A stretch of 45,728 bases of DNA from positions 1-45,728 of the forward strand of contig JBBRTD010000005.1 of NCBI GenBank assembly GCA_038244685.1. Direction: 5' to 3'. This stretch comes from Minisyncoccia bacterium. GTDB taxonomy: Bacteria; Patescibacteriota; Minisyncoccia; Phycocordibacterales; UBA9973. Below, one piece after another: positions 1 through 45,728 of the stretch; within the stretch, counting starts at the first letter, position 1, and every line of letters starts with the position of its first letter. The notes beneath the pieces are model-generated. The model was not told the DNA's origin and made no database searches. It saw only the letters and a program-made list of their open reading frames with translations. A program made the position numbers and the translations under genes.

Positions 1-375
1 CGAAATTTTAGGTCGGGGAGGAAGGAGAGGATGACGCCAGGTCAGCATGTCCCTTGATACCTTGGGCTACACACATAATACAATCGCAATTACAACGGGC
101 AGCGACGGGGTAACCCTGAGCGAATCCTTTAAAAATTGCGCCAGTTCGGATTGGGGGCTGCAACTCGACCCCATGAAGTTGGAATTACTAGTAATCGCGG
201 GTCAGACATACCGCGGTGAATACGTTCTCAAGTCTTGTACTCACCGCCCGTCAATTCAAGGGAGCCGGGAATACTCGAAATCTCTCCAGAAGGAGGGCCT
301 ACAGTAAGCTCGGTGACAGGGAATAAGTCGTAACAAGGCACGGGTAGCGGAAGCTGTTCGTGGAATAATTCAATT
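1..375 (+). rRNA. rrs: 16S rRNA, 3' portion (partial, runs off window start)
   Basis: Conserved SSU motifs GGAGGAAGG..GATGACG, GGGCTACACAC, GCAACTCGACCCCATGAAG, GTACTCACCGCCCGTCA, AAGTCGTAACAAGG and the h45 GGAA loop; 3' end approximate. Confidence 0.98.
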
Positions 376-586
376 TGAAATCGATCACTCATCTTAATTT
401 ATTAAGTGAGCCGATCTTATTGAGTCGATATTGTCTGCCTCAATTGAGCAGACAATGGACATTGATTTTAAGTCCTAAAAGAAATCTGACAAGGAGGGAA
501 AGACCCCTAGAACGGAACAAAATAAAGAAAATTTCTGTTACTATTAAATGGATTACTTGATACAAAATATATAAAACAAATTAAAC

Positions 587-620
587 AAAAAATCTCACGT
601 AAGTGGGATTTTTTGTTTTT
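587..620 (+). terminator. intrinsic terminator after 16S trailer
   Basis: AAAAAATCTCAC-GTAA-GTGGGATTTTTT hairpin followed by T-tract. Confidence 0.75.
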
Positions 621-638
621 ATAATTAGTTTGAGATAC

Positions 639-686
639 CATAACTATAAAACCCTCTGGATTAATCCAGAGGGTTTTATAGTTATG
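639..686. terminator. 48-bp perfect palindrome, probable terminator of minus-strand small RNA
   Basis: CATAACTATAAAACCCTCTGGATT|AATCCAGAGGGTTTTATAGTTATG. Confidence 0.65.
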
Positions 687-766
687 TGCTTAAGTCAGCG
701 GGTGCAAAACTCCAACACAATTGCATATGTGAGTGCAGCCGCTGACTTAAAAACACAACGACTGCT
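645..766 (-). ncRNA. candidate small RNA 1 (long hairpin)
   Basis: Minus-strand TTGTAT(800-795)-16-TATAAT(778-773); ~70-nt hairpin with 12-bp arms TTAAGTCAGCGG/CCGCTGACTTAA; inner G-U pairs favour minus strand; terminator at 639-686; no credible ORF. Confidence 0.55.
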
Positions 767-796
767 ACAAATATTATATATTATTCTTTCTAAAAT

Positions 797-887
797 ACAA
801 AACATCCCCGATTGCTCGGAGATGTTTTGTTATGCAATTGCTTTAATAAATATAATTATGTATTAAGCGTTGGAACTTTAACTCACT
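797..887 (-). ncRNA. candidate small RNA 2
   Basis: Minus-strand TTGACA(922-917)-17-TATACT(899-894) promoter; terminator hairpin 797-830; no ORF in between. Confidence 0.5.
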
Positions 888-910
888 GGGTGTAGTATAG
901 CAAAAATTAG

Positions 911-939
911 TTGTATTGTCAAGTCTTTTGTGTTATACT
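911..939 (+). promoter_or_regulatory. sigma70-type promoter of rnpB, overlapping a divergent promoter
   Basis: TTGTAT-17-TATACT with extended TG, 7 nt before rnpB P1. Confidence 0.7.
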
Positions 940-946
940 ACTGGTA

Positions 947-1316
947 GGTTTGTATTGGATAAATGCGCTTTAAAGAAATTTGAAGTGAGGAAAGTCCGAA
1001 CACATATCTAAAAGTAATTTTAGAAAGTGTAGTGGGTAATACCCATCGGCGGCAACGCCCGAGGTGCGAGCAGAGACGCTATTAACCCGAAAGGGAATAG
1101 CATCCAATCAAATGGATGAGTCTTCATATAAATTTGCAAAAATGAAATTGAAGAGTGAAACGGCTAAATCCTTACATGTGTGCAAGATCGTGTCGAATAA
1201 TTTATGAAAATAAATTATTCGAAGAATCGCTTGAGCTTTACAGTAATGTATCGCCTAGATAAATATTTATCATCTGCTTTACAGCAGATACAGAATTCGG
1301 CTTATAGATACAAACC
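947..1316 (+). ncRNA. rnpB: RNase P RNA
   Basis: P4 signatures GAGGAAAGTCCGAAC and ACAGAATTCGGCTTA; P1 closing GGTTTGTAT/ATACAAACC; internal GTGAAACGGCTAAATC motif. Confidence 0.95.
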
Positions 1317-1322
1317 AAATAT

Positions 1323-1362
1323 ATGAAAAACACCTTGTCCAAAGCATGGTGTTTTTCATTTG
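1323..1362 (+). terminator. rnpB terminator
   Basis: ATGAAAAACACC...GGTGTTTTTCAT hairpin plus T-tract. Confidence 0.75.
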
Positions 1363-1580
1363 TATTTTATATTAATCTAAACCAAGTATTATATATACTA
1401 TATAAATATGGGTATTATCAATCAATATTATTTATATAAATTTTATTTCATATTCTTTCAAAACAAAAATGATTTAATTATTTTAAAAATAAATAAATTT
1501 TTTAAATTAAATTAAAATAATTTAAAAAAAGTTTTTATTAATTATTATTTTCTTTTTTATAAAAATAAAATAAAAAAAAG

Positions 1581-1589
1581 TTATCCACA
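1581..1589 (+). promoter_or_regulatory. single perfect DnaA box next to a very AT-rich tract
   Basis: TTATCCACA; about 1380-1580 is overwhelmingly A/T. Confidence 0.45.
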
Positions 1590-1741
1590 CATTTTTATAG
1601 AAAAAGTATTGCAGTTATTTCTGATATGTAAGATAATATATGTGTGAGTGTGATAAATTTTTTTTACAAAATATTTTTTTATAAAATTTTGTAAGGTCGT
1701 GAAGTCACACATCTTTTAAAAATAATTTTTTTAAATATTAT

Positions 1742-1828
1742 ATGGCAGCAAAAAAAGCAGCTAAGAAAGTAGTAAAGAAAGCAGTTAAGAAAGTAGCAAA
1801 AAAAGCTGTTAAGAAAGGAAAGAAGTAA
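1742..1828 (+). CDS. 28-aa Lys/Ala/Val-rich histone H1-like peptide (MAAKKAAKKVVKKAVKKVAKKAVKKGKK)
   Basis: Read from sequence (below ORF-track cutoff); varied synonymous codons; upstream TTGCAG-17-GATAAT promoter, structured leader and own terminator 1851-1884. Confidence 0.85.
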   Translation: MAAKKAAKKVVKKAVKKVAKKAVKKGKK

Positions 1829-1903
1829 TTCTTTTTTACTTAGCGCAAGCAGAAAATCCCCTCTCTATCGGGGATTTTCTTTTTGTGCTAAAATGACTAA
1901 ATT

Positions 1904-4411
1904 ATGAGTATATTAGAAAACATATTCGGAAACGAAAACGACAATCAAATAAAGAAATGGAAGCCTCTCGTAAATAAAATTAATCTTCTAGAAGCAGATA
2001 TGAAAGAGTTGAAAGACTCTGATTTTGTTCTTAAAACGCAAGAGTTAAAGGGGAGACTTGTTAAAGGGGAGCTATTAGATGATATCTTACCAGAAGCCTT
2101 TGCTTTGGTTAGAGAAGCCTCATTACGTACTTTTAATCTAAGGCATTATGATGTCCAGATGATAGGAGGAATTGCACTTCATAATGGAAATATTGCTGAG
2201 ATGCGTACAGGTGAAGGTAAAACTCTTATGGCCACGCTACCTGCATATTTGAACTCACTTACAGATGAAGGTGTCCATGTGATTACTGTTAACGATTATC
2301 TTTCTCGTCGTGATGCTGTTTGGATGGGTCCAGTTTTCTCAATGCTAGGTATTACTTGTGCTGTTGTTAATTCAGAAAACAAATCATACATATATGATCC
2401 AACACATCAAGATGAAGAAACGGAAATAGAAAAAGAAGGAGAGATTAGATCTTTCAAGGTTCAATATGAATTTCTTCGTCCTTGTTCTCGAACAGAAGCT
2501 TATGCTTGTGATATTACCTATGGAACAAATAATGAATTTGGTTTTGATTTTTTAAGAGACAATTTAGCAAACAGTATTGGAGATGTTGTTCAGAGAGGGC
2601 ATCACTTTGCGATTGTTGACGAAGTAGACTCTATCTTAATCGATGAGTCACGTACACCACTTATTATTTCTTCGGCCGCTGAAGATTCTGAAGATTTGTA
2701 TTATACTTTTGCGGATATTGCAAAAAGCTTAAAGATTGAAGAAGACTATGCTGTCGATGAGAAGCTTCGTGCCATTTCGTTGACTGATGCGGGTATTACT
2801 AAGGCAGAGGATTTACTTGGTATTAAAGATATTTATACACAAAAGGGCATAAAGTATGTTCATCATTTAGAGACAGCAGTTAAAGCTCGTGCTCTATATG
2901 AGAATAATAAAGATTATGTTGTTAAAGATGGCGAAGTTATAATCGTTGATGCTTTTACTGGAAGATTACAACCTGGACGTCGTTGGAGTGAAGGTCTTCA
3001 TCAAGCGATTGAAGCTAAAGAGGGTGTAAAAATAGAGAAGGAGACTAGAGCTGTCGCTTCTATTACTTTCCAGAATTACTTCCGTTTTTACAAGAAGCTT
3101 TCTGGAATGACAGGAACGGCTGAAACATCAAAAGAAGAATTTTTCAAAGTTTATGGATTAAATGTAATCGTTGTTCCTACTCACAGAGATATAAATAGAA
3201 TAGATCACAATGATTTAATTTATCAAACAGAGAAGAGTAAGCTCTTGGCTGTAGCTGGTAGGGTAAAAGAACTCCATAGTAAGGGGCAACCAGTTTTGAT
3301 TGGTACTGTTTCTATTGAGAAAAATGAACTTCTCTCGGCTTACCTAACTCAAGCTGGAGTTCCTCATACAATCTTAAATGCTAAAAATCATGAACGTGAA
3401 GGAGAAATAATCGCCAATGCTGGACGTTTAGGTGCTGTTACTGTTGCGACAAACATGGCCGGACGTGGAGTTGATATTAAATTAGGTGGTGTTCCTTATA
3501 GTTTAGAATCATACGAAGAAGTAAAAGTTTTGGGAGGATTATTTGTTATGGGTACTGAACGTCATGAAGCTCGCCGAATAGATAATCAGCTAAGAGGACG
3601 TTCAGGAAGACAAGGAGATCCAGGCGAAACTCAATTCTATGTATCGCTCGAGGATGATTTAATGCGTATCTTTGGTTCCGATCGTTTAAAAAGCATGATG
3701 GGCAAATTAGGTATTCCAGAAGATCAGCCAATTGAGAATCGATTTATTTCCAATGCTATAGAAGGAGCTCAAGCTAAAATAGAAGGTTTTCACTTTGATT
3801 CTCGTAAGCATACATTAGAATATGACAATGTCATGAATCATCAGAGAAATGTTATTTACGGAAGAAGAAGAGCTATGCTTTCAGGGGATTATGAAAAAAT
3901 ACAAGAATTCCTAGATGACCTTGTTCTTGATTATCCTAAGCTTATAGAAATAATAAAAGAGAAACGTGAGAAAGTGGGAGATGCCGTTTTCTTTGAAACA
4001 GTTCGCCGTATCGTTCTTTATATTACAGATAATCTTTGGGTGGAACATTTAGAGACAATGGAATACACACGTTCTTCGGTAAATCTACGTGCTTACGGTC
4101 AGCGTGAACCATTGATTGAATATAAGAAAGAAGGATTAAGATTATTTAAAGAAATGGAAACAGTTCTTCGTGAGCAAGCTTCATCTTTAATTTCCACTAT
4201 GAATGTAGATGTAGAGAGATCAAATGATCAAGTTATTGAAGAGAGACCATCTCTTATTTTAAGCTCAGTCAAAGAAGGGGATGTAACTGTTAAAAATGAA
4301 GCAGATAAAATTGGCCGTAATGACCCTTGTCCTTGTGGGTCGGGCAAGAAATATAAAAACTGTGGATTGCTTGATACAGCTGAACATAAGACAAACTTAT
4401 TAAAGAAGTAG
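1904..4411 (+). CDS. secA: preprotein translocase ATPase SecA
   Basis: MRTGEGKT Walker A, IVDEVDSILIDESRTPLIIS, ATNMAGRGVDI, GRSGRQGDPG, C-terminal SEC-C CPCGSGKKYKNC. Confidence 0.99.
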   Translation: MSILENIFGNENDNQIKKWKPLVNKINLLEADMKELKDSDFVLKTQELKGRLVKGELLDDILPEAFALVREASLRTFNLRHYDVQMIGGIALHNGNIAEMRTGEGKTLMATLPAYLNSLTDEGVHVITVNDYLSRRDAVWMGPVFSMLGITCAVVNSENKSYIYDPTHQDEETEIEKEGEIRSFKVQYEFLRPCSRTEAYACDITYGTNNEFGFDFLRDNLANSIGDVVQRGHHFAIVDEVDSILIDESRTPLIISSAAEDSEDLYYTFADIAKSLKIEEDYAVDEKLRAISLTDAGITKAEDLLGIKDIYTQKGIKYVHHLETAVKARALYENNKDYVVKDGEVIIVDAFTGRLQPGRRWSEGLHQAIEAKEGVKIEKETRAVASITFQNYFRFYKKLSGMTGTAETSKEEFFKVYGLNVIVVPTHRDINRIDHNDLIYQTEKSKLLAVAGRVKELHSKGQPVLIGTVSIEKNELLSAYLTQAGVPHTILNAKNHEREGEIIANAGRLGAVTVATNMAGRGVDIKLGGVPYSLESYEEVKVLGGLFVMGTERHEARRIDNQLRGRSGRQGDPGETQFYVSLEDDLMRIFGSDRLKSMMGKLGIPEDQPIENRFISNAIEGAQAKIEGFHFDSRKHTLEYDNVMNHQRNVIYGRRRAMLSGDYEKIQEFLDDLVLDYPKLIEIIKEKREKVGDAVFFETVRRIVLYITDNLWVEHLETMEYTRSSVNLRAYGQREPLIEYKKEGLRLFKEMETVLREQASSLISTMNVDVERSNDQVIEERPSLILSSVKEGDVTVKNEADKIGRNDPCPCGSGKKYKNCGLLDTAEHKTNLLKK

Positions 4412-4450
4412 AATTGAAAATATTTAGATGGATGGTATAATATGTTTATT

Positions 4451-4723
4451 ATGATCAATAAGCAATTATTAGATTTTATCGAAGAACAGCTACCTAGGGT
4501 TAAAGATAGGGGTGTTATATCCAAAGAACTGCAGAGCCGCGGCTGGACAGTTAAGGATATACAAGAGGGTTTTGGCACAATTGATAGTCAAAACCGTATT
4601 CTTTCTGGTGGTGTTGTTTCTCCTGATTTAAAACAAAATAGTTCCGGTAAAAAAATAGCACTTTCATTAGTGCTATTTTTATTTATTGTCGGAATATCTT
4701 GTTATTTTATCTGGGGTAATTAA
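4451..4723 (+). CDS. hypothetical protein with C-terminal TM helix
   Basis: ORF 4442-4723; start moved to 4451 because TATAAT directly abuts 4442; ELQSRGWTVKDIQEGF helical motif and hydrophobic C-terminus. Confidence 0.75.
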   Translation: MINKQLLDFIEEQLPRVKDRGVISKELQSRGWTVKDIQEGFGTIDSQNRILSGGVVSPDLKQNSSGKKIALSLVLFLFIVGISCYFIWGN

Positions 4724-4802
4724 CCAATAGTAAGATATTTTATTAATAATTACATAGAGTCGAGCAACATTTTAAGTAATGTCACGTTAAGTAAAATATA
4801 GC

Positions 4803-4962
4803 AAATACCCTTATAAAATAGGCTTTTTATGAAACAAAAGGGGATATATGTCAAAAAAGCTAATAAATCCTTATTTTAAAGGGTAATTAAGCAATATTAA
4901 CGTAATTTTGTCAATCATTCAAATAGAAAATACCCTTATGAAATAAGGGTATTTTCTATTTG
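4803..4962. repeat. cluster of ACCCTTAT(A/G)AAATA(A)GG-like motifs ending in a 20-bp-arm inverted repeat
   Basis: Copies at 4803-4822, 4869-4888 (reverse) and 4928-4955; perfect inverted repeat 4920-4962. Confidence 0.6.
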
Positions 4963-5157
4963 ACGACATGGAAAATCATGTTATAACCATTGACTTTTAG
5001 ATACCTTCGTGCTAATATATTCTCGAGTCCAAATATGTTGTCATTCTGATGATATATAAGGATTTTTTTACTTTAGTCTTAATTTACTATCTTTAAGATA
5101 ATAGATTAGGGTAAGGTGAACCTTGGCAAGGCGTCTAATGGTACGAAATCATTAACT

Positions 5158-5742
5158 ATGAATAAACAGAAAATAATACGTTACTTGCAGTCGATTGTTG
5201 CTATTCCTATGTTAGCTGTGGCTATACCACTTACAGGAATACAGAGCATACCTGACTCGATTTCAATTAACGATAATACAGTTGGGGTTTCTGATTCTGT
5301 GATAACAGCACAAGAAAAGGAAGATCTCAAAAAACAGGCTGATAAGGTTGATGCATTCTTTGAATCTCGTAATGCACCACTTGAAGGCTATGGAATGAAG
5401 TTTGTTGTTGAAGCCAAGAAAAATGACATCGACTGGAGACTTCTTCCAGCTATAGCGATGAGAGAAACAACCGGAGGCAAACAGGCATGTAAAAATCCTA
5501 AAGCCCCTAACAATAACTTTGGTTGGTCTTCATGTAAGAAAGGATTTGACTCAGTAGATCAATCTATTGAGCATATATCTAAAACTCTTAGTGGAAACAA
5601 TACTAACTCTTTACACTATAAAGATGGTATGACTACGGTTCAGATTTTAAAGAAGTATAATCCAGACTCTATCGTTCCTGGTTACTCTAAACAAGTAATA
5701 AAGATAATGAAAATGATAGATGCGGATGATGCAATAATGTAA
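5158..5742 (+). CDS. secreted lysozyme-fold (glucosaminidase/transglycosylase-like) protein
   Basis: N-terminal signal-like segment; DWRLLPAIAMRETTGG catalytic-Glu helix, NNFGW and KYN motifs; ATG 5158 preferred over GTG 5116. Confidence 0.75.
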   Translation: MNKQKIIRYLQSIVAIPMLAVAIPLTGIQSIPDSISINDNTVGVSDSVITAQEKEDLKKQADKVDAFFESRNAPLEGYGMKFVVEAKKNDIDWRLLPAIAMRETTGGKQACKNPKAPNNNFGWSSCKKGFDSVDQSIEHISKTLSGNNTNSLHYKDGMTTVQILKKYNPDSIVPGYSKQVIKIMKMIDADDAIM

Positions 5743-5745
5743 TTT

Positions 5746-5784
5746 AAACTAAAAGGCCCCGACTTAGTCGGGGCCTTTTAGTTT
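5746..5784. terminator. bidirectional terminator
   Basis: AAACTAAAAGGCCCCGAC-TTA-GTCGGGGCCTTTTAGTTT between convergent genes. Confidence 0.85.
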
Positions 5785-8700
5785 TATATTTTCTTAAAAT
5801 TATCTATCATTATACTTTTCTCTCCATTCCTCTCTGTTATCTTGCCCTGAAGGGCGATTATGGTATCTTTGATTATAATTTCTTTATTAGCTTCAAAAAG
5901 TTTAGTGAATATTACGGCATCAATAGAGCCTGTATAGTCTGAGATTTTAATGAAAGCCATACGGTCGTTCTTTTTTGTTGTGACTAGTCTGATATCATCG
6001 ATAATGGCCGCTATAGTTACTGGTGTATTTACCTTGAGCTCTTCGCGGGCTTTCTTTATTAAAGTTCCAAATTTTTCAATTTTATCTTTATAATTATCTA
6101 GTGGATGGCCGGAAATATATAGGCCTAGTAAGTCTTTTTCCCAAGTTAGCTTTTCTTGATGAGTTGCTTCTGTTTGGTCTTCTAGTGATAATTTAACCTC
6201 GATTCCACCAATATCTCCGAATAGTGAATCATGAGTATTAGTACCACGAGCTTCTTTGTTGAAAGCGATAAGCTTCTCTAAATTACCCATAATTATATTT
6301 CTGTGTGGAACCATTTCATCCATTGCTCCACATTTAGCTAGAGCTTCGACAGATTTCTTGTTAAGATTTTTATGATTAATTCTCTCAAAGAAATCGGCTA
6401 ATGATTTAAAGTTACCGTTTTTCTTTCTTTCTTCTATTATTGAATCGGCAATATCTATACCTAAGTTTTTAATATTATAAAATCCAAAGCGAATAGTCCT
6501 GTCTGTCGCATAATTGCTACCTTTGATAACTGTAAATCCACCGAAACTTTCATTGATGTTTGGAGGCAAAACTTTAATTTTCATTTTTTCACATTCATGA
6601 ATAATTTCAGCAACCTTTTCTATGTCACCTGATTCAGAGGTCATGATTGCGGTCATATACTCCACTGGGAAGTTCGCTTTCATATAGGCAGTCTGATATG
6701 CCACGAGTCCGTAACTTGCGGCATGGGCCTTTCCGAATCCATAGGCAGCGAATGGCTCGATGAGGCCCCAGAGTTCTTGAGCCTTTTTTTCACTTAAGCC
6801 ATTTTTAACGAAACCAGCCAGCAATTTTTCTTTTTCGGCTTGCATAACCTCTGGGATTTTCTTACCCATAGCCTTACGAAGCTTATCAGCTTCAAGCCAT
6901 GAATAGCCTGCAAGACCAATGGCTGTCATTAAGACATCATCCTGATAAGTGATGATTCCGTAAGACATACTTAGAATATCCTTAAGTCTTGGGTCAATAA
7001 AAGATATAAATTTAGGATTATTTTTACGTTTAATATATTCTGGAATCATTTCCATCGGTCCAGGACGGTAAAGAGCAACCATGGCATTAATGTCATGAAT
7101 AGTGGAAGGACGAAGCTCTTTTAAATATCTAGTCATACCAGAGCCGTTAAGTTGGAATAGTCCCATAGTCTCTCCACGAGAGAGCATTTCAAAAGTTTTT
7201 TTATCACCAAGATCAAGTGTATCGATGTCGATATCAACCTTGTGAATTATTTTTACTAGTCTAACTGCTTCAGCTAAGATTGCTAAGTTTTTAATTCCCA
7301 AGAAGTCGAACTTTGGAAGTCCTGCATCCTCAATGCTATACATATCGTATTGAGTAATGATGTGTCCACCTTTTGGATCATATTGAACTGGAGTAAATTC
7401 ATAAAGAGGGCGAGGTGCCATCACAATACCAGCAGCATGAACAGAGATGTGTCTGACACAACCTTCCATTTTTTTAGCTAAATCAATTATTCTTTTTGTA
7501 TCAGGCTCGGTTTTGTAGGCAGCTTTTAATTCTGGAACTATCTTAATGGCATGATCAATTGTCATAGCACTTCCTTGTGATCCAAGTGGAATCATCGAAG
7601 ATATACGATCTCCGACATTGTATGGATATCCTAAAGCTCGGGCTACATCCTTAACGGAACCTTTGGCCATCATAGTTCCAAATGTTCCAATCTGGGCTAC
7701 TTTATCATCACCGTATTTTCTTTTGGCATAAGCTATAACTTCATCGCGACGATTATCAGCATAGTCCATATCTATATCGGGCAGTGATGGACGTTCTGGA
7801 TTTAAAAATCTTTCGAAGGGAAGTTTGTAAACAATCGGATCGACTTTTGTAATACCAGTTAAGTAAGTTGTAAGTGATCCTGCCACTGATCCTCGGATAT
7901 TTGTGTAAATTCCATTATCGCGTGAAAATTGCAAAAGATCAGACACTACTAAGAAGTATGCAGGATAGCCTTTTTGTCTAATAATTTTAAGTTCGTATTC
8001 TAATCTGTCTATATAGACTTGGGTTTTTTCAAGTTTTCTAATTTCGAATCCTTTATAGGCTAACTCTCTTAGGACTTCATCTGCAGTTTTTCCTTCAGGA
8101 ATTGGAAAGTCAGGGAAGTAGGCTGTGCCAAGTTCCAAATCATATTCTTCGCATAAGTCAGCGACCATTTTAGTATTTGAAACGGCCTCAGGTATATCCT
8201 TGAAATATTTAAAAGCAGTTTTCTCGTCGATTAAAGAAAAGTCGTCTTCGGGGAATTCAAACTTCGTTCCTTCTTTTCCATCCATGACTCCTGTATTAAC
8301 AGCCAAGAGAGTATGATGAGCCTGAAAGTCATCAATACATAAATAGTGTGAGTCTTGTCCTGCAACAACTGGAATATTAAATTTTTTGGAAAGAGCGATG
8401 ATGCCTTTTCTTAGTTTTTCATCATTGTCTACGTGAGGATGAGAGTGAACTTCGAGGAAATAATTTTCTTTGCCGAAAATTTCTTGATGTTCTTTTATTA
8501 GATTTTCAGCTTTTTCATTATTACCAGCAAGTACAGCTTGAGAGAGCTGACTACCCATACATCCAGATAGGCAAATAATACCCTCGCTATACAAACGAAG
8601 AACTTCTTTGTCCATACGAGGTTTGTAATAGTAACCCTCTAGGTTAGCAATTGTAACTAGTCGCATTAGATTCTTATATCCTTGTTTTGTCCGAGCTAAG

Positions 8701-8990
8701 AGAGTTAAGTGGTAGCGCTTATTATCCACCCCAGGTTCTTTATCGGCTCTACCTCTTTCGGCAATGTAGGCTTCAATACCGATAATTGGCTTAATTCCGG
8801 CCTTGTGAGCTTCTTTATAAAGCTCAATGGCTCCATACATATTTCCGTGGTCAGTGATGGCTATGGCGTTCATACCGTTTTTCTTGGCGGTCTTAACCAT
8901 GTCTGGAATTTTTGAAAGTCCATCTAAAAGAGAGTAGTGGGAATGAGTATGTAGGTGTATGAACTTAGAATCTAATTCCGTTTTTTCCAT
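5784..8990 (-). CDS. dnaE: DNA polymerase III alpha subunit
   Basis: PHP HLHTHSHYSLLDG/TDHGN, FERFLNPER, PDIDMD catalytic motif, SVHAAG, C-terminal OB fold. Confidence 0.99.
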   Translation of the reverse strand: MEKTELDSKFIHLHTHSHYSLLDGLSKIPDMVKTAKKNGMNAIAITDHGNMYGAIELYKEAHKAGIKPIIGIEAYIAERGRADKEPGVDNKRYHLTLLARTKQGYKNLMRLVTIANLEGYYYKPRMDKEVLRLYSEGIICLSGCMGSQLSQAVLAGNNEKAENLIKEHQEIFGKENYFLEVHSHPHVDNDEKLRKGIIALSKKFNIPVVAGQDSHYLCIDDFQAHHTLLAVNTGVMDGKEGTKFEFPEDDFSLIDEKTAFKYFKDIPEAVSNTKMVADLCEEYDLELGTAYFPDFPIPEGKTADEVLRELAYKGFEIRKLEKTQVYIDRLEYELKIIRQKGYPAYFLVVSDLLQFSRDNGIYTNIRGSVAGSLTTYLTGITKVDPIVYKLPFERFLNPERPSLPDIDMDYADNRRDEVIAYAKRKYGDDKVAQIGTFGTMMAKGSVKDVARALGYPYNVGDRISSMIPLGSQGSAMTIDHAIKIVPELKAAYKTEPDTKRIIDLAKKMEGCVRHISVHAAGIVMAPRPLYEFTPVQYDPKGGHIITQYDMYSIEDAGLPKFDFLGIKNLAILAEAVRLVKIIHKVDIDIDTLDLGDKKTFEMLSRGETMGLFQLNGSGMTRYLKELRPSTIHDINAMVALYRPGPMEMIPEYIKRKNNPKFISFIDPRLKDILSMSYGIITYQDDVLMTAIGLAGYSWLEADKLRKAMGKKIPEVMQAEKEKLLAGFVKNGLSEKKAQELWGLIEPFAAYGFGKAHAASYGLVAYQTAYMKANFPVEYMTAIMTSESGDIEKVAEIIHECEKMKIKVLPPNINESFGGFTVIKGSNYATDRTIRFGFYNIKNLGIDIADSIIEERKKNGNFKSLADFFERINHKNLNKKSVEALAKCGAMDEMVPHRNIIMGNLEKLIAFNKEARGTNTHDSLFGDIGGIEVKLSLEDQTEATHQEKLTWEKDLLGLYISGHPLDNYKDKIEKFGTLIKKAREELKVNTPVTIAAIIDDIRLVTTKKNDRMAFIKISDYTGSIDAVIFTKLFEANKEIIIKDTIIALQGKITERNGEKSIMIDNFKKI

Positions 8991-9028
8991 ATTTTCTTAG
9001 TATAGCAAATAAGGTATGATAGTTCTAT

Positions 9029-9652
9029 ATGTCTCAAAAGAGCACAATAAAATATATAATTGGTATAGATGAAGTTGGCCGAGGACCTTTAGCTGGGCCA
9101 GTGGCCGTCTGCTCGTTTATCATAAAAGATGATTCTTTGCTGAAGAATCAAGAAGAAAAAAAATTGCCAAAATTAAAAGATTCAAAAAAATTAAGTAGTA
9201 AACAAAGAGAAATATGGTTTGAATATTTAAAAAAGTCTAAGGCCGAAGACTTGTGTGACTATTCAGTTTCTTTTGTGTCGGGAGAATTTATTGATAAATT
9301 CGGAATAAATAAATGTATTCAAAAAGCATTAAATGAATCTTTACTTAAGGTCACTTCGCCGGAGATGCTTTTTGAGAGGTCCTCGCTTTTTATTTTTTTA
9401 GATGGAGGACTACATGCTAAGGCAGAATATCTAAATCAAGAAACTATTATCAGAGGTGATGAGCTTCACCCTGTGATATCTATGGCTTCTATCATGGCTA
9501 AGGTCTCGCGAGATAGAATAATGATTAAATATGCCAAAGATTATCCAGAGTATGGATTTGAGCGTCATATGGGCTATGGCACTAAGGCTCACTATGAAGC
9601 AATCAAAACTTATGGCCAGACACTAATTCATCGAAAAACTTTCATTCATTAA
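9029..9652 (+). CDS. rnhB: ribonuclease HII
   Basis: GIDEVGRGPLAGPV, DSKKL, ASIMAKVSRD, GYGTKAH, HRKTF. Confidence 0.98.
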   Translation: MSQKSTIKYIIGIDEVGRGPLAGPVAVCSFIIKDDSLLKNQEEKKLPKLKDSKKLSSKQREIWFEYLKKSKAEDLCDYSVSFVSGEFIDKFGINKCIQKALNESLLKVTSPEMLFERSSLFIFLDGGLHAKAEYLNQETIIRGDELHPVISMASIMAKVSRDRIMIKYAKDYPEYGFERHMGYGTKAHYEAIKTYGQTLIHRKTFIH

Positions 9653-9681
9653 AATGCGCTAGGTAAGACCTAGCGCATTTT
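9651..9681. terminator. bidirectional terminator
   Basis: AAAATGCGCTAGGT-AAG-ACCTAGCGCATTTT. Confidence 0.85.
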
Positions 9682-9690
9682 AAATTCATG

Positions 9691-12279
9691 TTAATAATTT
9701 TTACTTAACCATTCTTTGATTAATTTTTTGTCGTCATTTAGCCAGGCTACATTTGATTCAATCTTTTCATATATTTGAGCTAATTCTCTTTCTGCCCCAG
9801 GGGCAATATTTTTAATAAAGAATTTTTTAGCATCTGCTAGGTCTTTTGATTTCGTGTGTGATCCAAGAGGAGAGATTAATCTAGATAAGAAGTGGCCACC
9901 ATCGCCATAATTTTTAATAATTATTTTCCAGTTATTTTTTATAAATTTCCAAGTTATATCTCTACCTTCACGATTTTGCCAAACACTTGTAATTAATTGT
10001 GGAACATCTTGATTTCTAACTTTCCTAGATAGAGCAAAATTCAACGTCTTTAATAGCATCTCTTTATTTTTAAATGAGGCCAGAGCACGAGCATACCTTT
10101 CTTTCTCTTCATGGAAGGCTTCATTGCTATACATTTTCTCGAATATATTCCATTCTTTTAGTCCACCATTATTAGCTATGATACTATATACGATTCCACG
10201 GACATCAGCTCTTATCGGATATTTATCTTTATTCTTAAAGAGTTTTTTAGCTTCATCAATAATTTTTTTATCTCCATAATGAGAAGCCATTGATATTGAT
10301 AAGTTTCTTAAAAAAGTATCAGAGTGATTTTCACCAGCTTTGTGATCCCATCCCATTCTTAAAGCGAGAGGACTGAATAAAGAAAGAGCATATTTTTTGT
10401 ATGATTCAATAAAAGATTCATCTCCTATAATGTTGGCAATTTTATTAATACCGCTTGAAATTTCGGCCCAGACGATAAATTCTTTTTCATTTTTGTATGC
10501 AAGCGAGAAGGAAAGTGCATCTATGGTTTTGATGTATCCACCTTCTGCTAGTGCAAACATATCACGGATAATGCCAAGTCTATCTTTTACAGAGAGTTTT
10601 TCTTTTTCGATTTCATTTTTAAGACGAGCAAGAGTTTCCTTATCATAACGAACTCGAGTAAAGGTACCTTCTTCTTTGTTTACTTTTCCAATAGAAGTTC
10701 CGATAACAGGGGCAGACTTTTTGGTCATCAATAAATTTAGTATCTCATTATTACTTTCATATTTAATTGGTATTTCCCAGAGATTTTTTTTCTGATTTGA
10801 ATTTTTATATATTTTTCCTTGGATTCTACTTGAAAAAAATCTTTCTTGTATAAGCTCTAGATATTGTTTAGATTTAGGCGACACGGTAATTAAAGGGTAG
10901 CCAGTAGCTTTTGTCCAAGAACTCATCATTTGTATTACCTTCTTTTTGCTTACCTTCTCAAACGAATTCCATAAGTCCAAAGTTTCTGTATTCTTGTAAC
11001 TATGCTTTTTTAAATAATGACGAAGTCCGTCGCGGAAATTATCTTGACCTAAATATTCTGCAAGCATGCGTATGACGGCTGAACCTTTGGCATAGGAAAC
11101 CATGTCAAAAATTTCATTTATTTCATTTGGGTGATTAACTTTAATCTCTATTGGGTGGGAATTAGAAAGCGAATCAAGACGAAGGGCGAGAGTATAACGA
11201 TCAGCTATATATAAATCCCAAATATGCCAATCCGGGAATAGGTGGTCTATGCAATAATTCTCCATATAAGAAGCAAATCCTTCGTTGAGCCAAAGGTCTG
11301 TCCACCAAGACATTGTAACTAAGTTACCGAACCATTGATGGGCAAGCTCGTGAGCGATAACGATAGCTGCCCATTGCTTATTTGATAGGGATGTATGTTC
11401 ATCGTCAACCAGAAGGGCTGTTTCTCTGAAGGTGACAGCTCCCCAATTTTCCATGGCAGCGCTTTCAAAGTCAGGAATAGCGATAAGGTCAAGAGTCGGT
11501 AGTGGGTATGGTATATCAAAATATTCATTATAAAATTCAAGTGACTTTATTGCGACATCAAGAGCGAATTTTGCTTGATGAGATTTACCTTTAGTTGTAA
11601 AGACTCGAACTAGAGTTTTGGAAGTTTGATTTGTGTAACCTTCAATGTATTCAAACTCTCCTATAATAAATGCGAGTAAGTAAGTCGACATTATAGGAGT
11701 TGGAGCAAAGGAAACAATTTTATATCCAGCGCTGTGTTCCTTTATTTGAGTTGGTAGAGTATTTGAGATTGCTGTGTGACTCTCAGGAATTATAAGCGAA
11801 ACTTCAAAAATTGCCTTATGAGCTGGTTCATCAAAGCAAGGGAAAGCTCGACGAGCATCTGTCGCTTCAAATTGAGTTGTGGCAATATATTTATCATCTC
11901 CATCTAAGACGTACTTACTTTTATAAAAACCACGGAGTCCATCGTTTATGATTCCACTGAATATAATTGAGATGATACCTTGGCCAATTTTTATTCCATT
12001 TTTAAAATAAAATGTGGCTGTTTCTTTTTCTGTATCGTATTCAATTTTTGATGCGAATTGTTCGGAGTTTTTATTTGCATATTTAGCTGTTTCTATTTTG
12101 ATATCTTTACTGTGGAGGGTAATGCTTTTCCCTTCTTTGTTTACTTTTACTTTTATATTTTCACTACCAGAAAAAGTAGAAGCCATAAGGTCTGGCTGTA
12201 AGATAAGTTCATAGAGGAAGGGGATTATATGTTTTTGTAACTGCACAGATTTACTCTTTTTTTTTGAATTATTGGTCAT
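9691..12279 (-). CDS. pepN: M1 family aminopeptidase (puromycin-sensitive/ERAP1-C type)
   Basis: TQFEATDARRAFPCFDEP, AAMENWG, HELAHQWFGN..WLNEGFA zinc motif, SYAKG. Confidence 0.95.
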   Translation of the reverse strand: MTNNSKKKSKSVQLQKHIIPFLYELILQPDLMASTFSGSENIKVKVNKEGKSITLHSKDIKIETAKYANKNSEQFASKIEYDTEKETATFYFKNGIKIGQGIISIIFSGIINDGLRGFYKSKYVLDGDDKYIATTQFEATDARRAFPCFDEPAHKAIFEVSLIIPESHTAISNTLPTQIKEHSAGYKIVSFAPTPIMSTYLLAFIIGEFEYIEGYTNQTSKTLVRVFTTKGKSHQAKFALDVAIKSLEFYNEYFDIPYPLPTLDLIAIPDFESAAMENWGAVTFRETALLVDDEHTSLSNKQWAAIVIAHELAHQWFGNLVTMSWWTDLWLNEGFASYMENYCIDHLFPDWHIWDLYIADRYTLALRLDSLSNSHPIEIKVNHPNEINEIFDMVSYAKGSAVIRMLAEYLGQDNFRDGLRHYLKKHSYKNTETLDLWNSFEKVSKKKVIQMMSSWTKATGYPLITVSPKSKQYLELIQERFFSSRIQGKIYKNSNQKKNLWEIPIKYESNNEILNLLMTKKSAPVIGTSIGKVNKEEGTFTRVRYDKETLARLKNEIEKEKLSVKDRLGIIRDMFALAEGGYIKTIDALSFSLAYKNEKEFIVWAEISSGINKIANIIGDESFIESYKKYALSLFSPLALRMGWDHKAGENHSDTFLRNLSISMASHYGDKKIIDEAKKLFKNKDKYPIRADVRGIVYSIIANNGGLKEWNIFEKMYSNEAFHEEKERYARALASFKNKEMLLKTLNFALSRKVRNQDVPQLITSVWQNREGRDITWKFIKNNWKIIIKNYGDGGHFLSRLISPLGSHTKSKDLADAKKFFIKNIAPGAERELAQIYEKIESNVAWLNDDKKLIKEWLSKNY

Positions 12280-12378
12280 AATTTTGATTATAACAAAGCT
12301 AATAGCTTAATAATAGCCCTTATTTTGAGCCGATATTGGGGCTTGACAAAAGGTATGTTTATATGATATAATACCCTC

Positions 12379-13080
12379 ATGAAAAACAAAGCATTAAAAA
12401 ATTTAATATTCCTTGGAATTATAGCTATCTTTTTTGCAGGGGTTAATTTTGCCCAAGCTTATGATAATGGCTACAGAGTAAGTGTTATTGATCTTAGTCC
12501 TGCAGTTGCAGCTAACAATATTTATGCGGCTTACCCAACTTATGCTCAACCACAGCCTTATACATATGTTCAAGCACAGCAACCAGTACAATATGTTCAG
12601 CAACCGGTTCAATACGTGCAGCAACCAGTACAGTATGTACAGCAAGCTCAAACTCAGGTTCAGTATGTAGCCCCAACTGTTCAGTATGTTCCACAGCAAA
12701 CTGTAAAATATGTGAATACAGGTTCTACACAAGGAGCATCAGTTATCGGAGCTTCAGTTGCGACACCTATAGTAAAGACTTACAGTGTGAATACAGGTAC
12801 AGCAAGTAATACTGGTCAGTTTGTAAGTTACGAAGGTTACAATTCAAATCAAATGATTGCCAGTGCTTACGGTGCAAATCCACAGCAAGTTCTAGTAGGT
12901 CAACCTGTAGATACAAACGGAGTAACTGCATTGTCAGTAAATGGTTCAGGAAGTTTTATGCCAAGTTCAGTATTTCAATGGATTATGTTAGTACTATTAA
13001 TATTAGCAATTGTTATAGTTGCTCGTATGTTAGCTAAGAAGTCTGTTAATAATGATCCTCATTCAGTTCCTGCTCATTAA
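12379..13080 (+). CDS. surface protein with signal peptide, Q/V/Y low-complexity repeats and C-terminal TM anchor
   Basis: AQA signal cleavage motif; (QQPVQYV)x3; hydrophobic helix followed by KK. Confidence 0.85.
   Translation: MKNKALKNLIFLGIIAIFFAGVNFAQAYDNGYRVSVIDLSPAVAANNIYAAYPTYAQPQPYTYVQAQQPVQYVQQPVQYVQQPVQYVQQAQTQVQYVAPTVQYVPQQTVKYVNTGSTQGASVIGASVATPIVKTYSVNTGTASNTGQFVSYEGYNSNQMIASAYGANPQQVLVGQPVDTNGVTALSVNGSGSFMPSSVFQWIMLVLLILAIVIVARMLAKKSVNNDPHSVPAH
12577..12645 (+). repeat. 21-nt coding tandem repeat, 3+ copies
   Basis: CAGCAACCAGTACAATATGTT / CAGCAACCGGTTCAATACGTG / CAGCAACCAGTACAGTATGTA; differences are synonymous. Confidence 0.9.
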
Positions 13081-13098
13081 TTAATTCTACATTCCTTA

Positions 13099-13134
13099 AT
13101 TATAAAACCCCTCCAAATGGAGGGGTTTTATAAT
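13099..13134. terminator. terminator
   Basis: ATTATAAAACCCCTCCA-AA-TGGAGGGGTTTTATAAT. Confidence 0.8.
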
Positions 13135-13184
13135 ATTTAAAAAAGAACATCCTTTGTTTGGATGCTCTTCTTTAAATTTTCGTG

Positions 13185-13367
13185 CTATGCACTTATTTTC
13201 TCTTGTTTTTTATTTATGACAAGATATAGCAACAAGGAGTTAGCTTTCTTTATTGATACTAGTCTTGTCCTTAGAGAAAAAAGAATCACTGCAAAAGGTG
13301 AGTAGCCAGCTTTTGTCAGGGCGTCACTAAACAATTGACGAATAAATGAATCTTGTATTTCTTTCAT
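13185..13367 (-). CDS. small hypothetical protein (60 aa)
   Basis: Upstream TTGACA-16-TATCAT on minus strand and downstream hairpin 13143-13169. Confidence 0.5.
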   Translation of the reverse strand: MKEIQDSFIRQLFSDALTKAGYSPFAVILFSLRTRLVSIKKANSLLLYLVINKKQEKISA

Positions 13368-13501
13368 CTTGCTAGATTTTAAATTTACTTTTATGATACA
13401 ACTTTACTAATTTGTGTCAATAATTATTATCTCAATAGAATGTTCATTACTTTGCATTTTTGATACATTTTTGGTACTATGGTCACATCTATGAAGAATA
13501 G

Positions 13502-13681
13502 ATACATTCCGTGGTAGCGAGCGGTGGAGTGAGTGTTGGGTAAAGGGACCCGACACGCAAGACCTTGAATATTTTGTAATCAAAATGTGAAAGGTATACA
13601 GCTCCTGTAAGGAGGTCGCCCGTAAGGCGAACGCTCATACAATGCTTAGTAATACGAAATACGTTCTGTTAAGAAATTTAT
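13502..13681 (+). ncRNA. structured element upstream of tRNA-Asn, bounded by a 17-bp direct repeat of the tRNA 5' end
   Basis: ATACATTCCGTGGTAGC at 13502 and 13682; GAGCG/CGCTC closing stem (13519-13636) enclosing four hairpins; promoter TTGCAT-17-TACTAT upstream. Confidence 0.6.
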
Positions 13682-13687
13682 ATACAT

Positions 13688-13762
13688 TCCGTGGTAGCTC
13701 AGCGGTAGAGCGGTCGCCTGTTAAGCGATTGGTCGTAGGTTCGATCCCTACCCACGGAGCCA
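13688..13762 (+). tRNA. tRNA-Asn (GTT)
   Basis: Acceptor TCCGTGG/CCACGGA, D-arm GCTC/GAGC, anticodon loop CTGTTAA, T-loop TTCGATC, encoded CCA. Confidence 0.98.
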
Positions 13763-13797
13763 AAACAAAAACCCCCAGAAATGGGGTGTTTTTATTT

Positions 13798-13934
13798 TGG
13801 CTCCGTGAGCAAAGTATCTGCATACTTTGCGTGGTAGGGATCGAAGCCAATTTCGTTTTTCGGTGCTAATCGAAACGAAAAGGTCTACTGGTCATGTAAT
13901 GACCGATATGTGTACTCACGTCTCTACCCACGGA
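13798..13934. repeat. tRNA-derived inverted/direct repeat element
   Basis: Antisense copy of tRNA 3' end (TGGCTCCGTG 13798-13807 plus GGTAGGGATCGAA 13833-13845) split by a hairpin; two more hairpins; direct copy CTACCCACGGA at 13924-13934. Confidence 0.75.
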
Positions 13935-13994
13935 AATTGCTTTTTATTAAAATTGTAATATGATTAACACATTAATAATCATTTAAAATATTGT

Positions 13995-14222
13995 ATGAAA
14001 AAAATTGCAGTTTTAAGTGTTCTAGGTTTTCTGTTATTAGGTTTATTTGGTTTTACAAATAATTCTGAAGCTCTTACTCGAGTCAAAGGTTATACCAAAA
14101 AAAGTGGTACTTATGTAATGCCTCATTATAAATCAACTTCTAATAAAGTTAAATACGACAATTATTCATCTAAAGGAAACTATAATCCATACACAGGGAA
14201 AAAGGGTTATAAGAAATGGTAA
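13995..14222 (+). CDS. small secreted basic protein
   Basis: Signal peptide; VKGYTKKSGTYVMPHYKS...GNYNPYTGKKG motif of a widespread uncharacterised family. Confidence 0.85.
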   Translation: MKKIAVLSVLGFLLLGLFGFTNNSEALTRVKGYTKKSGTYVMPHYKSTSNKVKYDNYSSKGNYNPYTGKKGYKKW

Positions 14223-14224
14223 AT

Positions 14225-14563
14225 ATGGAAAACCTTATAAAAAAAATATTAAAGTTTAGAGATGATAGAGATTGGAAACAATTTCACAACCCAAAGGATT
14301 GCGCCATATCTCTTTCTCTTGAGGCAGCAGAAGTTTTGGAACATTTTCAATGGAAGAATAAAGAGGAGATAGAAGAATATTTAAAAACACACAAAGAACA
14401 CATAGGTGAAGAATTAGCTGATGTTCTTTATTGGGTGCTTCTAATGAGTAATGATTTAGGTATAGATATAATTAAAGCTTCAGAAAAGAAATTAAAAAAG
14501 AATGGATTAAATTATCCAATTAGTAAATCTAAAGGTAAGCATACAAAATATAACCTTTTATAA
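14225..14563 (+). CDS. MazG-like nucleotide pyrophosphohydrolase (dCTP pyrophosphatase-like)
   Basis: RDWKQFHNPKD, EAAEVLEHFQW, EELADVL, NYP. Confidence 0.92.
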   Translation: MENLIKKILKFRDDRDWKQFHNPKDCAISLSLEAAEVLEHFQWKNKEEIEEYLKTHKEHIGEELADVLYWVLLMSNDLGIDIIKASEKKLKKNGLNYPISKSKGKHTKYNLL

Positions 14564-14683
14564 AATAATTCATTGTCAAAGTTAATTTATTATTCACGAA
14601 TTAAACGTTAAATATTTATATGGATATTTTTTTGTATCTTAGTAGAAGTTCGAACCTAGATAATTTTGGTATATAATATAAAA

Positions 14684-15208
14684 ATGAAAAAAGCTTTTGT
14701 TTGTCTCATCACTGGCCCAGCAGGGTCTGGTAAATCTTCGGTTTCAAAAGCATTGGCTGATAAATTTGAACGAAGTGCTGTAATTGAAGTAGATACTCTT
14801 CGTCATATGATAAAAGGTGGTTATGCAAGACCTTGGCCTCATAACGAGGAAGTGGATTTACAAGTTTCTCTCAGTATGAAAAATGCCTGTGATATGGCTA
14901 ATAATTTATTTGAAAAAGGTTTCAGTGTGTTTATTGATGACGTAATCGGGAGAAAGTTACTAGCACAATATTCAAATTCTTTCAAAGACAAAAACTTCAA
15001 AGCATTCTTACTAATGCCTTCATTAGAGTCTTTGTTGAAACGTTTTGACGATAGAGGGAACGACAAAGAACTTCGCGAGAGAACCATAGAACTTCATAAA
15101 AGATTTTCAGAAAAGAAAGATGAGTTAAATTGTCAAATTATAAATTCTAGCGACCAGACACTAGAGGAAACAGTAGTTGAGATTTATAAAGCAATAGTTT
15201 CATCATAG
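14684..15208 (+). CDS. P-loop kinase/phosphotransferase (AAA_33-like)
   Basis: ITGPAGSGKS Walker A, DTLR, LLKRFDDR lid; leaderless start 6 nt after TATAAT. Confidence 0.85.
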   Translation: MKKAFVCLITGPAGSGKSSVSKALADKFERSAVIEVDTLRHMIKGGYARPWPHNEEVDLQVSLSMKNACDMANNLFEKGFSVFIDDVIGRKLLAQYSNSFKDKNFKAFLLMPSLESLLKRFDDRGNDKELRERTIELHKRFSEKKDELNCQIINSSDQTLEETVVEIYKAIVSS

Positions 15209-15413
15209 GAAGTCCCGATAATAGCTTTCCTAACCTCGTCCCAAATTCGGAGTAAAATTTTCAACCATATTTAATAATGGTTATTTTTTGTATTCGAGAT
15301 AGATAAGAAATTGTGAAGTAATCATGATTATTATTGGTTAAATTACATATTAATTTTAAATTCATGTAGGATTATTACAATAAATATATTATAAATTAAT
15401 CTATTATTATTTT

Positions 15414-17099
15414 ATGTATAAATATTCTATTGGAATTTTAGTGTTCATGTACATTTTATTTTTTAATAATACTAATTTTGTTTTTTCATTAAGTGATAAT
15501 ATTGTTCTTAACCCATCTGTTGAATCAGCTACAGTCTCTAGTGCTTCACCAGACAACTGGTTACAAGATACCTGGGGAAATAATACACCTCAATTTATAT
15601 ATAAAAATACTGGCCATACATCAAATCATAGTTTATATATAAAAATGTCAGGGTGGAATACTGGTGATGCAAAGTGGTATTTCACACCTGTAAATGTGAT
15701 ACCAGATACAGATTACATTTACTCAGATTATTATATGTCAAACGTGAAGACAAGCATTGTTGCTATGAGTTTAGATGCACAAGGTACTCCTACTTATTTT
15801 GATGTTTCAACGGTTGTACCCGCTTCAAATTCTGTATGGAAACAAGCTACATATACATTCCGCACATTGCCAACCACTAAAACTATAACAATCTTTCATT
15901 TAATTCAGAAAAATGGATGGCTTCAGACTGATGATTATAATTTATCCCAACAAACAGGAACTGTAGTGTCTAGTTATGTGCCCAATAATTCAATGGAGAT
16001 AGTGTCACCAGTAGATTCTAGTCTGCCTAATCATTGGCTGCAGTCGTCATGGGGAGATAATACTCCATTATATGAATATGCAAATAATGGACATGATGGT
16101 TCAAGAAGTGTAAAACTTACAATGACAAACTATGTTTCTGGGGATGCTAAGTGGGATTACACTCCTCAAGTCCTTCCTCGTAGTAAAGATTACCAATTTA
16201 CTGCATGGTATAAAACTGACACCATCCCTCATGTAGTTGTACACTATATAAAAAATGACGGCACTGAAGATTTTTTTGGACTTTCCGATCCAGAACCAAT
16301 TGGAATTGACTGGCAGCAGTACAAAGGTGTATTTTCAGTTCCCCAAAACGTTAAAAAATTGTCAATATATTTTTTCCTCTCAAATAATGGCTTTTTACAA
16401 ACTGATAATTATCAAATTACCCCATATCAATATACTGGCTTTAATCGTCCTATCGTGACCTTGAGTTTTGATGATGGCTTTGAAAGCAATGTAAATACTG
16501 TATTACCAGTACTAGATAAATATGGATTCAAGGCTACTCATTGTTACGCTACTACATACTTAGAAGGACAGCCTACTCAAATTAGTAGTTTGTTAAAGAT
16601 TTCAAAGGATGGTCAGGAAACTTGCGATCATACTGTTAATCATTACGATTTGACGACTCAGTCTATATCAACAATTGATTACGAGTTATCACATTCTCAA
16701 AATTTCCTTGCAAATACAACCGGTCAACAAATTACAGATTTTGCAACTCCGTTCGGCTCCTATAATTTAAATGTAATTCAAGAAATAAAAAAATATTTTA
16801 AATCGCATCGTACTACTGATGAAGGTTATAATTCAAAAGATAATTTAAATCCGTATAAGATACTAGTACAGAATATGCAAGTTAACACCACTCTTGCACA
16901 ATTCCAACAATGGGTAAATAAAGCGAAGACAGATAATACTTGGCTTGTATTTCTTTATCATGCAGTTGATGTTCCTGGTGGTCTCGATCAATTTGATACG
17001 AAGAAAGCTGATTTTGATGCTCAGATGAAATGGTTAGCATCAACAGGTATTACAGTAAAACCGATTAATCAAGCTCTGGTTGAAGTGCAAGCACAGTAA
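15414..17099 (+). CDS. secreted polysaccharide deacetylase (CE4/NodB) with two N-terminal carbohydrate-binding-like repeats
   Basis: LSFDDG, DHTVNH, TPFG, FLYH motifs; duplicated ~160-aa modules (WLQxxWGxNTP, GDAKW, NGxLQTDxY). Confidence 0.9.
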   Translation: MYKYSIGILVFMYILFFNNTNFVFSLSDNIVLNPSVESATVSSASPDNWLQDTWGNNTPQFIYKNTGHTSNHSLYIKMSGWNTGDAKWYFTPVNVIPDTDYIYSDYYMSNVKTSIVAMSLDAQGTPTYFDVSTVVPASNSVWKQATYTFRTLPTTKTITIFHLIQKNGWLQTDDYNLSQQTGTVVSSYVPNNSMEIVSPVDSSLPNHWLQSSWGDNTPLYEYANNGHDGSRSVKLTMTNYVSGDAKWDYTPQVLPRSKDYQFTAWYKTDTIPHVVVHYIKNDGTEDFFGLSDPEPIGIDWQQYKGVFSVPQNVKKLSIYFFLSNNGFLQTDNYQITPYQYTGFNRPIVTLSFDDGFESNVNTVLPVLDKYGFKATHCYATTYLEGQPTQISSLLKISKDGQETCDHTVNHYDLTTQSISTIDYELSHSQNFLANTTGQQITDFATPFGSYNLNVIQEIKKYFKSHRTTDEGYNSKDNLNPYKILVQNMQVNTTLAQFQQWVNKAKTDNTWLVFLYHAVDVPGGLDQFDTKKADFDAQMKWLASTGITVKPINQALVEVQAQ

Positions 17100-17271
17100 T
17101 TATAATAGCAACAAAAATATCGAGAGCGGAATGAAATATTTCATTCCGCTTTTGTTTAGAAAGGTCTCCACTTCGCCCCACAAAAAAAGGGGGGTAAATA
17201 TTGACATAACACTATTTATATTATATTATCTCAACGAGAATAATGTTGTTCTCGTAAAAAAGGAGGTTATT

Positions 17272-17514
17272 ATGAAACTTTTTGATTCAGATTTTAATGA
17301 GGTTTGTGCAAAATGGGCCGTCAATCATCTTGTTCGAAATGGAATGACTCTTAAACCACTTGAGGTTAAACGAGAAATTCAAAATAGGGCAAAGGAATGG
17401 GGTGTTCCTGTGGAAAAAGTTGCGGAAGCACATAAGCTCATGTTTAATTATTTGGCAGGAATGAGCGATGCCAAAATTGATGATATTTTAAATTCAGATA
17501 AGGTTGAAAAGTAA
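17272..17514 (+). CDS. hypothetical protein (80 aa)
   Basis: AAGGAGG SD 5 nt upstream of ATG 17272; TTGACA-17-TATTAT promoter; the longer ORF-track start crosses a terminator. Confidence 0.75.
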   Translation: MKLFDSDFNEVCAKWAVNHLVRNGMTLKPLEVKREIQNRAKEWGVPVEKVAEAHKLMFNYLAGMSDAKIDDILNSDKVEK

Positions 17515-17757
17515 TTTTCAATAAAGGGGTAATTCCGGTCAGTTAAATTAGTTAGCCGATTTGTTTATAATACTAATCTGCATAAATAACTATATGACCC
17601 AAGAGAACAAGAACCCAACCTCTCTGGTAGAAGTTATTAAGTCCTGCAATTGTAAAAATTGTAGGACTTTTTATATAAAGGTTTCCACTTCGCCCCAGAG
17701 AGAGTTCAGAGATTTTAATCATGCTATATCATGATTGTTTTGGTGTATAATAAAATC

Positions 17758-18204
17758 ATGAAACATATTAACTTAAAAGGCTCTTGGGTTATTAAAGCTC
17801 CTATTGATCAAGTTTTTAAAATTATTAGTGATTTTGAAAATATGCCAAATAATTTTCCGACCGTTGCAGAGTCATTAGTTATTACAAAAAAAGATGGTAA
17901 TAAATTAGAAATCGATGCAAAAGCAAAGTCTTTCGGCATGGTATTTCCAGTTAAAATGAAAACAGAAATTATTCCAAGGGTTGGATATATTTCTGATAAT
18001 GAGAATTCAAAATTAGGTATATCTGGTCATGAAGAATTTTTAATGGAAGAAATAGGAGAAGGAACGAAGATTAATTATACTTACGAGGTTGATATTCATA
18101 ATAAATGGCTAAGGGTTATAGCTAAGCCGCTCATAGGTTGGTATTCAATGAAGTTTTGGGAAAAAGCTTTTATCGATAGATTAAAAGATATTATTAAAAA
18201 ATAA
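17758..18204 (+). CDS. SRPBCC/polyketide cyclase-like protein
   Basis: IKAPIDQVFKIISDFENMPNNFP, GTKINYTYE and C-terminal helix; leaderless start. Confidence 0.85.
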   Translation: MKHINLKGSWVIKAPIDQVFKIISDFENMPNNFPTVAESLVITKKDGNKLEIDAKAKSFGMVFPVKMKTEIIPRVGYISDNENSKLGISGHEEFLMEEIGEGTKINYTYEVDIHNKWLRVIAKPLIGWYSMKFWEKAFIDRLKDIIKK

Positions 18205-18318
18205 AGATTATTATTCAATTTTTCTTATAAAAGTTTTAACTTTATCTCAAGTTCGGAGCCCTAAAAATCACCTATATTTATTAGGTGATTTTTTCTTATT
18301 TGTTATAAATTCAAACCC

Positions 18319-18359
18319 ATTGACTTTACATATTGAAAAATGTAATGTGAAGAAAAAAT
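18319..18359 (+). promoter_or_regulatory. promoter duplicated at 20896-20936, with internal TTACA-N10-TGTAA operator-like repeat
   Basis: 38 of 41 nt identical between copies; TTGACT-17-TAATGT. Confidence 0.75.
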
Positions 18360-18386
18360 TCAATTCACAATTTAAAATTAAATCTT

Positions 18387-18779
18387 ATGAATAAGAATCA
18401 GGAACAGATAAAAGAAAAAATAAGAAAACTTTTATCGCAAGATTGTAATTTTGTAATAAAAGCAGTCCTTGAAAATCTTCCATGGCCCAAGGAAGTTGAT
18501 ACCGATAATAAATACTTTGTAAGGGAAGACGATGGCGACGGAGCAGTAAGAGGGATTAGTGTTCATTTTTTAGATAATGGAGATAGTATCATAGATCTCA
18601 GAGAATGCTGCATAGAATCTCATTTTGTTGAGTCTGAAATTTATTCAACACCACATGTTTACAGATTTCGTAACGTTTGTGGTGGCAGTATGAATCCATT
18701 GATTCAAAAAGCATTATTATTACTGGCTCTTACGATAGTAAATGACCCAGATGAAAAAATTAAAAATGAAACCTCTTAA
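18387..18779 (+). CDS. hypothetical protein, phage-like
   Basis: DDGDG...NGD...RFRxxxGGS...ALLLLA motif resembles uncharacterised phage proteins (from memory). Confidence 0.7.
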   Translation: MNKNQEQIKEKIRKLLSQDCNFVIKAVLENLPWPKEVDTDNKYFVREDDGDGAVRGISVHFLDNGDSIIDLRECCIESHFVESEIYSTPHVYRFRNVCGGSMNPLIQKALLLLALTIVNDPDEKIKNETS

Positions 18780-18794
18780 AATTTTTTAATTATT

Positions 18795-19049
18795 ATGGAA
18801 CAAACTAGATCTAAACAAGTTGATTTAGCAAAATCTATATTTTCTGGTATTGCTTTAGATAAGGATGGCTACTGCGGTTGTCCTAATTGCGGCTCCAGAG
18901 AGTTATTGCACGACGGGAATACTCTTGATAATGGTTCTTTGTATTGTTTGATATGCTATTTCTCAGTTTCTGGTAATGATCCTTACGAGATGGTTTCTCG
19001 TTGGAATTCAATAAACAGAGAATCATTCCAGTTGAAAATACTTTTTTAA
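18795..19049 (+). CDS. Lar (restriction alleviation)-like zinc-ribbon protein
   Basis: CPNCGS...CLIC...RWN pattern of the Lar_restr_allev family. Confidence 0.65.
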   Translation: MEQTRSKQVDLAKSIFSGIALDKDGYCGCPNCGSRELLHDGNTLDNGSLYCLICYFSVSGNDPYEMVSRWNSINRESFQLKILF

Positions 19050-19187
19050 TAAAAAGCCCTACCTCTCATTAAGATGTTAAGGGGCTTTTTTTGTATTTTT
19101 CCAAAAAAGTTCCAACCCCGTCCCAAATTTGGAGTAGACATATTCAGCTATTAACATTGAATCTTTTCTTTATGATATAATAATTTT

Positions 19188-19397
19188 ATGCAAAAAATAG
19201 CTACACGAATTTTTATTTATTCATCTATTGTTTTTGGAATTATTGGTATTTTAGTTGTTATAACTGGTTCAGGTCCCGATTCTCCCGATTCTAATATAAG
19301 CAAAATATTTATTAGACTTTTATTTGCAACTGTTTTTGTTATACTGCCTTCATTTGCATTGAGTATTGCCAGTAAGTATCTAAACGATAAATCTTAA
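19188..19397 (+). CDS. small 2-TM membrane protein
   Basis: Two hydrophobic helices; leaderless TGATATAAT promoter. Confidence 0.8.
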   Translation: MQKIATRIFIYSSIVFGIIGILVVITGSGPDSPDSNISKIFIRLLFATVFVILPSFALSIASKYLNDKS

Positions 19398-19466
19398 TCC
19401 TAAACAATAGTGTTTTTACTAATAATTTAAAATAGAATTAAAACTTAATTAAAAGTTTTAAATAGA

Positions 19467-19724
19467 TTATTTAGAGCGATGAATGCAGCCAGCCCAACAA
19501 CAAGGTCGACGCATTCCGCCCTTAATTTTCGATATGGTTTTCTTGATGCGTATATTCCTTGTCTCGGCTTTTTTGCCTGAAATAACCCAACATATCCATT
19601 CATTACGCGCAAGTGGGGTAATATCATTCCAGATAGCTTTTGCAGCAAGAGAAGTAGACATAGCCTTCCTTAAATCCTCTGGCATTTCATGTGGCAATTT
19701 GGAAATAGTCTCTTTTGGGGTCAT
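19467..19724 (-). CDS. YdeI/OmpD-associated (OmdA) family protein
   Basis: PEDL...W..ITPLARNEWICWV..GKK.ETR..RI, RRPCCWAGC.HR. Confidence 0.88.
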   Translation of the reverse strand: MTPKETISKLPHEMPEDLRKAMSTSLAAKAIWNDITPLARNEWICWVISGKKAETRNIRIKKTISKIKGGMRRPCCWAGCIHRSK

Positions 19725-19845
19725 AAGATTATTTTATCAAATTTTCTGAATACAGCAATTCGAACATTGTGATAATTATAGCTAGATTTTTAGATCTATT
19801 TTAATTATCTGTATAGATTATGCACTAAATGATATACTTAAGATT

Positions 19846-20337
19846 ATGAAAAAAATTGGAATTATAAATGAACATAATTTTTCTGAAGAGAAAATAAATG
19901 AACTTCCTGTTCGTAAAAAAGTTAGAGGTTTAATTTATAAGAACAATAATAATTTAGTTTGTATAGAAGAAAATGGTTATGGTATAAAACATCTATTAAA
20001 ACTTCCAGGGGGAAGCGTAGAAAAGAATGAGAGTAACATAAAGGCAATAAAGCGTGAAATTTTAGAAGAAACTGGATATGAAATAGACAATGTAAAATGT
20101 ATTGGTTTTATAGAAAATATTAGAAAAGAATACAAAATATACATAACATACTATGTGGCAAAAACGAAAGGCAAGCAGAAGAAATTAAAACTTACAGAGG
20201 AAGAACTGAAGGTTGAGACAAAGCCAATAGAAATAGAGGCAGAAATAGCAATGAAGAGAATTAAAGATGAATATAATAAAGCTCATAATGATAGCTCATT
20301 AAGAGATATTATGGTATTTGATGAATTAATTAAATAA
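19846..20337 (+). CDS. Nudix hydrolase
   Basis: LPGGSVEKNESNIKAIKREILEETGY Nudix box. Confidence 0.92.
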   Translation: MKKIGIINEHNFSEEKINELPVRKKVRGLIYKNNNNLVCIEENGYGIKHLLKLPGGSVEKNESNIKAIKREILEETGYEIDNVKCIGFIENIRKEYKIYITYYVAKTKGKQKKLKLTEEELKVETKPIEIEAEIAMKRIKDEYNKAHNDSSLRDIMVFDELIK

Positions 20338-20343
20338 ATCAAT

Positions 20344-20793
20344 ATGGATAATAAAAATATAATTATAAAAGTAAGAGGAGTTATTATATATGATAATAAA
20401 TTACTAATAGTAAAACACAAACAATCTAATTTTATGGCTCTTCCTGGGGGACATCTAGAATATGGGGAGGATGTAGTTGCTTGCTTAAAGAGAGAACTTG
20501 TTGAAGAGTTAGGAGTTTTACCTGAAATAGGAAGGTTGTTGTATATAAATACTTTTATGGATAATAAAAAAGATGAGTATGTGGAATTTTTCTTTGAGAT
20601 TAAAAATGGAGAAAATTATTTAAATATAGATGGATTAGAAAGAACTCATGCTCATGAATTATCTCAAATATTATGGGTTTCTCCTGATACGGACATTGAA
20701 TTTTTGCCAAAACAATTTGATGAAGATTTTAAAAATAATAAGATTTTTAAAGGAGAAACTAAATTTATTAATGAGTTAGATACTAATCAATAG
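20344..20793 (+). CDS. Nudix hydrolase
   Basis: LPGGHLEYGEDVVACLKRELVEELGV Nudix box. Confidence 0.92.
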   Translation: MDNKNIIIKVRGVIIYDNKLLIVKHKQSNFMALPGGHLEYGEDVVACLKRELVEELGVLPEIGRLLYINTFMDNKKDEYVEFFFEIKNGENYLNIDGLERTHAHELSQILWVSPDTDIEFLPKQFDEDFKNNKIFKGETKFINELDTNQ

Positions 20794-20962
20794 AGTCAAA
20801 ATATATGCATGCTTTGCTTGGTATATTTTTAGAAATATTTTAACTTAAGGTTAAGGTCTGTCATTATAGATAGGCCTTTTGTAAAATTTAAGTCTATTGA
20901 CTTTACAAATTGAAAAATGTAATGTATAGAAAAAATAGTACTAATTATTAAAAATAGAAAAG

Positions 20963-21367
20963 ATGAGGCAGTTTGAAAAAGTTTTAGGAATTGGAATTTT
21001 TGCGTTATTGATATACTCAATAATTAGCATAATAATTAATTTTTTTGATACGAGATTTTACTCGCTAATCCCAAATATTACTATCTTGCTTATAGCTGGA
21101 TTATTATCAGGCTTTATGGGATCCTTTGCTCCTTTCTGGAACACAGGCAAGTATCTTAAGATTAATAAAGTGGAAATAATTGTTGCTTATGAAGTTAAGT
21201 ATAAAGTTAAATTTATTTGCCACTTTTTAGGGTATTTAGGGGTAATTTGTATACTTAAGTCAAAGTTAATTTTTGATTCTTTCTGGTGGATTGGAGTATT
21301 TATAACTATATGGTATTTAATATATCTTTATATAATTATATTTAAACGACCGCTAAAAGAAGAATAA
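20963..21367 (+). CDS. hypothetical 4-TM membrane protein
   Basis: Four hydrophobic segments; own promoter at 20896. Confidence 0.75.
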   Translation: MRQFEKVLGIGIFALLIYSIISIIINFFDTRFYSLIPNITILLIAGLLSGFMGSFAPFWNTGKYLKINKVEIIVAYEVKYKVKFICHFLGYLGVICILKSKLIFDSFWWIGVFITIWYLIYLYIIIFKRPLKEE

Positions 21368-21390
21368 ATTTTTAATCTAATAACTAAAAG

Positions 21391-21831
21391 ATGAGAAAAA
21401 TTTTTTTATTAAGACATGGAGACTATGAAGGATCCGTGTCTGATCCGGTGTTATCGGATACAGGGAAGCAACAATCGCTATCGTTAGCTAATAAAATTAA
21501 GTTGAACTTAAATGGCTATACTGGTGATGTAACAATTTGGACATCTACTGCAAACAGAGCAAAAGGGATGGCTCAGATTATAAAGCAGGAGCTTCAACTG
21601 GCTTCATTAATTGAGATAGAAAATCTCTGGAGTGACAGCCGTCATGAATACCACTTTCGCTGGTTGAAAGAGGAACTTAATGGTTTTAAGGGAGAAGTTT
21701 TGATAATTATTTCACATTTGGAATATGTCAGAGATTTTCCAGAAATGTTAGGTTTCCCTGGAAATAAAGCAGGTTATGCTCAGGGGGTATTGATAGAAGA
21801 AGGGAGGTGTAATAATTTCAATTTTAATTAA
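21391..21831 (+). CDS. histidine phosphatase superfamily (SixA-like)
   Basis: LLRHG, LSDTGKQQ, TSTANRA, ISH motifs. Confidence 0.85.
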   Translation: MRKIFLLRHGDYEGSVSDPVLSDTGKQQSLSLANKIKLNLNGYTGDVTIWTSTANRAKGMAQIIKQELQLASLIEIENLWSDSRHEYHFRWLKEELNGFKGEVLIIISHLEYVRDFPEMLGFPGNKAGYAQGVLIEEGRCNNFNFN

Positions 21832-21978
21832 GTAAATACATTAAGAACGGTGTGGATTATTCCATATCGTTCTTTTTAGTTATATTATAATGCATATTTT
21901 GTGATTATTTAAACTTACTACTATATGTGCGTATATATAATATGATATAATTTATATTATATTTAAATTAATAAATTT

Positions 21979-22506
21979 ATGTCTATTTTGTATAAAAGTT
22001 CATCATTTGAAACTTATGCGTACTATGTTATCTATCCAGTATTAATCGGAATAAGTGTATTCTTTTCTTTCGGAATATTTTCTTATGGTAATTTAAGTTT
22101 ATTCACTGCTCTTTTTGCTGTATTTTTTATTTTCATATTTATTATCTCGATAGATTCTTTATGCAGACTAAGATATATCGAAATTACTGAAGACCAGATC
22201 ATAATTAAAAAAATAACAGGAAGTGAAATAGTTCAATTTGAAAATGTTGAATATGTATATAATTTGATAAACATAAATGGTAACTCTCTTATTGTTAGAT
22301 ACAAAGACTCACAAACACAAAAATCAAAAGTTATTTTAGTAAGACCAGATGAGAAAAATCCATCACCAGAAACTGGCTTTCCTGTTTATGCTTATGGTTC
22401 AACCGATTTAAACATAACAAAATTTATAAAAGAAAAGGCCATGAAGGCAAACCCTAATTACCTGTATGCAAGTAGTCCTCGCTGGTTTTTGTTGGGTCTT
22501 AAATAA
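21979..22506 (+). CDS. hypothetical membrane protein (2 TM plus beta-rich PH-like domain)
   Basis: Two N-terminal TM helices then IEITEDQIIIKK...IVQFENVE pattern. Confidence 0.7.
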   Translation: MSILYKSSSFETYAYYVIYPVLIGISVFFSFGIFSYGNLSLFTALFAVFFIFIFIISIDSLCRLRYIEITEDQIIIKKITGSEIVQFENVEYVYNLININGNSLIVRYKDSQTQKSKVILVRPDEKNPSPETGFPVYAYGSTDLNITKFIKEKAMKANPNYLYASSPRWFLLGLK

Positions 22507-22549
22507 ATATGCGTGCTTTATAAGTTATAAATTAAGGTATAATTGAGAT

Positions 22550-23050
22550 ATGAATAAGAATAGAATTTTAATTATTTCAATCGCAATTATAATTTGTATA
22601 TTTATTGGTTGTATAGTTTTTTATAACCCGTTTCTTAATCAAGCAAAAATATCTTCAAAGAATAACTCTCAATTTCCACCATCGAATACTTTATGCTTCG
22701 ATAGTTTTACCAATGCTCTTAATAATGGTTATGCCGATGGTTTCCGTATACCAGCGTTTAATTTTAGAGATGTGTCACATTTCAGATGTGCATCTCGGCT
22801 TGGTTTTGATCAGTATGAAATAAGAGCGACAGATAAAGAAGGGCATTCTTTTTATATCCATAAAGATGGAGGAGGGATGGCGGCTTCAGGTGCTGATACC
22901 GTTTATAATTTTTGCTATAAAAAAGATAATAATATTATAAGAAATGAGAAGCTGTCTGGACGTGAATCCACTAAAGAGATAGGAACTTGTTTCTGGACTG
23001 ATAATTTTCCCTCAAATCCAACAAGTGAATATGAGTTTAATCACAATTAA
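22550..23050 (+). CDS. hypothetical secreted/anchored protein
   Basis: N-terminal TM; four Cys in the soluble domain; leaderless promoter. Confidence 0.75.
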   Translation: MNKNRILIISIAIIICIFIGCIVFYNPFLNQAKISSKNNSQFPPSNTLCFDSFTNALNNGYADGFRIPAFNFRDVSHFRCASRLGFDQYEIRATDKEGHSFYIHKDGGGMAASGADTVYNFCYKKDNNIIRNEKLSGRESTKEIGTCFWTDNFPSNPTSEYEFNHN

Positions 23051-23150
23051 AATTTACTTTTTGAGTTATTTCTGTGTTTAAAAAATATTGACAATATAAG
23101 ATATTAGAAGTAATCTGAAGAAAAATTGTCTCACTAAAACTGTATATATT

Positions 23151-23783
23151 ATGCCAAAAATTAAGAGAGTAATCTTAACAGGGTTTCGCCCTTTTGGAAA
23201 TTATTTGTTTAATCCCACAGAAGACCTTATATATTATTATGATGATTTACCTAAAAGTATTAAATCAATTAATATATTTGGGGTTGTCCTACCTTGTACC
23301 TATTTTGGAGCATTTGAGGTTTTGTCTAAAATGATAAATGGGATAAAGCCAGATGCAATTATAAGCTTAGGATTATCGTCTTCAGTAAAAGGGATTAGGA
23401 TTGAAACAGTTTTCCGGAATTTAATGTTAGGGAAATATGCTGATGCTGATGGTTGTATGCCAGTTGAGCTACCTATTTGTACTGGATTAGAGGCAAGGGA
23501 ATATTTAGCTTCAACGGCTGATAATATTTCTTTGGCAAATTCATTGCACTTAGCGAAAATTCCAGTTGAAGTTTCAGGGGATGCAGATACTTTTATTTGT
23601 AATTCTTTGGGCTACTTAACTACCAAAAAGATTTTAGATAATAATCTTCACACAAGGAATATGTTCATTCATATCCCCTGGACTGATGACTATGAATCAA
23701 AAATTCTATTAGGTCCAAATAAGATCTTTCTAGAAAAGGAAGAGTTGCATCAAGCAGTTGAGCTGTTGATTAAAAATATTTAA
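23151..23783 (+). CDS. pcp: pyroglutamyl-peptidase I (C15)
   Basis: LTGFRPFG..NP, IRIE (Glu), DADTFICN (Cys), FIHIP (His). Confidence 0.9.
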   Translation: MPKIKRVILTGFRPFGNYLFNPTEDLIYYYDDLPKSIKSINIFGVVLPCTYFGAFEVLSKMINGIKPDAIISLGLSSSVKGIRIETVFRNLMLGKYADADGCMPVELPICTGLEAREYLASTADNISLANSLHLAKIPVEVSGDADTFICNSLGYLTTKKILDNNLHTRNMFIHIPWTDDYESKILLGPNKIFLEKEELHQAVELLIKNI

Positions 23784-23914
23784 TTACTAAAGAAATCAAG
23801 AACCACAATACGTCTTAATCGACAGGAGTGGTTCTTTTTTTTTGTTGAAATTTACCCGCCAGAGTCGTTCATGTTTCTATCTACAGATATTCCCAGTTAT
23901 GTTATTATTAATTT

Positions 23915-24991
23915 ATGGAAGAAATAAAAAATAAAAACCTTGGTTATAATGAATATTTTGAATCTAATAGAAAAAAATTAAAATTAGGTGAATCTTCTAT
24001 TGCACGAGTTATTTCTGAATATAAAGGGGCATATAAGATAAAAAATTCAGCTGGTGAATATTTTGCCAAAGTAACAGGTAAAAAGATTTTTAATGCTTTA
24101 TCTAGAGAAGATTACCCAGCTGTGGGAGATTGGGTTGTGATAAATGAGCAGGACCCTGAGTGGGCGATAATCAGAGATATTTTACCAAGACAGACATTAA
24201 TAAAAAGAAAATATAACAATAAAAATGGAATTCAAATTATTGCAACTAACATTGATGTAGCTTTTATTGTAGAATCTATTGGTAGAGATTTTAATTTAAA
24301 TCGTTTTGAAAGATATTTTGCTATAACAAAAGACGGAGGGGTCAAGTCTACTATTATTTTAAATAAAATAGATTTAATTTCTAAGGAAGAATTAGAATTG
24401 AAATTAAATCAAATAAAAGATAGATTCAAAAATGTTGATATTATTTTAACTAGTGCTTTAGCAGAAATAGGATTAGAAGAATTAAGATCGTATATCTTGC
24501 CCGGGAAAACATATTGCTTTCTCGGATCTTCTGGGGTAGGGAAATCATCTTTGATTAATAAATTACTTGAAGAAAATGCGATAGAAACAAAAGCGATAAG
24601 TTTTCAGACGGAAAGAGGAAAACATACTACCACTAGCCGAGAAATGTATTTTTTAAAAAATGGTGGCATTGTTATAGATAATCCAGGAATGAGAGAAATT
24701 GGAATGACAAACGTTAACGAGGGAGTAGATAATACATTTAATGAAATAAAAGAATTAGCTTCAAGTTGTAAATTCGTTGACTGCTCTCATATTTCTGAAC
24801 CAGGATGTAATGTTTTATTAGCCTTAGACTCTGGTAAGTTAAATTTAGAAAAATATTCCAATTATATTAATTTAAAAAGAGAATCTGATTATTATGAAAT
24901 GACTGAGATTGAAAAAAAAGAGAAAGATTATAAATTCGGAAAATTTATTAAAAAAGCCAAAAAAGAAATAGAAAAATATAAAAATAAATAG
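23915..24991 (+). CDS. rsgA: ribosome small subunit-dependent GTPase A
   Basis: PAVGDWV, NKID, GSSGVGKSSLIN, GKHTT, DNPG, CKFVDCSHISEPGC zinc site. Confidence 0.95.
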   Translation: MEEIKNKNLGYNEYFESNRKKLKLGESSIARVISEYKGAYKIKNSAGEYFAKVTGKKIFNALSREDYPAVGDWVVINEQDPEWAIIRDILPRQTLIKRKYNNKNGIQIIATNIDVAFIVESIGRDFNLNRFERYFAITKDGGVKSTIILNKIDLISKEELELKLNQIKDRFKNVDIILTSALAEIGLEELRSYILPGKTYCFLGSSGVGKSSLINKLLEENAIETKAISFQTERGKHTTTSREMYFLKNGGIVIDNPGMREIGMTNVNEGVDNTFNEIKELASSCKFVDCSHISEPGCNVLLALDSGKLNLEKYSNYINLKRESDYYEMTEIEKKEKDYKFGKFIKKAKKEIEKYKNK

Positions 24992-25101
24992 GATACAATA
25001 TTCATTCATATTTTATTTTTTTAAAAAAGTCTTTTATTGACATTGTTTATTATTTGGAATAATCTAATAGAAAATATCTAAAATCACTAAAAAATATAAA
25101 T

Positions 25102-25533
25102 ATGATTTATCTAGAGAGACCAGAAAATTTTAATAGTATATTTGAAGTTGCAAGTTGTTTCTTTGAAAGGGATGGAAAATTTCTGCTTTTGCTTCGTCAG
25201 GATTATAAGCCACAAGGTAATACCTGGGGCGTTCCTGCCGGTAAGGTTGAGTTAAATGAAGAGCCATTGGATGCTATAAGTAGAGAGCTCGAAGAAGAAA
25301 CTGGTTATAAAGCAAATAAGGATAATTTTACATTTACAAAAACAATTTATGTAAAATATCCTAATTATGACTTCATATACCATATCTATTCATTTTCATT
25401 AAAAGAAAGCTTTGAGGTGAAGATTGACCCGAAGGCCCATAAGGAATTTAAGTGGGCAACACCAGATGAGGCATTAAGTATGGATTATATTCAAGACTTA
25501 GATGCCTGTATTAAAATTCAATATAATTTGTAA
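25102..25533 (+). CDS. Nudix hydrolase
   Basis: WGVPAGKVELNEEPLDAISRELEEETGY. Confidence 0.92.
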   Translation: MIYLERPENFNSIFEVASCFFERDGKFLLLLRQDYKPQGNTWGVPAGKVELNEEPLDAISRELEEETGYKANKDNFTFTKTIYVKYPNYDFIYHIYSFSLKESFEVKIDPKAHKEFKWATPDEALSMDYIQDLDACIKIQYNL

Positions 25534-25621
25534 TACAATTGCCCCTCTCTACAGAAGGGGCAATTTTGTTTTATATTACTTTGTGGAAGTTTTAACCTTT
25601 GGTATAATTAATCATATATAT

Positions 25622-25783
25622 ATGGTCATAGATATAGAGCTCACTTTAAATAGGTTTGGATTTGGAAAAATTTCTGAGAATAAATTTCAGTTCTTTTGTT
25701 TTAGATTTTCTAAATGGAAAATTACCAATAAATATTCCATCTCTTTTGAAATAAATTGGAGGGGCAAAGAAGAGGCGAAATAA
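25622..25783 (+). CDS. small hypothetical protein (53 aa)
   Basis: ATG 25622 follows TGGTATAAT; the ORF-track start crosses terminator 25536-25567. Confidence 0.55.
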   Translation: MVIDIELTLNRFGFGKISENKFQFFCFRFSKWKITNKYSISFEINWRGKEEAK

Positions 25784-25832
25784 TAGATTTTGATTTTATC
25801 CACTATTTTAAATATTTTGTTACAATATGTAG

Positions 25833-27059
25833 ATGCGAAATATAGTAGATAATTTATTTCTCCATGTCGATGGCGACTCATTCTTCGTGGCCTGTGAGGT
25901 ATCTCAGCACCCCGAATATATAGGGTTGCCTGTTATTGTGGGTGAGGATAGAGGAATAGCGGTGGCGATGAGTTACGAAGCAAAGAAGCTTGGAGTCACT
26001 CGTGGTATGCCAGTATTCCAAATAAAAAAACAATTTCCTAATGTTATTATCCTTCCACACCATTTTGATTTATATAGAAAGATTTCATCTGATGTATACA
26101 ATATCTTTTTATCTTATCTTGAATTAGTAGAAATTTATAGCATAGATGAATGTTTTATGATTGTAAAACCGTCTGATATAAAATACGCTGGCTCACCAGA
26201 AAAGCTTTTGAATTCCATCAAGGATGAGATTAAAAAGAAAATAGGGGTCACTTACTCTTTTGGTCTTGGTCGTACTAAGGTTCTTGCAAAGACTGCGTCT
26301 AAATTACAGAAACCCAATGGTATGGTTTTGCTTTTAAACGAACAAGACGAAGTGGAGGCTCTTAAGAAAACTTCCATTAATGATGTTTGGGGCATAGGTA
26401 GGCAAACAATTCCAAGGCTACATGATATGGGTATAAAAACTGCTTATGACTTTGTGCATTATTCTGTTGATCATATTAAAAAATATTTTCCTGAGCCTCT
26501 ATTGCATATTCAACAAGAATTATCCGGCAAGTCAGTATTGGAATTTGATTCTAATCATGATCCGCGGGATCAGAAGTCGATTCAATCAACAGCAACCTTT
26601 AAACCATCCTCTAATGATCCTAAAATAATATTTGCTGAATTATCTCTAAATATTGAAAGAGCATGCGAGCACGCAAGGGAATTAAATCTTATGACAAATT
26701 CGGTTTCATTTTTTGTAAAAAATACAAATTTTATTATTCGTGCAGGTGATAGTCATCTATCTGTGTATACTACTAATCCGAGTGTAATACTAAACACAAT
26801 TAAGCCCGCTTTTTATAAATTATTACATAATGATGAAATGATTCGTTCAACTGGAATTACTTTATGTAATCTACGCAGAGGTGAAGAGGTACCGAGGGAT
26901 TTATTTGGAATACAAGAAGTATCCGAAGCCAAAAATATTGTAGAAGATGTAAGCGATAGTATTAGAGCGAAATTTGGGAATAATTCCATTAAGCACGCTT
27001 CTTCACTTAAGGGAGGTGTAAAACAAAGAGGGAATTCTTTTCCTAAGACGCATCAATAA
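25833..27059 (+). CDS. dinB: Y-family DNA polymerase (DinB/UmuC-like)
   Basis: HVDGDSFFVACE, SYEAKKLGV, YSIDE, AKTASK..KPNG, VWGIG, clamp-like RDLF. Confidence 0.92.
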   Translation: MRNIVDNLFLHVDGDSFFVACEVSQHPEYIGLPVIVGEDRGIAVAMSYEAKKLGVTRGMPVFQIKKQFPNVIILPHHFDLYRKISSDVYNIFLSYLELVEIYSIDECFMIVKPSDIKYAGSPEKLLNSIKDEIKKKIGVTYSFGLGRTKVLAKTASKLQKPNGMVLLLNEQDEVEALKKTSINDVWGIGRQTIPRLHDMGIKTAYDFVHYSVDHIKKYFPEPLLHIQQELSGKSVLEFDSNHDPRDQKSIQSTATFKPSSNDPKIIFAELSLNIERACEHARELNLMTNSVSFFVKNTNFIIRAGDSHLSVYTTNPSVILNTIKPAFYKLLHNDEMIRSTGITLCNLRRGEEVPRDLFGIQEVSEAKNIVEDVSDSIRAKFGNNSIKHASSLKGGVKQRGNSFPKTHQ

Positions 27060-27233
27060 TATATTTTATCTTTAAATTATTATAATTGACAAATCGCCAT
27101 AGTAATGCTATTATCACAAACGTAATTGATCTTTAATATAAGGTTATTTTTGGTTTTTTTTAGTGAATTACTTTGGTCTTTTTATTAAGAGGCTAGTGTA
27201 ATTCACTAAATATATAACTAAATAATAAACATC

Positions 27234-27803
27234 ATGGGAACAGAAAGTCTTTTGTTGATATCCAATTTATTAAAAATTAATAATATTGGATTTGCTAAAT
27301 TACTATTTCAAAGTAATTTAGGTGTAGATGAGCTTTATGAGTGGGAGAACTCAAATATCTCGCTTAAACTAAATTTATTTTGTGAGAACAATAAACCATT
27401 CACTCTTGTTTTAAATTGGAAAGATTTCGATGACATCGAATGTGCAGAAAATGATGAATTCGAAAACTCAATTTGTATTATGAGTGGGATAAAAAGTTAC
27501 AATTCACAAAAAATGCTTGAAATTAAACTTTTCTTTCCGGGGTCATATTTTAATTGTGGCGAGTGCTACATCTTCGAATATGATAAAACAGAAGAATTAG
27601 ATGAAAAACCCATTGAATCTTATAATGGAAAAAATTTTCAGCCTAGCCAATTTGAAAATGAAAATTCAAAAATGGAAAGGATACGCCGGAGAAATTTATT
27701 ATTTGTTATTTTTGCGATTATTATTATTATTATCGCTGGATGTTATTATGTTGTAAAAAATCCAGAGATATCAAAGCAAGTAATTAATTTTTTTAGGTTT
27801 TAA
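27234..27803 (+). CDS. hypothetical protein with C-terminal TM
   Basis: Acidic N-domain then RRR plus TM helix; own promoter, leader hairpin and terminator. Confidence 0.75.
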   Translation: MGTESLLLISNLLKINNIGFAKLLFQSNLGVDELYEWENSNISLKLNLFCENNKPFTLVLNWKDFDDIECAENDEFENSICIMSGIKSYNSQKMLEIKLFFPGSYFNCGECYIFEYDKTEELDEKPIESYNGKNFQPSQFENENSKMERIRRRNLLFVIFAIIIIIIAGCYYVVKNPEISKQVINFFRF

Positions 27804-27925
27804 AATTTAAAAATGAATCACTATTAACCCTACGAAAACCCTACAGGTCATCGTAGGGTTTTTATTTTACTAATATATTCACAGAATATATTAGTATGGC
27901 TTTAATTTTATGATACAATTAAAAC

Positions 27926-28474
27926 ATGGAAACATTTAAATCAACTATATTTTCAATTTTAATTTTAGCTATATTTGGAGGAGCTATATATTGGTCTATA
28001 ACGACAATGCAATCAGGTTCTGGTTTTGTGGCAGACCAAAGAATAAAACAACTTAAAGTCGAGAATGAAAATCTTAAGAAAGAATTAAAAAATTCTACAG
28101 TTGAACCAGCCATTGTAGTTTCAGTACAACCGGACCCTGTTTCTGTTGCTCCTGTTGATGTTAAACCCCAAACTGAGAATAAACCAGTAGTGACACCTAC
28201 GACTTATAAATATCAGAGTTTAATAAATGAAATACAAAGTCTTATCAACAAGAACATTACCTTAAAACTTAAGGTCACTGGTACAAGTGTCGGTACATTG
28301 CAAAAGTTTTTAAATGTCTACAATAAAACCTCAAATAAAATTGATAATGATTATGGAAAAAGTTCTCAGACTTTAGTTATTGCTTTTCAAAAGTCTCAAA
28401 GCTTAACCGCCAACGGGGAAGTGAATGTTACTACTTTCAAAAAAATGATTGATTGGCTTAAAAAGCAGAATTAA
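27926..28474 (+). CDS. membrane-anchored protein with C-terminal peptidoglycan-binding (PG_binding_1-like) domain
   Basis: TM, coiled coil, P/V linker, VGTLQKFL...DNDYG...VIAFQKSQSLTANGEV. Confidence 0.85.
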   Translation: METFKSTIFSILILAIFGGAIYWSITTMQSGSGFVADQRIKQLKVENENLKKELKNSTVEPAIVVSVQPDPVSVAPVDVKPQTENKPVVTPTTYKYQSLINEIQSLINKNITLKLKVTGTSVGTLQKFLNVYNKTSNKIDNDYGKSSQTLVIAFQKSQSLTANGEVNVTTFKKMIDWLKKQN

Positions 28475-28645
28475 TTTCTAATATTATTTAATTAAATATT
28501 TTTGACAAAAAGCTATTATTATGCTATACTATAGAAGTATATGGTTCTTTGATGTTATTTTATTGGCTTAAATTGTTGGACCTTCTTAGTTTCTATTGGG
28601 GAATTAAGACGGTCCAACAATTCTGTTGCCCATAAATCTATACAA

Positions 28646-29116
28646 ATGAATACACTAGTTATTGTTGCTTTCATTGCTTCGGCAATATGTTATATCTATT
28701 TGGTAATTTTTGGTATCAGAGATACCATTATAGAGAAATTAACCAATCTGTATATTTATACCGATCCACATTTTGCGAATCGGAGTAAACATACGAGGAA
28801 TGATTGGGATAGTTTAAATTATGGTACTTTTATTAATAAGAGGCCAATAATTTTTGCACTACTTGTTAATGCCTTTTTCATATTAGGATTACCATTTTTT
28901 GCTGCAATATTTTCTGCCATTCTTTTTGGAAAGGTTCCAGTTTCTTCCGAAATAGAATCGTTGGCTAATGTGCAAATTATGGTAACAACTATCGCCTGGT
29001 ATTATCTATTCGCTGTCATCGGAGTGTTTTATCATATATTTTCTTTTAAGAAATATAAGAATAAAGCCTCAGAAGATAAGAGCTATTGGGAAGCTAAGTC
29101 TATACTCATGGGTTAA
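28646..29116 (+). CDS. hypothetical 3-TM membrane protein
   Basis: Three hydrophobic segments; own promoter, leader hairpin and terminator. Confidence 0.75.
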   Translation: MNTLVIVAFIASAICYIYLVIFGIRDTIIEKLTNLYIYTDPHFANRSKHTRNDWDSLNYGTFINKRPIIFALLVNAFFILGLPFFAAIFSAILFGKVPVSSEIESLANVQIMVTTIAWYYLFAVIGVFYHIFSFKKYKNKASEDKSYWEAKSILMG

Positions 29117-29295
29117 ATAAATGACCGATTGATTATAGATGATTTATTTAATTTGTATAAAGTGCAAACCGTCTTTTAACAAAACCGTTAAAGGGCGGTT
29201 TTTTTATTTAGAATAAATAATATTGACAAAATGTATTTAAGGTTGTAATATAAAGGAAAAATTAATTATAGTATTAACTTCTAATTTAATTTAAA

Positions 29296-29622
29296 ATGGT
29301 TTATTTAAAAAAAGTATCTTTGGTTTTATTACCCGATGGAACCGTAAATATTATTCCATTGGAGGTAATATCTGATTGCCAGATTATAATTCCAAACAAC
29401 GATTTGGGAATATGGGTTCATGAGGAAACCACGCCAGGTTTATCTTTTGATGGTTCAGGAGAACACAATAAGGTAAGAGACATAACTCAAGAAGACATTG
29501 CTGCTATTATTAAAAATGGTGGACAAAGTTTGATTGAAGTAAATTATTACAATAAACTTAGTACACCAACTTGTTTTGGTGGAAGCAAAAGAGTTGTTTT
29601 ACATTTAAAATCAATCCAATGA
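29296..29622 (+). CDS. hypothetical protein
   Basis: TTGACA-17-TAATAT promoter; ATGA coupling to next gene. Confidence 0.75.
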   Translation: MVYLKKVSLVLLPDGTVNIIPLEVISDCQIIIPNNDLGIWVHEETTPGLSFDGSGEHNKVRDITQEDIAAIIKNGGQSLIEVNYYNKLSTPTCFGGSKRVVLHLKSIQ

Positions 29623-29936
29623 AAGCAATCGTGCGCTATCAGGATAAAATTGATTTATCTATTCAAAAAGGAATAACTCCTTATTCTTTAATAAACGTTT
29701 ACGGGATAATGTTTGTATTGAAACTTATTAATTCTCTTATTAAAACTGATAAGAAAAATAAGATGAAGACGATACCCATGCTTTATCCTAAAAGAATGAA
29801 AGAAGGAGAGATTGAGAGCTACCTCGAAAAACTAAAAGAAGCCGGCTTTAGAATTGCTGGCTGGTACGAAGATTTCATCGACGAAGACACTAGTGATATT
29901 GTTGAAGTTCAAAGATGGAAAATTTATTACCTGTAA
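29619..29936 (+). CDS. hypothetical protein with C-terminal WxEDFIDEDT motif
   Basis: ATG 29619 overlaps upstream TGA; terminator 29954-29983. Confidence 0.75.
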   Translation: MKAIVRYQDKIDLSIQKGITPYSLINVYGIMFVLKLINSLIKTDKKNKMKTIPMLYPKRMKEGEIESYLEKLKEAGFRIAGWYEDFIDEDTSDIVEVQRWKIYYL

Positions 29937-29991
29937 ATAAAAATGTATTATAACGGCCCCATGCTAATTGTATGGGGCTGTTTTATATTAA

Positions 29992-30621
29992 TTATATTTC
30001 TGACTTAATAGCCGTTACAACTAGACGTTTATCGTGAGTATGAAATTCAGGGATCCAAGTGCCGGAACAAGTTATAAGTTTTAGATAATATCCATCGTTT
30101 TGATTAAAGACAGTATCCGCTGATGAATTATAGTCATATTCTGAAGATGAAATAACAGTAAAATGAACTTTTTTACCTTCTATCATTTCCACATAAATAT
30201 CATCTCCAATTTTAATATCATTTAAGTTACCAAAAACAGCCTTGAATCCTAGTCCATTGTTTACATGTCCAGCTATAATGGCACTTCCTTTTTCTCCAGG
30301 ATAAGTTCCATATTTATAAAGTCCGACGTCAAAGAAATTATTTGGGGTAGACATGTTGCCACGTTTAGTAATTCCAACATTCTGTATTTTTGTACTAATT
30401 TTTAAAGATGGGATGGTAAGCCTTGGAGTAAATTCGCTATTATTAATTTGTTTCTGGGGAATAGGCGAAATGTTTTCTGAAGGTTTCTTTTCGTAAGTAG
30501 CAGGAAGTAATATTTCATCGTTTGGAGAAAAATATATGAAAGTTGTAATAATATAACTAAACGTGACTATGGTCACTGTCGAGAGAAAAATTATTTTAAT
30601 TTTATCATTTAATTTTTTCAT
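29992..30621 (-). CDS. class F sortase
   Basis: N-terminal TM; PGEKGSAIIAGHV (His), LITCSG (Cys), KRLVV (Arg). Confidence 0.92.
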   Translation of the reverse strand: MKKLNDKIKIIFLSTVTIVTFSYIITTFIYFSPNDEILLPATYEKKPSENISPIPQKQINNSEFTPRLTIPSLKISTKIQNVGITKRGNMSTPNNFFDVGLYKYGTYPGEKGSAIIAGHVNNGLGFKAVFGNLNDIKIGDDIYVEMIEGKKVHFTVISSSEYDYNSSADTVFNQNDGYYLKLITCSGTWIPEFHTHDKRLVVTAIKSEI

Positions 30622-30636
30622 ATATAAATATAAAAT

Positions 30637-30673
30637 AGAAGGACGAGCATATATTTATATGCTCGTCCTTCTT
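30637..30673 (-). terminator. hairpin between substrate and sortase genes
   Basis: AGAAGGACGAGCATAT...ATATGCTCGTCCTTCT. Confidence 0.7.
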
Positions 30674-30681
30674 AATAACCT

Positions 30682-31164
30682 TTAGGCTGCATTTTTTTGA
30701 CGAGCAGCATAAGCCATACCACTAATTATAATTAATCCAACTGTTAATAACAACAATAAAGCTATCGCCAATGTTGGACCACCAGTACCTGTGGTTGGAA
30801 ATCCTGGCGTCGTATTTGGGTTTGCATAAATTGTTGTCGCAACATTGGTTCCATTACAAGGAGCAGACGTCATCGTGCTGTAGCCATAAGTTGAAGTACA
30901 TCCTGCTAAGTAAGGGATAGCTTCAGATGCACCACTACAAGGAATCCCACTTGTAATACTATAGCCTATAGGACTTGCACATCCGATTATTGCCATTGTA
31001 GCGCTAGATGTTCCATTGCAAGGTAATCCTGATGTAATACTATATCCAATAGCAGAAGAACATCCATTTGGAAATGTTACAGCTGCATGCACCTTAGTTG
31101 CTAGGAAGGCTGAGGCTGTAAATACAAATATAAATGCAAATAAGAATAAAATAATTTTTTTCAT
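30682..31164 (-). CDS. putative sortase substrate with three Cys-pair repeats and FPTTG sorting signal
   Basis: Signal peptide (VHA); 3x GCxSxxGYSxxxxxPCxG; FPTTG, TM helix, RQK tail. Confidence 0.85.
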   Translation of the reverse strand: MKKIILFLFAFIFVFTASAFLATKVHAAVTFPNGCSSAIGYSITSGLPCNGTSSATMAIIGCASPIGYSITSGIPCSGASEAIPYLAGCTSTYGYSTMTSAPCNGTNVATTIYANPNTTPGFPTTGTGGPTLAIALLLLLTVGLIIISGMAYAARQKNAA

Positions 31165-31461
31165 AGAAATTATAAATTAAATAATTAATGTTAATAATCT
31201 AAAGAGTCTATTTATCAAACACTACGACTATTTTGTTTTGAGAATAAACTCCGTAAAGTGAATTTATTATTTATATGTCCTTTCTCTGGGTGACAATCAA
31301 ACCTTATATCTTAATTTTATCCTTATTAACTTAGTTGTCAATAAAGTTACCCCCTTATAAAAAGTTATAAAATATGGCTATTTTAAGGTGAATCTATTCT
31401 TGCTTTTATCTTAAAATCTTCTATCATTATATAAGTAGTATTAATAATTAATTTTAAATAT

Positions 31462-32214
31462 ATGACTTTATATATAATTTTGGGAATAGTGTTGGTATTA
31501 ATAGCTTCAGGGCTTAGAGTTGTAAAGCAGTATGAAAGAGGAGTAATATTTTTCTTGGGTAAGTGTACTGGAGTAAGAGGCCCAGGTCTTATATTTATAA
31601 TTCCAGTCTTTGAGCAAATGACGAAAGTAACAATGCGTACAGTAACGATGGCAGTTCCTTCTCAGAAAATTATTACGAAAGATAATGTTTCTATTGATAT
31701 CGCAGCTGTGGCTTACTATCATGTTGTTGATCCTGTGAAATCAGTAATTGCTATTGAAGATGTCTTTAATGCTGTAAATCAGATAAGTCAGACAACTGTT
31801 CGAAACGTTGTTGGTCAATTTAAGCTCGATCAACTTCTTTCTCAGACCGTTGATATAAATATGCAAATTAAGAATGTTATTGATTCTCATACAGAGCCAT
31901 GGGGAGCTGAAGTTACAGCTGTAGAAATAAAAGATATTTTTCTTCCAGAGAATATGCAAAGAGCAATGGCCAAAGAAGCTGAAGCAGAAAGAGAAAGAAG
32001 AGCAAAAATAGTAGCAGCCGAAGGAGAGTTTCAGGCAGCAGAGAAGCTAGGACAGGCGGCTGATCTTATTTCTAAGCATCCAGTTGCATTACAACTTCGT
32101 ACCTTACAAACAATGGCAGAAATTAGTGTTGAGAAAAATTCTACAATTATATTCCCAGCTCAATTTATGACAACTGTGGCCGAAGCCGTTAAGCTTATAA
32201 AAGGCGAAATTTAA
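31462..32214 (+). CDS. SPFH/stomatin-like (slipin) protein
   Basis: KQYERGV, GPGL, ITKDNV, AEAERERRAK, ALQLRTLQT. Confidence 0.95.
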   Translation: MTLYIILGIVLVLIASGLRVVKQYERGVIFFLGKCTGVRGPGLIFIIPVFEQMTKVTMRTVTMAVPSQKIITKDNVSIDIAAVAYYHVVDPVKSVIAIEDVFNAVNQISQTTVRNVVGQFKLDQLLSQTVDINMQIKNVIDSHTEPWGAEVTAVEIKDIFLPENMQRAMAKEAEAERERRAKIVAAEGEFQAAEKLGQAADLISKHPVALQLRTLQTMAEISVEKNSTIIFPAQFMTTVAEAVKLIKGEI

Positions 32215-32228
32215 TAATTAAATATAAT

Positions 32229-32675
32229 ATGACGGAAATACCAAAAGAAATATCACAAGAAAGTAAGGCAACATGGCATGATAAACATAAACAATCAATG
32301 ACAATGGGGGATAGAATTGCTGACTCTGTAGCTAGTAATATGGGTTCTTGGAGATTTATTATTATTCAGACAATTTTTGTTATCATCTGGATGATATTTA
32401 ATATTATTGCTTTTATTGGCCATTGGGATCCGTATCCATTTATTCTTCTTAACTTAATTTTCTCAACACAGGCTGCTTATGCTGCTCCTATAATTATGAT
32501 GGCTCAAAATCGTCAGAATGAACGCGATCGTCATCAAGCTATGAATGATTATGAGACAAATCTTAAGGCAAAGTTTGAAATTGAAAAACTTCAGAAGGAA
32601 ATTTCACTTATGGATGATCAAAAACTTGAAACAATTATAAGGTTAGTAACAGAATTAAAAAATACAACAAAGTAA
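32229..32675 (+). CDS. DUF1003 membrane protein
   Basis: GSWRFII, DPYPFILLNL.FS.QAAYAAPIIMMAQNRQ. Confidence 0.92.
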   Translation: MTEIPKEISQESKATWHDKHKQSMTMGDRIADSVASNMGSWRFIIIQTIFVIIWMIFNIIAFIGHWDPYPFILLNLIFSTQAAYAAPIIMMAQNRQNERDRHQAMNDYETNLKAKFEIEKLQKEISLMDDQKLETIIRLVTELKNTTK

Positions 32676-32709
32676 TTTTTTGTTTGTGATTTAGTGTTAT
32701 ACTGTTTTT

Positions 32710-33633
32710 ATGAATAAAGTAAAAATAGTAATAATTGCATTAGTTCTAACCATAGTATTAATACTAGGTTTATCGATATATAAATTTAATTTCACGAATG
32801 ATGACATCTATCTTCCAAGTGAAAATCAGATAAATACGTATGACGCTACCTATACGATAAATGGAGAAAAAGTAACGCTTAAAAATGGAATATCTGAAGT
32901 TTCTTCTGCTCCAGGATCGGCTTCAAAAATAATTACTCGATATTTTGGTAATGACGTTTTGTATGATTTCGATAATGACGGGAGGAAGGATTTAGCCTTT
33001 ATTTTAACTCAAGAAACAGGAGGAAGTGGCACTTTCTACTACATAGTTGCTCTTTTGAACACAGTAAACGGACCACAAGGTGGCAATGGGCTTTTATTGG
33101 GGGATAGAATCGCCCCAGAGACGTCAGAAATGAGCAAAGGGAACATTATCGTAGTTAACTACGCTGATAGAAAACCAGGGGAAGATTTCTCAATACAGCC
33201 ATCAATTGCGAAAAGTTTGTGGTTATTATTAGACATAAAAACTATGCAATTTGGTGAAGTTGTACAAAATTTTGAAGGAGAAGCTGATACTTTAAAGATG
33301 ACCCTTGGTATGAAAACTTGGAGTTGGATTAATACTGTATATTCTGATGATAGAATTGTTAAGCCTATAGTAGAGAATAAATTTAAACTTACTTTTAAAA
33401 AGGATAAGACTTTTTCTGCCTCAACAGATTGTAATGGTGTAGGAGGTGAATACAGTGTAGATACAAATAAAATAACATTTAGTAATATGATCTCAACTCA
33501 AATGTTTTGTGAAAATTCACTAGAGAAAGATTTTACGAAGATGTTAAGCGAGACACAAAGTTATCTGTTTACTTCAAAAGGTGAATTAGTTTTAATATTA
33601 AAATATGATAGTGGTAGTGTCTTTTTCCGATAG
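32710..33633 (+). CDS. META (HslJ-like) domain protein
   Basis: C-terminal STDCN...STQMFC; N-domain GGSGTFYY/LGDRI. Confidence 0.85.
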   Translation: MNKVKIVIIALVLTIVLILGLSIYKFNFTNDDIYLPSENQINTYDATYTINGEKVTLKNGISEVSSAPGSASKIITRYFGNDVLYDFDNDGRKDLAFILTQETGGSGTFYYIVALLNTVNGPQGGNGLLLGDRIAPETSEMSKGNIIVVNYADRKPGEDFSIQPSIAKSLWLLLDIKTMQFGEVVQNFEGEADTLKMTLGMKTWSWINTVYSDDRIVKPIVENKFKLTFKKDKTFSASTDCNGVGGEYSVDTNKITFSNMISTQMFCENSLEKDFTKMLSETQSYLFTSKGELVLILKYDSGSVFFR

Positions 33634-33663
33634 ATAAAATTTATTAATTAATTTATAAAAAAT

Positions 33664-33894
33664 ATGAAAGAAGAATTTAAAGTAAATGGAGAAGATTTAT
33701 TAAAAAAGGTGAAAGAACTAATCCACGAAGGGAATATACGAAAACTAAGTATCAAGGATGAAAATGATAAAACTATAGTTGAAATTCCCTTAACGTATGG
33801 CGCTATTGGAGCACTTATAGCTCCTGTCTTGGCTGTAGTAGGAGCTCTTGCTGCCTTACTTACTAGATGTACTATTGTTGTTGAGAAAAAGTAA
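33664..33894 (+). CDS. DUF4342 protein
   Basis: KVKELIHEGNIRK, EIPLT.G, CTIVVE. Confidence 0.88.
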   Translation: MKEEFKVNGEDLLKKVKELIHEGNIRKLSIKDENDKTIVEIPLTYGAIGALIAPVLAVVGALAALLTRCTIVVEKK

Positions 33895-33931
33895 TCAAAT
33901 ATCTATAAATCTTAAGTATTAAATGAAAATA

Positions 33932-34543
33932 TTATATATTTTCATTTAATTTGGTGATAACTTTTTTCCAAAATAATGACAAAACTAAAGCTATTAACAG
34001 GAAGAGTACAATTGTAAAATCACCAATTATTTTATTAACAGCCTGCCAACTATTACCAAAAGAATATCCAACGATAGTGTAGAATAATACATTCGCAAAA
34101 GTTCCAAGAATTTCAAATTTTAGAAATTTTTTATAAGATATTTTACTAATACCACAGATTAAATTTATACTTAAAGTCGAAATAACTTCAAATCGACTAA
34201 TAAATATTATTAAACCAGGACGTTTAATAATATTTTTTTCTATTAAATTAAAGTTATTTGATTTGAATATTCTATTTACGAATAGAATTCTTGATAAATA
34301 TTTTTTGCCGTATAGTCTTGCTAGCCAATACAATAAGCTGTCGCCAATTAAATTTGCTATAACAACGATGGAAAGTAGAATTGCTATATTGAAATACCCC
34401 TGACTTGCGAAGGCAGCAGAAGCGACAAGAAGTGTGCCAGCTGGAATAGGCAGTGATGATGCAGCGAGAAAAGTTATAACAAATAAAGCCCAGTATTTAT
34501 AGAGTAATATATAAGGTATTAATGCTTGAACTAAAAAATCCAT
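33932..34543 (-). CDS. DedA/VTT family membrane protein
   Basis: LPIPA, GDSLLYWLAR, SRF, GYSFG motifs. Confidence 0.9.
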   Translation of the reverse strand: MDFLVQALIPYILLYKYWALFVITFLAASSLPIPAGTLLVASAAFASQGYFNIAILLSIVVIANLIGDSLLYWLARLYGKKYLSRILFVNRIFKSNNFNLIEKNIIKRPGLIIFISRFEVISTLSINLICGISKISYKKFLKFEILGTFANVLFYTIVGYSFGNSWQAVNKIIGDFTIVLFLLIALVLSLFWKKVITKLNENI

Positions 34544-34544
34544 T

Positions 34545-34943
34545 CTATTTTGTCATGGAGTAATTAGTAATGACTTGTTCAATTTTATTTAAAAACATTG
34601 ATGAATCAATATTGTTGTGTCTTGTATAATTATCTATACGTATATTTGGATATCTAGGGTCATTGATATTAAGAGTATCCCGAAGATACATTTTGGGTAA
34701 TTTAAAAATAACGTTTATGTAATCAAAAGTCATCCAAGTTTTTATAGTATTTAAATTAATAGTATGGCGAAGACGAGTAGGGTAACCTTTCCTTAGGCTG
34801 TAATCTATTGTTAGCTCTCCTTTTTTATGGAAATTTTTAATTGTAGCGATAAACCAAATAATGGAAACCGAACATAGGAGTATAAGAATAAAGACAATTG
34901 TTTTCTTAACAATAATTTTTTTATCTTGAAAAAGATTTTTCAT
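34545..34943 (-). CDS. hypothetical TM protein coupled to the DedA gene
   Basis: N-terminal TM; WMTFDYIN..F.LP..YL motif; stop 1 nt before DedA start. Confidence 0.8.
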   Translation of the reverse strand: MKNLFQDKKIIVKKTIVFILILLCSVSIIWFIATIKNFHKKGELTIDYSLRKGYPTRLRHTINLNTIKTWMTFDYINVIFKLPKMYLRDTLNINDPRYPNIRIDNYTRHNNIDSSMFLNKIEQVITNYSMTK

Positions 34944-35050
34944 ATTTTTATTATATCAGTTGTTTCATCTTTATTACAAATTATGGCTTGTTTGACAATT
35001 ATTATTATAAAGAATACTCTGAGTTAAAATGTCTCACTAATAATTTAATC

Positions 35051-35446
35051 ATGGGGAAACATGAAATTATTACACAAGAACATCATCGGAGGCCTCGGTC
35101 TATTGGAGGAAAAAATACGAAAGCAAATATCTCCAATGTTAAAAACAGGCTTCATCGCGCTTGGCACGTGCTTGTCGGGAACAAAAATGCCTATCAGACT
35201 TGTATCTTTTTTAATAATGTAAAGTACAAACCCAAAAATGTAAACCTGGTTTGTAAATTTATTAATGGTTCACAAGTTCAAGGAAGTGGAGGAAATAGCT
35301 CAAATAATGATACCCTCATTTCTTATGCCTGGATAACCTTATTCAGGGGAATGTCCTTTAAAGAGATTATTAATTATGTAAACAATGTATTTCTTGATCC
35401 AAGTTATCATATATACATTGAATATGTAACCGTATCTAATGTTTAA
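35051..35446 (+). CDS. HNH-like (His-Me finger) protein
   Basis: HHRRPRSIGG...NIS.V...HRAWH; ATG 35051 lies after TTGACA-17-TACTCT. Confidence 0.65.
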   Translation: MGKHEIITQEHHRRPRSIGGKNTKANISNVKNRLHRAWHVLVGNKNAYQTCIFFNNVKYKPKNVNLVCKFINGSQVQGSGGNSSNNDTLISYAWITLFRGMSFKEIINYVNNVFLDPSYHIYIEYVTVSNV

Positions 35447-35542
35447 TACAAACAGGCTCAACTCCGAGCCTGTTTTTTAATCTTGATTTTTTATATAATA
35501 TATGTTATAATAATTTAAATTTGTTAATTTAAAAAAAGTAAT

Positions 35543-36409
35543 ATGAAAGAACTAAGACTAGTTAGGAAAATGAACCCTTCAGACATCGCTTCTGTCGAAA
35601 GGTATTTGCATGAGATTAATAAAATTCCACTAATTTCCGTAGAAGAAGAAGTTGAACTTGCTGTAAGGATTCATAATGGTGATAATGATGCTTTGTGTAA
35701 ACTCGTAAATGCAAATTTACGATTTGTCGTTTCAATTGCAGTCCAGTATCAAAACAGAGGGCTTAGTCTCCCAGATTTAATCAATGAAGGGAATTTAGGT
35801 ATAATGATTGCCGCTCAAAGATTTGATGAAACTAAAGGTTTTAAATTTATTTCTTATGCTGTTCAGTGGATTCGCCAGTCAATAATTGTGGCCATCTCTG
35901 ATCAAACGAGAATAATAAGAATTCCTTTAAATCATCACAGTAATATGTGGAAGATTAAAACAAAAAGCGAAGATTTTATTCAAGCAAGTGGAGGTGTAGA
36001 AGCTTCCGTAGAAGAGTTATCGGAAAAGTTGGGTATTGCTGAGAAAGTTCTAAGCGATTCAATTTCAGCCTATTCAACAAACTATTCTTCTTTAGATAGA
36101 AGTTACAGAGGAGGAGATGATGAAAATTGTTTACTGGATGTCTTAGTAGATAACGATTCTCCAAATCCTGATAAAAAGCTAATTGTTGAATCACTTAAAT
36201 CAGAAATTGATAGAGTATTTTTAACTCTAAAAGGTCAGGAGTCGGATGTTCTTTCAATGTTTTTTGGTATACACTGTCAAGAAATGACGGTATATCAAAT
36301 AGCCCAAAGAATAGGTGTAAAAGAAAGCCGAGTCAAGCAAATTATATGCGAGACTAAAAAAAAGATAAGGAATTCAGACCGATGTAAGGTTTTGGAAACT
36401 TATCTTTAG
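35543..36409 (+). CDS. RNA polymerase sigma-70 factor, Bacteroidetes primary-sigma type (no region 1.1)
   Basis: YLHEI, EEEVELA, ANLRFVVSIA, DLINEGNLG, FDETKGFKFISYAV.WIRQSI, LLDVL.DNDSP.PD, MFFGI; 288 aa. Confidence 0.93.
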   Translation: MKELRLVRKMNPSDIASVERYLHEINKIPLISVEEEVELAVRIHNGDNDALCKLVNANLRFVVSIAVQYQNRGLSLPDLINEGNLGIMIAAQRFDETKGFKFISYAVQWIRQSIIVAISDQTRIIRIPLNHHSNMWKIKTKSEDFIQASGGVEASVEELSEKLGIAEKVLSDSISAYSTNYSSLDRSYRGGDDENCLLDVLVDNDSPNPDKKLIVESLKSEIDRVFLTLKGQESDVLSMFFGIHCQEMTVYQIAQRIGVKESRVKQIICETKKKIRNSDRCKVLETYL

Positions 36410-36440
36410 AATTGTGCTACCTATGCTTAATCAAATAATT

Positions 36441-36469
36441 GTCCTGCCAGAAACTCTGGCAGGACTTTT
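36441..36469 (+). terminator. terminator of sigma gene
   Basis: GTCCTGCCAGA-AAC-TCTGGCAGGAC-TTTT. Confidence 0.85.
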
Positions 36470-36619
36470 AATTTATGTATATGGTATTTTTCTATAATTT
36501 AAAGTATAATGCGAGCATCTTATTAATAATAAAAAGATGTGTTGTGTTCTCGTCGATTGCACTTGTCCATTAAGGTGAATAAGAGCAACGATATCATGAC
36601 ATTATCTAAAGTATCATAT

Positions 36620-36760
36620 ATGGCAAAAAGAGAGACAGGTCTTCATGTACACGTTAAATCAACAAGATCACACAAAACAGTAAAGCGTTTGGCTGCTAAG
36701 AAGGTTATGCTTGCAAATAAGACAGATAAGAAGAAGTCTGTTATAAAAAATTCTAAATAA
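36620..36760 (+). CDS. small basic protein (46 aa, MAKRETGLHVHVKSTRSHKTVKRLAAKK...)
   Basis: K/R-rich and ribosomal-protein-like; ATG 36620 follows a structured ~105-nt leader and TATAAT at 36505-36510. Confidence 0.7.
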   Translation: MAKRETGLHVHVKSTRSHKTVKRLAAKKVMLANKTDKKKSVIKNSK

Positions 36761-36939
36761 ACCCTTAAACTTATGATAAAATATTGTACTTGATGGTCTA
36801 GGCCAAAGTGCAATGTTTTTCGCTATTGATTAATACCTTGATTAAGGGTACTATTAAAGTACAAAAGCTATTATCTGAAATAAGTCGATTTAGTAATTTC
36901 TATTTTGTACATTATTCATTTAATTAAACATAAAATAAT

Positions 36940-37152
36940 ATGAAAGGAACAATCAAAAAGATCGTTACTGACAAACCATTTGGTTTCATCACTGTAGAAG
37001 GACAGTCAAGTGATGTATTTTTCCACAAGGATAAAGTAGTTGGTGTTTCATTTGAAGATCTTCGTGAAGGTGACACTGTCACTTTTGAAATAGAAGAAAA
37101 TGAGAGAAACGGTGAGAAGAAAACAAGTGCAGTGAACGTAGAACGCGTATAG
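36940..37152 (+). CDS. cspA: cold-shock protein
   Basis: KPFGFI (RNP1), DVFFH (RNP2), AVNV. Confidence 0.95.
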   Translation: MKGTIKKIVTDKPFGFITVEGQSSDVFFHKDKVVGVSFEDLREGDTVTFEIEENERNGEKKTSAVNVERV

Positions 37153-37187
37153 TATCTATTTTTCGTAAGAAGTTTTATACTATAGGT

Positions 37188-37313
37188 AAGGTCACTACTC
37201 TCTATATTCTCGCATGACGGAAGACTCTGTTTCGTATATCTGGCGTAAGTTCACTTATTGCTGTCTGTACAAATCTTGCTCTAACCCCATGAAAGTTTTT
37301 TTAGTGTGACCTT
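37188..37313 (+). ncRNA. candidate rod-shaped ncRNA (possibly 6S-like)
   Basis: TATACT at 37176-37181; closing stem AAGGTCAC/GTGACCTT; terminator 37314-37351; no ORF. Confidence 0.55.
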
Positions 37314-37390
37314 CTGCATTAAAGCCTCCCTCGGGAGGCTTTTGCAGTTTTTGCCTTATAAATTATAAATATTTATGTTATTATTAGTGT

Positions 37391-37768
37391 ATGTTAAAAG
37401 AAATAAAAGATATAATTAAAAGTTTTGATCGTATGGGGGTAAAATTTAGACACATGCTAAGTCATTGGCCTATTTTATACGCATTTATCGGTAGTATTGG
37501 TGTGGTGCTTATATGGAGAGGTGTTTGGATGATTGCCGATGATTTTAATATGTCAGGAACTGCTTCAATGTTTTGGGGAGTTTTAATTTCGATTTCAACC
37601 GGACTCTTTGTTTCATTTTTTGTAGGTGATAAAATAATAATTTCTGGAATTAAACAAGAAAAAAGAATTGACGAAAAAACAGAATCAGAAATAAAGAAAG
37701 AAGAAATTACTTTGACTGAAATTAAGAAAGATTTAAGGGATATTAAAAAAGAAATTGAAGAAAATTAA
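37391..37768 (+). CDS. hypothetical membrane protein with C-terminal coiled coil
   Basis: YAFIGSIGVVLIWRGVW, TGLFVSFFVGD.IIISG. Confidence 0.85.
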   Translation: MLKEIKDIIKSFDRMGVKFRHMLSHWPILYAFIGSIGVVLIWRGVWMIADDFNMSGTASMFWGVLISISTGLFVSFFVGDKIIISGIKQEKRIDEKTESEIKKEEITLTEIKKDLRDIKKEIEEN

Positions 37769-37796
37769 TTTGTATTAATATTTTAATTATTATTGA

Positions 37797-39290
37797 ATGA
37801 ACAATTTACCTATAATCTTAGCTGTCATCCCTTTTGTTTTCTTTATTATTTTTATTATTTTAAATAAAACATCTCTTTTAAGGGCTTCATTGCTGACTCT
37901 TGTTTTATATACGTCATTAGCTTTATTTTATTGGAAAATAATACCAAGCTTTATATTTGTATCTTATGGCAAAGGGTTTTTTGTTGCACTAGATATTTTG
38001 ATTATTATATTTGGAGCTATATTTTTTCTTGAGGTATTGAAAGATCTTAAAATTATAAACAATATTTCTTATTATTTAGAGAGCTTTTCTAAAGATTATC
38101 GAGTACAAATTATTGTTATTGCTTGGTTTTTTGAAGCATTTCTTGAGGGGACAGCAGGATTCGGGACACCGGCTGCAATTGCAGTTCCTCTTTTGATTGG
38201 GCTTGGTCTTACACCGATAAGGGCTCTTATTGTTGGTCTATTAGGTAACAGTACTGCTGGTGTTTTTGGAGCTGCGGGGACACCTATAAATGTAGGTTTT
38301 GCTGGTTTGCAAACATCATCTGTCCCTCTAATCTCATCCTTGATTAATTGTGCTGGTTTTATTGTTCCGGCATTAATGCTTTGGTCAATTACAGCAGGAA
38401 GAGTAAATAGAAAAAAGGAATTTATGGATGCCTTACCTTTTGCTATTTGGTCTGGCATTGCATTTGTTATTCCATCATTGTTTTTTGCAAGATTTTGGCC
38501 TGAATTTCCTTCAATATTAGGATCTATTGTTGGCTTAATTTTAGTAGTCATCACAACTAAATTCTCTATATTTGTTCCTAGGGAAATTTTAAGTTTGAAG
38601 AATGAAAAGGATCTTACTTGTACCATGTCACCTCTAAAATCATTTTTACCTTATACAATTTTAGTTGTATTTCTTATTCTTGGTAAAATTTTCTTAGGCA
38701 AAATTGGTATACCAATACATCTTGGTTTTAGTCATATTTTTAATTTATTTAATCCAGGCTTTGCATTCATAACTGCCGGTTTTGTTGTTGCTTTTATATG
38801 GAAAAGTAAAAAGAAAATTCTATCAGATTCAACTAGGGTGGCGTTGGGTGGTTCCATTGGTCCATTTTTAGTTATAGTTTCTATGCTTGCTATGGTTCAA
38901 ATAATGATAAATTCTGGACAAAATACTTCTGGACTTTCTTCTGCTGTTGTAATAATTGCAAAATTCTTTGAGACTTCTCTCCTTCCTTTTTATGCGCCTT
39001 TTATTGGAGCCTTCGGTGGATTTATTACAGGGAGTGTGACAGTTTCAAATATACTATTTGGAAATCTTTTCCATACGGCAGCTACAAATCTTAATTTAAA
39101 TTCAGAAGTCATTTTGTCTCTTGGGGTAGTTGGGGCTGCTGCTGGAAATATGATAGCTCTTGCTGATATATTAACCGCCGAAGCTGTTGCTGGGGTTAAA
39201 AATCAAGAAAAACAAATACTAAAGGGAGTACTAATTCCGTGTCTAATTTATTTATTATTGGTAGGACTGATTGGAATTATATTATTTTAA
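37797..39290 (+). CDS. lctP: L-lactate permease
   Basis: FEAFLEGTAGFGTPAAI, FGAAGTP, GAFGGFITGS..VSN.LF, AAGNMI. Confidence 0.9.
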   Translation: MNNLPIILAVIPFVFFIIFIILNKTSLLRASLLTLVLYTSLALFYWKIIPSFIFVSYGKGFFVALDILIIIFGAIFFLEVLKDLKIINNISYYLESFSKDYRVQIIVIAWFFEAFLEGTAGFGTPAAIAVPLLIGLGLTPIRALIVGLLGNSTAGVFGAAGTPINVGFAGLQTSSVPLISSLINCAGFIVPALMLWSITAGRVNRKKEFMDALPFAIWSGIAFVIPSLFFARFWPEFPSILGSIVGLILVVITTKFSIFVPREILSLKNEKDLTCTMSPLKSFLPYTILVVFLILGKIFLGKIGIPIHLGFSHIFNLFNPGFAFITAGFVVAFIWKSKKKILSDSTRVALGGSIGPFLVIVSMLAMVQIMINSGQNTSGLSSAVVIIAKFFETSLLPFYAPFIGAFGGFITGSVTVSNILFGNLFHTAATNLNLNSEVILSLGVVGAAAGNMIALADILTAEAVAGVKNQEKQILKGVLIPCLIYLLLVGLIGIILF

Positions 39291-39303
39291 TTTTTTATAA
39301 ACC

Positions 39304-39546
39304 ATGTATATAAAAGTTAAAGTTGAAGCCGGATCAAAAAAAGAAAAAGTTGAGAAAAAATCTGAGATTCGATATCTTATAAAAGTTAAAGAACCAGCTG
39401 AGAGAAATATGGCTAATATTCGTATTTGTGAAATTATATCCGAAATTTACAAAATAAGTGTTAAAAAAGTTCATATAGTAAGTGGTCATCATAGTGATAG
39501 TAAAATACTTACCGTTGATATTCCTGATAATTTGATTGCTAAATAA
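39304..39546 (+). CDS. DUF167 (YggU/UPF0235) protein
   Basis: IKVKV..GSKKE, VKEPAERNMAN, IVSGHHS..K. Confidence 0.88.
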   Translation: MYIKVKVEAGSKKEKVEKKSEIRYLIKVKEPAERNMANIRICEIISEIYKISVKKVHIVSGHHSDSKILTVDIPDNLIAK

Positions 39547-39621
39547 TACTTTTCTAAATGATTACAATTTAGGAAATCGGTAGTATAATGAAATTATTAC
39601 TAATAATTAAATATTTCAACT

Positions 39622-40008
39622 ATGACAACAAACATAAAGGCAACGAACATGGATTTAACATTAGCAATTAGCGATTACGTAAATAAAAAAATAGAAGCAA
39701 TTAATAAATTTGTTGGTCTTCATGAGGAAGTTATTGTTTATGTCGAAGTAGGTAAAACGACAAATCATCATAAACAAGGAGATCACTTTAAGGCGGAATT
39801 TAGTGTCTTAATTGATGGAGAAAAGTTTTTTGCTGGGTCTGAAAAAAGTGATTTATATAAGGCCTTAGATGATGCGAAAGATGAACTTGTTAGTAGAATT
39901 AAAAATAATAAAAAAAGAAAAACCACTCTTTTTAAGAGAGGCGCAATGAGTGTAAAGAAGATGATTAAGGGAATATCAAAAAGAAATCCATTAACTTCTA
40001 AATACTAA
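39622..40008 (+). CDS. hpf: ribosome hibernation promoting factor (RaiA/HPF, short)
   Basis: NMDLT.AI.DYV.KK, DLYKALD. Confidence 0.9.
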   Translation: MTTNIKATNMDLTLAISDYVNKKIEAINKFVGLHEEVIVYVEVGKTTNHHKQGDHFKAEFSVLIDGEKFFAGSEKSDLYKALDDAKDELVSRIKNNKKRKTTLFKRGAMSVKKMIKGISKRNPLTSKY

Positions 40009-40861
40009 TTTTCCACTTTAGAAATTCGATATAACTTATTTCTTTTTTACCTTCAGGGACGACTCGTTTAATTAAAAACGAGTCGTTTTCGTATTTAGCC
40101 TCTGTTATCTTGATTCGCATCTTTTTGCCTTTATTTTCAATAAAGAAAAAAATTCCAGGCCAGCCATAAAATGCTCTATATTTATTCCATATATTACGGG
40201 GTTTATCATTTAAGTCTATTTCTCCATCTTCTTTTTTGATTTTTTTACAGAAAGTTGCCTCACTATCATTTTGTGGTCTTGGTTTAATATCTCCTGATTC
40301 TATTTTGGGTAAAAGATCACACAAACAATTTGCTCCGAGTTTTATTAAATACTCTTTTATTTCTGATTTTGTTTCCTCGATACTTATTCCAAGTTCTTCT
40401 TCTATTAAAATAGGACCACTATCTAATTTAAATTCCATTTGTTGAATACTTATTCCTGTTGCTTCGTCTCCATTAAGGAGTGCCGCTTCTAATGGTGATG
40501 CTCCTCTCCATTTTGGAAGAAGGGAATAGTGAATATTTATTGTTCCTAGCTTGGGCGATTTTATAAGTGCTTCTGGAAGTATTTTTCCATAAGCTACAAC
40601 AATAGATAAATCTAAGTTTAAATCCTTAATTGTATTTATAAATTCTTCGGTTATTTTTTCTGGCTTTAAACATTCTATTTTATTTTCTGTAGCCCAAAGG
40701 CTAACAGGAGTCTCTTTCATTTCTAAACCACGACCAGATCTTTTGTCTGGTGAGGTTACGATTATCTTTGGTAAGTAGCCATTTTCCTTAAGTATTTCAA
40801 GAGTCTTACTTGCGACGTCTGGAGTACCAAAGAATATAAATTTAAGATTATTTGAGGACAT
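39998..40861 (-). CDS. fmt: methionyl-tRNA formyltransferase
   Basis: FFGTP, VVAYGKI, NIHYSLLPKWRGASP, LDSGP. Confidence 0.97.
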   Translation of the reverse strand: MSSNNLKFIFFGTPDVASKTLEILKENGYLPKIIVTSPDKRSGRGLEMKETPVSLWATENKIECLKPEKITEEFINTIKDLNLDLSIVVAYGKILPEALIKSPKLGTINIHYSLLPKWRGASPLEAALLNGDEATGISIQQMEFKLDSGPILIEEELGISIEETKSEIKEYLIKLGANCLCDLLPKIESGDIKPRPQNDSEATFCKKIKKEDGEIDLNDKPRNIWNKYRAFYGWPGIFFFIENKGKKMRIKITEAKYENDSFLIKRVVPEGKKEISYIEFLKWKISI

Positions 40862-41425
40862 TTATTTATCGTTATTATCTTCGTAATCTTCATCAATTAG
40901 AGATTCATGCATATCCTTAGCTTTATCAATAAAAAGTATTCCATCTAAGTGGTCATTTTCATGTTGAAAAATATGGGCTAATAATCCACTTCCATCTTTA
41001 ACTATTTTCTCTGCATTTTCATTGTAGGCTTCCACGGTTGCACGTGTCGCCCTACGAACCTTACCGTAGATTGGGCGGACCGACAAACAGCCTTCAGATA
41101 AAAGCTTTTTATCTTTAGAAATTTTTTTAAGAATTGGATTAATGAATACTAAATCTTTTTGACGATTTTTTATATATTCATTTCCTTGAACAGAGCCTTT
41201 GCCTCTAATAAAATCTTCATCAAAAATTCTTCCTGACACAACGAAAATACGGAGTGATACTCCTATTTGCGGGGCAGCTATGGCTACTCCATCGCTTTGT
41301 TTATTAAGGGCTGATATCATATCGGCCAAAATCTTTTTTATTTTTGGCTTATTTATATCAGGAATAGGAACTTCCTTTGCTATTTTACGCAAAACCGGAT
41401 TTTCACTTTGTACGATTGAAATCAT
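40862..41425 (-). CDS. def: peptide deformylase
   Basis: GVAIAAPQIG, EGCLS, QHENDHLDG. Confidence 0.98.
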   Translation of the reverse strand: MISIVQSENPVLRKIAKEVPIPDINKPKIKKILADMISALNKQSDGVAIAAPQIGVSLRIFVVSGRIFDEDFIRGKGSVQGNEYIKNRQKDLVFINPILKKISKDKKLLSEGCLSVRPIYGKVRRATRATVEAYNENAEKIVKDGSGLLAHIFQHENDHLDGILFIDKAKDMHESLIDEDYEDNNDK

Positions 41426-41430
41426 ATATT

Positions 41431-42729
41431 TTATTTAAGATTTTTGATGTACTCAAGAAGGTTGGGAAATTTTACGGTATCTTGAGATCTATTATTCATG
41501 TCTCGGAAAATAACAGAATTTTCCATTGCTTCTTTTTGTCCAAAAATTATAGCGTAACGCATTCCTAGCTTTTCTGCTACGGCTAATTGAGAGCCTAAGT
41601 TGTCTTTAGATATAGATTGAGCTATTGGAACTTTGCCTTTTCTTAATATTTCTATAACATTTAGTGATTTTAATTTGGCATCAAAACCAAGTTGAATAAA
41701 ATATATTTTAGGCTTTTTTATAATACGGGGGCATAACTTAGCGAACCAAGGTGCTTCTACTACTCTATCAACACCAATAGCAATACCAACAGCGCCGATA
41801 TCTTTCTTGCTACCTAGTTGTTTACCTAAATAGTCATATCTACCACCACCAGCAATGGTTATTTTTTTACCTGTTTCTTCATCTTCTACCATTATTTCAA
41901 TTACTGTTCTTGTGTAATACGAAAGACCTCTTACTAGACATTTGTTTATGCTATAAGGAATCTCCATTTTTTCAAGGTATTCTAGTACTTCCTTGAAGTG
42001 CTTTTTGCAATCTGGACATAAGTGAGAAAGGGTATCTGGAGCATTTTGATTTAGTTCAATTGTCTTCTCTTCTTTAGAATCAAGAATGCGAAGAGGATTA
42101 GTCTTTAGTCTCTCACGGTCAATAGCGGGTAGAGAATTAATATTCTTTTTGTAGTAAGAAACGAGTTCACGTATATATCCATTACGACATTCTTTGTCTC
42201 CAATTGAATTAATATCAACTGATAAATTTTTAGCACCTGCTTCTTCGAGTATTGTCCAAGTTGTTTTAATAACGAGAGCATCTAATATACTTTTCTCACT
42301 ACCTAAGGCATCCATATCAAATTGGAAAAACTGACGATAACGACCCTTCTGAGGATTGTCATGTCTAAAACTTGGGCCATAACTATAGAACAATAATGGT
42401 TGTGGTAATGATTGCATTCCATGCTCAATGTAACTTCTCATTAGTCCTGCTGTGTGTTCAGGGCGAAGAGCAAGATGATCCCCACCTTTTGTTTTGAGGG
42501 TGTACATTTCCTTGTCTACAATGTCTGTACCTTCACCAATTGAGGTTGTAAAAATTGCTTCTTGTTCTACTATTGGTGTGTCTATTGGTTTAAAACCATA
42601 ATAAACAGCAATTTCTTGAGCTTTCTCAAAAAAACCTTGGAAGTGATAATACTCTTCATCTATAATGTCTCGCATGCCTTTTAGGGATGTCATAGGTTCT
42701 TTATTCATTTTTTTATTTTGAGGACTCAT
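41431..42729 (-). CDS. hisS: histidine--tRNA ligase
   Basis: LRPEHTA, FRHDNPQKGRYRQF, LVRGLSYY, GGGRYD. Confidence 0.98.
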   Translation of the reverse strand: MSPQNKKMNKEPMTSLKGMRDIIDEEYYHFQGFFEKAQEIAVYYGFKPIDTPIVEQEAIFTTSIGEGTDIVDKEMYTLKTKGGDHLALRPEHTAGLMRSYIEHGMQSLPQPLLFYSYGPSFRHDNPQKGRYRQFFQFDMDALGSEKSILDALVIKTTWTILEEAGAKNLSVDINSIGDKECRNGYIRELVSYYKKNINSLPAIDRERLKTNPLRILDSKEEKTIELNQNAPDTLSHLCPDCKKHFKEVLEYLEKMEIPYSINKCLVRGLSYYTRTVIEIMVEDEETGKKITIAGGGRYDYLGKQLGSKKDIGAVGIAIGVDRVVEAPWFAKLCPRIIKKPKIYFIQLGFDAKLKSLNVIEILRKGKVPIAQSISKDNLGSQLAVAEKLGMRYAIIFGQKEAMENSVIFRDMNNRSQDTVKFPNLLEYIKNLK

Positions 42730-42733
42730 TTAA

Positions 42734-43321
42734 TTATTGATTATAATCTCCTGGTAAATACGATATTGATTGAAAGGGGAGTAAACGTAAAAACGCTTTA
42801 CCTACCAATAAATTCTTGGGTACCAATCCCCAAACTCTAGAGTCAGAGCTTCTATTTCTATTATCTCCCATAACGAAGTATTCATTATCTTTTGTTGTAT
42901 ATACTCCTCCGTCAAATATTTTTTCATTTATGTAAGGTTCTACCAATTTAAAACCTTCTGGATGATCTTTATTTACAACCGTAACCTGTCCATCTTTTAT
43001 TGAGATAGTTTCATTTGGTAGTCCGATAACTCTCTTTATGAAGAATCTTTTTGTATCTTTTGGATACTTAAAAATAACGACGTCTCCTCTTTGAGCTTGT
43101 CCAACGATATAAGATATTTCATCAACAATTAAATATTGACCATTATCAAAAGTAGGGAACATTGATTCGCCGGACACTACAAAAGGTTGTGCTATCCACA
43201 TGCGTATTGGAATAACAATGACGAGTGCAATGATTGCAAATTTTAATAAATCCCAACCATTTTCAAGAAATTCTTTAAATTTTGATTTAACAGGAACACC
43301 TCCATTGATTTTATTTTCCAT
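42734..43321 (-). CDS. lepB: signal peptidase I
   Basis: SGESMFPT (Ser), IKRVIGLP (Lys), GDNR..S.DSR. Confidence 0.97.
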   Translation of the reverse strand: MENKINGGVPVKSKFKEFLENGWDLLKFAIIALVIVIPIRMWIAQPFVVSGESMFPTFDNGQYLIVDEISYIVGQAQRGDVVIFKYPKDTKRFFIKRVIGLPNETISIKDGQVTVVNKDHPEGFKLVEPYINEKIFDGGVYTTKDNEYFVMGDNRNRSSDSRVWGLVPKNLLVGKAFLRLLPFQSISYLPGDYNQ

Positions 43322-43379
43322 ATGTGATTTATTTTACCATACAAATTATCTTGACGGAATAGGAATTTGTGTGTTGTGA

Positions 43380-43428
43380 TAGTTTCTGATGTTGGACGTC
43401 GAAGTAAGACGTCCAACATCAGAAACTA
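43380..43428. repeat. REP-like perfect inverted repeat (21-bp arms, 7-nt loop)
   Basis: TAGTTTCTGATGTTGGACGTC-GAAGTAA-GACGTCCAACATCAGAAACTA between divergent lepB and pth. Confidence 0.8.
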
Positions 43429-43473
43429 AAAGAATTATTTCACGAGCAACCTATATTATGGTAATATAAAATC

Positions 43474-44061
43474 ATGATATTAACTGTTGGACTTGGAAAC
43501 CCTGGAGAAGAATACGAAAAGACTCGTCATAATACTGGACGAATAATAGTAGAGCAAATAGCTAAGGTGGGTGGTTTTTCAGAATGGAAAGATGATATGA
43601 AATTAAAATCTCTTAGATCAAAGGGAGAGATAGATAATGAAAAAGTAGAATTAATATTACCGAATACTTTTATGAATAATTCAGGGCTTGCATTGGCTCC
43701 ACTTATTGATAGTCCTAAAAAATTAATAAGTTTAATTGTTGTTTACGATGATATGGATTTACCACTGGGTAATTTAAAAATATCTTTTAATCGTAGTTCT
43801 GGTGGACATAATGGCATAGAATCAATAATTAAGAAATTAAAGTCTCAAGAATTTTTGCGTATTCGTATTGGTGTTTCTCCTCTAACTCCTACTGGTAAAT
43901 TGAAAAAGCCTAAAGGGGAAGCCGCTGTCCTTAAATTCCTATTAGGAGTATTTAAAGAAGATGAATTAAAAATAATTAAAAATCAATCAAAAAAAGTAAC
44001 TGAAATTATTGCTATGATTTCAAAAGAAGGGAAAGAAAAAGCAATGACGCTGTTTAATTAG
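43474..44061 (+). CDS. pth: peptidyl-tRNA hydrolase
   Basis: VGLGNPG..Y..TRHN, TFMNNSG, GGHNG, RIRIGV. Confidence 0.98.
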   Translation: MILTVGLGNPGEEYEKTRHNTGRIIVEQIAKVGGFSEWKDDMKLKSLRSKGEIDNEKVELILPNTFMNNSGLALAPLIDSPKKLISLIVVYDDMDLPLGNLKISFNRSSGGHNGIESIIKKLKSQEFLRIRIGVSPLTPTGKLKKPKGEAAVLKFLLGVFKEDELKIIKNQSKKVTEIIAMISKEGKEKAMTLFN

Positions 44062-44080
44062 TTATTTATATTTTATAAAT

Positions 44081-44111
44081 AAAAATGCCTGAGCATCGCT
44101 CAGGCATTTTT
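44081..44111. terminator. bidirectional terminator
   Basis: AAAAATGCCTGAGC-ATC-GCTCAGGCATTTTT. Confidence 0.85.
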
Positions 44112-44127
44112 ATTAGAAACTGTTTAA

Positions 44128-45255
44128 TTACTCTGCTTTCTTTTCACTGTCTAAATGAATCAAAGTCATACGCTGATCTTTTGGTTCAAATAAAGTTACT
44201 TGGAAATTATAAGTCTTACCTAGTTCAAGTGTTTTCTTTAATTTCTCTTCAGATCCGAAGCTTGAATTGTGAACCAATCCAGCAACTCCTTGTTTAATAG
44301 AAACTAAAGCACCATGTTTATTGAATTTAATAACAACTCCTGAGACGATATCTCCCTTCTTAAGTGTATTTTCAAATTCTTTCCATGGGTTTTCCTTAAG
44401 AGCCTTTATTGATAGGGATATTTTACCATCTTTAATATCAATTATTTTTGCCTTAATTTTTTCACCAACCTTAAACATTGAACGTGGATCTTCTACTAGA
44501 CCCCAATCAATTTCAGATATGTGGACTAAACCTTCAAGTCCTTCTTCAACCTTAAGGAATATACCGAAGTCTACGATTCCTGCAACACTACATTCTATTT
44601 CGTCGCCTATTCCATACTTACCGATAATTTCTTGACGTTCTTCTGGATTGTTATCTTTTTCAGAGAAGATTAATTTTCCTTCTTTTGGAAGAGCTGAAAT
44701 CATGACTACATTGATACGTTTACCAACAAGCATTTTTAAAGCTTTCAAAATTTTATCCTTATCTGAATCTTCTACGCGAGGATAGTGCTCACTCTTAAGT
44801 TGAGATGCGGGAAGAAATCCTGCAATACCTTGCCATTCAAGTATAAGTCCACCCTTATTGGCTTCCTTAATTGTAAGTTCAAGAGTTGTTTTAGATTTGA
44901 TTGCTTTATCAGCTTCACTCCATATAAGAGCTTGTTTAGCTTCTTTCAAAGATAATTCTATATAACCTTCATCGTTATCTGTTGAAACTACCTTTGCTTT
45001 AACAACATCACCAATATTTACTTTCTTGATAATATCTTTAGCATTGATAAATTCACGTCCATATATAATACCTGTTCCAAAAGGAGCGAGGTCAATATAA
45101 ACTGATGACTTCTGAATTGAAATAACGGGACCTTCTACGAGACTATCCACTTGTGGTGGAAGTTCTGCTTTATCAAGCATTTTACCAATACTTGAAAGTT
45201 CAATTTTTGCATGTTCTGCGATGCTTGTAACTACATCTTCTGTTTCAGTTTTCAT
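44128..45255 (-). CDS. rpsA: 30S ribosomal protein S1 (short, four S1 domains)
   Basis: ANKGGL, GFLPASQL, DFGIF, EGLVHISEI, ISLSIK. Confidence 0.93.
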   Translation of the reverse strand: MKTETEDVVTSIAEHAKIELSSIGKMLDKAELPPQVDSLVEGPVISIQKSSVYIDLAPFGTGIIYGREFINAKDIIKKVNIGDVVKAKVVSTDNDEGYIELSLKEAKQALIWSEADKAIKSKTTLELTIKEANKGGLILEWQGIAGFLPASQLKSEHYPRVEDSDKDKILKALKMLVGKRINVVMISALPKEGKLIFSEKDNNPEERQEIIGKYGIGDEIECSVAGIVDFGIFLKVEEGLEGLVHISEIDWGLVEDPRSMFKVGEKIKAKIIDIKDGKISLSIKALKENPWKEFENTLKKGDIVSGVVIKFNKHGALVSIKQGVAGLVHNSSFGSEEKLKKTLELGKTYNFQVTLFEPKDQRMTLIHLDSEKKAE

Positions 45256-45458
45256 AATTGTGTACTAAAAAAACCGCATTTTGCGGCGCAGCTGATTTTC
45301 TTGCTGATGTTTGGCTTCCAAATCAAAAGAAAGGGTTAAATTCAGACTGAGCTTATAAGGCACTCACTATACTATATATTCGTAATATATACAAGGTCAT
45401 AATCTTTTTTTAAAATGGTAGAATAAATGAATTATTATTTAGTATATACATTTCTTAT

Positions 45459-45728
45459 ATGTCATTTAGAAAGTACTCTATTATTTCTGTCTTCGTTTCA
45501 ATATTAATATTAATTACCTCTATTTTTACTTTGTTCCCAAATAAAGTAAAAGCCGCGGAGGTCTTCAGTAAAAAAATTGATTTAGGTGCCTACTCCTACA
45601 GCGGAGCCAACCCCTACAATATATCTCTAACTGAATTCGGTGGTAAATTTTATGGATTAACTCAAAACGGTGGAGATAATAATCAAGGAGTAATCTTTGA
45701 ATGGGATAAATCTACAAATGTATATACA
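45459..45728 (+). CDS. secreted Gloeo_Verruco (GloVer)-type repeat protein, partial (runs off window)
   Basis: Read from sequence: MSFRKYSIISVF...VKA signal peptide then GKFYGLTQNGGDNNQGVIFEWD. Confidence 0.8.
   Translation, partial: MSFRKYSIISVFVSILILITSIFTLFPNKVKAAEVFSKKIDLGAYSYSGANPYNISLTEFGGKFYGLTQNGGDNNQGVIFEWDKSTNVYT

Follow-up and report, generated by a model that had tools for sequence, protein, structure and literature searches.

Positions 13502-13681 of the window, by which we mean the whole stretch of 45,728 nucleotides analyzed here, are an A-type member of an uncatalogued family of ~85-89-nt three-hairpin modules that is found mainly in a single order of Paceibacteria (CPR/Patescibacteria). 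The element is genuine and amounts to more than a single odd leader: the family copies tRNA ends in both senses. Its existence, its fold, its arms, its presence or absence at the site, and its restricted taxonomic range were established directly. As for the nature of the copy found here, we favor, at roughly an even chance, a selfish, fold-dependent insertion carried in the pre-tRNA-Asn leader. The window corresponds to contig C5 of a genome of 26 contigs and 850 kb that is 96.6% complete.

The tRNA-Asn(GTT) gene at 13688-13762 was the sole tRNA called at the locus by ARAGORN and the Rfam tRNA model. In front of it, the original prediction had described a 17-bp direct repeat whose first copy continues as a degenerate D-arm, a GAGCG/CGCTC stem closing four hairpins, and a GC-rich element on an AT background. 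This description was confirmed as a whole, with the repeat, the stem, and the hairpins all present and non-random. The repeat ATACATTCCGTGGTAGC is exact at 13502-13518 and 13682-13698, the two copies lying 180 nt apart. When up to three mismatches were allowed, a search for which 0.06 matches were expected by chance returned three, namely the two exact copies and a 3-mismatch site within the downstream unit at 13800-13935. Similarity around the 17-mer extends weakly for 12 nt further upstream (29 nt, 83% identity), and the D-arm remnant behind the first copy reads GAGCGGTGGAG, compared with TCAGCGGTAGAG in the intact tRNA-Asn. The MFE fold of 13502-13690 reproduced the closing stem and all four hairpins (-57.9 kcal/mol, z = -3.98; 0/200 shuffles as low), and the G+C content of the core is 0.44, compared with 0.26-0.39 in 1-kb bins of the window.

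The unit is ordered as a sense arm, the core, an anticodon-arm remnant, an antisense arm, and a spacer, after which comes the real tRNA (Table 1). The original prediction had missed the anticodon-arm remnant and the antisense copy of the 5' end, as well as the large family and its mirror-image 3' relative. In the relative L086, the anticodon-arm remnant still has a 7-nt loop and is followed by ATTG. In tRNA-Asn-linked copies, the acceptor 5' strand and D-arm are copied ahead of the core, in intact or decaying form, and the junction falls right after GGTAGAG. Hairpins of different sequence occupy the position of the leader hairpin in four relatives (L028, L029, L030, and L033). The CGCTC within the antisense arm is the 3' strand of the closing stem, and the GAGCG/CGCTC stem is a portion of the pairing between the sense and antisense arms. 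Since the core lies between these two arms, the unit folds back into a long stem with the core at its tip. In 12 units of this kind, the antisense arm reached a mean z of 1.9 (z >= 2.5 in 5/12), and the same segment showed no likeness to the sense 3' half of the tRNA (mean z 0.18 in these 12 units). We thus rejected a decayed 3' half of a duplicated tRNA, and the antisense 5'-end copy (z 2.5 in the window) fits instead. Neither ARAGORN nor the Rfam tRNA model found a cloverleaf in the element, which holds copies of the acceptor 5' strand, D-arm, and anticodon arm and has no T-arm and no 3' strand. A related arrangement was seen at G000:C1:132345-132433, directly upstream of tRNA-Met (132434), where a partial copy of the 5' two-thirds of that tRNA carries a 13-nt insert after the D-stem. 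This insert occupies the position of the core in the tRNA-Asn unit, and the copy looks like a decayed 5'-type unit whose core was deleted.

Table 1. Features of the A-type unit, the tRNA-Asn gene, and the B-type unit in the window
Feature	Position	Strand	Basis or remark
Putative promoter	13452-13480	+	TTGCAT (13452-13457), 17-nt spacer, TGGTACTAT (13472-13480); extended -10 type; by eye
Leader hairpin ATCTAT/ATAGAT, probable transcript 5' end	13487-13503	+	Predicted fold
Sense arm: 6 nt of leader, acceptor 5' strand, and degenerate D-arm of tRNA-Asn	13502-13529	+	Sequence comparison; first 17 nt are the exact direct repeat
Conserved three-hairpin core, A type	13527-13615	+	Model R1: 90.3 bits, E 3e-20
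Core junctions: GAGUGAG before Pa, GCAAG between Pa and Pb, AUACAG between Pb and Pc	within 13527-13615	+	
Hairpin Pa	13533-13556	+	
Hairpin Pb, with 2x2 GA/GA internal loop	13562-13595	+	
Hairpin Pc, loop UGUAA	13602-13614	+	
Hairpin TCGCC-CGTAA-GGCGA, remnant of tRNA-Asn anticodon arm	13616-13630	+	Compared with GTCGCCTGTTAAGCGA of the tRNA; loop one base shorter
Degenerate antisense copy of tRNA-Asn 5' end	13633-13660	+	Local alignment to reverse complement of 13682-13713, z 2.5
Spacer, weak copy of upstream leader	13661-13681	+	Repeat family D2: 29 nt, 83% identity
Second 17-nt repeat copy running into intact tRNA-Asn(GTT)	13682-13762	+	tRNA at 13688-13762
Bidirectional terminator hairpin	13763-13807	.	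Stem lengthened by inverted copy of tRNA 3' end (inverted repeat I1)
B-type unit, mirror image of A unit	13800-13935	+	R1 16 bits (+ strand); covariation on A2
Antisense of acceptor 3' strand	13800-13809		B unit
First hairpin	13810-13829		B unit
Antisense of T-stem and T-loop	13833-13845		B unit
Second hairpin	13846-13884		B unit
Hairpin with UGUAA loop	13890-13904		B unit
3-bp hairpin	13910-13919		B unit
Sense copy of tRNA 3' end	13921-13935		B unit; 13/15 nt repeated

Conservation of the fold was assessed on an alignment of 84 core copies (A1), with covariation counted on the three-hairpin structure. In this alignment, 94.4% of cells were paired and 19 of the 25 pairs had changed on both sides, with 371 cells showing such changes, while none of 500 shuffles was as good and slid controls reached at most 56.5% paired cells. 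Because the search pattern prescribed the five outer pairs of Pb and two junction strings, their invariance is not evidence. About 30 unpaired bases are invariant in A1, at positions of which 23 were fixed by the same pattern. G-U pairs were frequent (at pair 45-62, AU 34 and GU 31), indicating that the tRNA-sense strand is the folded strand.

A BLAST comparison of the region with 61 relatives revealed multiple copies of the core elsewhere, and with 13519-13640 as the query (E <= 0.001) the core was found in 64/93 genomes of the genus, at up to 7 per genome. R1, a covariance model built from the core family, matched 77 of the 151 genomes sampled from the window's order (0-28 copies each) and 1/150 genomes in the rest of an even sample of the phylum. 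The exact core pattern occurs at no fewer than 122 loci in a collection of species-representative genomes; among the pattern matches listed, nearly all lie in assemblies of Parcubacteria, Paceibacteria, and Zambryski-, Taylor-, Nomura-, Kaiser-, and Yonath-bacteria. Searches of Rfam 15 gave no match in 13502-13680 at gathering score, and the sole row at E <= 10 in this segment was a chance-level isrA match (9.8). No match fell on the element at E <= 0.1 in 19 relatives' loci either, in agreement with the original view of an unannotated structured element. Likewise, the portion of the literature covered by our full-text searches held nothing on the core family.

Known structured RNAs do occur in the tRNA genes of these organisms. 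Several congeners have a group I intron in the anticodon loop of tRNA-Asn (L030 1697-1943; also L034 1980-2249), the two introns scoring 73.7 and 58.8 bits with RF00028. Split tRNA-Asn genes were also seen in G015:C16, G022:C29, and G025:C1, and the L034 intron contains, by eye, an HNH-type endonuclease-like ORF. Like these introns, the element is a structured RNA at tRNA genes of the same genomes, and by eye some short strings of the core resemble intron strings in the same order. Such a likeness, together with the confirmed introns in relatives' tRNA-Asn, would fit decayed debris, that is, a tandem tRNA-Asn duplicate with a broken group I intron that has neither function nor mobility at present. 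However, the likeness was unsupported by either model, as RF00028 has no match on the element and R1 has none on the L030 and L034 introns at E <= 10, and an intron remnant was thus rejected. The element also differs from the relatives' introns in lacking their P7 and J8/7 strings and in leaving the working tRNA uninterrupted. Moreover, the segment behind the core is an antisense of the 5' end rather than a decayed 3' half, and compensatory covariation is strong across the order. Taken together, the covariation, the comparison of R1 with the introns, and the antisense arm largely refute the debris explanation, which we regard as barely credible.

The mirror-image B units sit directly 3' of many different tRNAs, behind the terminator, and copies were found in 44/93 genomes of the genus. 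Each begins with an antisense of the acceptor 3' strand, followed by a hairpin, an antisense of the T-stem and T-loop, two to three hairpins, and the final 14-23 nt of the tRNA repeated in sense orientation; a 12-bp helix copied from the acceptor and T stems closes the unit. R1 matched 27/29 B loci (L057-L085) on the same strand and mostly at full length, demonstrating that the A and B cores are homologous. In an alignment of 23 B units (A2), 88% of cells were paired and 39/44 pairs were compensatory (0/500 shuffles as good), and the covariation takes in the helix formed by the two tRNA-derived arms. G-U cells are too few in B units to tell the strand, so the R1 matches were used to assign it; 13800-13935 gives z -4.5 when its minus strand is folded.

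In the window's genome, B units follow tmRNA and the tRNAs for Leu(GAG), His, Gln(CTG), Gly(TCC), Trp, and Asn. Their arms copy the end of whichever tRNA or tmRNA precedes them. Furthermore, the antisense T-loop matches the neighbor's own T-loop variant, most clearly at tRNA-His, and no segment within the unit is available to pair with it. At tRNA-Gly, the sense copy extends 6 nt beyond the tRNA end, and the unit copies within this genome have diverged from one another. The B unit after tRNA-Trp (G000:C2:26212-26420) finishes with the sense copy of the tRNA-Trp tail present twice in a row, as though insertion had happened twice. In addition, G000:C14 (13.5 kb) carries ten successive tRNA genes and a second, different tmRNA gene, and might represent phage-like or foreign DNA binned with this genome.

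The A unit is an insertion between the tRNA promoter and the tRNA. Among 13 tRNA-Asn loci in relatives, three have an A unit, one has only a remnant repeat, and nine have the promoter-like region directly before the tRNA. This comparison of occupied and empty sites upheld the original proposal of a mini insertion tied to the 5' end of the tRNA. For the B unit, the flank that follows the right repeat in G035 directly follows the tRNA in G031, which defines the insert as the terminator, antisense arm, core, and 14-nt repeat. Genome-wide, a tRNA or tmRNA gene was found within ~300 nt of 32/124 copies and none for the other 92, and 32 of the 35 nearby genes were co-oriented with the core. The orientations of flanking ORFs were near-even (23, 18, 18, and 18 for the four arrangements with ORFs on both sides; 110 copies), which argues against a leader of protein genes. 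A riboswitch or other cis-regulatory leader, which would hold a constant, co-oriented position upstream of particular genes, was rejected.

The 14 nt upstream of the core were clearly repeated downstream in only 9/122 copies (control 3), so a regular target duplication is not a trait of the family. High-copy genomes also have cores inside a terminator hairpin (20-nt repeat), palindromic repeats, and larger composite repeats, and nested and truncated copies were found as well. L231, L232 (G364), L186, and L200 have their cores within the loop of palindromes of the GTCATTCCCGCG...CGCGGGAATGAC type. A MITE- or REP-type DNA repeat was rejected given this low 14-mer count and arms that are local tRNA copies rather than a shared terminal repeat.

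A direct repeat of the tRNA end borders the element on both sides, as at the borders of an integrative island, and tRNA and tmRNA genes are classic integrase targets. The units could hence be integrase scars, i.e., terminal remnants of larger islands or phages that had entered tRNA stem-loops and were later deleted, leaving duplicated tRNA or tmRNA ends around the inserts; the 3' repeats, which begin in the T-loop, would also suit such an origin. We nevertheless hold this to be very unlikely, because the same small size and architecture recur at dozens of loci, the units have no integrase next to them, and antisense arms and an RNA-type covarying core are not expected of scars. The 163 nt between the 17-nt repeats contain no ORF above chance and no integrase gene or cargo. 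The single tyrosine recombinase of the genome is Xer-like (best matches to XerD/XerC/XerA models), and this genome has no serine recombinase. No further copies of the tRNA-Asn tail were found in the window, and Pfam assigned the downstream genes to ordinary small housekeeping-type families, so a prophage or island downstream of the tRNA was rejected. Phage carriage was rejected too: the A pattern had no match in 2.9 million viral contigs, and the two B-pattern viral matches are coding sequence without hairpins. Downstream of the tRNA, a same-strand run of small genes (13995-21831) encodes a MazG-like protein, a P-loop kinase with zeta-toxin-like matches, several NUDIX proteins, and a histidine phosphatase; it is lower in G+C than the DNA upstream of the tRNA and has no tRNA-tail repeat at its borders.

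Retro-mobility of a SINE-like kind was examined through reverse transcriptases and rejected. No RVT_1 domain was found in the window's genome, and presence of the family was not associated with the enzyme, which occurred in 34/77 genomes with the family compared with 27/74 without (p 0.41; order sample). Among genomes with five copies or more, 8/24 encode a reverse transcriptase. Homology-driven exchange through the duplicated tRNA end and template switching at the hairpins are possibilities for the spread of the units.

The original prediction also placed a single promoter ahead of both the element and the tRNA and proposed that the two are co-transcribed. The promoter boxes can be recognized by eye (Table 1), although a consensus scan does not list them because the -35 matches 3/6. 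Relatives have similar sequence ahead of tRNA-Asn whether or not they carry the element. The scan found no promoter-like site and no terminator between the element and the tRNA, and the only terminator that it reported is the bidirectional one after the tRNA. The position between promoter-like sequence and tRNA is thus consistent with co-transcription. In four metatranscriptome assemblies, low-depth contigs of relatives (depth 2-6) contained the A core in two runs and the B core in one, and one of these contigs bridges the A core, spacer, and tRNA-Asn of a relative. Being contigs from RNA libraries that carry no strand information and in which DNA carry-over is possible, they offer a weak hint of transcription.

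If transcribed, the core might act as a small ribozyme, self-cleaving or ligating, or be a stand-alone stable small RNA whose tRNA-like ends would be trimmed by RNase P and 3'-end enzymes. The metatranscriptome contigs holding relatives' cores would agree with such a role, as would the size (~85 nt), the junction of several helices, and the roughly 30 unpaired bases that do not vary (23 of these positions fixed by the search pattern). Yet the ribozyme models of Rfam gave no match to the element, even at E <= 10, and a cleavage site is not readable from the sequence. The copies are dispersed independently of flanking ORF orientation, as might be expected of a stand-alone RNA, and B units close with their 12-bp copy of the acceptor and T stems. 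A tRNA-type substrate, however, needs a T-arm and a 3' acceptor strand, and the A unit, lacking both, would not be one by itself. We therefore consider a ribozyme or small RNA quite unlikely.

In MFE folds of the precursor, the arms swap onto the real tRNA ends instead of pairing with each other. The order of transcription would favor harmless self-pairing of the arms in the A unit, and B units, lying behind a strong terminator, would rarely be transcribed with the tRNA. The layout of sense, antisense, and real copies permits either pairing and brings up a switch in tRNA maturation that is useful to the host: with the antisense arm on its own sense arm, the tRNA would be free, whereas with the antisense arm on the real tRNA end, the tRNA would be misfolded. 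The swapped pairings of the precursor folds are those that such a switch would use, and the B antisense T-loop tracks the neighbor's variant despite having no partner within the unit, with tRNA-His as the clearest case. Invariant junction bases, covarying stems, the co-orientation of tRNAs (32/35), and the retention of units in very small genomes would also be understandable if the units served their host. The distribution of the family points the other way, as the element is absent from 9/13 tRNA-Asn loci and from 74/151 genomes of the order, copy number ranges from 0 to 28, and 92/124 copies have no tRNA within ~300 nt. The position of B units behind the terminator also speaks against a role in maturation. 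A maturation switch is thus unlikely in our opinion, and it is similarly doubtful that the balance would be set by a ligand or protein bound to the conserved core, tuning the supply of particular tRNAs and tmRNA.

For the selfish insertion that we favor, we infer transcription, release by RNase P, and selfish spread. The A unit would be transcribed as a section of the pre-tRNA-Asn leader and would fold first, so that the antisense arm would be taken up by its own sense arm and the tRNA left free to fold. Judging from its position, the unit may then be removed when RNase P makes the mature 5' end of the tRNA. An element of this kind would depend on its RNA (or single-strand) fold and would survive harmlessly at tRNA and tmRNA gene ends. 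Several observations weigh against this reading. No mobility enzyme is at hand, the genome having one Xer-like gene and neither RVT_1 nor a serine recombinase, and reverse transcriptase does not track the family. Target duplications are clear in few copies (9/122; control 3), and the diverged copies of the window's genome give no sign of a recent burst. The evidence for transcription consists of depth 2-6 contigs without strand information, and the precursor may misfold through arms that swap onto the real tRNA ends. Finally, invariant junctions and compensatory changes across an order with genomes of ~0.5-1 Mb would also fit a host function. Overall, the interpretation given in the original prediction was partly supported: the tRNA-linked insertion stands, while co-transcription has the position of the unit and one relative's contig in its favor. 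Elsewhere in the window, an RNase P RNA (bacterial class A, 110.4 bits) lies at 947-1320 (+), ~570 nt downstream of the 3' end of the 16S rRNA (16S at 1-375) on the same strand, an unusual neighborhood.

A broader interpretation would treat A and B units as tRNA-end-guided RNA elements, in which a conserved catalytic or protein-binding core is joined to programmable arms copying, in sense and antisense, the terminus of one particular tRNA or tmRNA and through them either directs its own insertion beside that gene or switches the maturation of that tRNA on and off; we regard this as improbable. In CPR bacteria, genomes are tiny and non-coding DNA is very scarce, and many genomes of this order nonetheless retain up to 28 copies of an uncatalogued element with an RNA-type fold. 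The core would represent a new class if it proved to be a ribozyme or a mobile RNA bearing a guide, and the unit would add a new layer of tRNA control if it gated tRNA maturation. Even a plain reading explains the odd pseudo-tRNA fragments around tRNA genes, and a model such as R1 lets annotators mask the units. Within the literature reached by full-text searches, the copying of neighboring tRNA or tmRNA ends in both sense and antisense had no counterpart.

Several known systems share some of these traits. Mimics of tRNA with only acceptor and T arms include the tRNA-like domain of tmRNA and viral tRNA-like structures, and B units resemble them in that their closing helix is copied from the acceptor and T stems of a tRNA. 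They differ in always copying the neighboring gene, in replacing the T-loop with a ~80-nt core, and in having no match in the Rfam tRNA clan. REP/BIME sequences, Rickettsia palindromic elements, and MITEs are structured interspersed repeats or miniature mobile elements of bacteria that, like the present family (0-28 copies per genome), are short, multi-copy, and hairpin-rich and form nested or composite copies. In contrast to these repeats, the family has invariant junctions, compensatory pairs across an order, and co-oriented tRNAs (32/35), without a fixed terminal repeat or a target duplication of fixed length, and we know of no partner transposase for it. Integrative islands at tRNA and tmRNA genes that leave duplicated gene ends are exemplified by the ssrA-targeted islands of Dehalococcoides (PMC3146451). 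Like integrative islands in general, our units have a repeated tRNA or tmRNA end at their borders, leave the working gene intact, use both kinds of genes as targets, and vary in their occupancy of a given site among relatives. Compared with such islands, our units measure only ~130-180 nt, carry no cargo and no integrase, and exist in a 5'-end version; they also add an antisense copy of the tRNA end to a core that is conserved as an RNA-type fold.

What the first reader, a model, noticed from the sequence alone, without database searches (positions are those of the whole stretch)
13763..13934. Antisense and direct copies of the tRNA 3' half downstream: a tRNA nested inside a tRNA-like shell
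Seen: the reverse complement of the last 23 nt of tRNA-Asn appears at 13798-13845, split by a perfect 9-bp hairpin (GCAAAGTAT-CTGC-ATACTTTGC). Two more hairpins follow, then a direct copy CTACCCACGGA (13924-13934). With the upstream copy TCCGTGG (13508), the outer repeats could form a second acceptor-like stem around the whole ~430-nt locus. Inference: a folding switch controlling tRNA maturation, a decoy protecting the integration hotspot, or a tRNA-targeting MITE. The split-antisense design echoes the sRNA pair at 639-922.
Basis: partly seen in the sequence, partly recalled or inferred. Interest (0 to 1): 0.72.

Follow-up and report, generated by a model that had tools for sequence, protein, structure and literature searches.

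The report
Self-matching repeat element behind tRNA genes
The mirror-image and direct copies behind this tRNA gene are real and form one copy of a small gene-less folded element that follows about a quarter of this tiny bacterium's tRNA-type genes, each time rewritten to match its own neighbour; it is built like the long-unexplained tRNA-linked repeats of E. coli and is likely a mobile DNA whose enzyme is unknown.

Summary
It is not unique. The same ~170-bp unit follows 11 of 42 tRNA/tmRNA genes in this Patescibacteria genome, and its core occurs in 63 of 93 genomes of the genus and 63 of 100 other genera of the order. The arms always match the adjacent gene, while near-identical cores sit at different tRNAs (33 of 50 pairs). 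Empty and filled alleles indicate insertion with duplication from the T-loop. A covarying GTA-triloop hairpin and an upstream terminator favour a DNA-level element over an RNA switch. E. coli tRNA-linked repeats (TLR/RtT) have the same layout, including an antisense T-arm that the one TLR paper I could read does not mention, but neither covariance model detects the other family. The 'shell' folds in silico but joins two independent insertions (3 both, 3 and 6 single, 13 neither). No mobilising enzyme was found and transcription is untested. This scan found the family before on other DNA. Verdict: new variant of a known, unexplained kind.

The parts
13688..13762 (+). tRNA-Asn(GTT), the only Asn tRNA found in the assembly; host gene of the element
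13763..13798 (.). H0: terminator-like hairpin with an A-run before and a T-run after; turn of the long inverted repeat
   Evidence: (sites on both strands at 13771-13787)
13798..13807 (+). Antisense arm 1 = reverse complement of tRNA positions 67-76
13808..13832 (+). H1 module (A + 9-bp hairpin with CTGC loop + GT) at the T-stem/acceptor junction of the antisense copy
   Evidence: loop CTGC, CTTC or CTAC in 60 of 81 H1 hairpins
13833..13845 (+). Antisense arm 2 = reverse complement of tRNA positions 54-66 (T-loop and 3' T-stem)
13846..13884 (+). H2: long imperfect hairpin with conserved base and variable tip; family core
13885..13904 (+). Linker and H3 hairpin with an invariant GTA triloop; family core
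13904..13907 (+). Start of the direct copy: tRNA positions 56-59
   Evidence: position 57 tracks the host tRNA in 102 of 105 elements, position 59 in 98 of 105
13908..13921 (+). Optional 14-nt tail inserted between positions 59 and 60 of the direct copy
   Evidence: (14 nt in 112 of 155 elements)
13922..13934 (+). Direct copy of tRNA positions 60-72 with one mismatch; inferred to be the displaced original 3' end
13502..13529 (+). Separate upstream unit: duplicated 5' flank, acceptor 5' strand and D-arm of tRNA-Asn
13530..13614 (+). Separate upstream unit: hairpin plus H2/H3-type core of the same wider family; also found inside unrelated palindromes
13615..13665 (+). Separate upstream unit: anticodon-stem-like copy and decayed antisense to the tRNA 5' half

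Best explanation
This is one copy of a gene-less, tRNA-linked repeat whose antisense and direct arms match the adjacent tRNA's 3' end, and it is likely a small mobile DNA that acts as a folded single strand and is moved by an unidentified enzyme in trans. Shown: the layout (tRNA 3' end, terminator-like H0, antisense 74-66, H1, antisense 65-54, H2, H3, direct copy from 56/57 with an optional 14-nt tail); the tRNA-specific arms; reuse of near-identical cores at different tRNA types; presence/absence at the same site, with the original flank following the direct copy; tandem units. Inferred: the unit from position 57 through H3 could fold as a single-stranded dumbbell in which the antisense arm pairs with the tRNA tail. 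It would enter the T-loop between about C56 and R57, supply a new 3' end so the tRNA stays intact, and leave the old 3' end as the direct copy. How the arms are rewritten for a new tRNA (fold-back copying or conversion against the local gene) is not shown. After arrival both copies would decay slowly, and H0 would keep most transcription out of the antisense arm.
For: Census: 11 of 42 tRNA/tmRNA genes (contig C14 left out) carry it. Eight passed a strict script with their own tRNA ranking first in 8 of 8 (two with ties); Gln(ttg), Asp and Gly(tcc) were added by eye. In 105 genus elements at 32 gene types, antisense to 59-65 pairs 6.0 of 7 with the cognate vs 3.6 with others; antisense to 66-73 scores 7.0 vs 4.9 of 8 (n 91); direct 60-67 scores 7.0 vs 5.1 of 8. 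The arm even follows TCC-type T-loops in 7 of 8 cases. Cores at most 2 edits apart sit at different tRNA types in 33 of 50 pairs; only 3 of 160 arms fit another tRNA better. Empty L015 and filled L048/L026 share the flank that follows the direct copy. Of 28 direct copies behind genes without encoded CCA, 18 continue like the genomic flank and 4 read CCA, so the template is mostly DNA. H3: 5 of 6 pairs show two-sided changes, 95.7% paired vs 43.6% in the tetraloop register; GNA triloop mini-hairpins are a DNA motif (PMC13037366, passages). No compensation between the arms: where tRNA and direct copy differ, the antisense follows the tRNA at 86 of 98 sites; where it departs from the tRNA it pairs with the direct copy at 4 of 73. 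E. coli TLRs share the layout.
Against: No enzyme is linked: co-occurrence with the GIY-YIG query (51/12/21/9, p 0.29) and with Y1 transposases (53/10/22/8, p 0.26) is not significant, and element presence was scored by a strict pattern that misses some. No circle, excision joint or fresh insertion was seen (contigs only); an empty allele could be a deletion between the direct repeats. The GTA loop is closed by T-A in 90 of 105, not by the C-G of the very stable mini-hairpins. G-T versus A-C counts do not pick one strand. Cores are partly tRNA-faithful (nearest neighbour same type 31.8 of 160 vs 3.6% by chance), so much spread is vertical. E. coli TLRs are transcribed and processed as RNA (PMC8144298). 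An E. coli mobilome preprint saw raised tyrT/rttR coverage but ascribed RNA-gene signals to RNA/DNA hybrids, not circles (10.1101/2024.07.17.603846, passages).
Confidence: 0.55

Rival explanations
1. RNA device: read-through of H0 makes a tRNA-like trailer or small RNA, as for E. coli RtT and rrA/B/F, or a switch that misfolds the pre-tRNA.
For: Predicted read-through fold is -120.5 kcal/mol vs -101.7 with the cloverleaf forced; acceptor-stem probability falls from 0.87 to 0. The unit alone folds like a tRNA top half. E. coli rrA/B/F are made by read-through of a first terminator and bind Hfq and CsrA (PMC8144298).
Against: Patchy and tandem occurrence at 37 gene types and no compensation between the arms. 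The acceptor part of the direct copy is intact (7-8 of 8) in only 80 of 174. H3 is a triloop, not a GNRA tetraloop. Units persist behind displaced tRNA fragments with no tRNA upstream.
Confidence: 0.17
2. By-product: repeated template switching at the tRNA tail and terminator makes a direct-inverted-direct triplication locally, and the constant hairpins spread by gene conversion between loci, with no dedicated mobility.
For: The geometry is that of a tandem inversion duplication (concept recalled; search listing only). The arms always match the local gene. No enzyme link.
Against: Junction modules sit at fixed tRNA positions with fixed sizes (14-nt tail in 112 of 155) across 63 of 100 genera and in E. 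coli; random switching would not give this.
Confidence: 0.15
3. Host-maintained landing pad or decoy: the spare tRNA tail absorbs or recruits incoming cassettes and protects the tRNA gene.
For: The tail plus a cognate 3' copy also ends a 6.2-kb islet at tRNA-Gln(ctg) and a GIY-YIG cassette at tRNA-Ser(gga) in this genome. The region after this unit is a run of short, unrelated accessory genes.
Against: No second Asn tail occurs downstream in the window. In several relatives the unit follows a damaged tRNA-tail fragment with no intact tRNA just upstream (by eye), which suggests incoming DNA still hit the tRNA itself (inference). It does not explain the antisense arm.
Confidence: 0.11
4. Chance or assembly artefact.
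For: No single listed contig of the two main runs spans tRNA and unit.
Against: Shuffle tests, contigs without differences in two runs and a relative in another study, 173 homologous units.
Confidence: 0.01

Closest known systems
E. coli tRNA-linked repeats (TLRs), including RtT/rttR of tyrT-tyrV (Rfam RF00391) and rrA/B/F (PMC8144298: passages and part 1 of 2 of the Discussion read; Egan and Landy 1978, Rudd 1999 and Bosl and Kersten known only as cited there)
   Same: Gene-less unit directly behind a stable-RNA gene that ends in an 18-19-nt copy of that gene's 3' end, sometimes in tandem. In the K-12 tyr and lys repeats I fetched there is also an antisense T-stem segment (10 nt exact at tyrV, shorter and mismatched at the lys genes), then a hairpin, then a GAA/GTA triloop hairpin, then the copy from position 58/59. 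tyrV shows the same GAGAA variant opposite the T-loop that recurs here. Four units of this genome carry a near-identical triloop motif.
   Different: RF00391 finds 9 E. coli repeats but nothing in the window, in 11 unit-bearing loci of this genome or in 93 genus genomes. My model finds no E. coli repeat (best E 0.65). The antisense copy here is longer (positions 54-74), split by H1 and joined to a terminator; H2 differs in sequence. rrB showed no antisense match of 6 nt or more. Transcription is unknown here.
Attachment sites of tRNA-integrating elements at the T-loop or 3' end (recalled; the Williams 2003 paper was not held)
   Same: [quoted passage not shown]
   Different: No integrase or cargo in the unit; many tRNA types are used by one core; an antisense copy is present.
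REP/BIME/REPIN with RAYT and ORF-less IS200/IS605 derivatives (PMC3733652 passages; mechanism recalled)
   Same: Short, modular, palindromic, multi-copy DNA with a conserved short motif at the foot of a hairpin that is complementary to the target.
   Different: The arms are rewritten per target and there is a target duplication. This genome's Y1 gene has its own unrelated palindromes, and there is no co-occurrence.
Ssn GIY-YIG single-strand nucleases with SRM/NTS hairpin repeats (PMC11893778, passages)
   Same: Small GIY-YIG genes lie near tRNAs in this genus; one ends in this family's tail plus a tRNA 3' copy.
   Different: That junction is absent from its closest orthologue, and only 1 of 30 GIY-YIG loci has it next to the gene. 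The passages read hold no mention of tRNA.
Folded single-strand recombination sites (integron attC, CTXphi attP) (recalled; lead from an earlier scan note)
   Same: A folded strand rebuilds a duplex copy of the target with extra branches.
   Different: No recognisable recombinase boxes or adjacent integrase; a mechanical analogy only.

Membership tests
TLR / RtT | Directly downstream of a tRNA or rRNA gene | tested here: met
   107 of 140 core matches in 130 fetched loci lie within 150 nt of a tRNA/tmRNA end; 17 of 24 best order-wide loci
TLR / RtT | Ends in an 18-19-bp copy of the upstream gene's own 3' end | tested here: met
   Copy spans positions 56/57 to about 73, often interrupted by 14 nt and often eroded; here 56-72
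TLR / RtT | Sequence/structure match to Rfam RF00391, or the reciprocal match | tested here: not met
   (0 of 93 genomes; E. coli control positive)
TLR / RtT | Co-transcribed and processed to a small RNA | tested here: inconclusive
   No RNA run was shown to hold this organism; only low-depth contigs of relatives
Classical MITE | Terminal inverted repeats shared by all copies | tested here: not met
   The ends are tRNA-specific; the constant parts are internal hairpins
Classical MITE | Non-coding, multi-copy, present/absent at orthologous sites with a target duplication | tested here: met
Classical MITE | Cognate transposase with the same ends | tested here: inconclusive
   Five families checked in this genome and none is tied to the unit
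Integrase attL/attR island at a tRNA | Recombinase gene between the direct repeats | tested here: not met
   No ORF fits the ~145 bp between the copies; no serine recombinase domain in the genome
REP/RAYT or IS200/IS605 derivative | Linked Y1 transposase flanked by the same hairpins | tested here: not met
REP/RAYT or IS200/IS605 derivative | Cleavage of folded ssDNA guided by base pairing | not testable with these tools
   Needs biochemistry
Ssn/SRM system | Repeats flank the nuclease gene and co-occur with it | tested here: not met
   1 of 30 loci; p 0.29; the published SRM pattern itself was not searched

The most novel reading that the evidence does not exclude
TLR-type units, from E. coli to Patescibacteria, are self-programming single-stranded DNA elements: a constant hairpin core recruits a widespread host enzyme, and the unit's own antisense arm acts as a DNA guide that is rewritten from whichever structured gene it lands in, making them a retargetable, protein-less insertion system and the docking site for cassette islands at tRNA genes.
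Probability: 0.15. Interest if true: 0.88.

Novelty: new variant of a known kind. Interest (0 to 1): 0.52.

Why it matters
TLRs have been known in E. coli since 1978 with no accepted origin or general function (PMC8144298). A Patescibacteria family with hundreds of copies, arms that track 37 different tRNA/tmRNA tails and cores that move between tRNA types turns the question into a test of how a protein-less unit copies its target in both orientations. E. coli K-12 carries units of the same layout, so this can be tested in a laboratory strain. If the arm is a guide, it would be a new programmable DNA insertion mechanism. If not, the units still explain many false attR calls and 'orphan' hairpins behind tRNA genes in streamlined genomes.

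Tried and rejected
Rfam: only tRNA passes in the region; nothing relevant at E up to 10. RtT model negative. Reciprocal model against E. coli negative.

RNA evidence: four metatranscriptome runs with a 0.05 share were laid. Cover is essentially other organisms' tRNAs, plus single low-depth contigs of relatives over the upstream unit and over H2-H3; the organism is not shown to be in these runs, so this is no evidence either way. Two joints in DNA runs at 85% likeness probably come from other organisms.

Mobilising enzyme: GIY-YIG, Y1, DUF559, tyrosine recombinase, reverse transcriptase and serine recombinase families were checked in this genome; the last two were not found. The first GIY tail test was mis-registered and was redone. 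Retro-copy from mature tRNA (primer-binding-site model) was rejected as the main route because most copies lack CCA and follow the DNA flank, though 4 of 28 read CCA.

Viral contigs: 0 matches to one strict pattern. The strict pattern hit only 1 of 300 other phylum genomes, but it is insensitive, since the model finds 63 of 100 genera of the order; the range beyond the order was not tested with the model. The E. coli-like triloop motif is no general marker: 12 of 201 genomes, with a similar number of control hits. No close relative with the same downstream gene at an empty Asn site was found. The promoter assumed for the 5' fold (13452-13480) is by eye and is not among the scan's hits.

Literature: ten searches found no description of this Patescibacteria family or of an antisense arm in TLRs. 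The library lacks most subscription papers; Rudd 1999 and the original tyrT papers were not seen and may describe the inverted segment. No supplements were read.

Full report
Context. The window is contig C5 of an 850-kb, 33% GC genome. The 80 titled records listed by a strict pattern for the element name Patescibacteria groups (Paceibacterota, Nomurabacteria and others) or unnamed bacteria. tRNA-Asn at 13688-13762 is the only tRNA in the window and is followed by short accessory genes.

Observation. In tRNA numbering the order is: gene; terminator-like H0; antisense to 76-67; H1; antisense to 66-54; H2; H3 with a GTA loop; direct 56-59; a 14-nt tail; direct 60-72. Public contigs reproduce both sides without differences, and a relative in another study bridges the tRNA end to H2.

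It is a family. The same layout follows Gln(ttg), Gln(ctg), Asp, Gly(tcc), Arg(tcg), Leu(gag), His, Trp, Val(gac), Asn and tmRNA: 11 of 42 genes, leaving out the 11 genes of contig C14. A strict script flagged 8 and ranked the cognate gene first in all 8. A covariance model built from 38 genus copies plus this one found 9 genome-wide and Val(gac) and, weakly, Asp in a small search. A core pattern hits 63 of 93 genus genomes with no control hits. I fetched 130 loci covering most of its 168 matches; 107 of the 140 matches in them (a few duplicated) lie within 150 nt of a tRNA or tmRNA, and those of the rest that I could see mostly follow tRNA-tail fragments or are tandem copies. The model hits 63 of 100 other genera of the order; 17 of 24 best loci are next to a tRNA.

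The arms are rewritten, the core is reused. Across 105 elements each arm matches its own gene far better than others (6.0 vs 3.6 of 7; 7.0 vs 4.9 of 8; 7.0 vs 5.1 of 8), and positions 57 and 59 of the direct copy track the host (102 and 98 of 105). The final GAA of the antisense arm is fixed by my pattern and is not evidence. H1 usually sits at the 65/66 junction; here it is at 66/67. Cores within 2 edits lie at different tRNA types in 33 of 50 pairs, although same-type neighbours are enriched (31.8 of 160 vs 3.6%). In this genome Asp and Val(gac) share the same H2.

Insertion with duplication. At tRNA-Asn, empty L015 has directly after the tRNA the flank that follows the direct copy in filled L048 and L026. 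This fits an insertion that supplies a new 3' end, though deletion between the repeats gives the same picture. Direct copies mostly continue like genomic DNA rather than CCA (18 vs 4 of 28).

DNA or RNA. H3 covaries as a triloop (5 of 6 pairs with two-sided changes; 95.7% vs 43.6% paired in the tetraloop register). GNA mini-hairpins are far more stable in DNA than their RNA counterparts (PMC13037366, passages), but the closing pair here is mostly T-A, and stability depends on it (PMC3201870, start of abstract only). H1 loops read GCAG, GAAG or GTAG on the other strand. The antisense arm follows the tRNA gene, not the direct copy (86 vs 7 of 98 sites), and the two copies do not compensate (4 of 73), as expected if both were copied once and then drift, or if only pairing with the gene matters. 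A read-through RNA is predicted to lose the cloverleaf, while a transcript ending at H0 keeps the acceptor stem (P 0.87). RNA data were uninformative.

The shell. The upstream unit is an H2/H3-type core inside a duplicated tRNA 5' half; the same core occurs inside unrelated palindromes, one next to a DUF559-like gene read by eye. Upstream and downstream units vary independently (L009 was excluded for short flank, and L024 and L360 have displaced or variant units scored as absent). The shell is predicted to form (P 0.89) but is not a conserved unit. The 5' unit is predicted to sequester the tRNA 5' half if it is co-transcribed; this is unexplained for a single-copy tRNA and may reflect the limits of equilibrium folding.

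Enzyme. None was found. The GIY-YIG cassette at tRNA-Ser(gga) ends in the family tail, but its orthologue does not, and neither GIY-YIG nor Y1 genes co-occur significantly with the unit; kin are not independent in these counts.

Known relatives. Earlier scan notes pointed to E. coli TLRs, so I fetched them. The tyr and lys repeats have an antisense T-stem segment, a hairpin, a GAA/GTA triloop hairpin and the 18-19-nt direct copy. The paper on TLRs names only the direct copy as their hallmark and gives no general function; searching its text for 'antisense', 'complementary', 'inverted', 'mobile' and 'insertion' found nothing on such an arm. Covariance models fail in both directions. So this works and looks like a TLR, but membership of RF00391 is not met and common descent is unproven.

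Verdict. A real, widespread, gene-less tRNA-linked element: a new variant of a known but unexplained kind, most likely mobile DNA (0.55). The scan has reported the same family in other genomes. What was tested here is the position-by-position tracking, the arm-versus-arm test, core reuse, the triloop register, independence of the 5' unit and the side-by-side check with E. coli.

Noticed in passing
window 560-940: Strongly structured spacer between the 16S rRNA 3' end and RNase P RNA (z -12), with three short complementary segments between 711-734 and 831-886. It looks like an sRNA/antisense pair, has no Rfam match at the gathering threshold and is unrelated to the tRNA element.
   Followed up: partly
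G000:C6:11484-11960: tRNA-Ser(gga), palindromes, a small GIY-YIG gene whose stop codon abuts the family tail, and a Ser 3' copy; the orthologue L172 lacks the junction.
   Followed up: yes
G000:C1:118226-124669: About 6.2-kb islet behind the tRNA-Gln(ctg) element, ending in a second tail plus Gln 3' copy.
   Followed up: partly
G000:C2:60320-60580: tRNA-Phe followed by three tandem 59-bp repeats of its T-arm and 3' end without the family core.
   Followed up: no
G000:C1:132260-132505: A split duplicate of tRNA-Met (5' 25 nt, then anticodon-like pieces) lies just upstream of the intact gene, analogous to the 5' unit at tRNA-Asn.
   Followed up: no
G000:C14: 13.5-kb contig with 10 tRNAs and a second tmRNA unlike the host set; probably phage or foreign DNA in the bin.
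   Followed up: no
G000:C13:14900-16300: RAYT-like Y1 transposase gene with three copies of its own palindrome, one inside the ORF.
   Followed up: partly
L025, L031, L033: The upstream-type core inserted inside unrelated palindromic repeats away from tRNAs, suggesting that the family also targets other hairpins.
   Followed up: partly
L177, L179, L185, L189, L193, L198: Small GIY-YIG genes with their own inverted ends inside or beside tRNA genes and, in L198, apparently inside RNase P RNA.
   Followed up: no
window 13995-14222: 75-aa basic ORF with a signal-peptide-like start directly after the element; no Pfam match.
   Followed up: no

Follow-up and report, generated by a model that had tools for sequence, protein, structure and literature searches.

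The window, that is the whole stretch of 45,728 nucleotides from a Minisyncoccia bacterium analysed here, carries a tRNA-Asn(GTT) gene (13688..13762; this and all following features on the plus strand unless stated otherwise), behind which one- and two-gene units stand in a row, the majority of which finish with the severed tail of a gene for a serine recombinase. The 3' end of the tRNA with its core GGAGC (13756-13760) is the putative target site, and in relatives genes of large serine recombinases (LSRs) end antisense inside it. The first array position is held by a folded mini-element (13763..13934) of a separate element family, with the same type present in 6 of 33 relatives; the 3' half of the tRNA recurs in it in inverted form from about 13797, alongside hairpins, and 11 bases of the tRNA end are directly repeated at 13924-13934. 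Unit 1, a 75-aa ORF without Pfam match and a MazG-like protein (13995..14563), is followed by a remnant junction (14570..14660) with decayed P arm and core and an intact left arm containing GTTCGAAC (14648-14655), which scores 28.3 bits with the left-arm profile against 0.8 in the control; the remnant matches at 85% the DNA directly after a junction of the relative G298. Unit 2 encodes a P-loop kinase (AAA_18/AAA_33; 14684..15208) with a homologue in G264, and ends at a full junction (15222..15310; E 2.8e-14) composed of a P arm (antisense LRIWDEVRKAII...), the core GGAG at 15249-15252 and the left arm of the next unit. Unit 3 holds a polysaccharide deacetylase with a carbohydrate-binding domain (15414..17099), before a truncated junction (17159..17190) of which only the P arm (antisense WGEVETF) is left and the core is lost.

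Unit 4, an 80-aa ORF without Pfam match (17272..17514), is separated by a junction whose core is degenerate and whose left arm is short (17676..17745; E 0.0034), and which aligns with a junction of locus L127, from unit 5, an SRPBCC/polyketide-cyclase-like protein (17758..18204) that occupies other array positions in relatives. The full junction behind it (18228..18320; E 3.5e-7) has its core GGAG at 18255-18258 and a left arm with an inverted repeat and a degenerate palindrome near 18309. Unit 6 (18387..19049) combines a 130-aa ORF with an 84-aa zinc-ribbon-like ORF, the latter with a weak Lar match below cut-off, and is succeeded by a junction (19104..19180; E 2.8e-5) with a P arm (antisense LQIWDGVGTF), the core GGAG at 19131-19134 and a short left arm. 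Unit 7 (19188..19724) pairs a 69-aa membrane ORF, which has 9 homologues in relatives' loci, with an OmdA/YdeI-family ORF on the minus strand, and after it a second remnant (19751..19770) retains the distal part of the P arm only (16.3 bits against 7.5 and 10.3 in the controls). Each junction reads as P arm, GGAGC core and left arm of the next unit.

The distal accessory region (19846..29936) comprises 16 ORFs, among them three Nudix proteins, a histidine phosphatase, a peptidase C15, RsgA, DinB and a PG-binding protein, and no junction was detectable in it. It is possibly an older, eroded part of the array; its 53-aa ORF and DinB lie inside junction-bounded units in G168, and the 53-aa ORF does so in G298 as well. 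The original prediction had placed the array over 13935..29990, which held for the five junctions and two remnants, all at 14.6-19.8 kb, but from there to 31500 no junction rose above control. Its count of about 25 genes with all but one on the plus strand agrees with the 26 ORFs in 13995-29936, 25 of them on that strand, although such runs are not rare, as 27 of 473 stretches of 25 ORFs on contigs C1-C9, the window's contig included, have at least 24 ORFs on one strand. For promoters proper to each unit the scan gave no support, promoter-like sites not being enriched (111 versus 99.4 +/- 10 in shuffles); terminator-like sites were (18 versus 6.1 +/- 2.8 in shuffles). An interpretation of the cargo as a defence island was dismissed, PADLOC having matched only the three Nudix proteins as candidate family PDC-S07.

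All five junction motifs and both TTCGAAC copies reported beforehand were recovered at their positions. The two copies of the A motif (15232, 19114) differ at 2 of 23 bases and those of the B motif (17160, 17677) at 1 of 21, neither motif has a further close copy in the 850-kb genome, and A and B are a single family. A first profile was built from nine B-like matches in other genomes and seeded with the window's own B pattern, so that it is independent only for the A copies; with it, five of the six best-scoring genomic sites were the window motifs (35.2, 30.4, 23.5, 20.6 and 15.9 bits; reversed-genome maximum 17.6), with 15222 not above control. With a refined profile trained on relatives, 15222, 19104 and 18228 ranked first (31.5, 30.1 and 29.8 bits; control maximum 18.7), and the B copies scored only 10.4 and 3.2 bits; the profiles were iterated on the same loci that were later scored with them. 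As had been proposed as a check, the genome-wide profile search restricted the motif to the tRNA-Asn locus. The two additional TTCGAAC junctions belong to different halves of the site, however, with 14649 in a left arm and 19759 in a P arm. Motif orientation follows the tRNA, with 50 plus-strand sites versus one minus-strand and one reversed site in 434,605 bases for a plus-strand-trained profile. The exact Asn-type motif was present in 5 of 401 sampled genomes and is therefore not phylum-wide, viral contigs contained no exact match to the consensus, Rfam recognized no RNA family in the array, and a general search for repeats turned up nothing beyond one duplicated promoter and AT-rich pairs attributable to chance.

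On their opposite strand, the motifs encode the detached last codons of an LSR. The LSR, with Resolvase and Recombinase domains, usually lies within the same array in relatives, next to genes that vary between islands; the islands face the tRNA-Asn head-on and the LSR gene stops inside the tRNA (...LRG and stop), as in 10 of 33 relatives' loci; of 42 metagenome loci inspected, 17 showed an overlap of the gene with a called tRNA-Asn. The tail that the gene lacks (LRTWDDVR and about 7 further codons) stands at the distal end of most islands, and every small unit has it there too. The G280 LSR had 640 homologues, and in the 120 best of them 79 C-termini were of the LRG-stop type, 11 read on into the tRNA antisense, 10 had a WDDVR tail, 9 other such tails and 11 were unclassified; a quick LSR tree was used only to group the tRNA-Asn LSRs. 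The tail of the P0012 LSR matches the 15222 junction in 10 of 12 residues, and the junction itself is read through by a 570-aa LSR in L218 and a Pfam-confirmed 486-aa LSR in L107.

TTCGA begins 20 bases ahead of the core end in the tRNA versus 25 in the P arms (23 of the 23 P arms that retain it, among 53), an offset that, as far as its sequence goes, is the 5-bp shift between attB and attP, as measured on the left arm only; the available text of a study on LI/A118-family serine integrases describes such a shift (PMC3783163). Left arms carry stops in the LSR frame in 30 of 35 cases. In 47 of 185 junctions they have GTTCGAAC 48-53 bases away from the core, whereas other offsets give counts of 1-7. 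The duplicated core or target repeat amounts to only about 5 bases, and a symmetry scan gave no peak of dyad symmetry or imperfect inverted repeat around the core and hence no att centre, which makes the site atypical and does not fix the crossover dinucleotide.

Junctions were identified in 19 of 33 relatives' tRNA-Asn loci, with only 5 of 58 junction centres inside ORFs, versus 79% coding DNA, and with 50 of 58 segments below 3.5 kb (median unit 1,070 bp). The profile gave no junction in 8 of 24 loci with at least 3 kb downstream, and it missed four variant joints in G280. Relatives share, reorder and duplicate units at joints. The match of the window's SRPBCC unit to G168 ends at -1/-1 of the junction, that between G264 and G300 (91%, 1,048 bp) at 0/0, and L083 and L104 are 99.5% identical over 881 bp from within the P arm with unrelated DNA before it. 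The order of SRPBCC and the 69-aa gene is reversed in G284, SRPBCC comes first after the tRNA in G312, and G280 has one unit in two copies (92.6%, 610 bp) with joints at both ends. Breakpoints fall at the motif in these cases, but many shared stretches end at gene ends and not at junctions.

The motifs are detached LSR C-terminal codons joined to the GGAGC end of the tRNA-Asn, and these observations make it probable that they are attachment-site joints left by successive LSR-mobilised insertions at that tRNA. The original idea of serial insertion at the tRNA 3' end with att-like scars distinct from attC is supported, and the LSR tails name the enzyme class; that the recombinase acts in trans stays conjectural. 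A circular unit with P arm, core and left arm would recombine within GGAGC; insertion would restore the tRNA, push older units downstream and leave a joint of P arm, core and the older unit's left arm. Since the right side of the core is variable, each insertion likely leaves the tRNA open to the next. Deletion from LSR islands is the likely origin of the one- and two-gene units, which now have a standard non-coding left arm and can probably still be excised and reinserted where an LSR island is present.

In the window's genome (96.6% complete) no LSR was found, the search returning only 20-57-residue matches to LSR C-terminal tails, seven at tRNA genes and one on C2; the suggested screen for other recombinases yielded a Xer-like protein as the sole tyrosine recombinase. 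No circle or excision joint of the window strain appeared in the contigs of its two runs, both from one study and one possibly the source, and none of 42 LSR loci was a circular contig, though contig-level data of this kind do not prove absence. With neither LSR nor circle seen the array is probably dormant, and, as the genome yielded no LSR, likely decaying as well. A contig in which the tRNA end is joined to SRPBCC (13760 to 17745), with unknown sequence between, was rejected as a low-likeness contig of another organism, and joints from other organisms' contigs at low likeness were not counted as evidence.

Erosion by itself, along the CIME route, is an alternative to which we give a limited chance. 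The units would then be immobile remnants of LSR islands that have lost recombinase and interior and move only as passengers of an adjacent island. LSR stubs form a continuum (486, 169, 123 and 118 aa at unit starts), which shows that units come about by erosion too; within one array the joint tails belong to several LSR subfamilies, and the window holds decayed joints. A three-step route of this kind is described for IME/CIME tandems in the accessible part of a review (PMC5704250), and erosion is proposed, in the text at hand, for 15 module-less ssrA islands (PMC3146451). Against erosion alone stand the common non-coding left arm before unrelated genes, the duplicated unit together with the reversed gene order, LSR-less units directly behind the tRNA and the 99.5% identical unit in two genome records. 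In part, the units may be eroded LSR islands all the same.

Far less probable is a regulatory or REP/MITE-type repeat, or a chance likeness, unrelated to gene arrival. Folded mini-elements do adjoin the tRNA and sit within some joints, and some window copies are degenerate, but the confinement and tRNA-directed orientation of the motif and its being of the same kind as real LSR C-termini speak against it, and the LSR read-through loci refute it unless coincidental. A true integron, or an attC cluster without integrase on which a tyrosine integrase acts, for which one- and two-gene, mostly co-oriented units with typical cassette cargo might be cited, is largely refuted and hardly credible, with the attC box pair (which we take to be RYYYAAC...GTTRRRY) in 0 of 190 junction windows (shuffles 1.6 +/- 1.2), the Xer-like recombinase reaching only 127.5 bits with TIGR02249 against the IntI cut-off of 265, and the motif encoding an LSR tail. 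CALINs exist without IntI, so its absence alone does not exclude a CALIN. For attC-type bottom-strand hairpins across the site, z was above -1.3 at four of the five window junctions, and the fifth (-3.5) is a terminator-like stem; of 190 predicted folds, 74 paired the P arm with the right arm, a count that comes with no control set.

A bolder extension of the insertion reading, which we put forward tentatively and with less than even confidence, is that the integron has a counterpart in Patescibacteria that works with a serine recombinase. An LSR would excise cassettes the size of a gene, each with a standard non-coding arm, as circles, and would reorder and duplicate them and exchange them between species. 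This LSR would cut within its own gene and exchange its C-terminal tail upon insertion, possibly as an on/off switch. It would use the tRNA end over and over, with no limit and no directionality factor, aided by GTTCGAAC as a helically phased accessory site at a distance of about 51, 62 or 71 bases from the core.

How the ultra-small Patescibacteria gain and reshuffle accessory genes is, to our knowledge, largely open, and the result narrows the question to one enzyme class, one target and one joint sequence, all open to a plasmid assay. A literature search, mostly of abstract openings, found no description of the gene-sized, non-coding-armed form in Patescibacteria; the TIGER tables may list such LSR islands. 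Current island catalogues require an integrase and exclude islands below 2 kb (PMC12424338), which leaves the units invisible to them, and units without attC boxes are likely missed by integron scans too.

Integron-like gene gain as proposed here has larger published precedents. The closest is that of the Dehalococcoides ssrA-specific genomic islands with the serine integrase DsiB (McMurdie et al. 2011, PMC3146451), which limits surprise, the principle of accretion at an RNA gene by an attL-overlapping LSR being already published. According to the portion of that paper available, the islands follow an RNA gene in tandem, a reverse-strand gene for an LSR of ~540 aa overlaps attL with its 3' end, as in our relatives, whereas the window keeps only tail fragments, and a conserved motif just precedes each target-3'-end repeat; units here are likewise bounded by such a repeat, of about 5 bases, and a conserved adjoining motif. 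It further lists 15 of 31 islands without integration module and suggests that the LSR gene is whole only when circularized or when another island precedes it. By the same text the systems differ in target (the T-loop of tmRNA there, tRNA-Asn with crossover near the CCA end here), in duplicated core (20 versus about 5 bases), in size (vcrABC islands of about 12 kb versus units of about 1 kb with 1-2 genes), in the standard non-coding left arm found only here and in the duplicate unit within one array, the paper reporting none within a strain; the six-gene integration module with DsiA/DsiB is not matched, since LSR neighbours vary.

Equally, integrase-less elements with retained attL/attR accumulate at one target in CIME/IME tandems, as outlined in the accessible sections of the review (PMC5704250), and units here that lack an LSR appear from their sequence to keep both arms in the same manner. 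Those sections also state that TndX-type serine recombinases act in both directions without RDF; the site-specific serine-recombinase IMEs reviewed there disrupt dispensable genes, whereas the tRNA is restored here, and the units here are gene-sized, unlike CIMEs and IMEs. LI/A118-family integrases (PMC3783163) share the Resolvase and Recombinase domains and the 5 bp shift of target versus P arm, but here no dyad symmetry was found and the att site lies within the integrase gene, and inserting time after time at an attL-like target would go against the classical one-way rule. Prochlorococcus tycheposons, in the part of the preprint at hand, are also tRNA-anchored additive islands with the newest DNA next to the tRNA, but 910 of 937 elements use tyrosine recombinases, and they encode their own integrase, with att of about 40 bases and sizes of 10-20 kb (bioRxiv 10.1101/2020.12.28.424599).

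An LSR that restores the tRNA and allows insertion after insertion at a single site would help gene stacking. Units here sometimes hold opposite-strand genes, and in this, in the lack of IntI and attC boxes and in the putative serine chemistry the array departs from integrons and CALINs. These are arrays of small units with recombination sites between them that are shared and reordered across genomes, features in which the tRNA-Asn arrays resemble them.

The genes downstream of tRNA-Asn (13688-13762, plus strand, by RNA gene call) in this genome of 850 kb (G000; 33% GC, completeness 96.6%), of which the window is contig C5, probably form a real cassette stack of a large serine recombinase (LSR) that is likely dormant. 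An integron is rejected, as IntI is absent and none of 190 joints carries an attC box pair; the original prediction of scars distinct from attC thus stands. Equally, the gene run does lie nearly entirely on the plus strand (25 of the 26 ORFs as far as 29936), an arrangement not rare in this genome. Terminators are enriched in the array region; promoter-like sites, proposed to accompany each unit, show no enrichment.

All motifs first reported from the sequence were found at their positions in the window. The two motif groups, one with copies at 15222, 19104 and 18228 and the other at 17160 and 17677, constitute one family when set in register, because a profile of nine hits of the second type in other genomes also picks up the three copies of the first. 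In the genome-wide search that had been proposed, the refined profile ranks 15222, 19104 and 18228 as the top three sites (29.8-31.5 bits), above the maximum of 18.7 bits in the reversed genome as control. An HMM built from relatives gives E values of 2.8e-14, 3.5e-7, 2.8e-5 and 0.0034 for four window junctions. The arm profile scan added a remnant left arm (14603-14660) and a remnant distal P arm (19751), and no joint scored above control in 19770-31500. Of the array originally drawn from 13935 to 29990, what can be demonstrated is therefore a run of seven units spanning 13.76 to 19.8 kb. Beyond them follow 10 kb of accessory DNA, two genes of which recur in junction-bounded units of relatives; this stretch may be an older, eroded portion of the array.

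The minus strand of the motif encodes W-D/G-E-V-x-T-F or LRTWDDVR, with a stop usually about 15 codons from the core. That it represents a recombinase tail was tested on LSR genes of relatives. An LSR is carried by 73 of the 93 genomes of the genus; the search of G000 for an LSR, as the recombinase proposed to act in trans, gave none. Among the tRNA-Asn loci of 33 relatives, picked by match to the tRNA of the window, ten have a head-on LSR gene ending inside the tRNA (nine with LRG-stop, one with LPR-stop), one a 169-aa LSR stub, six a folded mini-element and 16 other DNA. Of 640 homologues of the LSR of relative G280, the best 120 have C-termini that comprise 79 LRG-stop-like ends, 11 running into the tRNA antisense, 10 WDDVR tails, 9 related tails and 11 unclassified; one homologue (P0012) ends in LRTWDDVRKAII..., and the antisense reading of the window junction at 15222 is LRIWDEVRKAII.... 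A 570-aa LSR (locus L218) reads straight across a junction, as does a Pfam-confirmed LSR lacking its N-terminus (L107), and the called tRNA-Asn is overlapped by an LSR in 17 of 42 metagenome loci examined out of 68 returned. From LSR tails, read-through genes and tRNA overlaps it follows that the motif is the other half of the attachment site, located within the recombinase gene. Other LSR genes of the genus (L013-L042) terminate, in antisense orientation, within tRNA-Leu, Thr, Lys, Glu and Gly, so this self-overlapping design is general in the lineage.

Each joint consists of a P arm of about 28 bases, the core and the left arm of the following unit. Crossover would take place within GGAGC, because in G201 and G198 the base preceding GGAG differs between tRNA and joints. 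In the tRNA, TTCGA begins at -20; the 23 P arms (of 53) that retain it all have it starting at -25, an offset in agreement with the 5-bp shift between attB and attP in serine integrases (PMC3783163). A symmetry scan found no dyad symmetry in the joints, and their right side holds little information close to the core; such weak constraint could explain how a tRNA that is already occupied may be re-used. The left arm of LSR islands is coding and has GTTCGAAC at a distance of 62 bases from the core, or of about 71 in another subgroup, whereas in LSR-less units this palindrome lies 48-53 bases from the core in 47 of 185 joints, versus 1-7 at other offsets, and in 30 of 35 such arms the LSR frame is interrupted by stops. 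The left arms of LSR-less units are non-coding and shorter by about one helical turn; the palindrome may have a binding role.

Joints occur in 19 of the 33 tRNA-Asn loci of relatives; among the 24 loci whose downstream stretch reaches 3 kb or more, 16 have them. Their centres fall inside ORFs in 5 of 58 cases, against 79% coding DNA, and 50 of 58 segments are below 3.5 kb (median 1,070 bp). In G280, an LSR island of 9.6 kb is followed by 10 profile-found joints and four variant joints found by eye. Predicted breakpoints at the motif were recovered in part: homology stops at the joint between the SRPBCC unit of the window and G168 (-1/-1) and between G264 and G300 (0/0), and an 881-bp stretch of 99.5% identity between L083 and L104 begins within the P arm. 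Many other matches stop at gene ends, which is neutral since expected at 80% identity. The SRPBCC gene lies before a 69-aa gene in G000 and in G168 but after it in G284, and in G312 it is the first gene past the tRNA; G280 carries one 610-bp unit twice. LSR stubs of graded length stand at unit starts, and island erosion certainly contributes to the units; order changes, the duplicate and shared arms suggest that single units would still move on their own. The circular junctions looked for were not seen in contig-level data; this result, the negative LSR search of G000 and the graded stubs speak against the full model.

The species collection contains the exact consensus in 109 stretches. Among the 77 loci listed, tRNA-Asn precedes the motif on the same strand in 17, some of which overlap, and four are short contigs labelled non-Patescibacteria. 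The counts favour the commonest arm type, because the collection scan used an exact pattern and the profiles were iterated on the same loci that they score. Nearly all records with the motif, and nearly all named homologues of the relatives' recombinase, bear labels of Patescibacteria groups, which makes this the likely lineage of the genome. In a phylum-wide sample, with up to three mismatches allowed, the consensus was found in 5 of 401 genomes; the Asn-type version thus clusters close to this family.

Among published systems, the ssrA islands of Dehalococcoides come closest: they are likewise tandem with an LSR overlapping attL, 15 of 31 being without integration module (PMC3146451). CIME accretion represents the general route of such build-up (PMC5704250), and tycheposons are a parallel case with mostly tyrosine recombinases. 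Unlike in these three, the target here is a tRNA 3' end with a 5-base core, the units are gene-sized with a non-coding phased arm, and they are duplicated and reordered. Searches of the openly available literature (main texts) found no description of such a system in Patescibacteria.

Several further elements were noted in the window and elsewhere in the genome. RNA search placed the 3' end of a 16S rRNA gene at 1-375 and RNase P RNA at 947-1320. Just 5' of the tRNA, at 13505-13687, the 5' end of tRNA-Asn is present in a further copy, with GC-rich hairpins after it; similar elements (72-91% identity) lie upstream of tRNA-Asn in eight relatives, possibly structured insertions targeting the tRNA 5' end. 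A folded mini-element (13763-13934) contains the tRNA 3' half in inverted form and repeats 11 bases of the tRNA end in direct orientation. Pieces related to it lie downstream of tRNA-Leu, tRNA-His and tRNA-Gln in this genome (contig C1 near 316674, 320414 and 124486), and G276 has a second copy, apparently behind a junction. A 72-base promoter-like stretch, doubled at 79% before two different accessory genes (18307-18378, 20884-20955), may be a remnant left arm. A junction-like site on the minus strand at C1:119830 scores 20.5 bits; it lies about 4.8 kb past tRNA-Gln(CTG) and ends in a different core, which suggests a parallel array there. Contig C14 of G000 (13.5 kb), with a second tmRNA and nine tRNAs partly duplicating others, may derive from a phage or from misbinning.

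Small GC-rich hairpins stand between P arm and core at L127 (near 4900 and 5480) and at the G300 junction 1640. Joints of G137 (12,750 bases past tRNA-Asn) and G168 (15624) keep 11-14 bases from the end of the tRNA, which suggests that other LSR subfamilies cut further 5' within tRNA-Asn. In ten relatives (G162, G204, G216, G234, G264, G292, G298, G305, G311 and G312) tRNA-Asn is split near the anticodon by an insert of 250-600 bases, probably an intron.

Follow-up and report, generated by a model that had tools for sequence, protein, structure and literature searches.

Why does a CPR bacterium that has a housekeeping sigma factor of its own carry a second, shorter sigma-70 protein of the type that Bacteroidota use as their primary sigma factor, and what does it do there? 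The question is raised by one gene in the window, by which we mean the whole stretch of DNA that was analysed (45,728 nucleotides). The window is an entire contig that also bears the 3' end of a 16S rRNA, an RNase P RNA and a tRNA, and it belongs to a genome (G000) of 850 kb that is 96.6% complete and has a G+C content of about 31%. The interval 35483-36469, under which the gene was initially recorded, takes in a promoter-like site, the open reading frame (ORF) and a 3' hairpin. The features of the unit are the following.

35450..35475, + strand: terminator-like hairpin closing the upstream gene, 10 pairs followed by a T run, which would insulate the sigma unit (consensus scan)
35483..35511, + strand: promoter-like site TTGATT-17-TATAAT with an upstream TG, i.e., an extended -10 (a consensus match, with no mapped start)
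35543..36409, + strand: short sigma ORF, 288 amino acids, sigma-70 family, Bacteroidota primary-sigma type (ATG start, stop codon included)
35591..35686, + strand: region 1.2, residues 17-48 (PF00140, 47.9 bits, cut-off 22)
35702..35911, + strand: region 2, residues 54-123, with core-binding 2.1-2.2 and -10/melting 2.3-2.4 (PF04542, 59.4 bits, cut-off 24)
35864..35866, + strand: codon for Q108 in region 2.3, replacing the first W of YAVWWIRQ (alignment)
35987..36172, + strand: diverged region 3, residues 149-210 (PF04539, sub-threshold at 16.9 bits, cut-off 25.3)
36224..36370, + strand: region 4 with helix-turn-helix, residues 228-276 (PF04545, 32.4 bits, cut-off 24.1)
36320..36343, + strand: region 4.2 recognition-helix residues 260-267, KESRVKQI (alignment)
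36441..36465, + strand: terminator-like hairpin, 11 pairs (7 of them G-C) followed by a T run, 32 nucleotides past the stop codon (consensus scan)

From the letters alone, the gene had been described as encoding a 288-amino-acid sigma-70 protein without region 1.1 in a stand-alone unit. This description holds, as the ORF is intact, with a promoter-like site on its 5' side and a terminator-like hairpin on its 3' side, and the short sigma gives no match to region 1.1 (PF03979), its first Pfam match being region 1.2 from residue 17. The consensus scan found 3 terminator-like sites against 1.0 +/- 1.0 in shuffles; promoter-like sites of the sigma region numbered 12, which is no excess over the 11.2 +/- 3.1 of shuffles. 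The PDB chains matched by the sequence are those of SigA, RpoD and RpoS (from E = 2.9e-48). All NCBIfam equivalogs score well under their cut-offs (TIGR02997, 197.4 against 384.5; TIGR02394, 195.8 against 378.7; TIGR02393, 185.1 against 354), and the only model passed is that of the broad superfamily TIGR02937 (93.7, cut-off 42.9). In the AlphaFold model (mean pLDDT of 80) sigma-2, sigma-3 and sigma-4 are all helical, with region 4 helices at residues 250-257 and 261-276 (pLDDT of 77-90). The region 3 segment, whose PF04539 score is below the threshold, aligns with the region 3 of relatives and is modelled as three helices (pLDDT of about 79-83).

In length and sequence the protein had been likened to the Bacteroidota housekeeping sigma factor, and the database comparison agrees: its closest named relatives are Bacteroidota primary sigma factors of 286 amino acids, 50-52% identical over the full length, and the motifs quoted for that type are visible in the alignment. 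The best 120 matches listed, setting aside the window's own protein and one metagenomic protein that is 63% identical, are 285-339 amino acids long (nearly all 286) and show 49-52% identity at 100% query coverage. The organism names among these 120 are all from Bacteroidota (Marinilabiliaceae, Prolixibacteraceae, Prevotellaceae, Bacteroidales, and Psychroserpens). Identity to the RpoD of its own genome is 34.6% over aligned columns, or 38% by BLAST, and for all of the 31 genus copies compared, identity is higher with Bacteroidota RpoD (47-93%) than with native RpoD (31-43%). Short sigma factors of this kind, 280-290 amino acids long, also form roughly 100 metagenomic clusters at 50% identity, two of them with about 500 members each, and ten metagenomic relatives that we examined are 280-292 amino acids long and 41-63% identical to the window protein. 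In a scan of genome contigs, peptide patterns that were overly specific matched only loci of Treponema (two) and Faecousia (one), with identities of 27-38%.

A careful tree separates the short sigmas together with Bacteroidia RpoD from ten native CPR RpoDs with a support of 100/100. This answers the question of phylogeny raised by the first reading, as the short sigma groups with Bacteroidota primary sigma factors and apart from native CPR RpoD. In the quick tree, Rhodothermia RpoD lies outside the group made up of the CPR copies and Bacteroidia RpoD (SH-aLRT of 84), the named references in the trees being Bacteroidia-type and Rhodothermia-type rows only. The window copy falls within a starred set of 29 rows, the Bacteroidia rows among them (support of 96). 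The backbone is unresolved, with modest support (85/87 in the careful tree and 84 in the quick tree). With native RpoD as the root, the slow Bacteroidia rows come to look nested among long CPR branches. The copy L024, from a sister species within the genus, shares 93% identity with an RpoD labelled Prolixibacteraceae/Bacteroidia, is nested among Bacteroidia rows (97/85 and 99/92), and has a G+C content of 42% compared to 33% in its flanks. A single monophyletic group of all 32 CPR copies was rejected (AU test, P = 0.0036), and monophyly of the 30 diverged copies was not (P = 0.063); both groups were chosen after inspection of the tree. Because of the 93% copy and the placement of the family inside Bacteroidota diversity, the transfer went from Bacteroidota to CPR and took place at least twice. 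The short sigma gene is a xenologue, descended from a primary sigma gene of Bacteroidota (Bacteroidia type) that this CPR genus captured. Two side issues were pursued and dropped. G+C content does not work as a clock, as the excess over the flanks and the identity to Bacteroidota are uncorrelated among 31 copies (Spearman coefficient of 0.20, P = 0.29), the 93% copy being the sole clear G+C outlier. A phage vector was also set aside, as the closest phage record is only 39% identical.

A Bacteroidota fragment that was mis-assembled or mis-binned into a CPR genome would give a similar picture. Near-identical Bacteroidota-type sigma genes are also found under MAG labels of Verrucomicrobia and Methylococcaceae, and these labels from unrelated phyla indicate that mis-binning of such genes does happen. 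For the window the chance of this is negligible. Its copy is at most 52% identical to any Bacteroidota protein and has a G+C content of 33.9% (GC3 of 24%), near the values of its flanks, and it lies on the contig that holds the RNA genes mentioned above. An independent assembly of a public run, which may be the source sample, yields a contig that covers positions 34400-37400 with 0 differences and bridges both junctions, so that the mis-assembly considered in the sequence-only reading was not seen. There is a syntenic orthologue in another genome of the genus (G058). The 93% copy shares a 64-kb contig with the native rpoD of its genome, and its upstream region and neighbours are common to diverged copies in two other genomes.

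Of the 93 species genomes in the genus, at least 30 have a short-sigma copy (33 with three long-branch copies), as against only 1 among 250 genomes from the rest of the phylum; one genus member carries the source label Candidatus Nomurabacteria. The copies occupy five or more chromosomal loci among housekeeping genes, with five recurring synteny types in which they adjoin genes for EF-G, FKBP, YchF, Sua5, trigger factor, or CspA. The window copy and the G058 copy are at the same locus. The neighbours in the window are genes for a META-domain protein, a DUF4342 protein, a VTT/DedA protein, CspA, a lactate permease, a hibernation factor, and a formyltransferase. Among these, the CspA gene is a conserved neighbour, and the ribosome hibernation factor gene lies 3 kb downstream of the short sigma gene. 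No secretion, mobile-element or toxin-like genes were found among the neighbours examined in the window and at the other loci. A separate native rpoD, the presence of which had been left to be confirmed, is found on another contig (C9). It encodes 448 amino acids and matches regions 1.1 (PF03979), 1.2, 2, 3, and 4, all above the cut-off. Altogether the genome has six region 2 matches, namely, RpoD, the short sigma, and four frames of 176-197 amino acids. In three assemblies (G059, G099, and G101) a short sigma was found and no long RpoD was detected with PF04542. Replacement of the native RpoD was considered for these and rejected, and we read them as assembly gaps; their completeness is 96%, 92%, and 89%, respectively.

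The short-sigma copies evolve far faster than native RpoD, yet under purifying selection. Between G000 and G058 the short sigma has a dN of 0.44 and a dS of 1.93, whereas the same region of native rpoD has a dN of 0.02 and a dS of 1.57; the dS of the neighbouring CspA gene is 2.03. The short sigma is the more diverged protein in 46 of the 46 within-synteny pairs. Between carriers dS is saturated, with dN well below it, and the omega values that could be computed are about 0.13-0.23 (0.13 for L013 versus L030). The G000 and G058 copies are 50% identical, and the RpoD cores are 99.3% identical. A swap of alleles at the window locus was considered for this and set aside, since rpoD and every gene of the locus have reached saturation in dS, and vertical descent with weak constraint therefore suffices. 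One could also regard the gene as a functionless passenger or decaying relic of frequent DNA uptake. The patchy spread in 30-33 of the 93 genomes would fit with this, as would a protein divergence about 9-70 times that of native RpoD, the poor conservation of regions 3 and 4.2, and the copy in G059, which looks frameshifted in region 4.2. We consider such a neutral origin quite unlikely, as the frames are full length despite the saturated dS, and drift in an A+T-rich genome would bring stop codons. The low omega values, the conservation of synteny across species, the modelling of all domains as folded, and the retention of the discriminating sigma-2 residues in 31-32 of 32 copies also argue against it. 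Decay had been named at the outset as something to be checked, and none is seen in the window copy, of which the frame is intact, the model folded, and dN well below dS.

What has changed in the protein is not evenly spread. Identity to the Bacteroidota consensus is 76% in region 2.1-2.2 and 69% in region 2.3-2.4, and it is 34% in region 3.0-3.1 and 39% in region 4.2, in line with the earlier observation that the core-binding parts are conserved and the promoter-contacting parts altered. The two substitutions pointed out at that time, WW to QW and TRERVRQI to KESRVKQI, are confirmed by the alignment. A Q or N at position 108 is common to the four sequences of the window's subclade. The WW pair is kept in all Bacteroidota rows, in all native RpoD rows, and in nearly all of the other CPR copies shown, with four exceptions (an L, a G, one WY pair, and one further Q copy). 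The tryptophan replaced by Q108 is one that we take to be important for promoter melting in E. coli sigma-70. At residues 260-267 the short sigma has KESRVKQI, where both Bacteroidota and native RpoD have TRERVRQI; R263 and Q266 are retained. The region 4.2 helix varies among the four members of the subclade, and judging from these sequences, DNA reading there could be lost rather than changed. Most family members retain the WW pair and the TRERVRQ helix, and four copies (L024, L027, L013, and L025) keep all of the recognition residues compared. Of 32 CPR copies, 31-32 retain the Bacteroidota-specific sigma-2 residues F61, Q68, N81, I103, S104, V107, and N130. No convergence of these positions toward the residues of native RpoD is seen in the 32 copies, and adaptation to a new core is therefore not visible.

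The reading that we favour, with a probability of roughly 0.6, is that the captured Bacteroidota sigma is kept as a second, non-housekeeping sigma-70 and acts as an alternative sigma factor on the CPR's own polymerase. In this scheme, the native RpoD holoenzyme would transcribe the short sigma gene from the CPR's own sigma-70-type promoter, and the conserved region 2.1-2.2 would bind the CPR's own core polymerase. The short sigma would then direct a small regulon, with promoters that would be unlike both the native TTGACA/TGnTATAAT and the Bacteroidota TTTG/TAnnTTTG types. A new promoter specificity is proposed because the DNA-reading surfaces have changed (Q108, region 2.4, region 3, and the 4.2 helix). 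No target promoter or regulon for the short sigma was found.

The promoters of the genome itself are of the native type. In 451 upstream regions of G000 there are 79 sense and 21 antisense occurrences of TGnTATAAT, compared to 6.5 in shuffles. For TAnnTTTG there is no clear enrichment in the same regions (61 sense, 49 antisense, and 47.1 +/- 6.8 in shuffles), and this motif has no preferred distance to the start codon in them. It is not enriched either in a 370-kb sample of G042, the carrier of the copy that is nearly unchanged from Bacteroidota (17 sense, 18 antisense, and 21.1 +/- 4.0 in shuffles). The earlier remark that promoters here are of the TTGACA/TATAAT rather than the TAnnTTTG type thus extends to the whole genome. 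By eye, TGTTATAAT-like or TTGACA-N17-TAttAT boxes can be seen in most of 30 short-sigma upstream regions. A native-type promoter and a GGAGG-like ribosome-binding site precede even the 93% copy, and both are homologous to those of diverged copies at the same locus. A candidate autoregulatory site, TAAATTTG, located 19 nucleotides before the start codon, is absent from the syntenic upstream region in G058. We dropped it because of this lack of conservation and because a chance match is expected in about one of eight upstream regions. With regard to transcripts, RNA run X10 contains short pieces, at 90-95% likeness, that lie only on the conserved region 2 stretch of the short sigma, and it also contains a 440-nucleotide contig of the cspA of a relative, with 17 differences. 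Runs X3-X13 gave only small word shares and were not used to assign a habitat.

These counts bear on the possibility that the captured sigma transcribes DNA with Bacteroidota-type promoters, for example newly acquired Bacteroidota genes. Bacteroidota are among the more frequent non-CPR gene donors to groundwater Patescibacteria, according to the main text of a recent study (PMC12455944), and the four copies that keep all recognition residues compared would be suited to such a task. We regard this as unlikely, since TAnnTTTG shows no sense enrichment in either G000 or the G042 sample (such counts could miss a regulon of a few genes), the recognition residues are altered in the window copy, and the sigma genes themselves are under native-type promoters.

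Alternatively, the protein might be a brake directed at the cell itself, competing with RpoD for its own core and damping housekeeping transcription, for example in dormancy. Region 2.1-2.2 is indeed the best kept part (76%), and residues for melting and for reading the -35 element are changed; moreover, a cold-shock protein gene adjoins the gene and a ribosome hibernation factor gene is found 3 kb downstream. Such a neighbourhood is merely suggestive, and sigma-4 is still modelled as a helix-turn-helix with R263 and Q266 kept, so that we consider this role rather improbable.

The first interpretation of the gene was more far-reaching, namely, that it encodes a decoy or host-hijack effector. 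The copy of a Bacteroidota partner's sigma would enter the cytoplasm of this partner and sequester or redirect its core RNA polymerase. Several observations are compatible with this. The primary sigma of Bacteroidota is the ancestor of the family, one or more members of which arrived very recently, and the Bacteroidota-specific sigma-2 residues are near-invariant in the CPR copies while the DNA-reading parts drift. The window subclade has lost the first tryptophan of region 2.3 and has a scrambled 4.2 helix, and a core-binding, promoter-blind sigma would look the same. There is also no population of Bacteroidota-type promoters in G000 or in the G042 sample for it to read. Nevertheless, we find the decoy very unlikely. 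The protein has no hydrophobic N terminus or membrane segment in a hydropathy scan (maximum 19-residue value of 1.25, with the first windows negative); hydropathy and gene neighbours, on which the question of export was judged, are a weak test. Its genes are situated in a housekeeping context, with no secretion, mobile-element or toxin-like neighbours among the loci examined. The family is vertically inherited in about one-third of the genus, and its copies have native-type promoters. The family as a whole is not marked by a loss of DNA reading, as WW and TRERVRQ are present in most of its members. Since region 2.2 is near-universal, a decoy that binds core would also be a competitor for the polymerase of the CPR itself. 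The relation to a Bacteroidota host is itself hypothetical, and to our knowledge, no CPR bacterium has been demonstrated to deliver a protein into its host. In a wider version, which we likewise hold to be highly doubtful, the genus would repeatedly take the sigma of the Bacteroidota it lives on, leave the part that binds Bacteroidota core polymerase nearly as it was, and use the protein against or inside the partner. The window subclade, with its missing tryptophan and scrambled -35-reading helix, would then be dominant negative and tie up the RNA polymerase of the partner. If true, a partner-directed sigma family would name the host phylum of a Parcubacteria-type lineage.

An alternative sigma factor working on the CPR's own polymerase fits the data better than a decoy, as the family is resident and has native-type promoters; the sequence-only reading had kept a repurposed alternative sigma as its fallback. 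Its suggestion that the gene hints at the identity of a host is reasonable insofar as the 93% copy demonstrates gene flow from Bacteroidia, but the host relation itself is not established by it. The short sigma is possibly a clue to the bacteria that the CPR lives with. It points to a sustained gene flow from Bacteroidia to CPR and provides a concrete, testable host hypothesis for the partners of the lineage. Primary sigma factors are among the proteins that are least expected to cross phyla and persist. Here, the copies of one genus span from a recent arrival at 93% identity to old residents at 47-52%, beside the genus's own RpoD. They offer a natural experiment in how a primary sigma may become an accessory regulator, with the core-binding half frozen and the DNA-reading parts rewritten, and they would give an extra regulator to organisms that have very few.

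How does the short sigma compare to known systems? The sigma-A of the Bacteroides fragilis type was reportedly described by Vingadassalom et al. in 2005 and 2007. The short sigma resembles Bacteroidota sigma-A in its size of about 286 amino acids and its start at region 1.2, in its phylum-specific signatures (regions 1.2, 2, and 4.1 and the C terminus), and in having it as its nearest relative by sequence and tree. It differs in that it is not a housekeeping sigma, as a native 448-amino-acid RpoD exists, and about two-thirds of the genus do without it. Furthermore, the promoters of the CPR genome that carries it are not of the -33 TTTG/-7 TAnnTTTG type, and the identity is only 52%, with Q108 in place of W, changes in region 2.4, divergence in region 3, and a rewritten 4.2 helix. 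Like the group 2 sigma factors (RpoS, cyanobacterial SigB-E, and actinobacterial SigB), it is a second sigma with regions 1.2, 2, and 4, and probably 3, that is shorter than RpoD, its best NCBIfam scores are with models of the RpoD/SigA family and of RpoS, and, by analogy, it presumably redirects the organism's own core polymerase. Unlike them, it results from a cross-phylum capture and not from duplication of the organism's own rpoD, and its equivalog scores are below the cut-offs. Phage-encoded sigma and host-takeover factors are the analogy behind the decoy idea, and the short sigma resembles these in being sigma-like, of foreign origin, and potentially able to redirect or block the polymerase of a host. 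In contrast to them, its gene is chromosomal and lies among housekeeping genes, and its best phage match (39%, a Microcystis phage rpoD) is less close than Bacteroidota RpoD; none of the 159 matching phage records reaches 60% identity.

In the part of the literature that defines the donor type, the Bacteroidota primary sigma is given as a protein of about 286 amino acids without region 1.1 (PMC12632263). A Bacteroidota-type sigma in CPR/Patescibacteria was not found among the titles and abstracts that our literature searches listed, and the supplements of surveys of horizontal gene transfer may list it. The nearest parallel is the groundwater study cited above, the main text of which contains the word "sigma" 0 times (PMC12455944). 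It describes the transfer of an informational gene, gyrB, to a Paceibacteria MAG, and its authors raise host-symbiont proximity as a possible cause of transfer (PMC12455944). Going by that main text, those transfers share with the short sigma a Bacteroidota donor, a patescibacterial recipient, and informational genes; what distinguishes the case presented here is that it concerns the primary sigma factor of the donor, that it is genus-wide, and that it was acquired more than once.

The 288-aa sigma-70 protein of the window is of the Bacteroidota primary-sigma type, a claim of the sequence-only reading that is borne out by database matches, the identity pattern and alignment signatures. The stretch assigned to it in that reading, 35483-36469, consists of a promoter-like site, the ORF and a terminator-like hairpin. 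The signals listed here are consensus matches rather than mapped sites.

Features of the short-sigma unit
35450-35475, + strand: hairpin closing the gene before the sigma unit (consensus match)
35483-35511, + strand: promoter-like TTGATT-17-TATAAT with TG upstream (consensus match)
35543-36409, + strand: short sigma ORF, ATG start, 288 aa (ORF call)
36441-36465, + strand: terminator-like hairpin of 11 pairs after the ORF (consensus match)

In Pfam searches, sigma-70 regions 1.2 (residues 17-48), 2 (residues 54-123) and 4 (residues 228-276) scored above cut-off, region 3 fell below it (16.9 bits versus 25.3) and region 1.1 gave no match. The protein passes only the broad sigma-70 superfamily model of NCBIfam and reaches about half of each cut-off of the RpoD/SigA, RpoS and RpoD C-terminal models. 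An AlphaFold2 model built from a 40-row alignment had a mean pLDDT of 80 (sigma-1.2/2, 86-94; sigma-3, about 79-83; sigma-4, 77-90), with low confidence confined to the region 3.2 linker. The top solved structure matched by sequence was a SigA chain (E = 2.9e-48), and no Bacteroidota sigma was present among the structures matched.

A word-indexed search of 5.8 billion proteins, with 120 rows considered, gave among these best matches the window's own protein and one 288-aa metagenomic protein (63% identity). Next came proteins of 285-339 aa, almost all of them 286 aa long, that are 49-52% identical across the whole query. All source-given organism names in these 120 rows were Bacteroidota (Thermophagus, Carboxylicivirga, Geofilum, Marinilabiliaceae, Prolixibacteraceae, Prevotellaceae, Bacteroidales, Psychroserpens). 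As to a phage vector, no phage record was more than 39% identical to the window protein. About 100 clusters (at 50% identity) of 280-292-aa sigmas, 39-46% identical to the window protein, carry no taxon names, and some are abundant in public data (P0145 and P0152, about 500 members each). Two Treponema MAG contigs (L046, L047) encode a 295-aa sigma without region 1.1, 38% identical to the window protein, which branches outside the Bacteroidota/CPR short-sigma group. Four proteins of 366-446 aa from short metagenomic contigs (P0121 and P0301, both 446 aa, P0302 and P0303) are 81-83% identical to the G042 copy described below; P0121 matches the window protein in two separate stretches, and these longer proteins may be fusions, tandem copies or assembly artefacts.

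The short sigma is a family and not a singleton, so that the observation is broader than the one made from the window. In 93 species genomes of the genus, including the window's own, matches of at least 163 bits were found at 32 places in 30 genomes, two each in G058 and G083; their open frames span 209-343 aa, at 39-51% identity to the window protein. The native RpoDs found by this search were 36-39% identical, with frames of about 430-530 aa. Three more genomes (G044, G041, G085) carry weaker family copies on long branches. Outside the genus, 1 of 250 genomes drawn evenly from the phylum (G255) has the short-sigma type, in two copies. A further 105 reach E <= 1e-46 through RpoD-like frames of 279-593 aa (35-41% identity), and the remaining genomes of the draw fall below that threshold. 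A protein identical to the G042 copy carries the source label Candidatus Nomurabacteria MAG, which gives its lineage only.

In all 31 genus copies compared, identity is higher with Bacteroidota RpoD (47-93%) than with native RpoD (31-43%), and in many cases also higher than with other CPR copies. Among themselves, the Bacteroidota rows share 86-91% identity. The pattern is that of a star of fast branches round a slow centre. The window protein itself is 38% (BLAST) or 34.6% (aligned columns) identical to its own RpoD, and the alignment shows in it Bacteroidota signature stretches that are absent from native CPR RpoDs. A maximum-likelihood tree was built from 58 rows, without the partial copies L033 and L042. 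In it, short sigmas and Bacteroidia RpoD split from ten native CPR RpoDs at 100/100, so that the family groups with Bacteroidota and not with the CPR's own sigmas. The window protein, two metagenomic lineages and a G058 copy form a clade at 100/99. The G042 copy (L024) is nested within the Bacteroidia rows (97/85, 99/92), and one G255 copy lies inside a 98/86 Bacteroidia set, which makes G255, of another family of the phylum, probably an independent capture; its copies, L049 and L081, share 70% and 50% identity with Bacteroidota RpoD. One outlying unnamed row had as relatives 279-aa Rhodothermales/Rhodothermia RpoDs. When six Rhodothermia were added in a quick tree, they (100) fell outside the group of CPR copies and Bacteroidia RpoD (84), and the window lay in a starred 29-row set together with Bacteroidia rows (96). 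With native RpoD as the root, the slow Bacteroidia rows fall within a comb-like set of long CPR branches, which we read as a rate artefact. The backbone of the tree is unresolved, and the named Bacteroidota references comprise the Bacteroidia and Rhodothermia types only. For groups named after the tree had been seen, monophyly of all 32 CPR copies was rejected (AU p = 0.0036) and that of the 30 diverged copies was not (AU p = 0.063). L024 is 93% identical to an RpoD labelled Prolixibacteraceae/Bacteroidia, has a donor-like G+C of 42% inside flanks of 33% and shares one 64-kb contig with the native rpoD of G042. Identity pattern, trees, AU tests and L024 together indicate that the family came from Bacteroidota in at least two events, one of them recent; a Bacteroidota origin of the family is well supported. 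Two 286-aa sigmas 92% identical to the Bacteroidia type (P0342, P0351) come from MAGs labelled Verrucomicrobia and Methylococcaceae, which reflects either mis-binning or more cross-phylum captures.

That the short sigma in the window is an artefact is extremely unlikely. No sign of chimeric assembly was seen: a contig of 4,339 nt, assembled separately from public run X2, spans window positions 34400-37400 with 0 differences (X2 may be the source sample, so this is independent of the assembler only), the gene has 33.9% G+C (GC3 24%), close to its flanks, and G058 has an orthologue at the matching locus, where genes for a 132-aa protein, a variable product, sigma, CspA and a 125-aa protein follow one another. 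Five synteny types recur among 31 loci, and several further loci are unique.

Recurring synteny types of short-sigma loci
Type A: YchF, sigma, pterin dehydratase, Sua5; 9 loci
Type B: EF-G, sigma, FKBP, then a MarR-type or HlyD-like gene; 8 loci
Type C: window and G058; 2 loci
Type D: G042, G016 and G022; 3 loci
Type E: adjoins trigger factor; 2 loci

Neighbours across the loci are chromosomal housekeeping genes, and those examined included no integrase, secretion or anti-sigma genes. In the window they are genes for META-domain, DUF4342 and VTT/DedA proteins, CspA, lactate permease, a hibernation factor and a formyltransferase. Immediately before the sigma unit lies a 152-aa ORF (34988-35446, + strand) whose His/Asn pattern looks HNH-like by eye and which is unmatched in Pfam at E <= 0.001; in G058 this position is taken by a histidine-kinase-like gene. 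The only ORF in the 530-nt spacer between the sigma terminator and cspA (36410-36939) is lysine-rich, 73 aa long and without a Pfam match. One contig from an RNA run, belonging to a related organism, begins 67 nt before the start codon of cspA and thus suggests a long leader for this gene. At type D loci, the upstream region of L024 (G042:C8, sigma at 1501-2361 in locus coordinates) is homologous to those of G016 and G022, whose copies (L012, L014) are only 64% and 57% identical to Bacteroidota RpoD, against 93% for G042. This looks like a fresh allele in place of an old one, or an extreme rate difference.

The window is a complete 45.7-kb contig of an 850-kb genome (26 contigs, 96.6% complete, about 31% G+C) and also bears a bacterial 16S rRNA 3' end, RNase P RNA and tRNA-Asn. 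The 16S end (1-375) is followed about 570 nt later by RNase P RNA (947-1320) and not by tRNAs or 23S rRNA, so the rRNA genes appear unlinked. Six region-2 matches were found in the genome: a 453-aa frame on contig C9, the window ORF and four frames of 176-197 aa. The C9 product is a 448-aa RpoD with regions 1.1, 1.2, 2, 3 and 4 each above the Pfam cut-off, and it scores 341 bits with the RpoD C-terminal model, against 186 for the window protein; a separate native housekeeping sigma is therefore present. In G059, G099 and G101 (completeness 96, 92 and 89%), which carry the short sigma, no long native RpoD was found with PF04542 across the whole genomes. Assembly gaps are the likely cause, replacement of RpoD being the alternative. 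Inside region 4.2, the G059 copy no longer follows the family alignment, as though a frameshift were present.

The short sigma is under purifying selection, much weaker than that on RpoD. Between the window's genome and G058, dS was saturated for each gene tested.

Substitution rates, window's genome versus G058
Native rpoD, last 285 codons: dN 0.02, dS 1.57
CspA: dN 0.08, dS 2.03
125-aa neighbour: dN 0.16, dS 1.58
Short sigma: dN 0.44, dS 1.93

Over the same domains, the native RpoDs of this pair are 99.3% identical and the short sigmas 49.8%. The short sigma was the more diverged in 46 of 46 pairs within synteny groups, with a mean divergence ratio of 8.8 to 10.6 in groups A and B. Omega, where computable, was 0.13 (L013 versus L030) and 0.23 (window versus G058). 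A neutral relic is quite improbable: the frames have stayed full-length in an A+T-rich genome although dS is saturated, which speaks against neutral decay, and no decay was seen.

The changes are unevenly spread. As proposed earlier, region 2.1-2.2 is best kept (76% identity to the Bacteroidota consensus), followed by 2.3-2.4 (69%), 4.1 (52%), 1.2 (48%), 4.2 (39%) and the divergent region 3.0-3.1 (34%). The Bacteroidota and native CPR consensus agree at 58% in region 4.2, so the helix of the window protein has moved beyond the phylum-level difference. In E. coli, opening of the -10 element is helped by the first tryptophan of region 2.3, and the -35 element is read by the T-R-E-R-x-R-Q residues. 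In region 2.3, the window protein and its 63% relative have Q for the first W of YAVWWIRQ, and the two remaining subclade members have N; WW is kept in nearly all other copies shown, with exceptions including L014 (LW), L041 (GW) and L029 (WY). The region 4.2 recognition helix reads KESRVKQI in the window and differs in each of the four subclade members, and T(R/K)ERVRQ is kept in many other copies. At 52 columns where the Bacteroidota and native CPR consensus differ, scored in 32 CPR copies, 874 cells were Bacteroidota-like, 221 native-like and 543 other; F61, Q68, N81, I103, S104, V107 and N130 of sigma-2 are Bacteroidota-like in 31-32 of the 32.

Judged by motif, the boxes upstream of short-sigma genes are of the promoter types that the genome itself uses. 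Most of the 30 upstream regions read have, by eye, an extended -10 box resembling TGTTATAAT, and group A loci have TTGACA-N17-TAttAT instead. Across 451 upstream regions of the window's genome, TGnTATAAT occurs 79 times in sense and 21 in antisense (shuffles, 6.5 +/- 2.2) and TTGACA-N16-18-TAnnnT 35 and 9 times (shuffles, 2.0), in agreement with the TTGACA/TATAAT type read earlier. At type D loci, the 93% copy has its promoter-like box and a GGAGG-like ribosome-binding site in common with the diverged G016 and G022 copies, whereas Bacteroidota mRNAs are reported to be without Shine-Dalgarno sequences (PMC6847099); this suggests that captured genes are wired into the CPR expression system. It is unlikely that the short sigma serves foreign-type promoters. 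The reported Bacteroidota -7 box, TAnnTTTG (PMC12632263), is at most marginally enriched upstream of genes of the window's genome (61 sense, 49 antisense, 47.1 +/- 6.8 shuffles), with no favoured distance to the start codon. In a 370-kb G042 sample (207 upstream regions) it is not enriched (17 sense, 18 antisense, 21.1 +/- 4.0 shuffles), whereas TGnTATAAT is (46, 8 and 2.3). These motif counts, which a few-promoter regulon would escape, revealed no target promoters. A self-directed brake is quite unlikely.

The evidence best fits a captured primary sigma turned accessory, a primary-like sigma of the CPR cell. This is because the genes are chromosomal and vertically inherited within subclades, their expression signals are of native type, purifying selection is present and much weaker than on RpoD, the core-binding half is conserved, and the DNA-reading parts are rewritten in some lineages, including that of the window. 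G058 and G083, the two genomes in which two full copies occur, each have a conserved-type copy beside one that groups with the window's subclade, as a member in G058 and as its sister in G083 (SH-aLRT 85), which suggests different roles. A repurposed alternative sigma had been only the fallback of the sequence-only reading and, on sequence grounds, would now be the best fit. The preferred proposal there, a decoy or hijack factor aimed at host polymerase, is without positive support and very unlikely. It predicts a frozen Bacteroidota-type sigma-2, drifting DNA-reading parts and no matching promoters at home, which is the pattern observed, but the window protein has no export signal, the short-sigma loci examined have no secretion context, and a reason would be needed why the protein spares the CPR's own core.

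In a groundwater survey, Patescibacteria were reported to have received genes relatively often from Bacteroidota, gyrB being an example (PMC12455944); the word sigma does not occur in its main text. Among the titles and abstracts listed for Nomurabacteria, Patescibacteria, Parcubacteria or CPR together with sigma, none concerns such a gene. Among known systems, the Bacteroidota primary sigma has the same architecture and ancestry as the window protein; it is the housekeeping sigma of its cell, whereas the window protein is not, as a native RpoD is present. By analogy, a group 2 sigma would be the closest in mode of working, although the window protein is not a paralogue of its host's rpoD.
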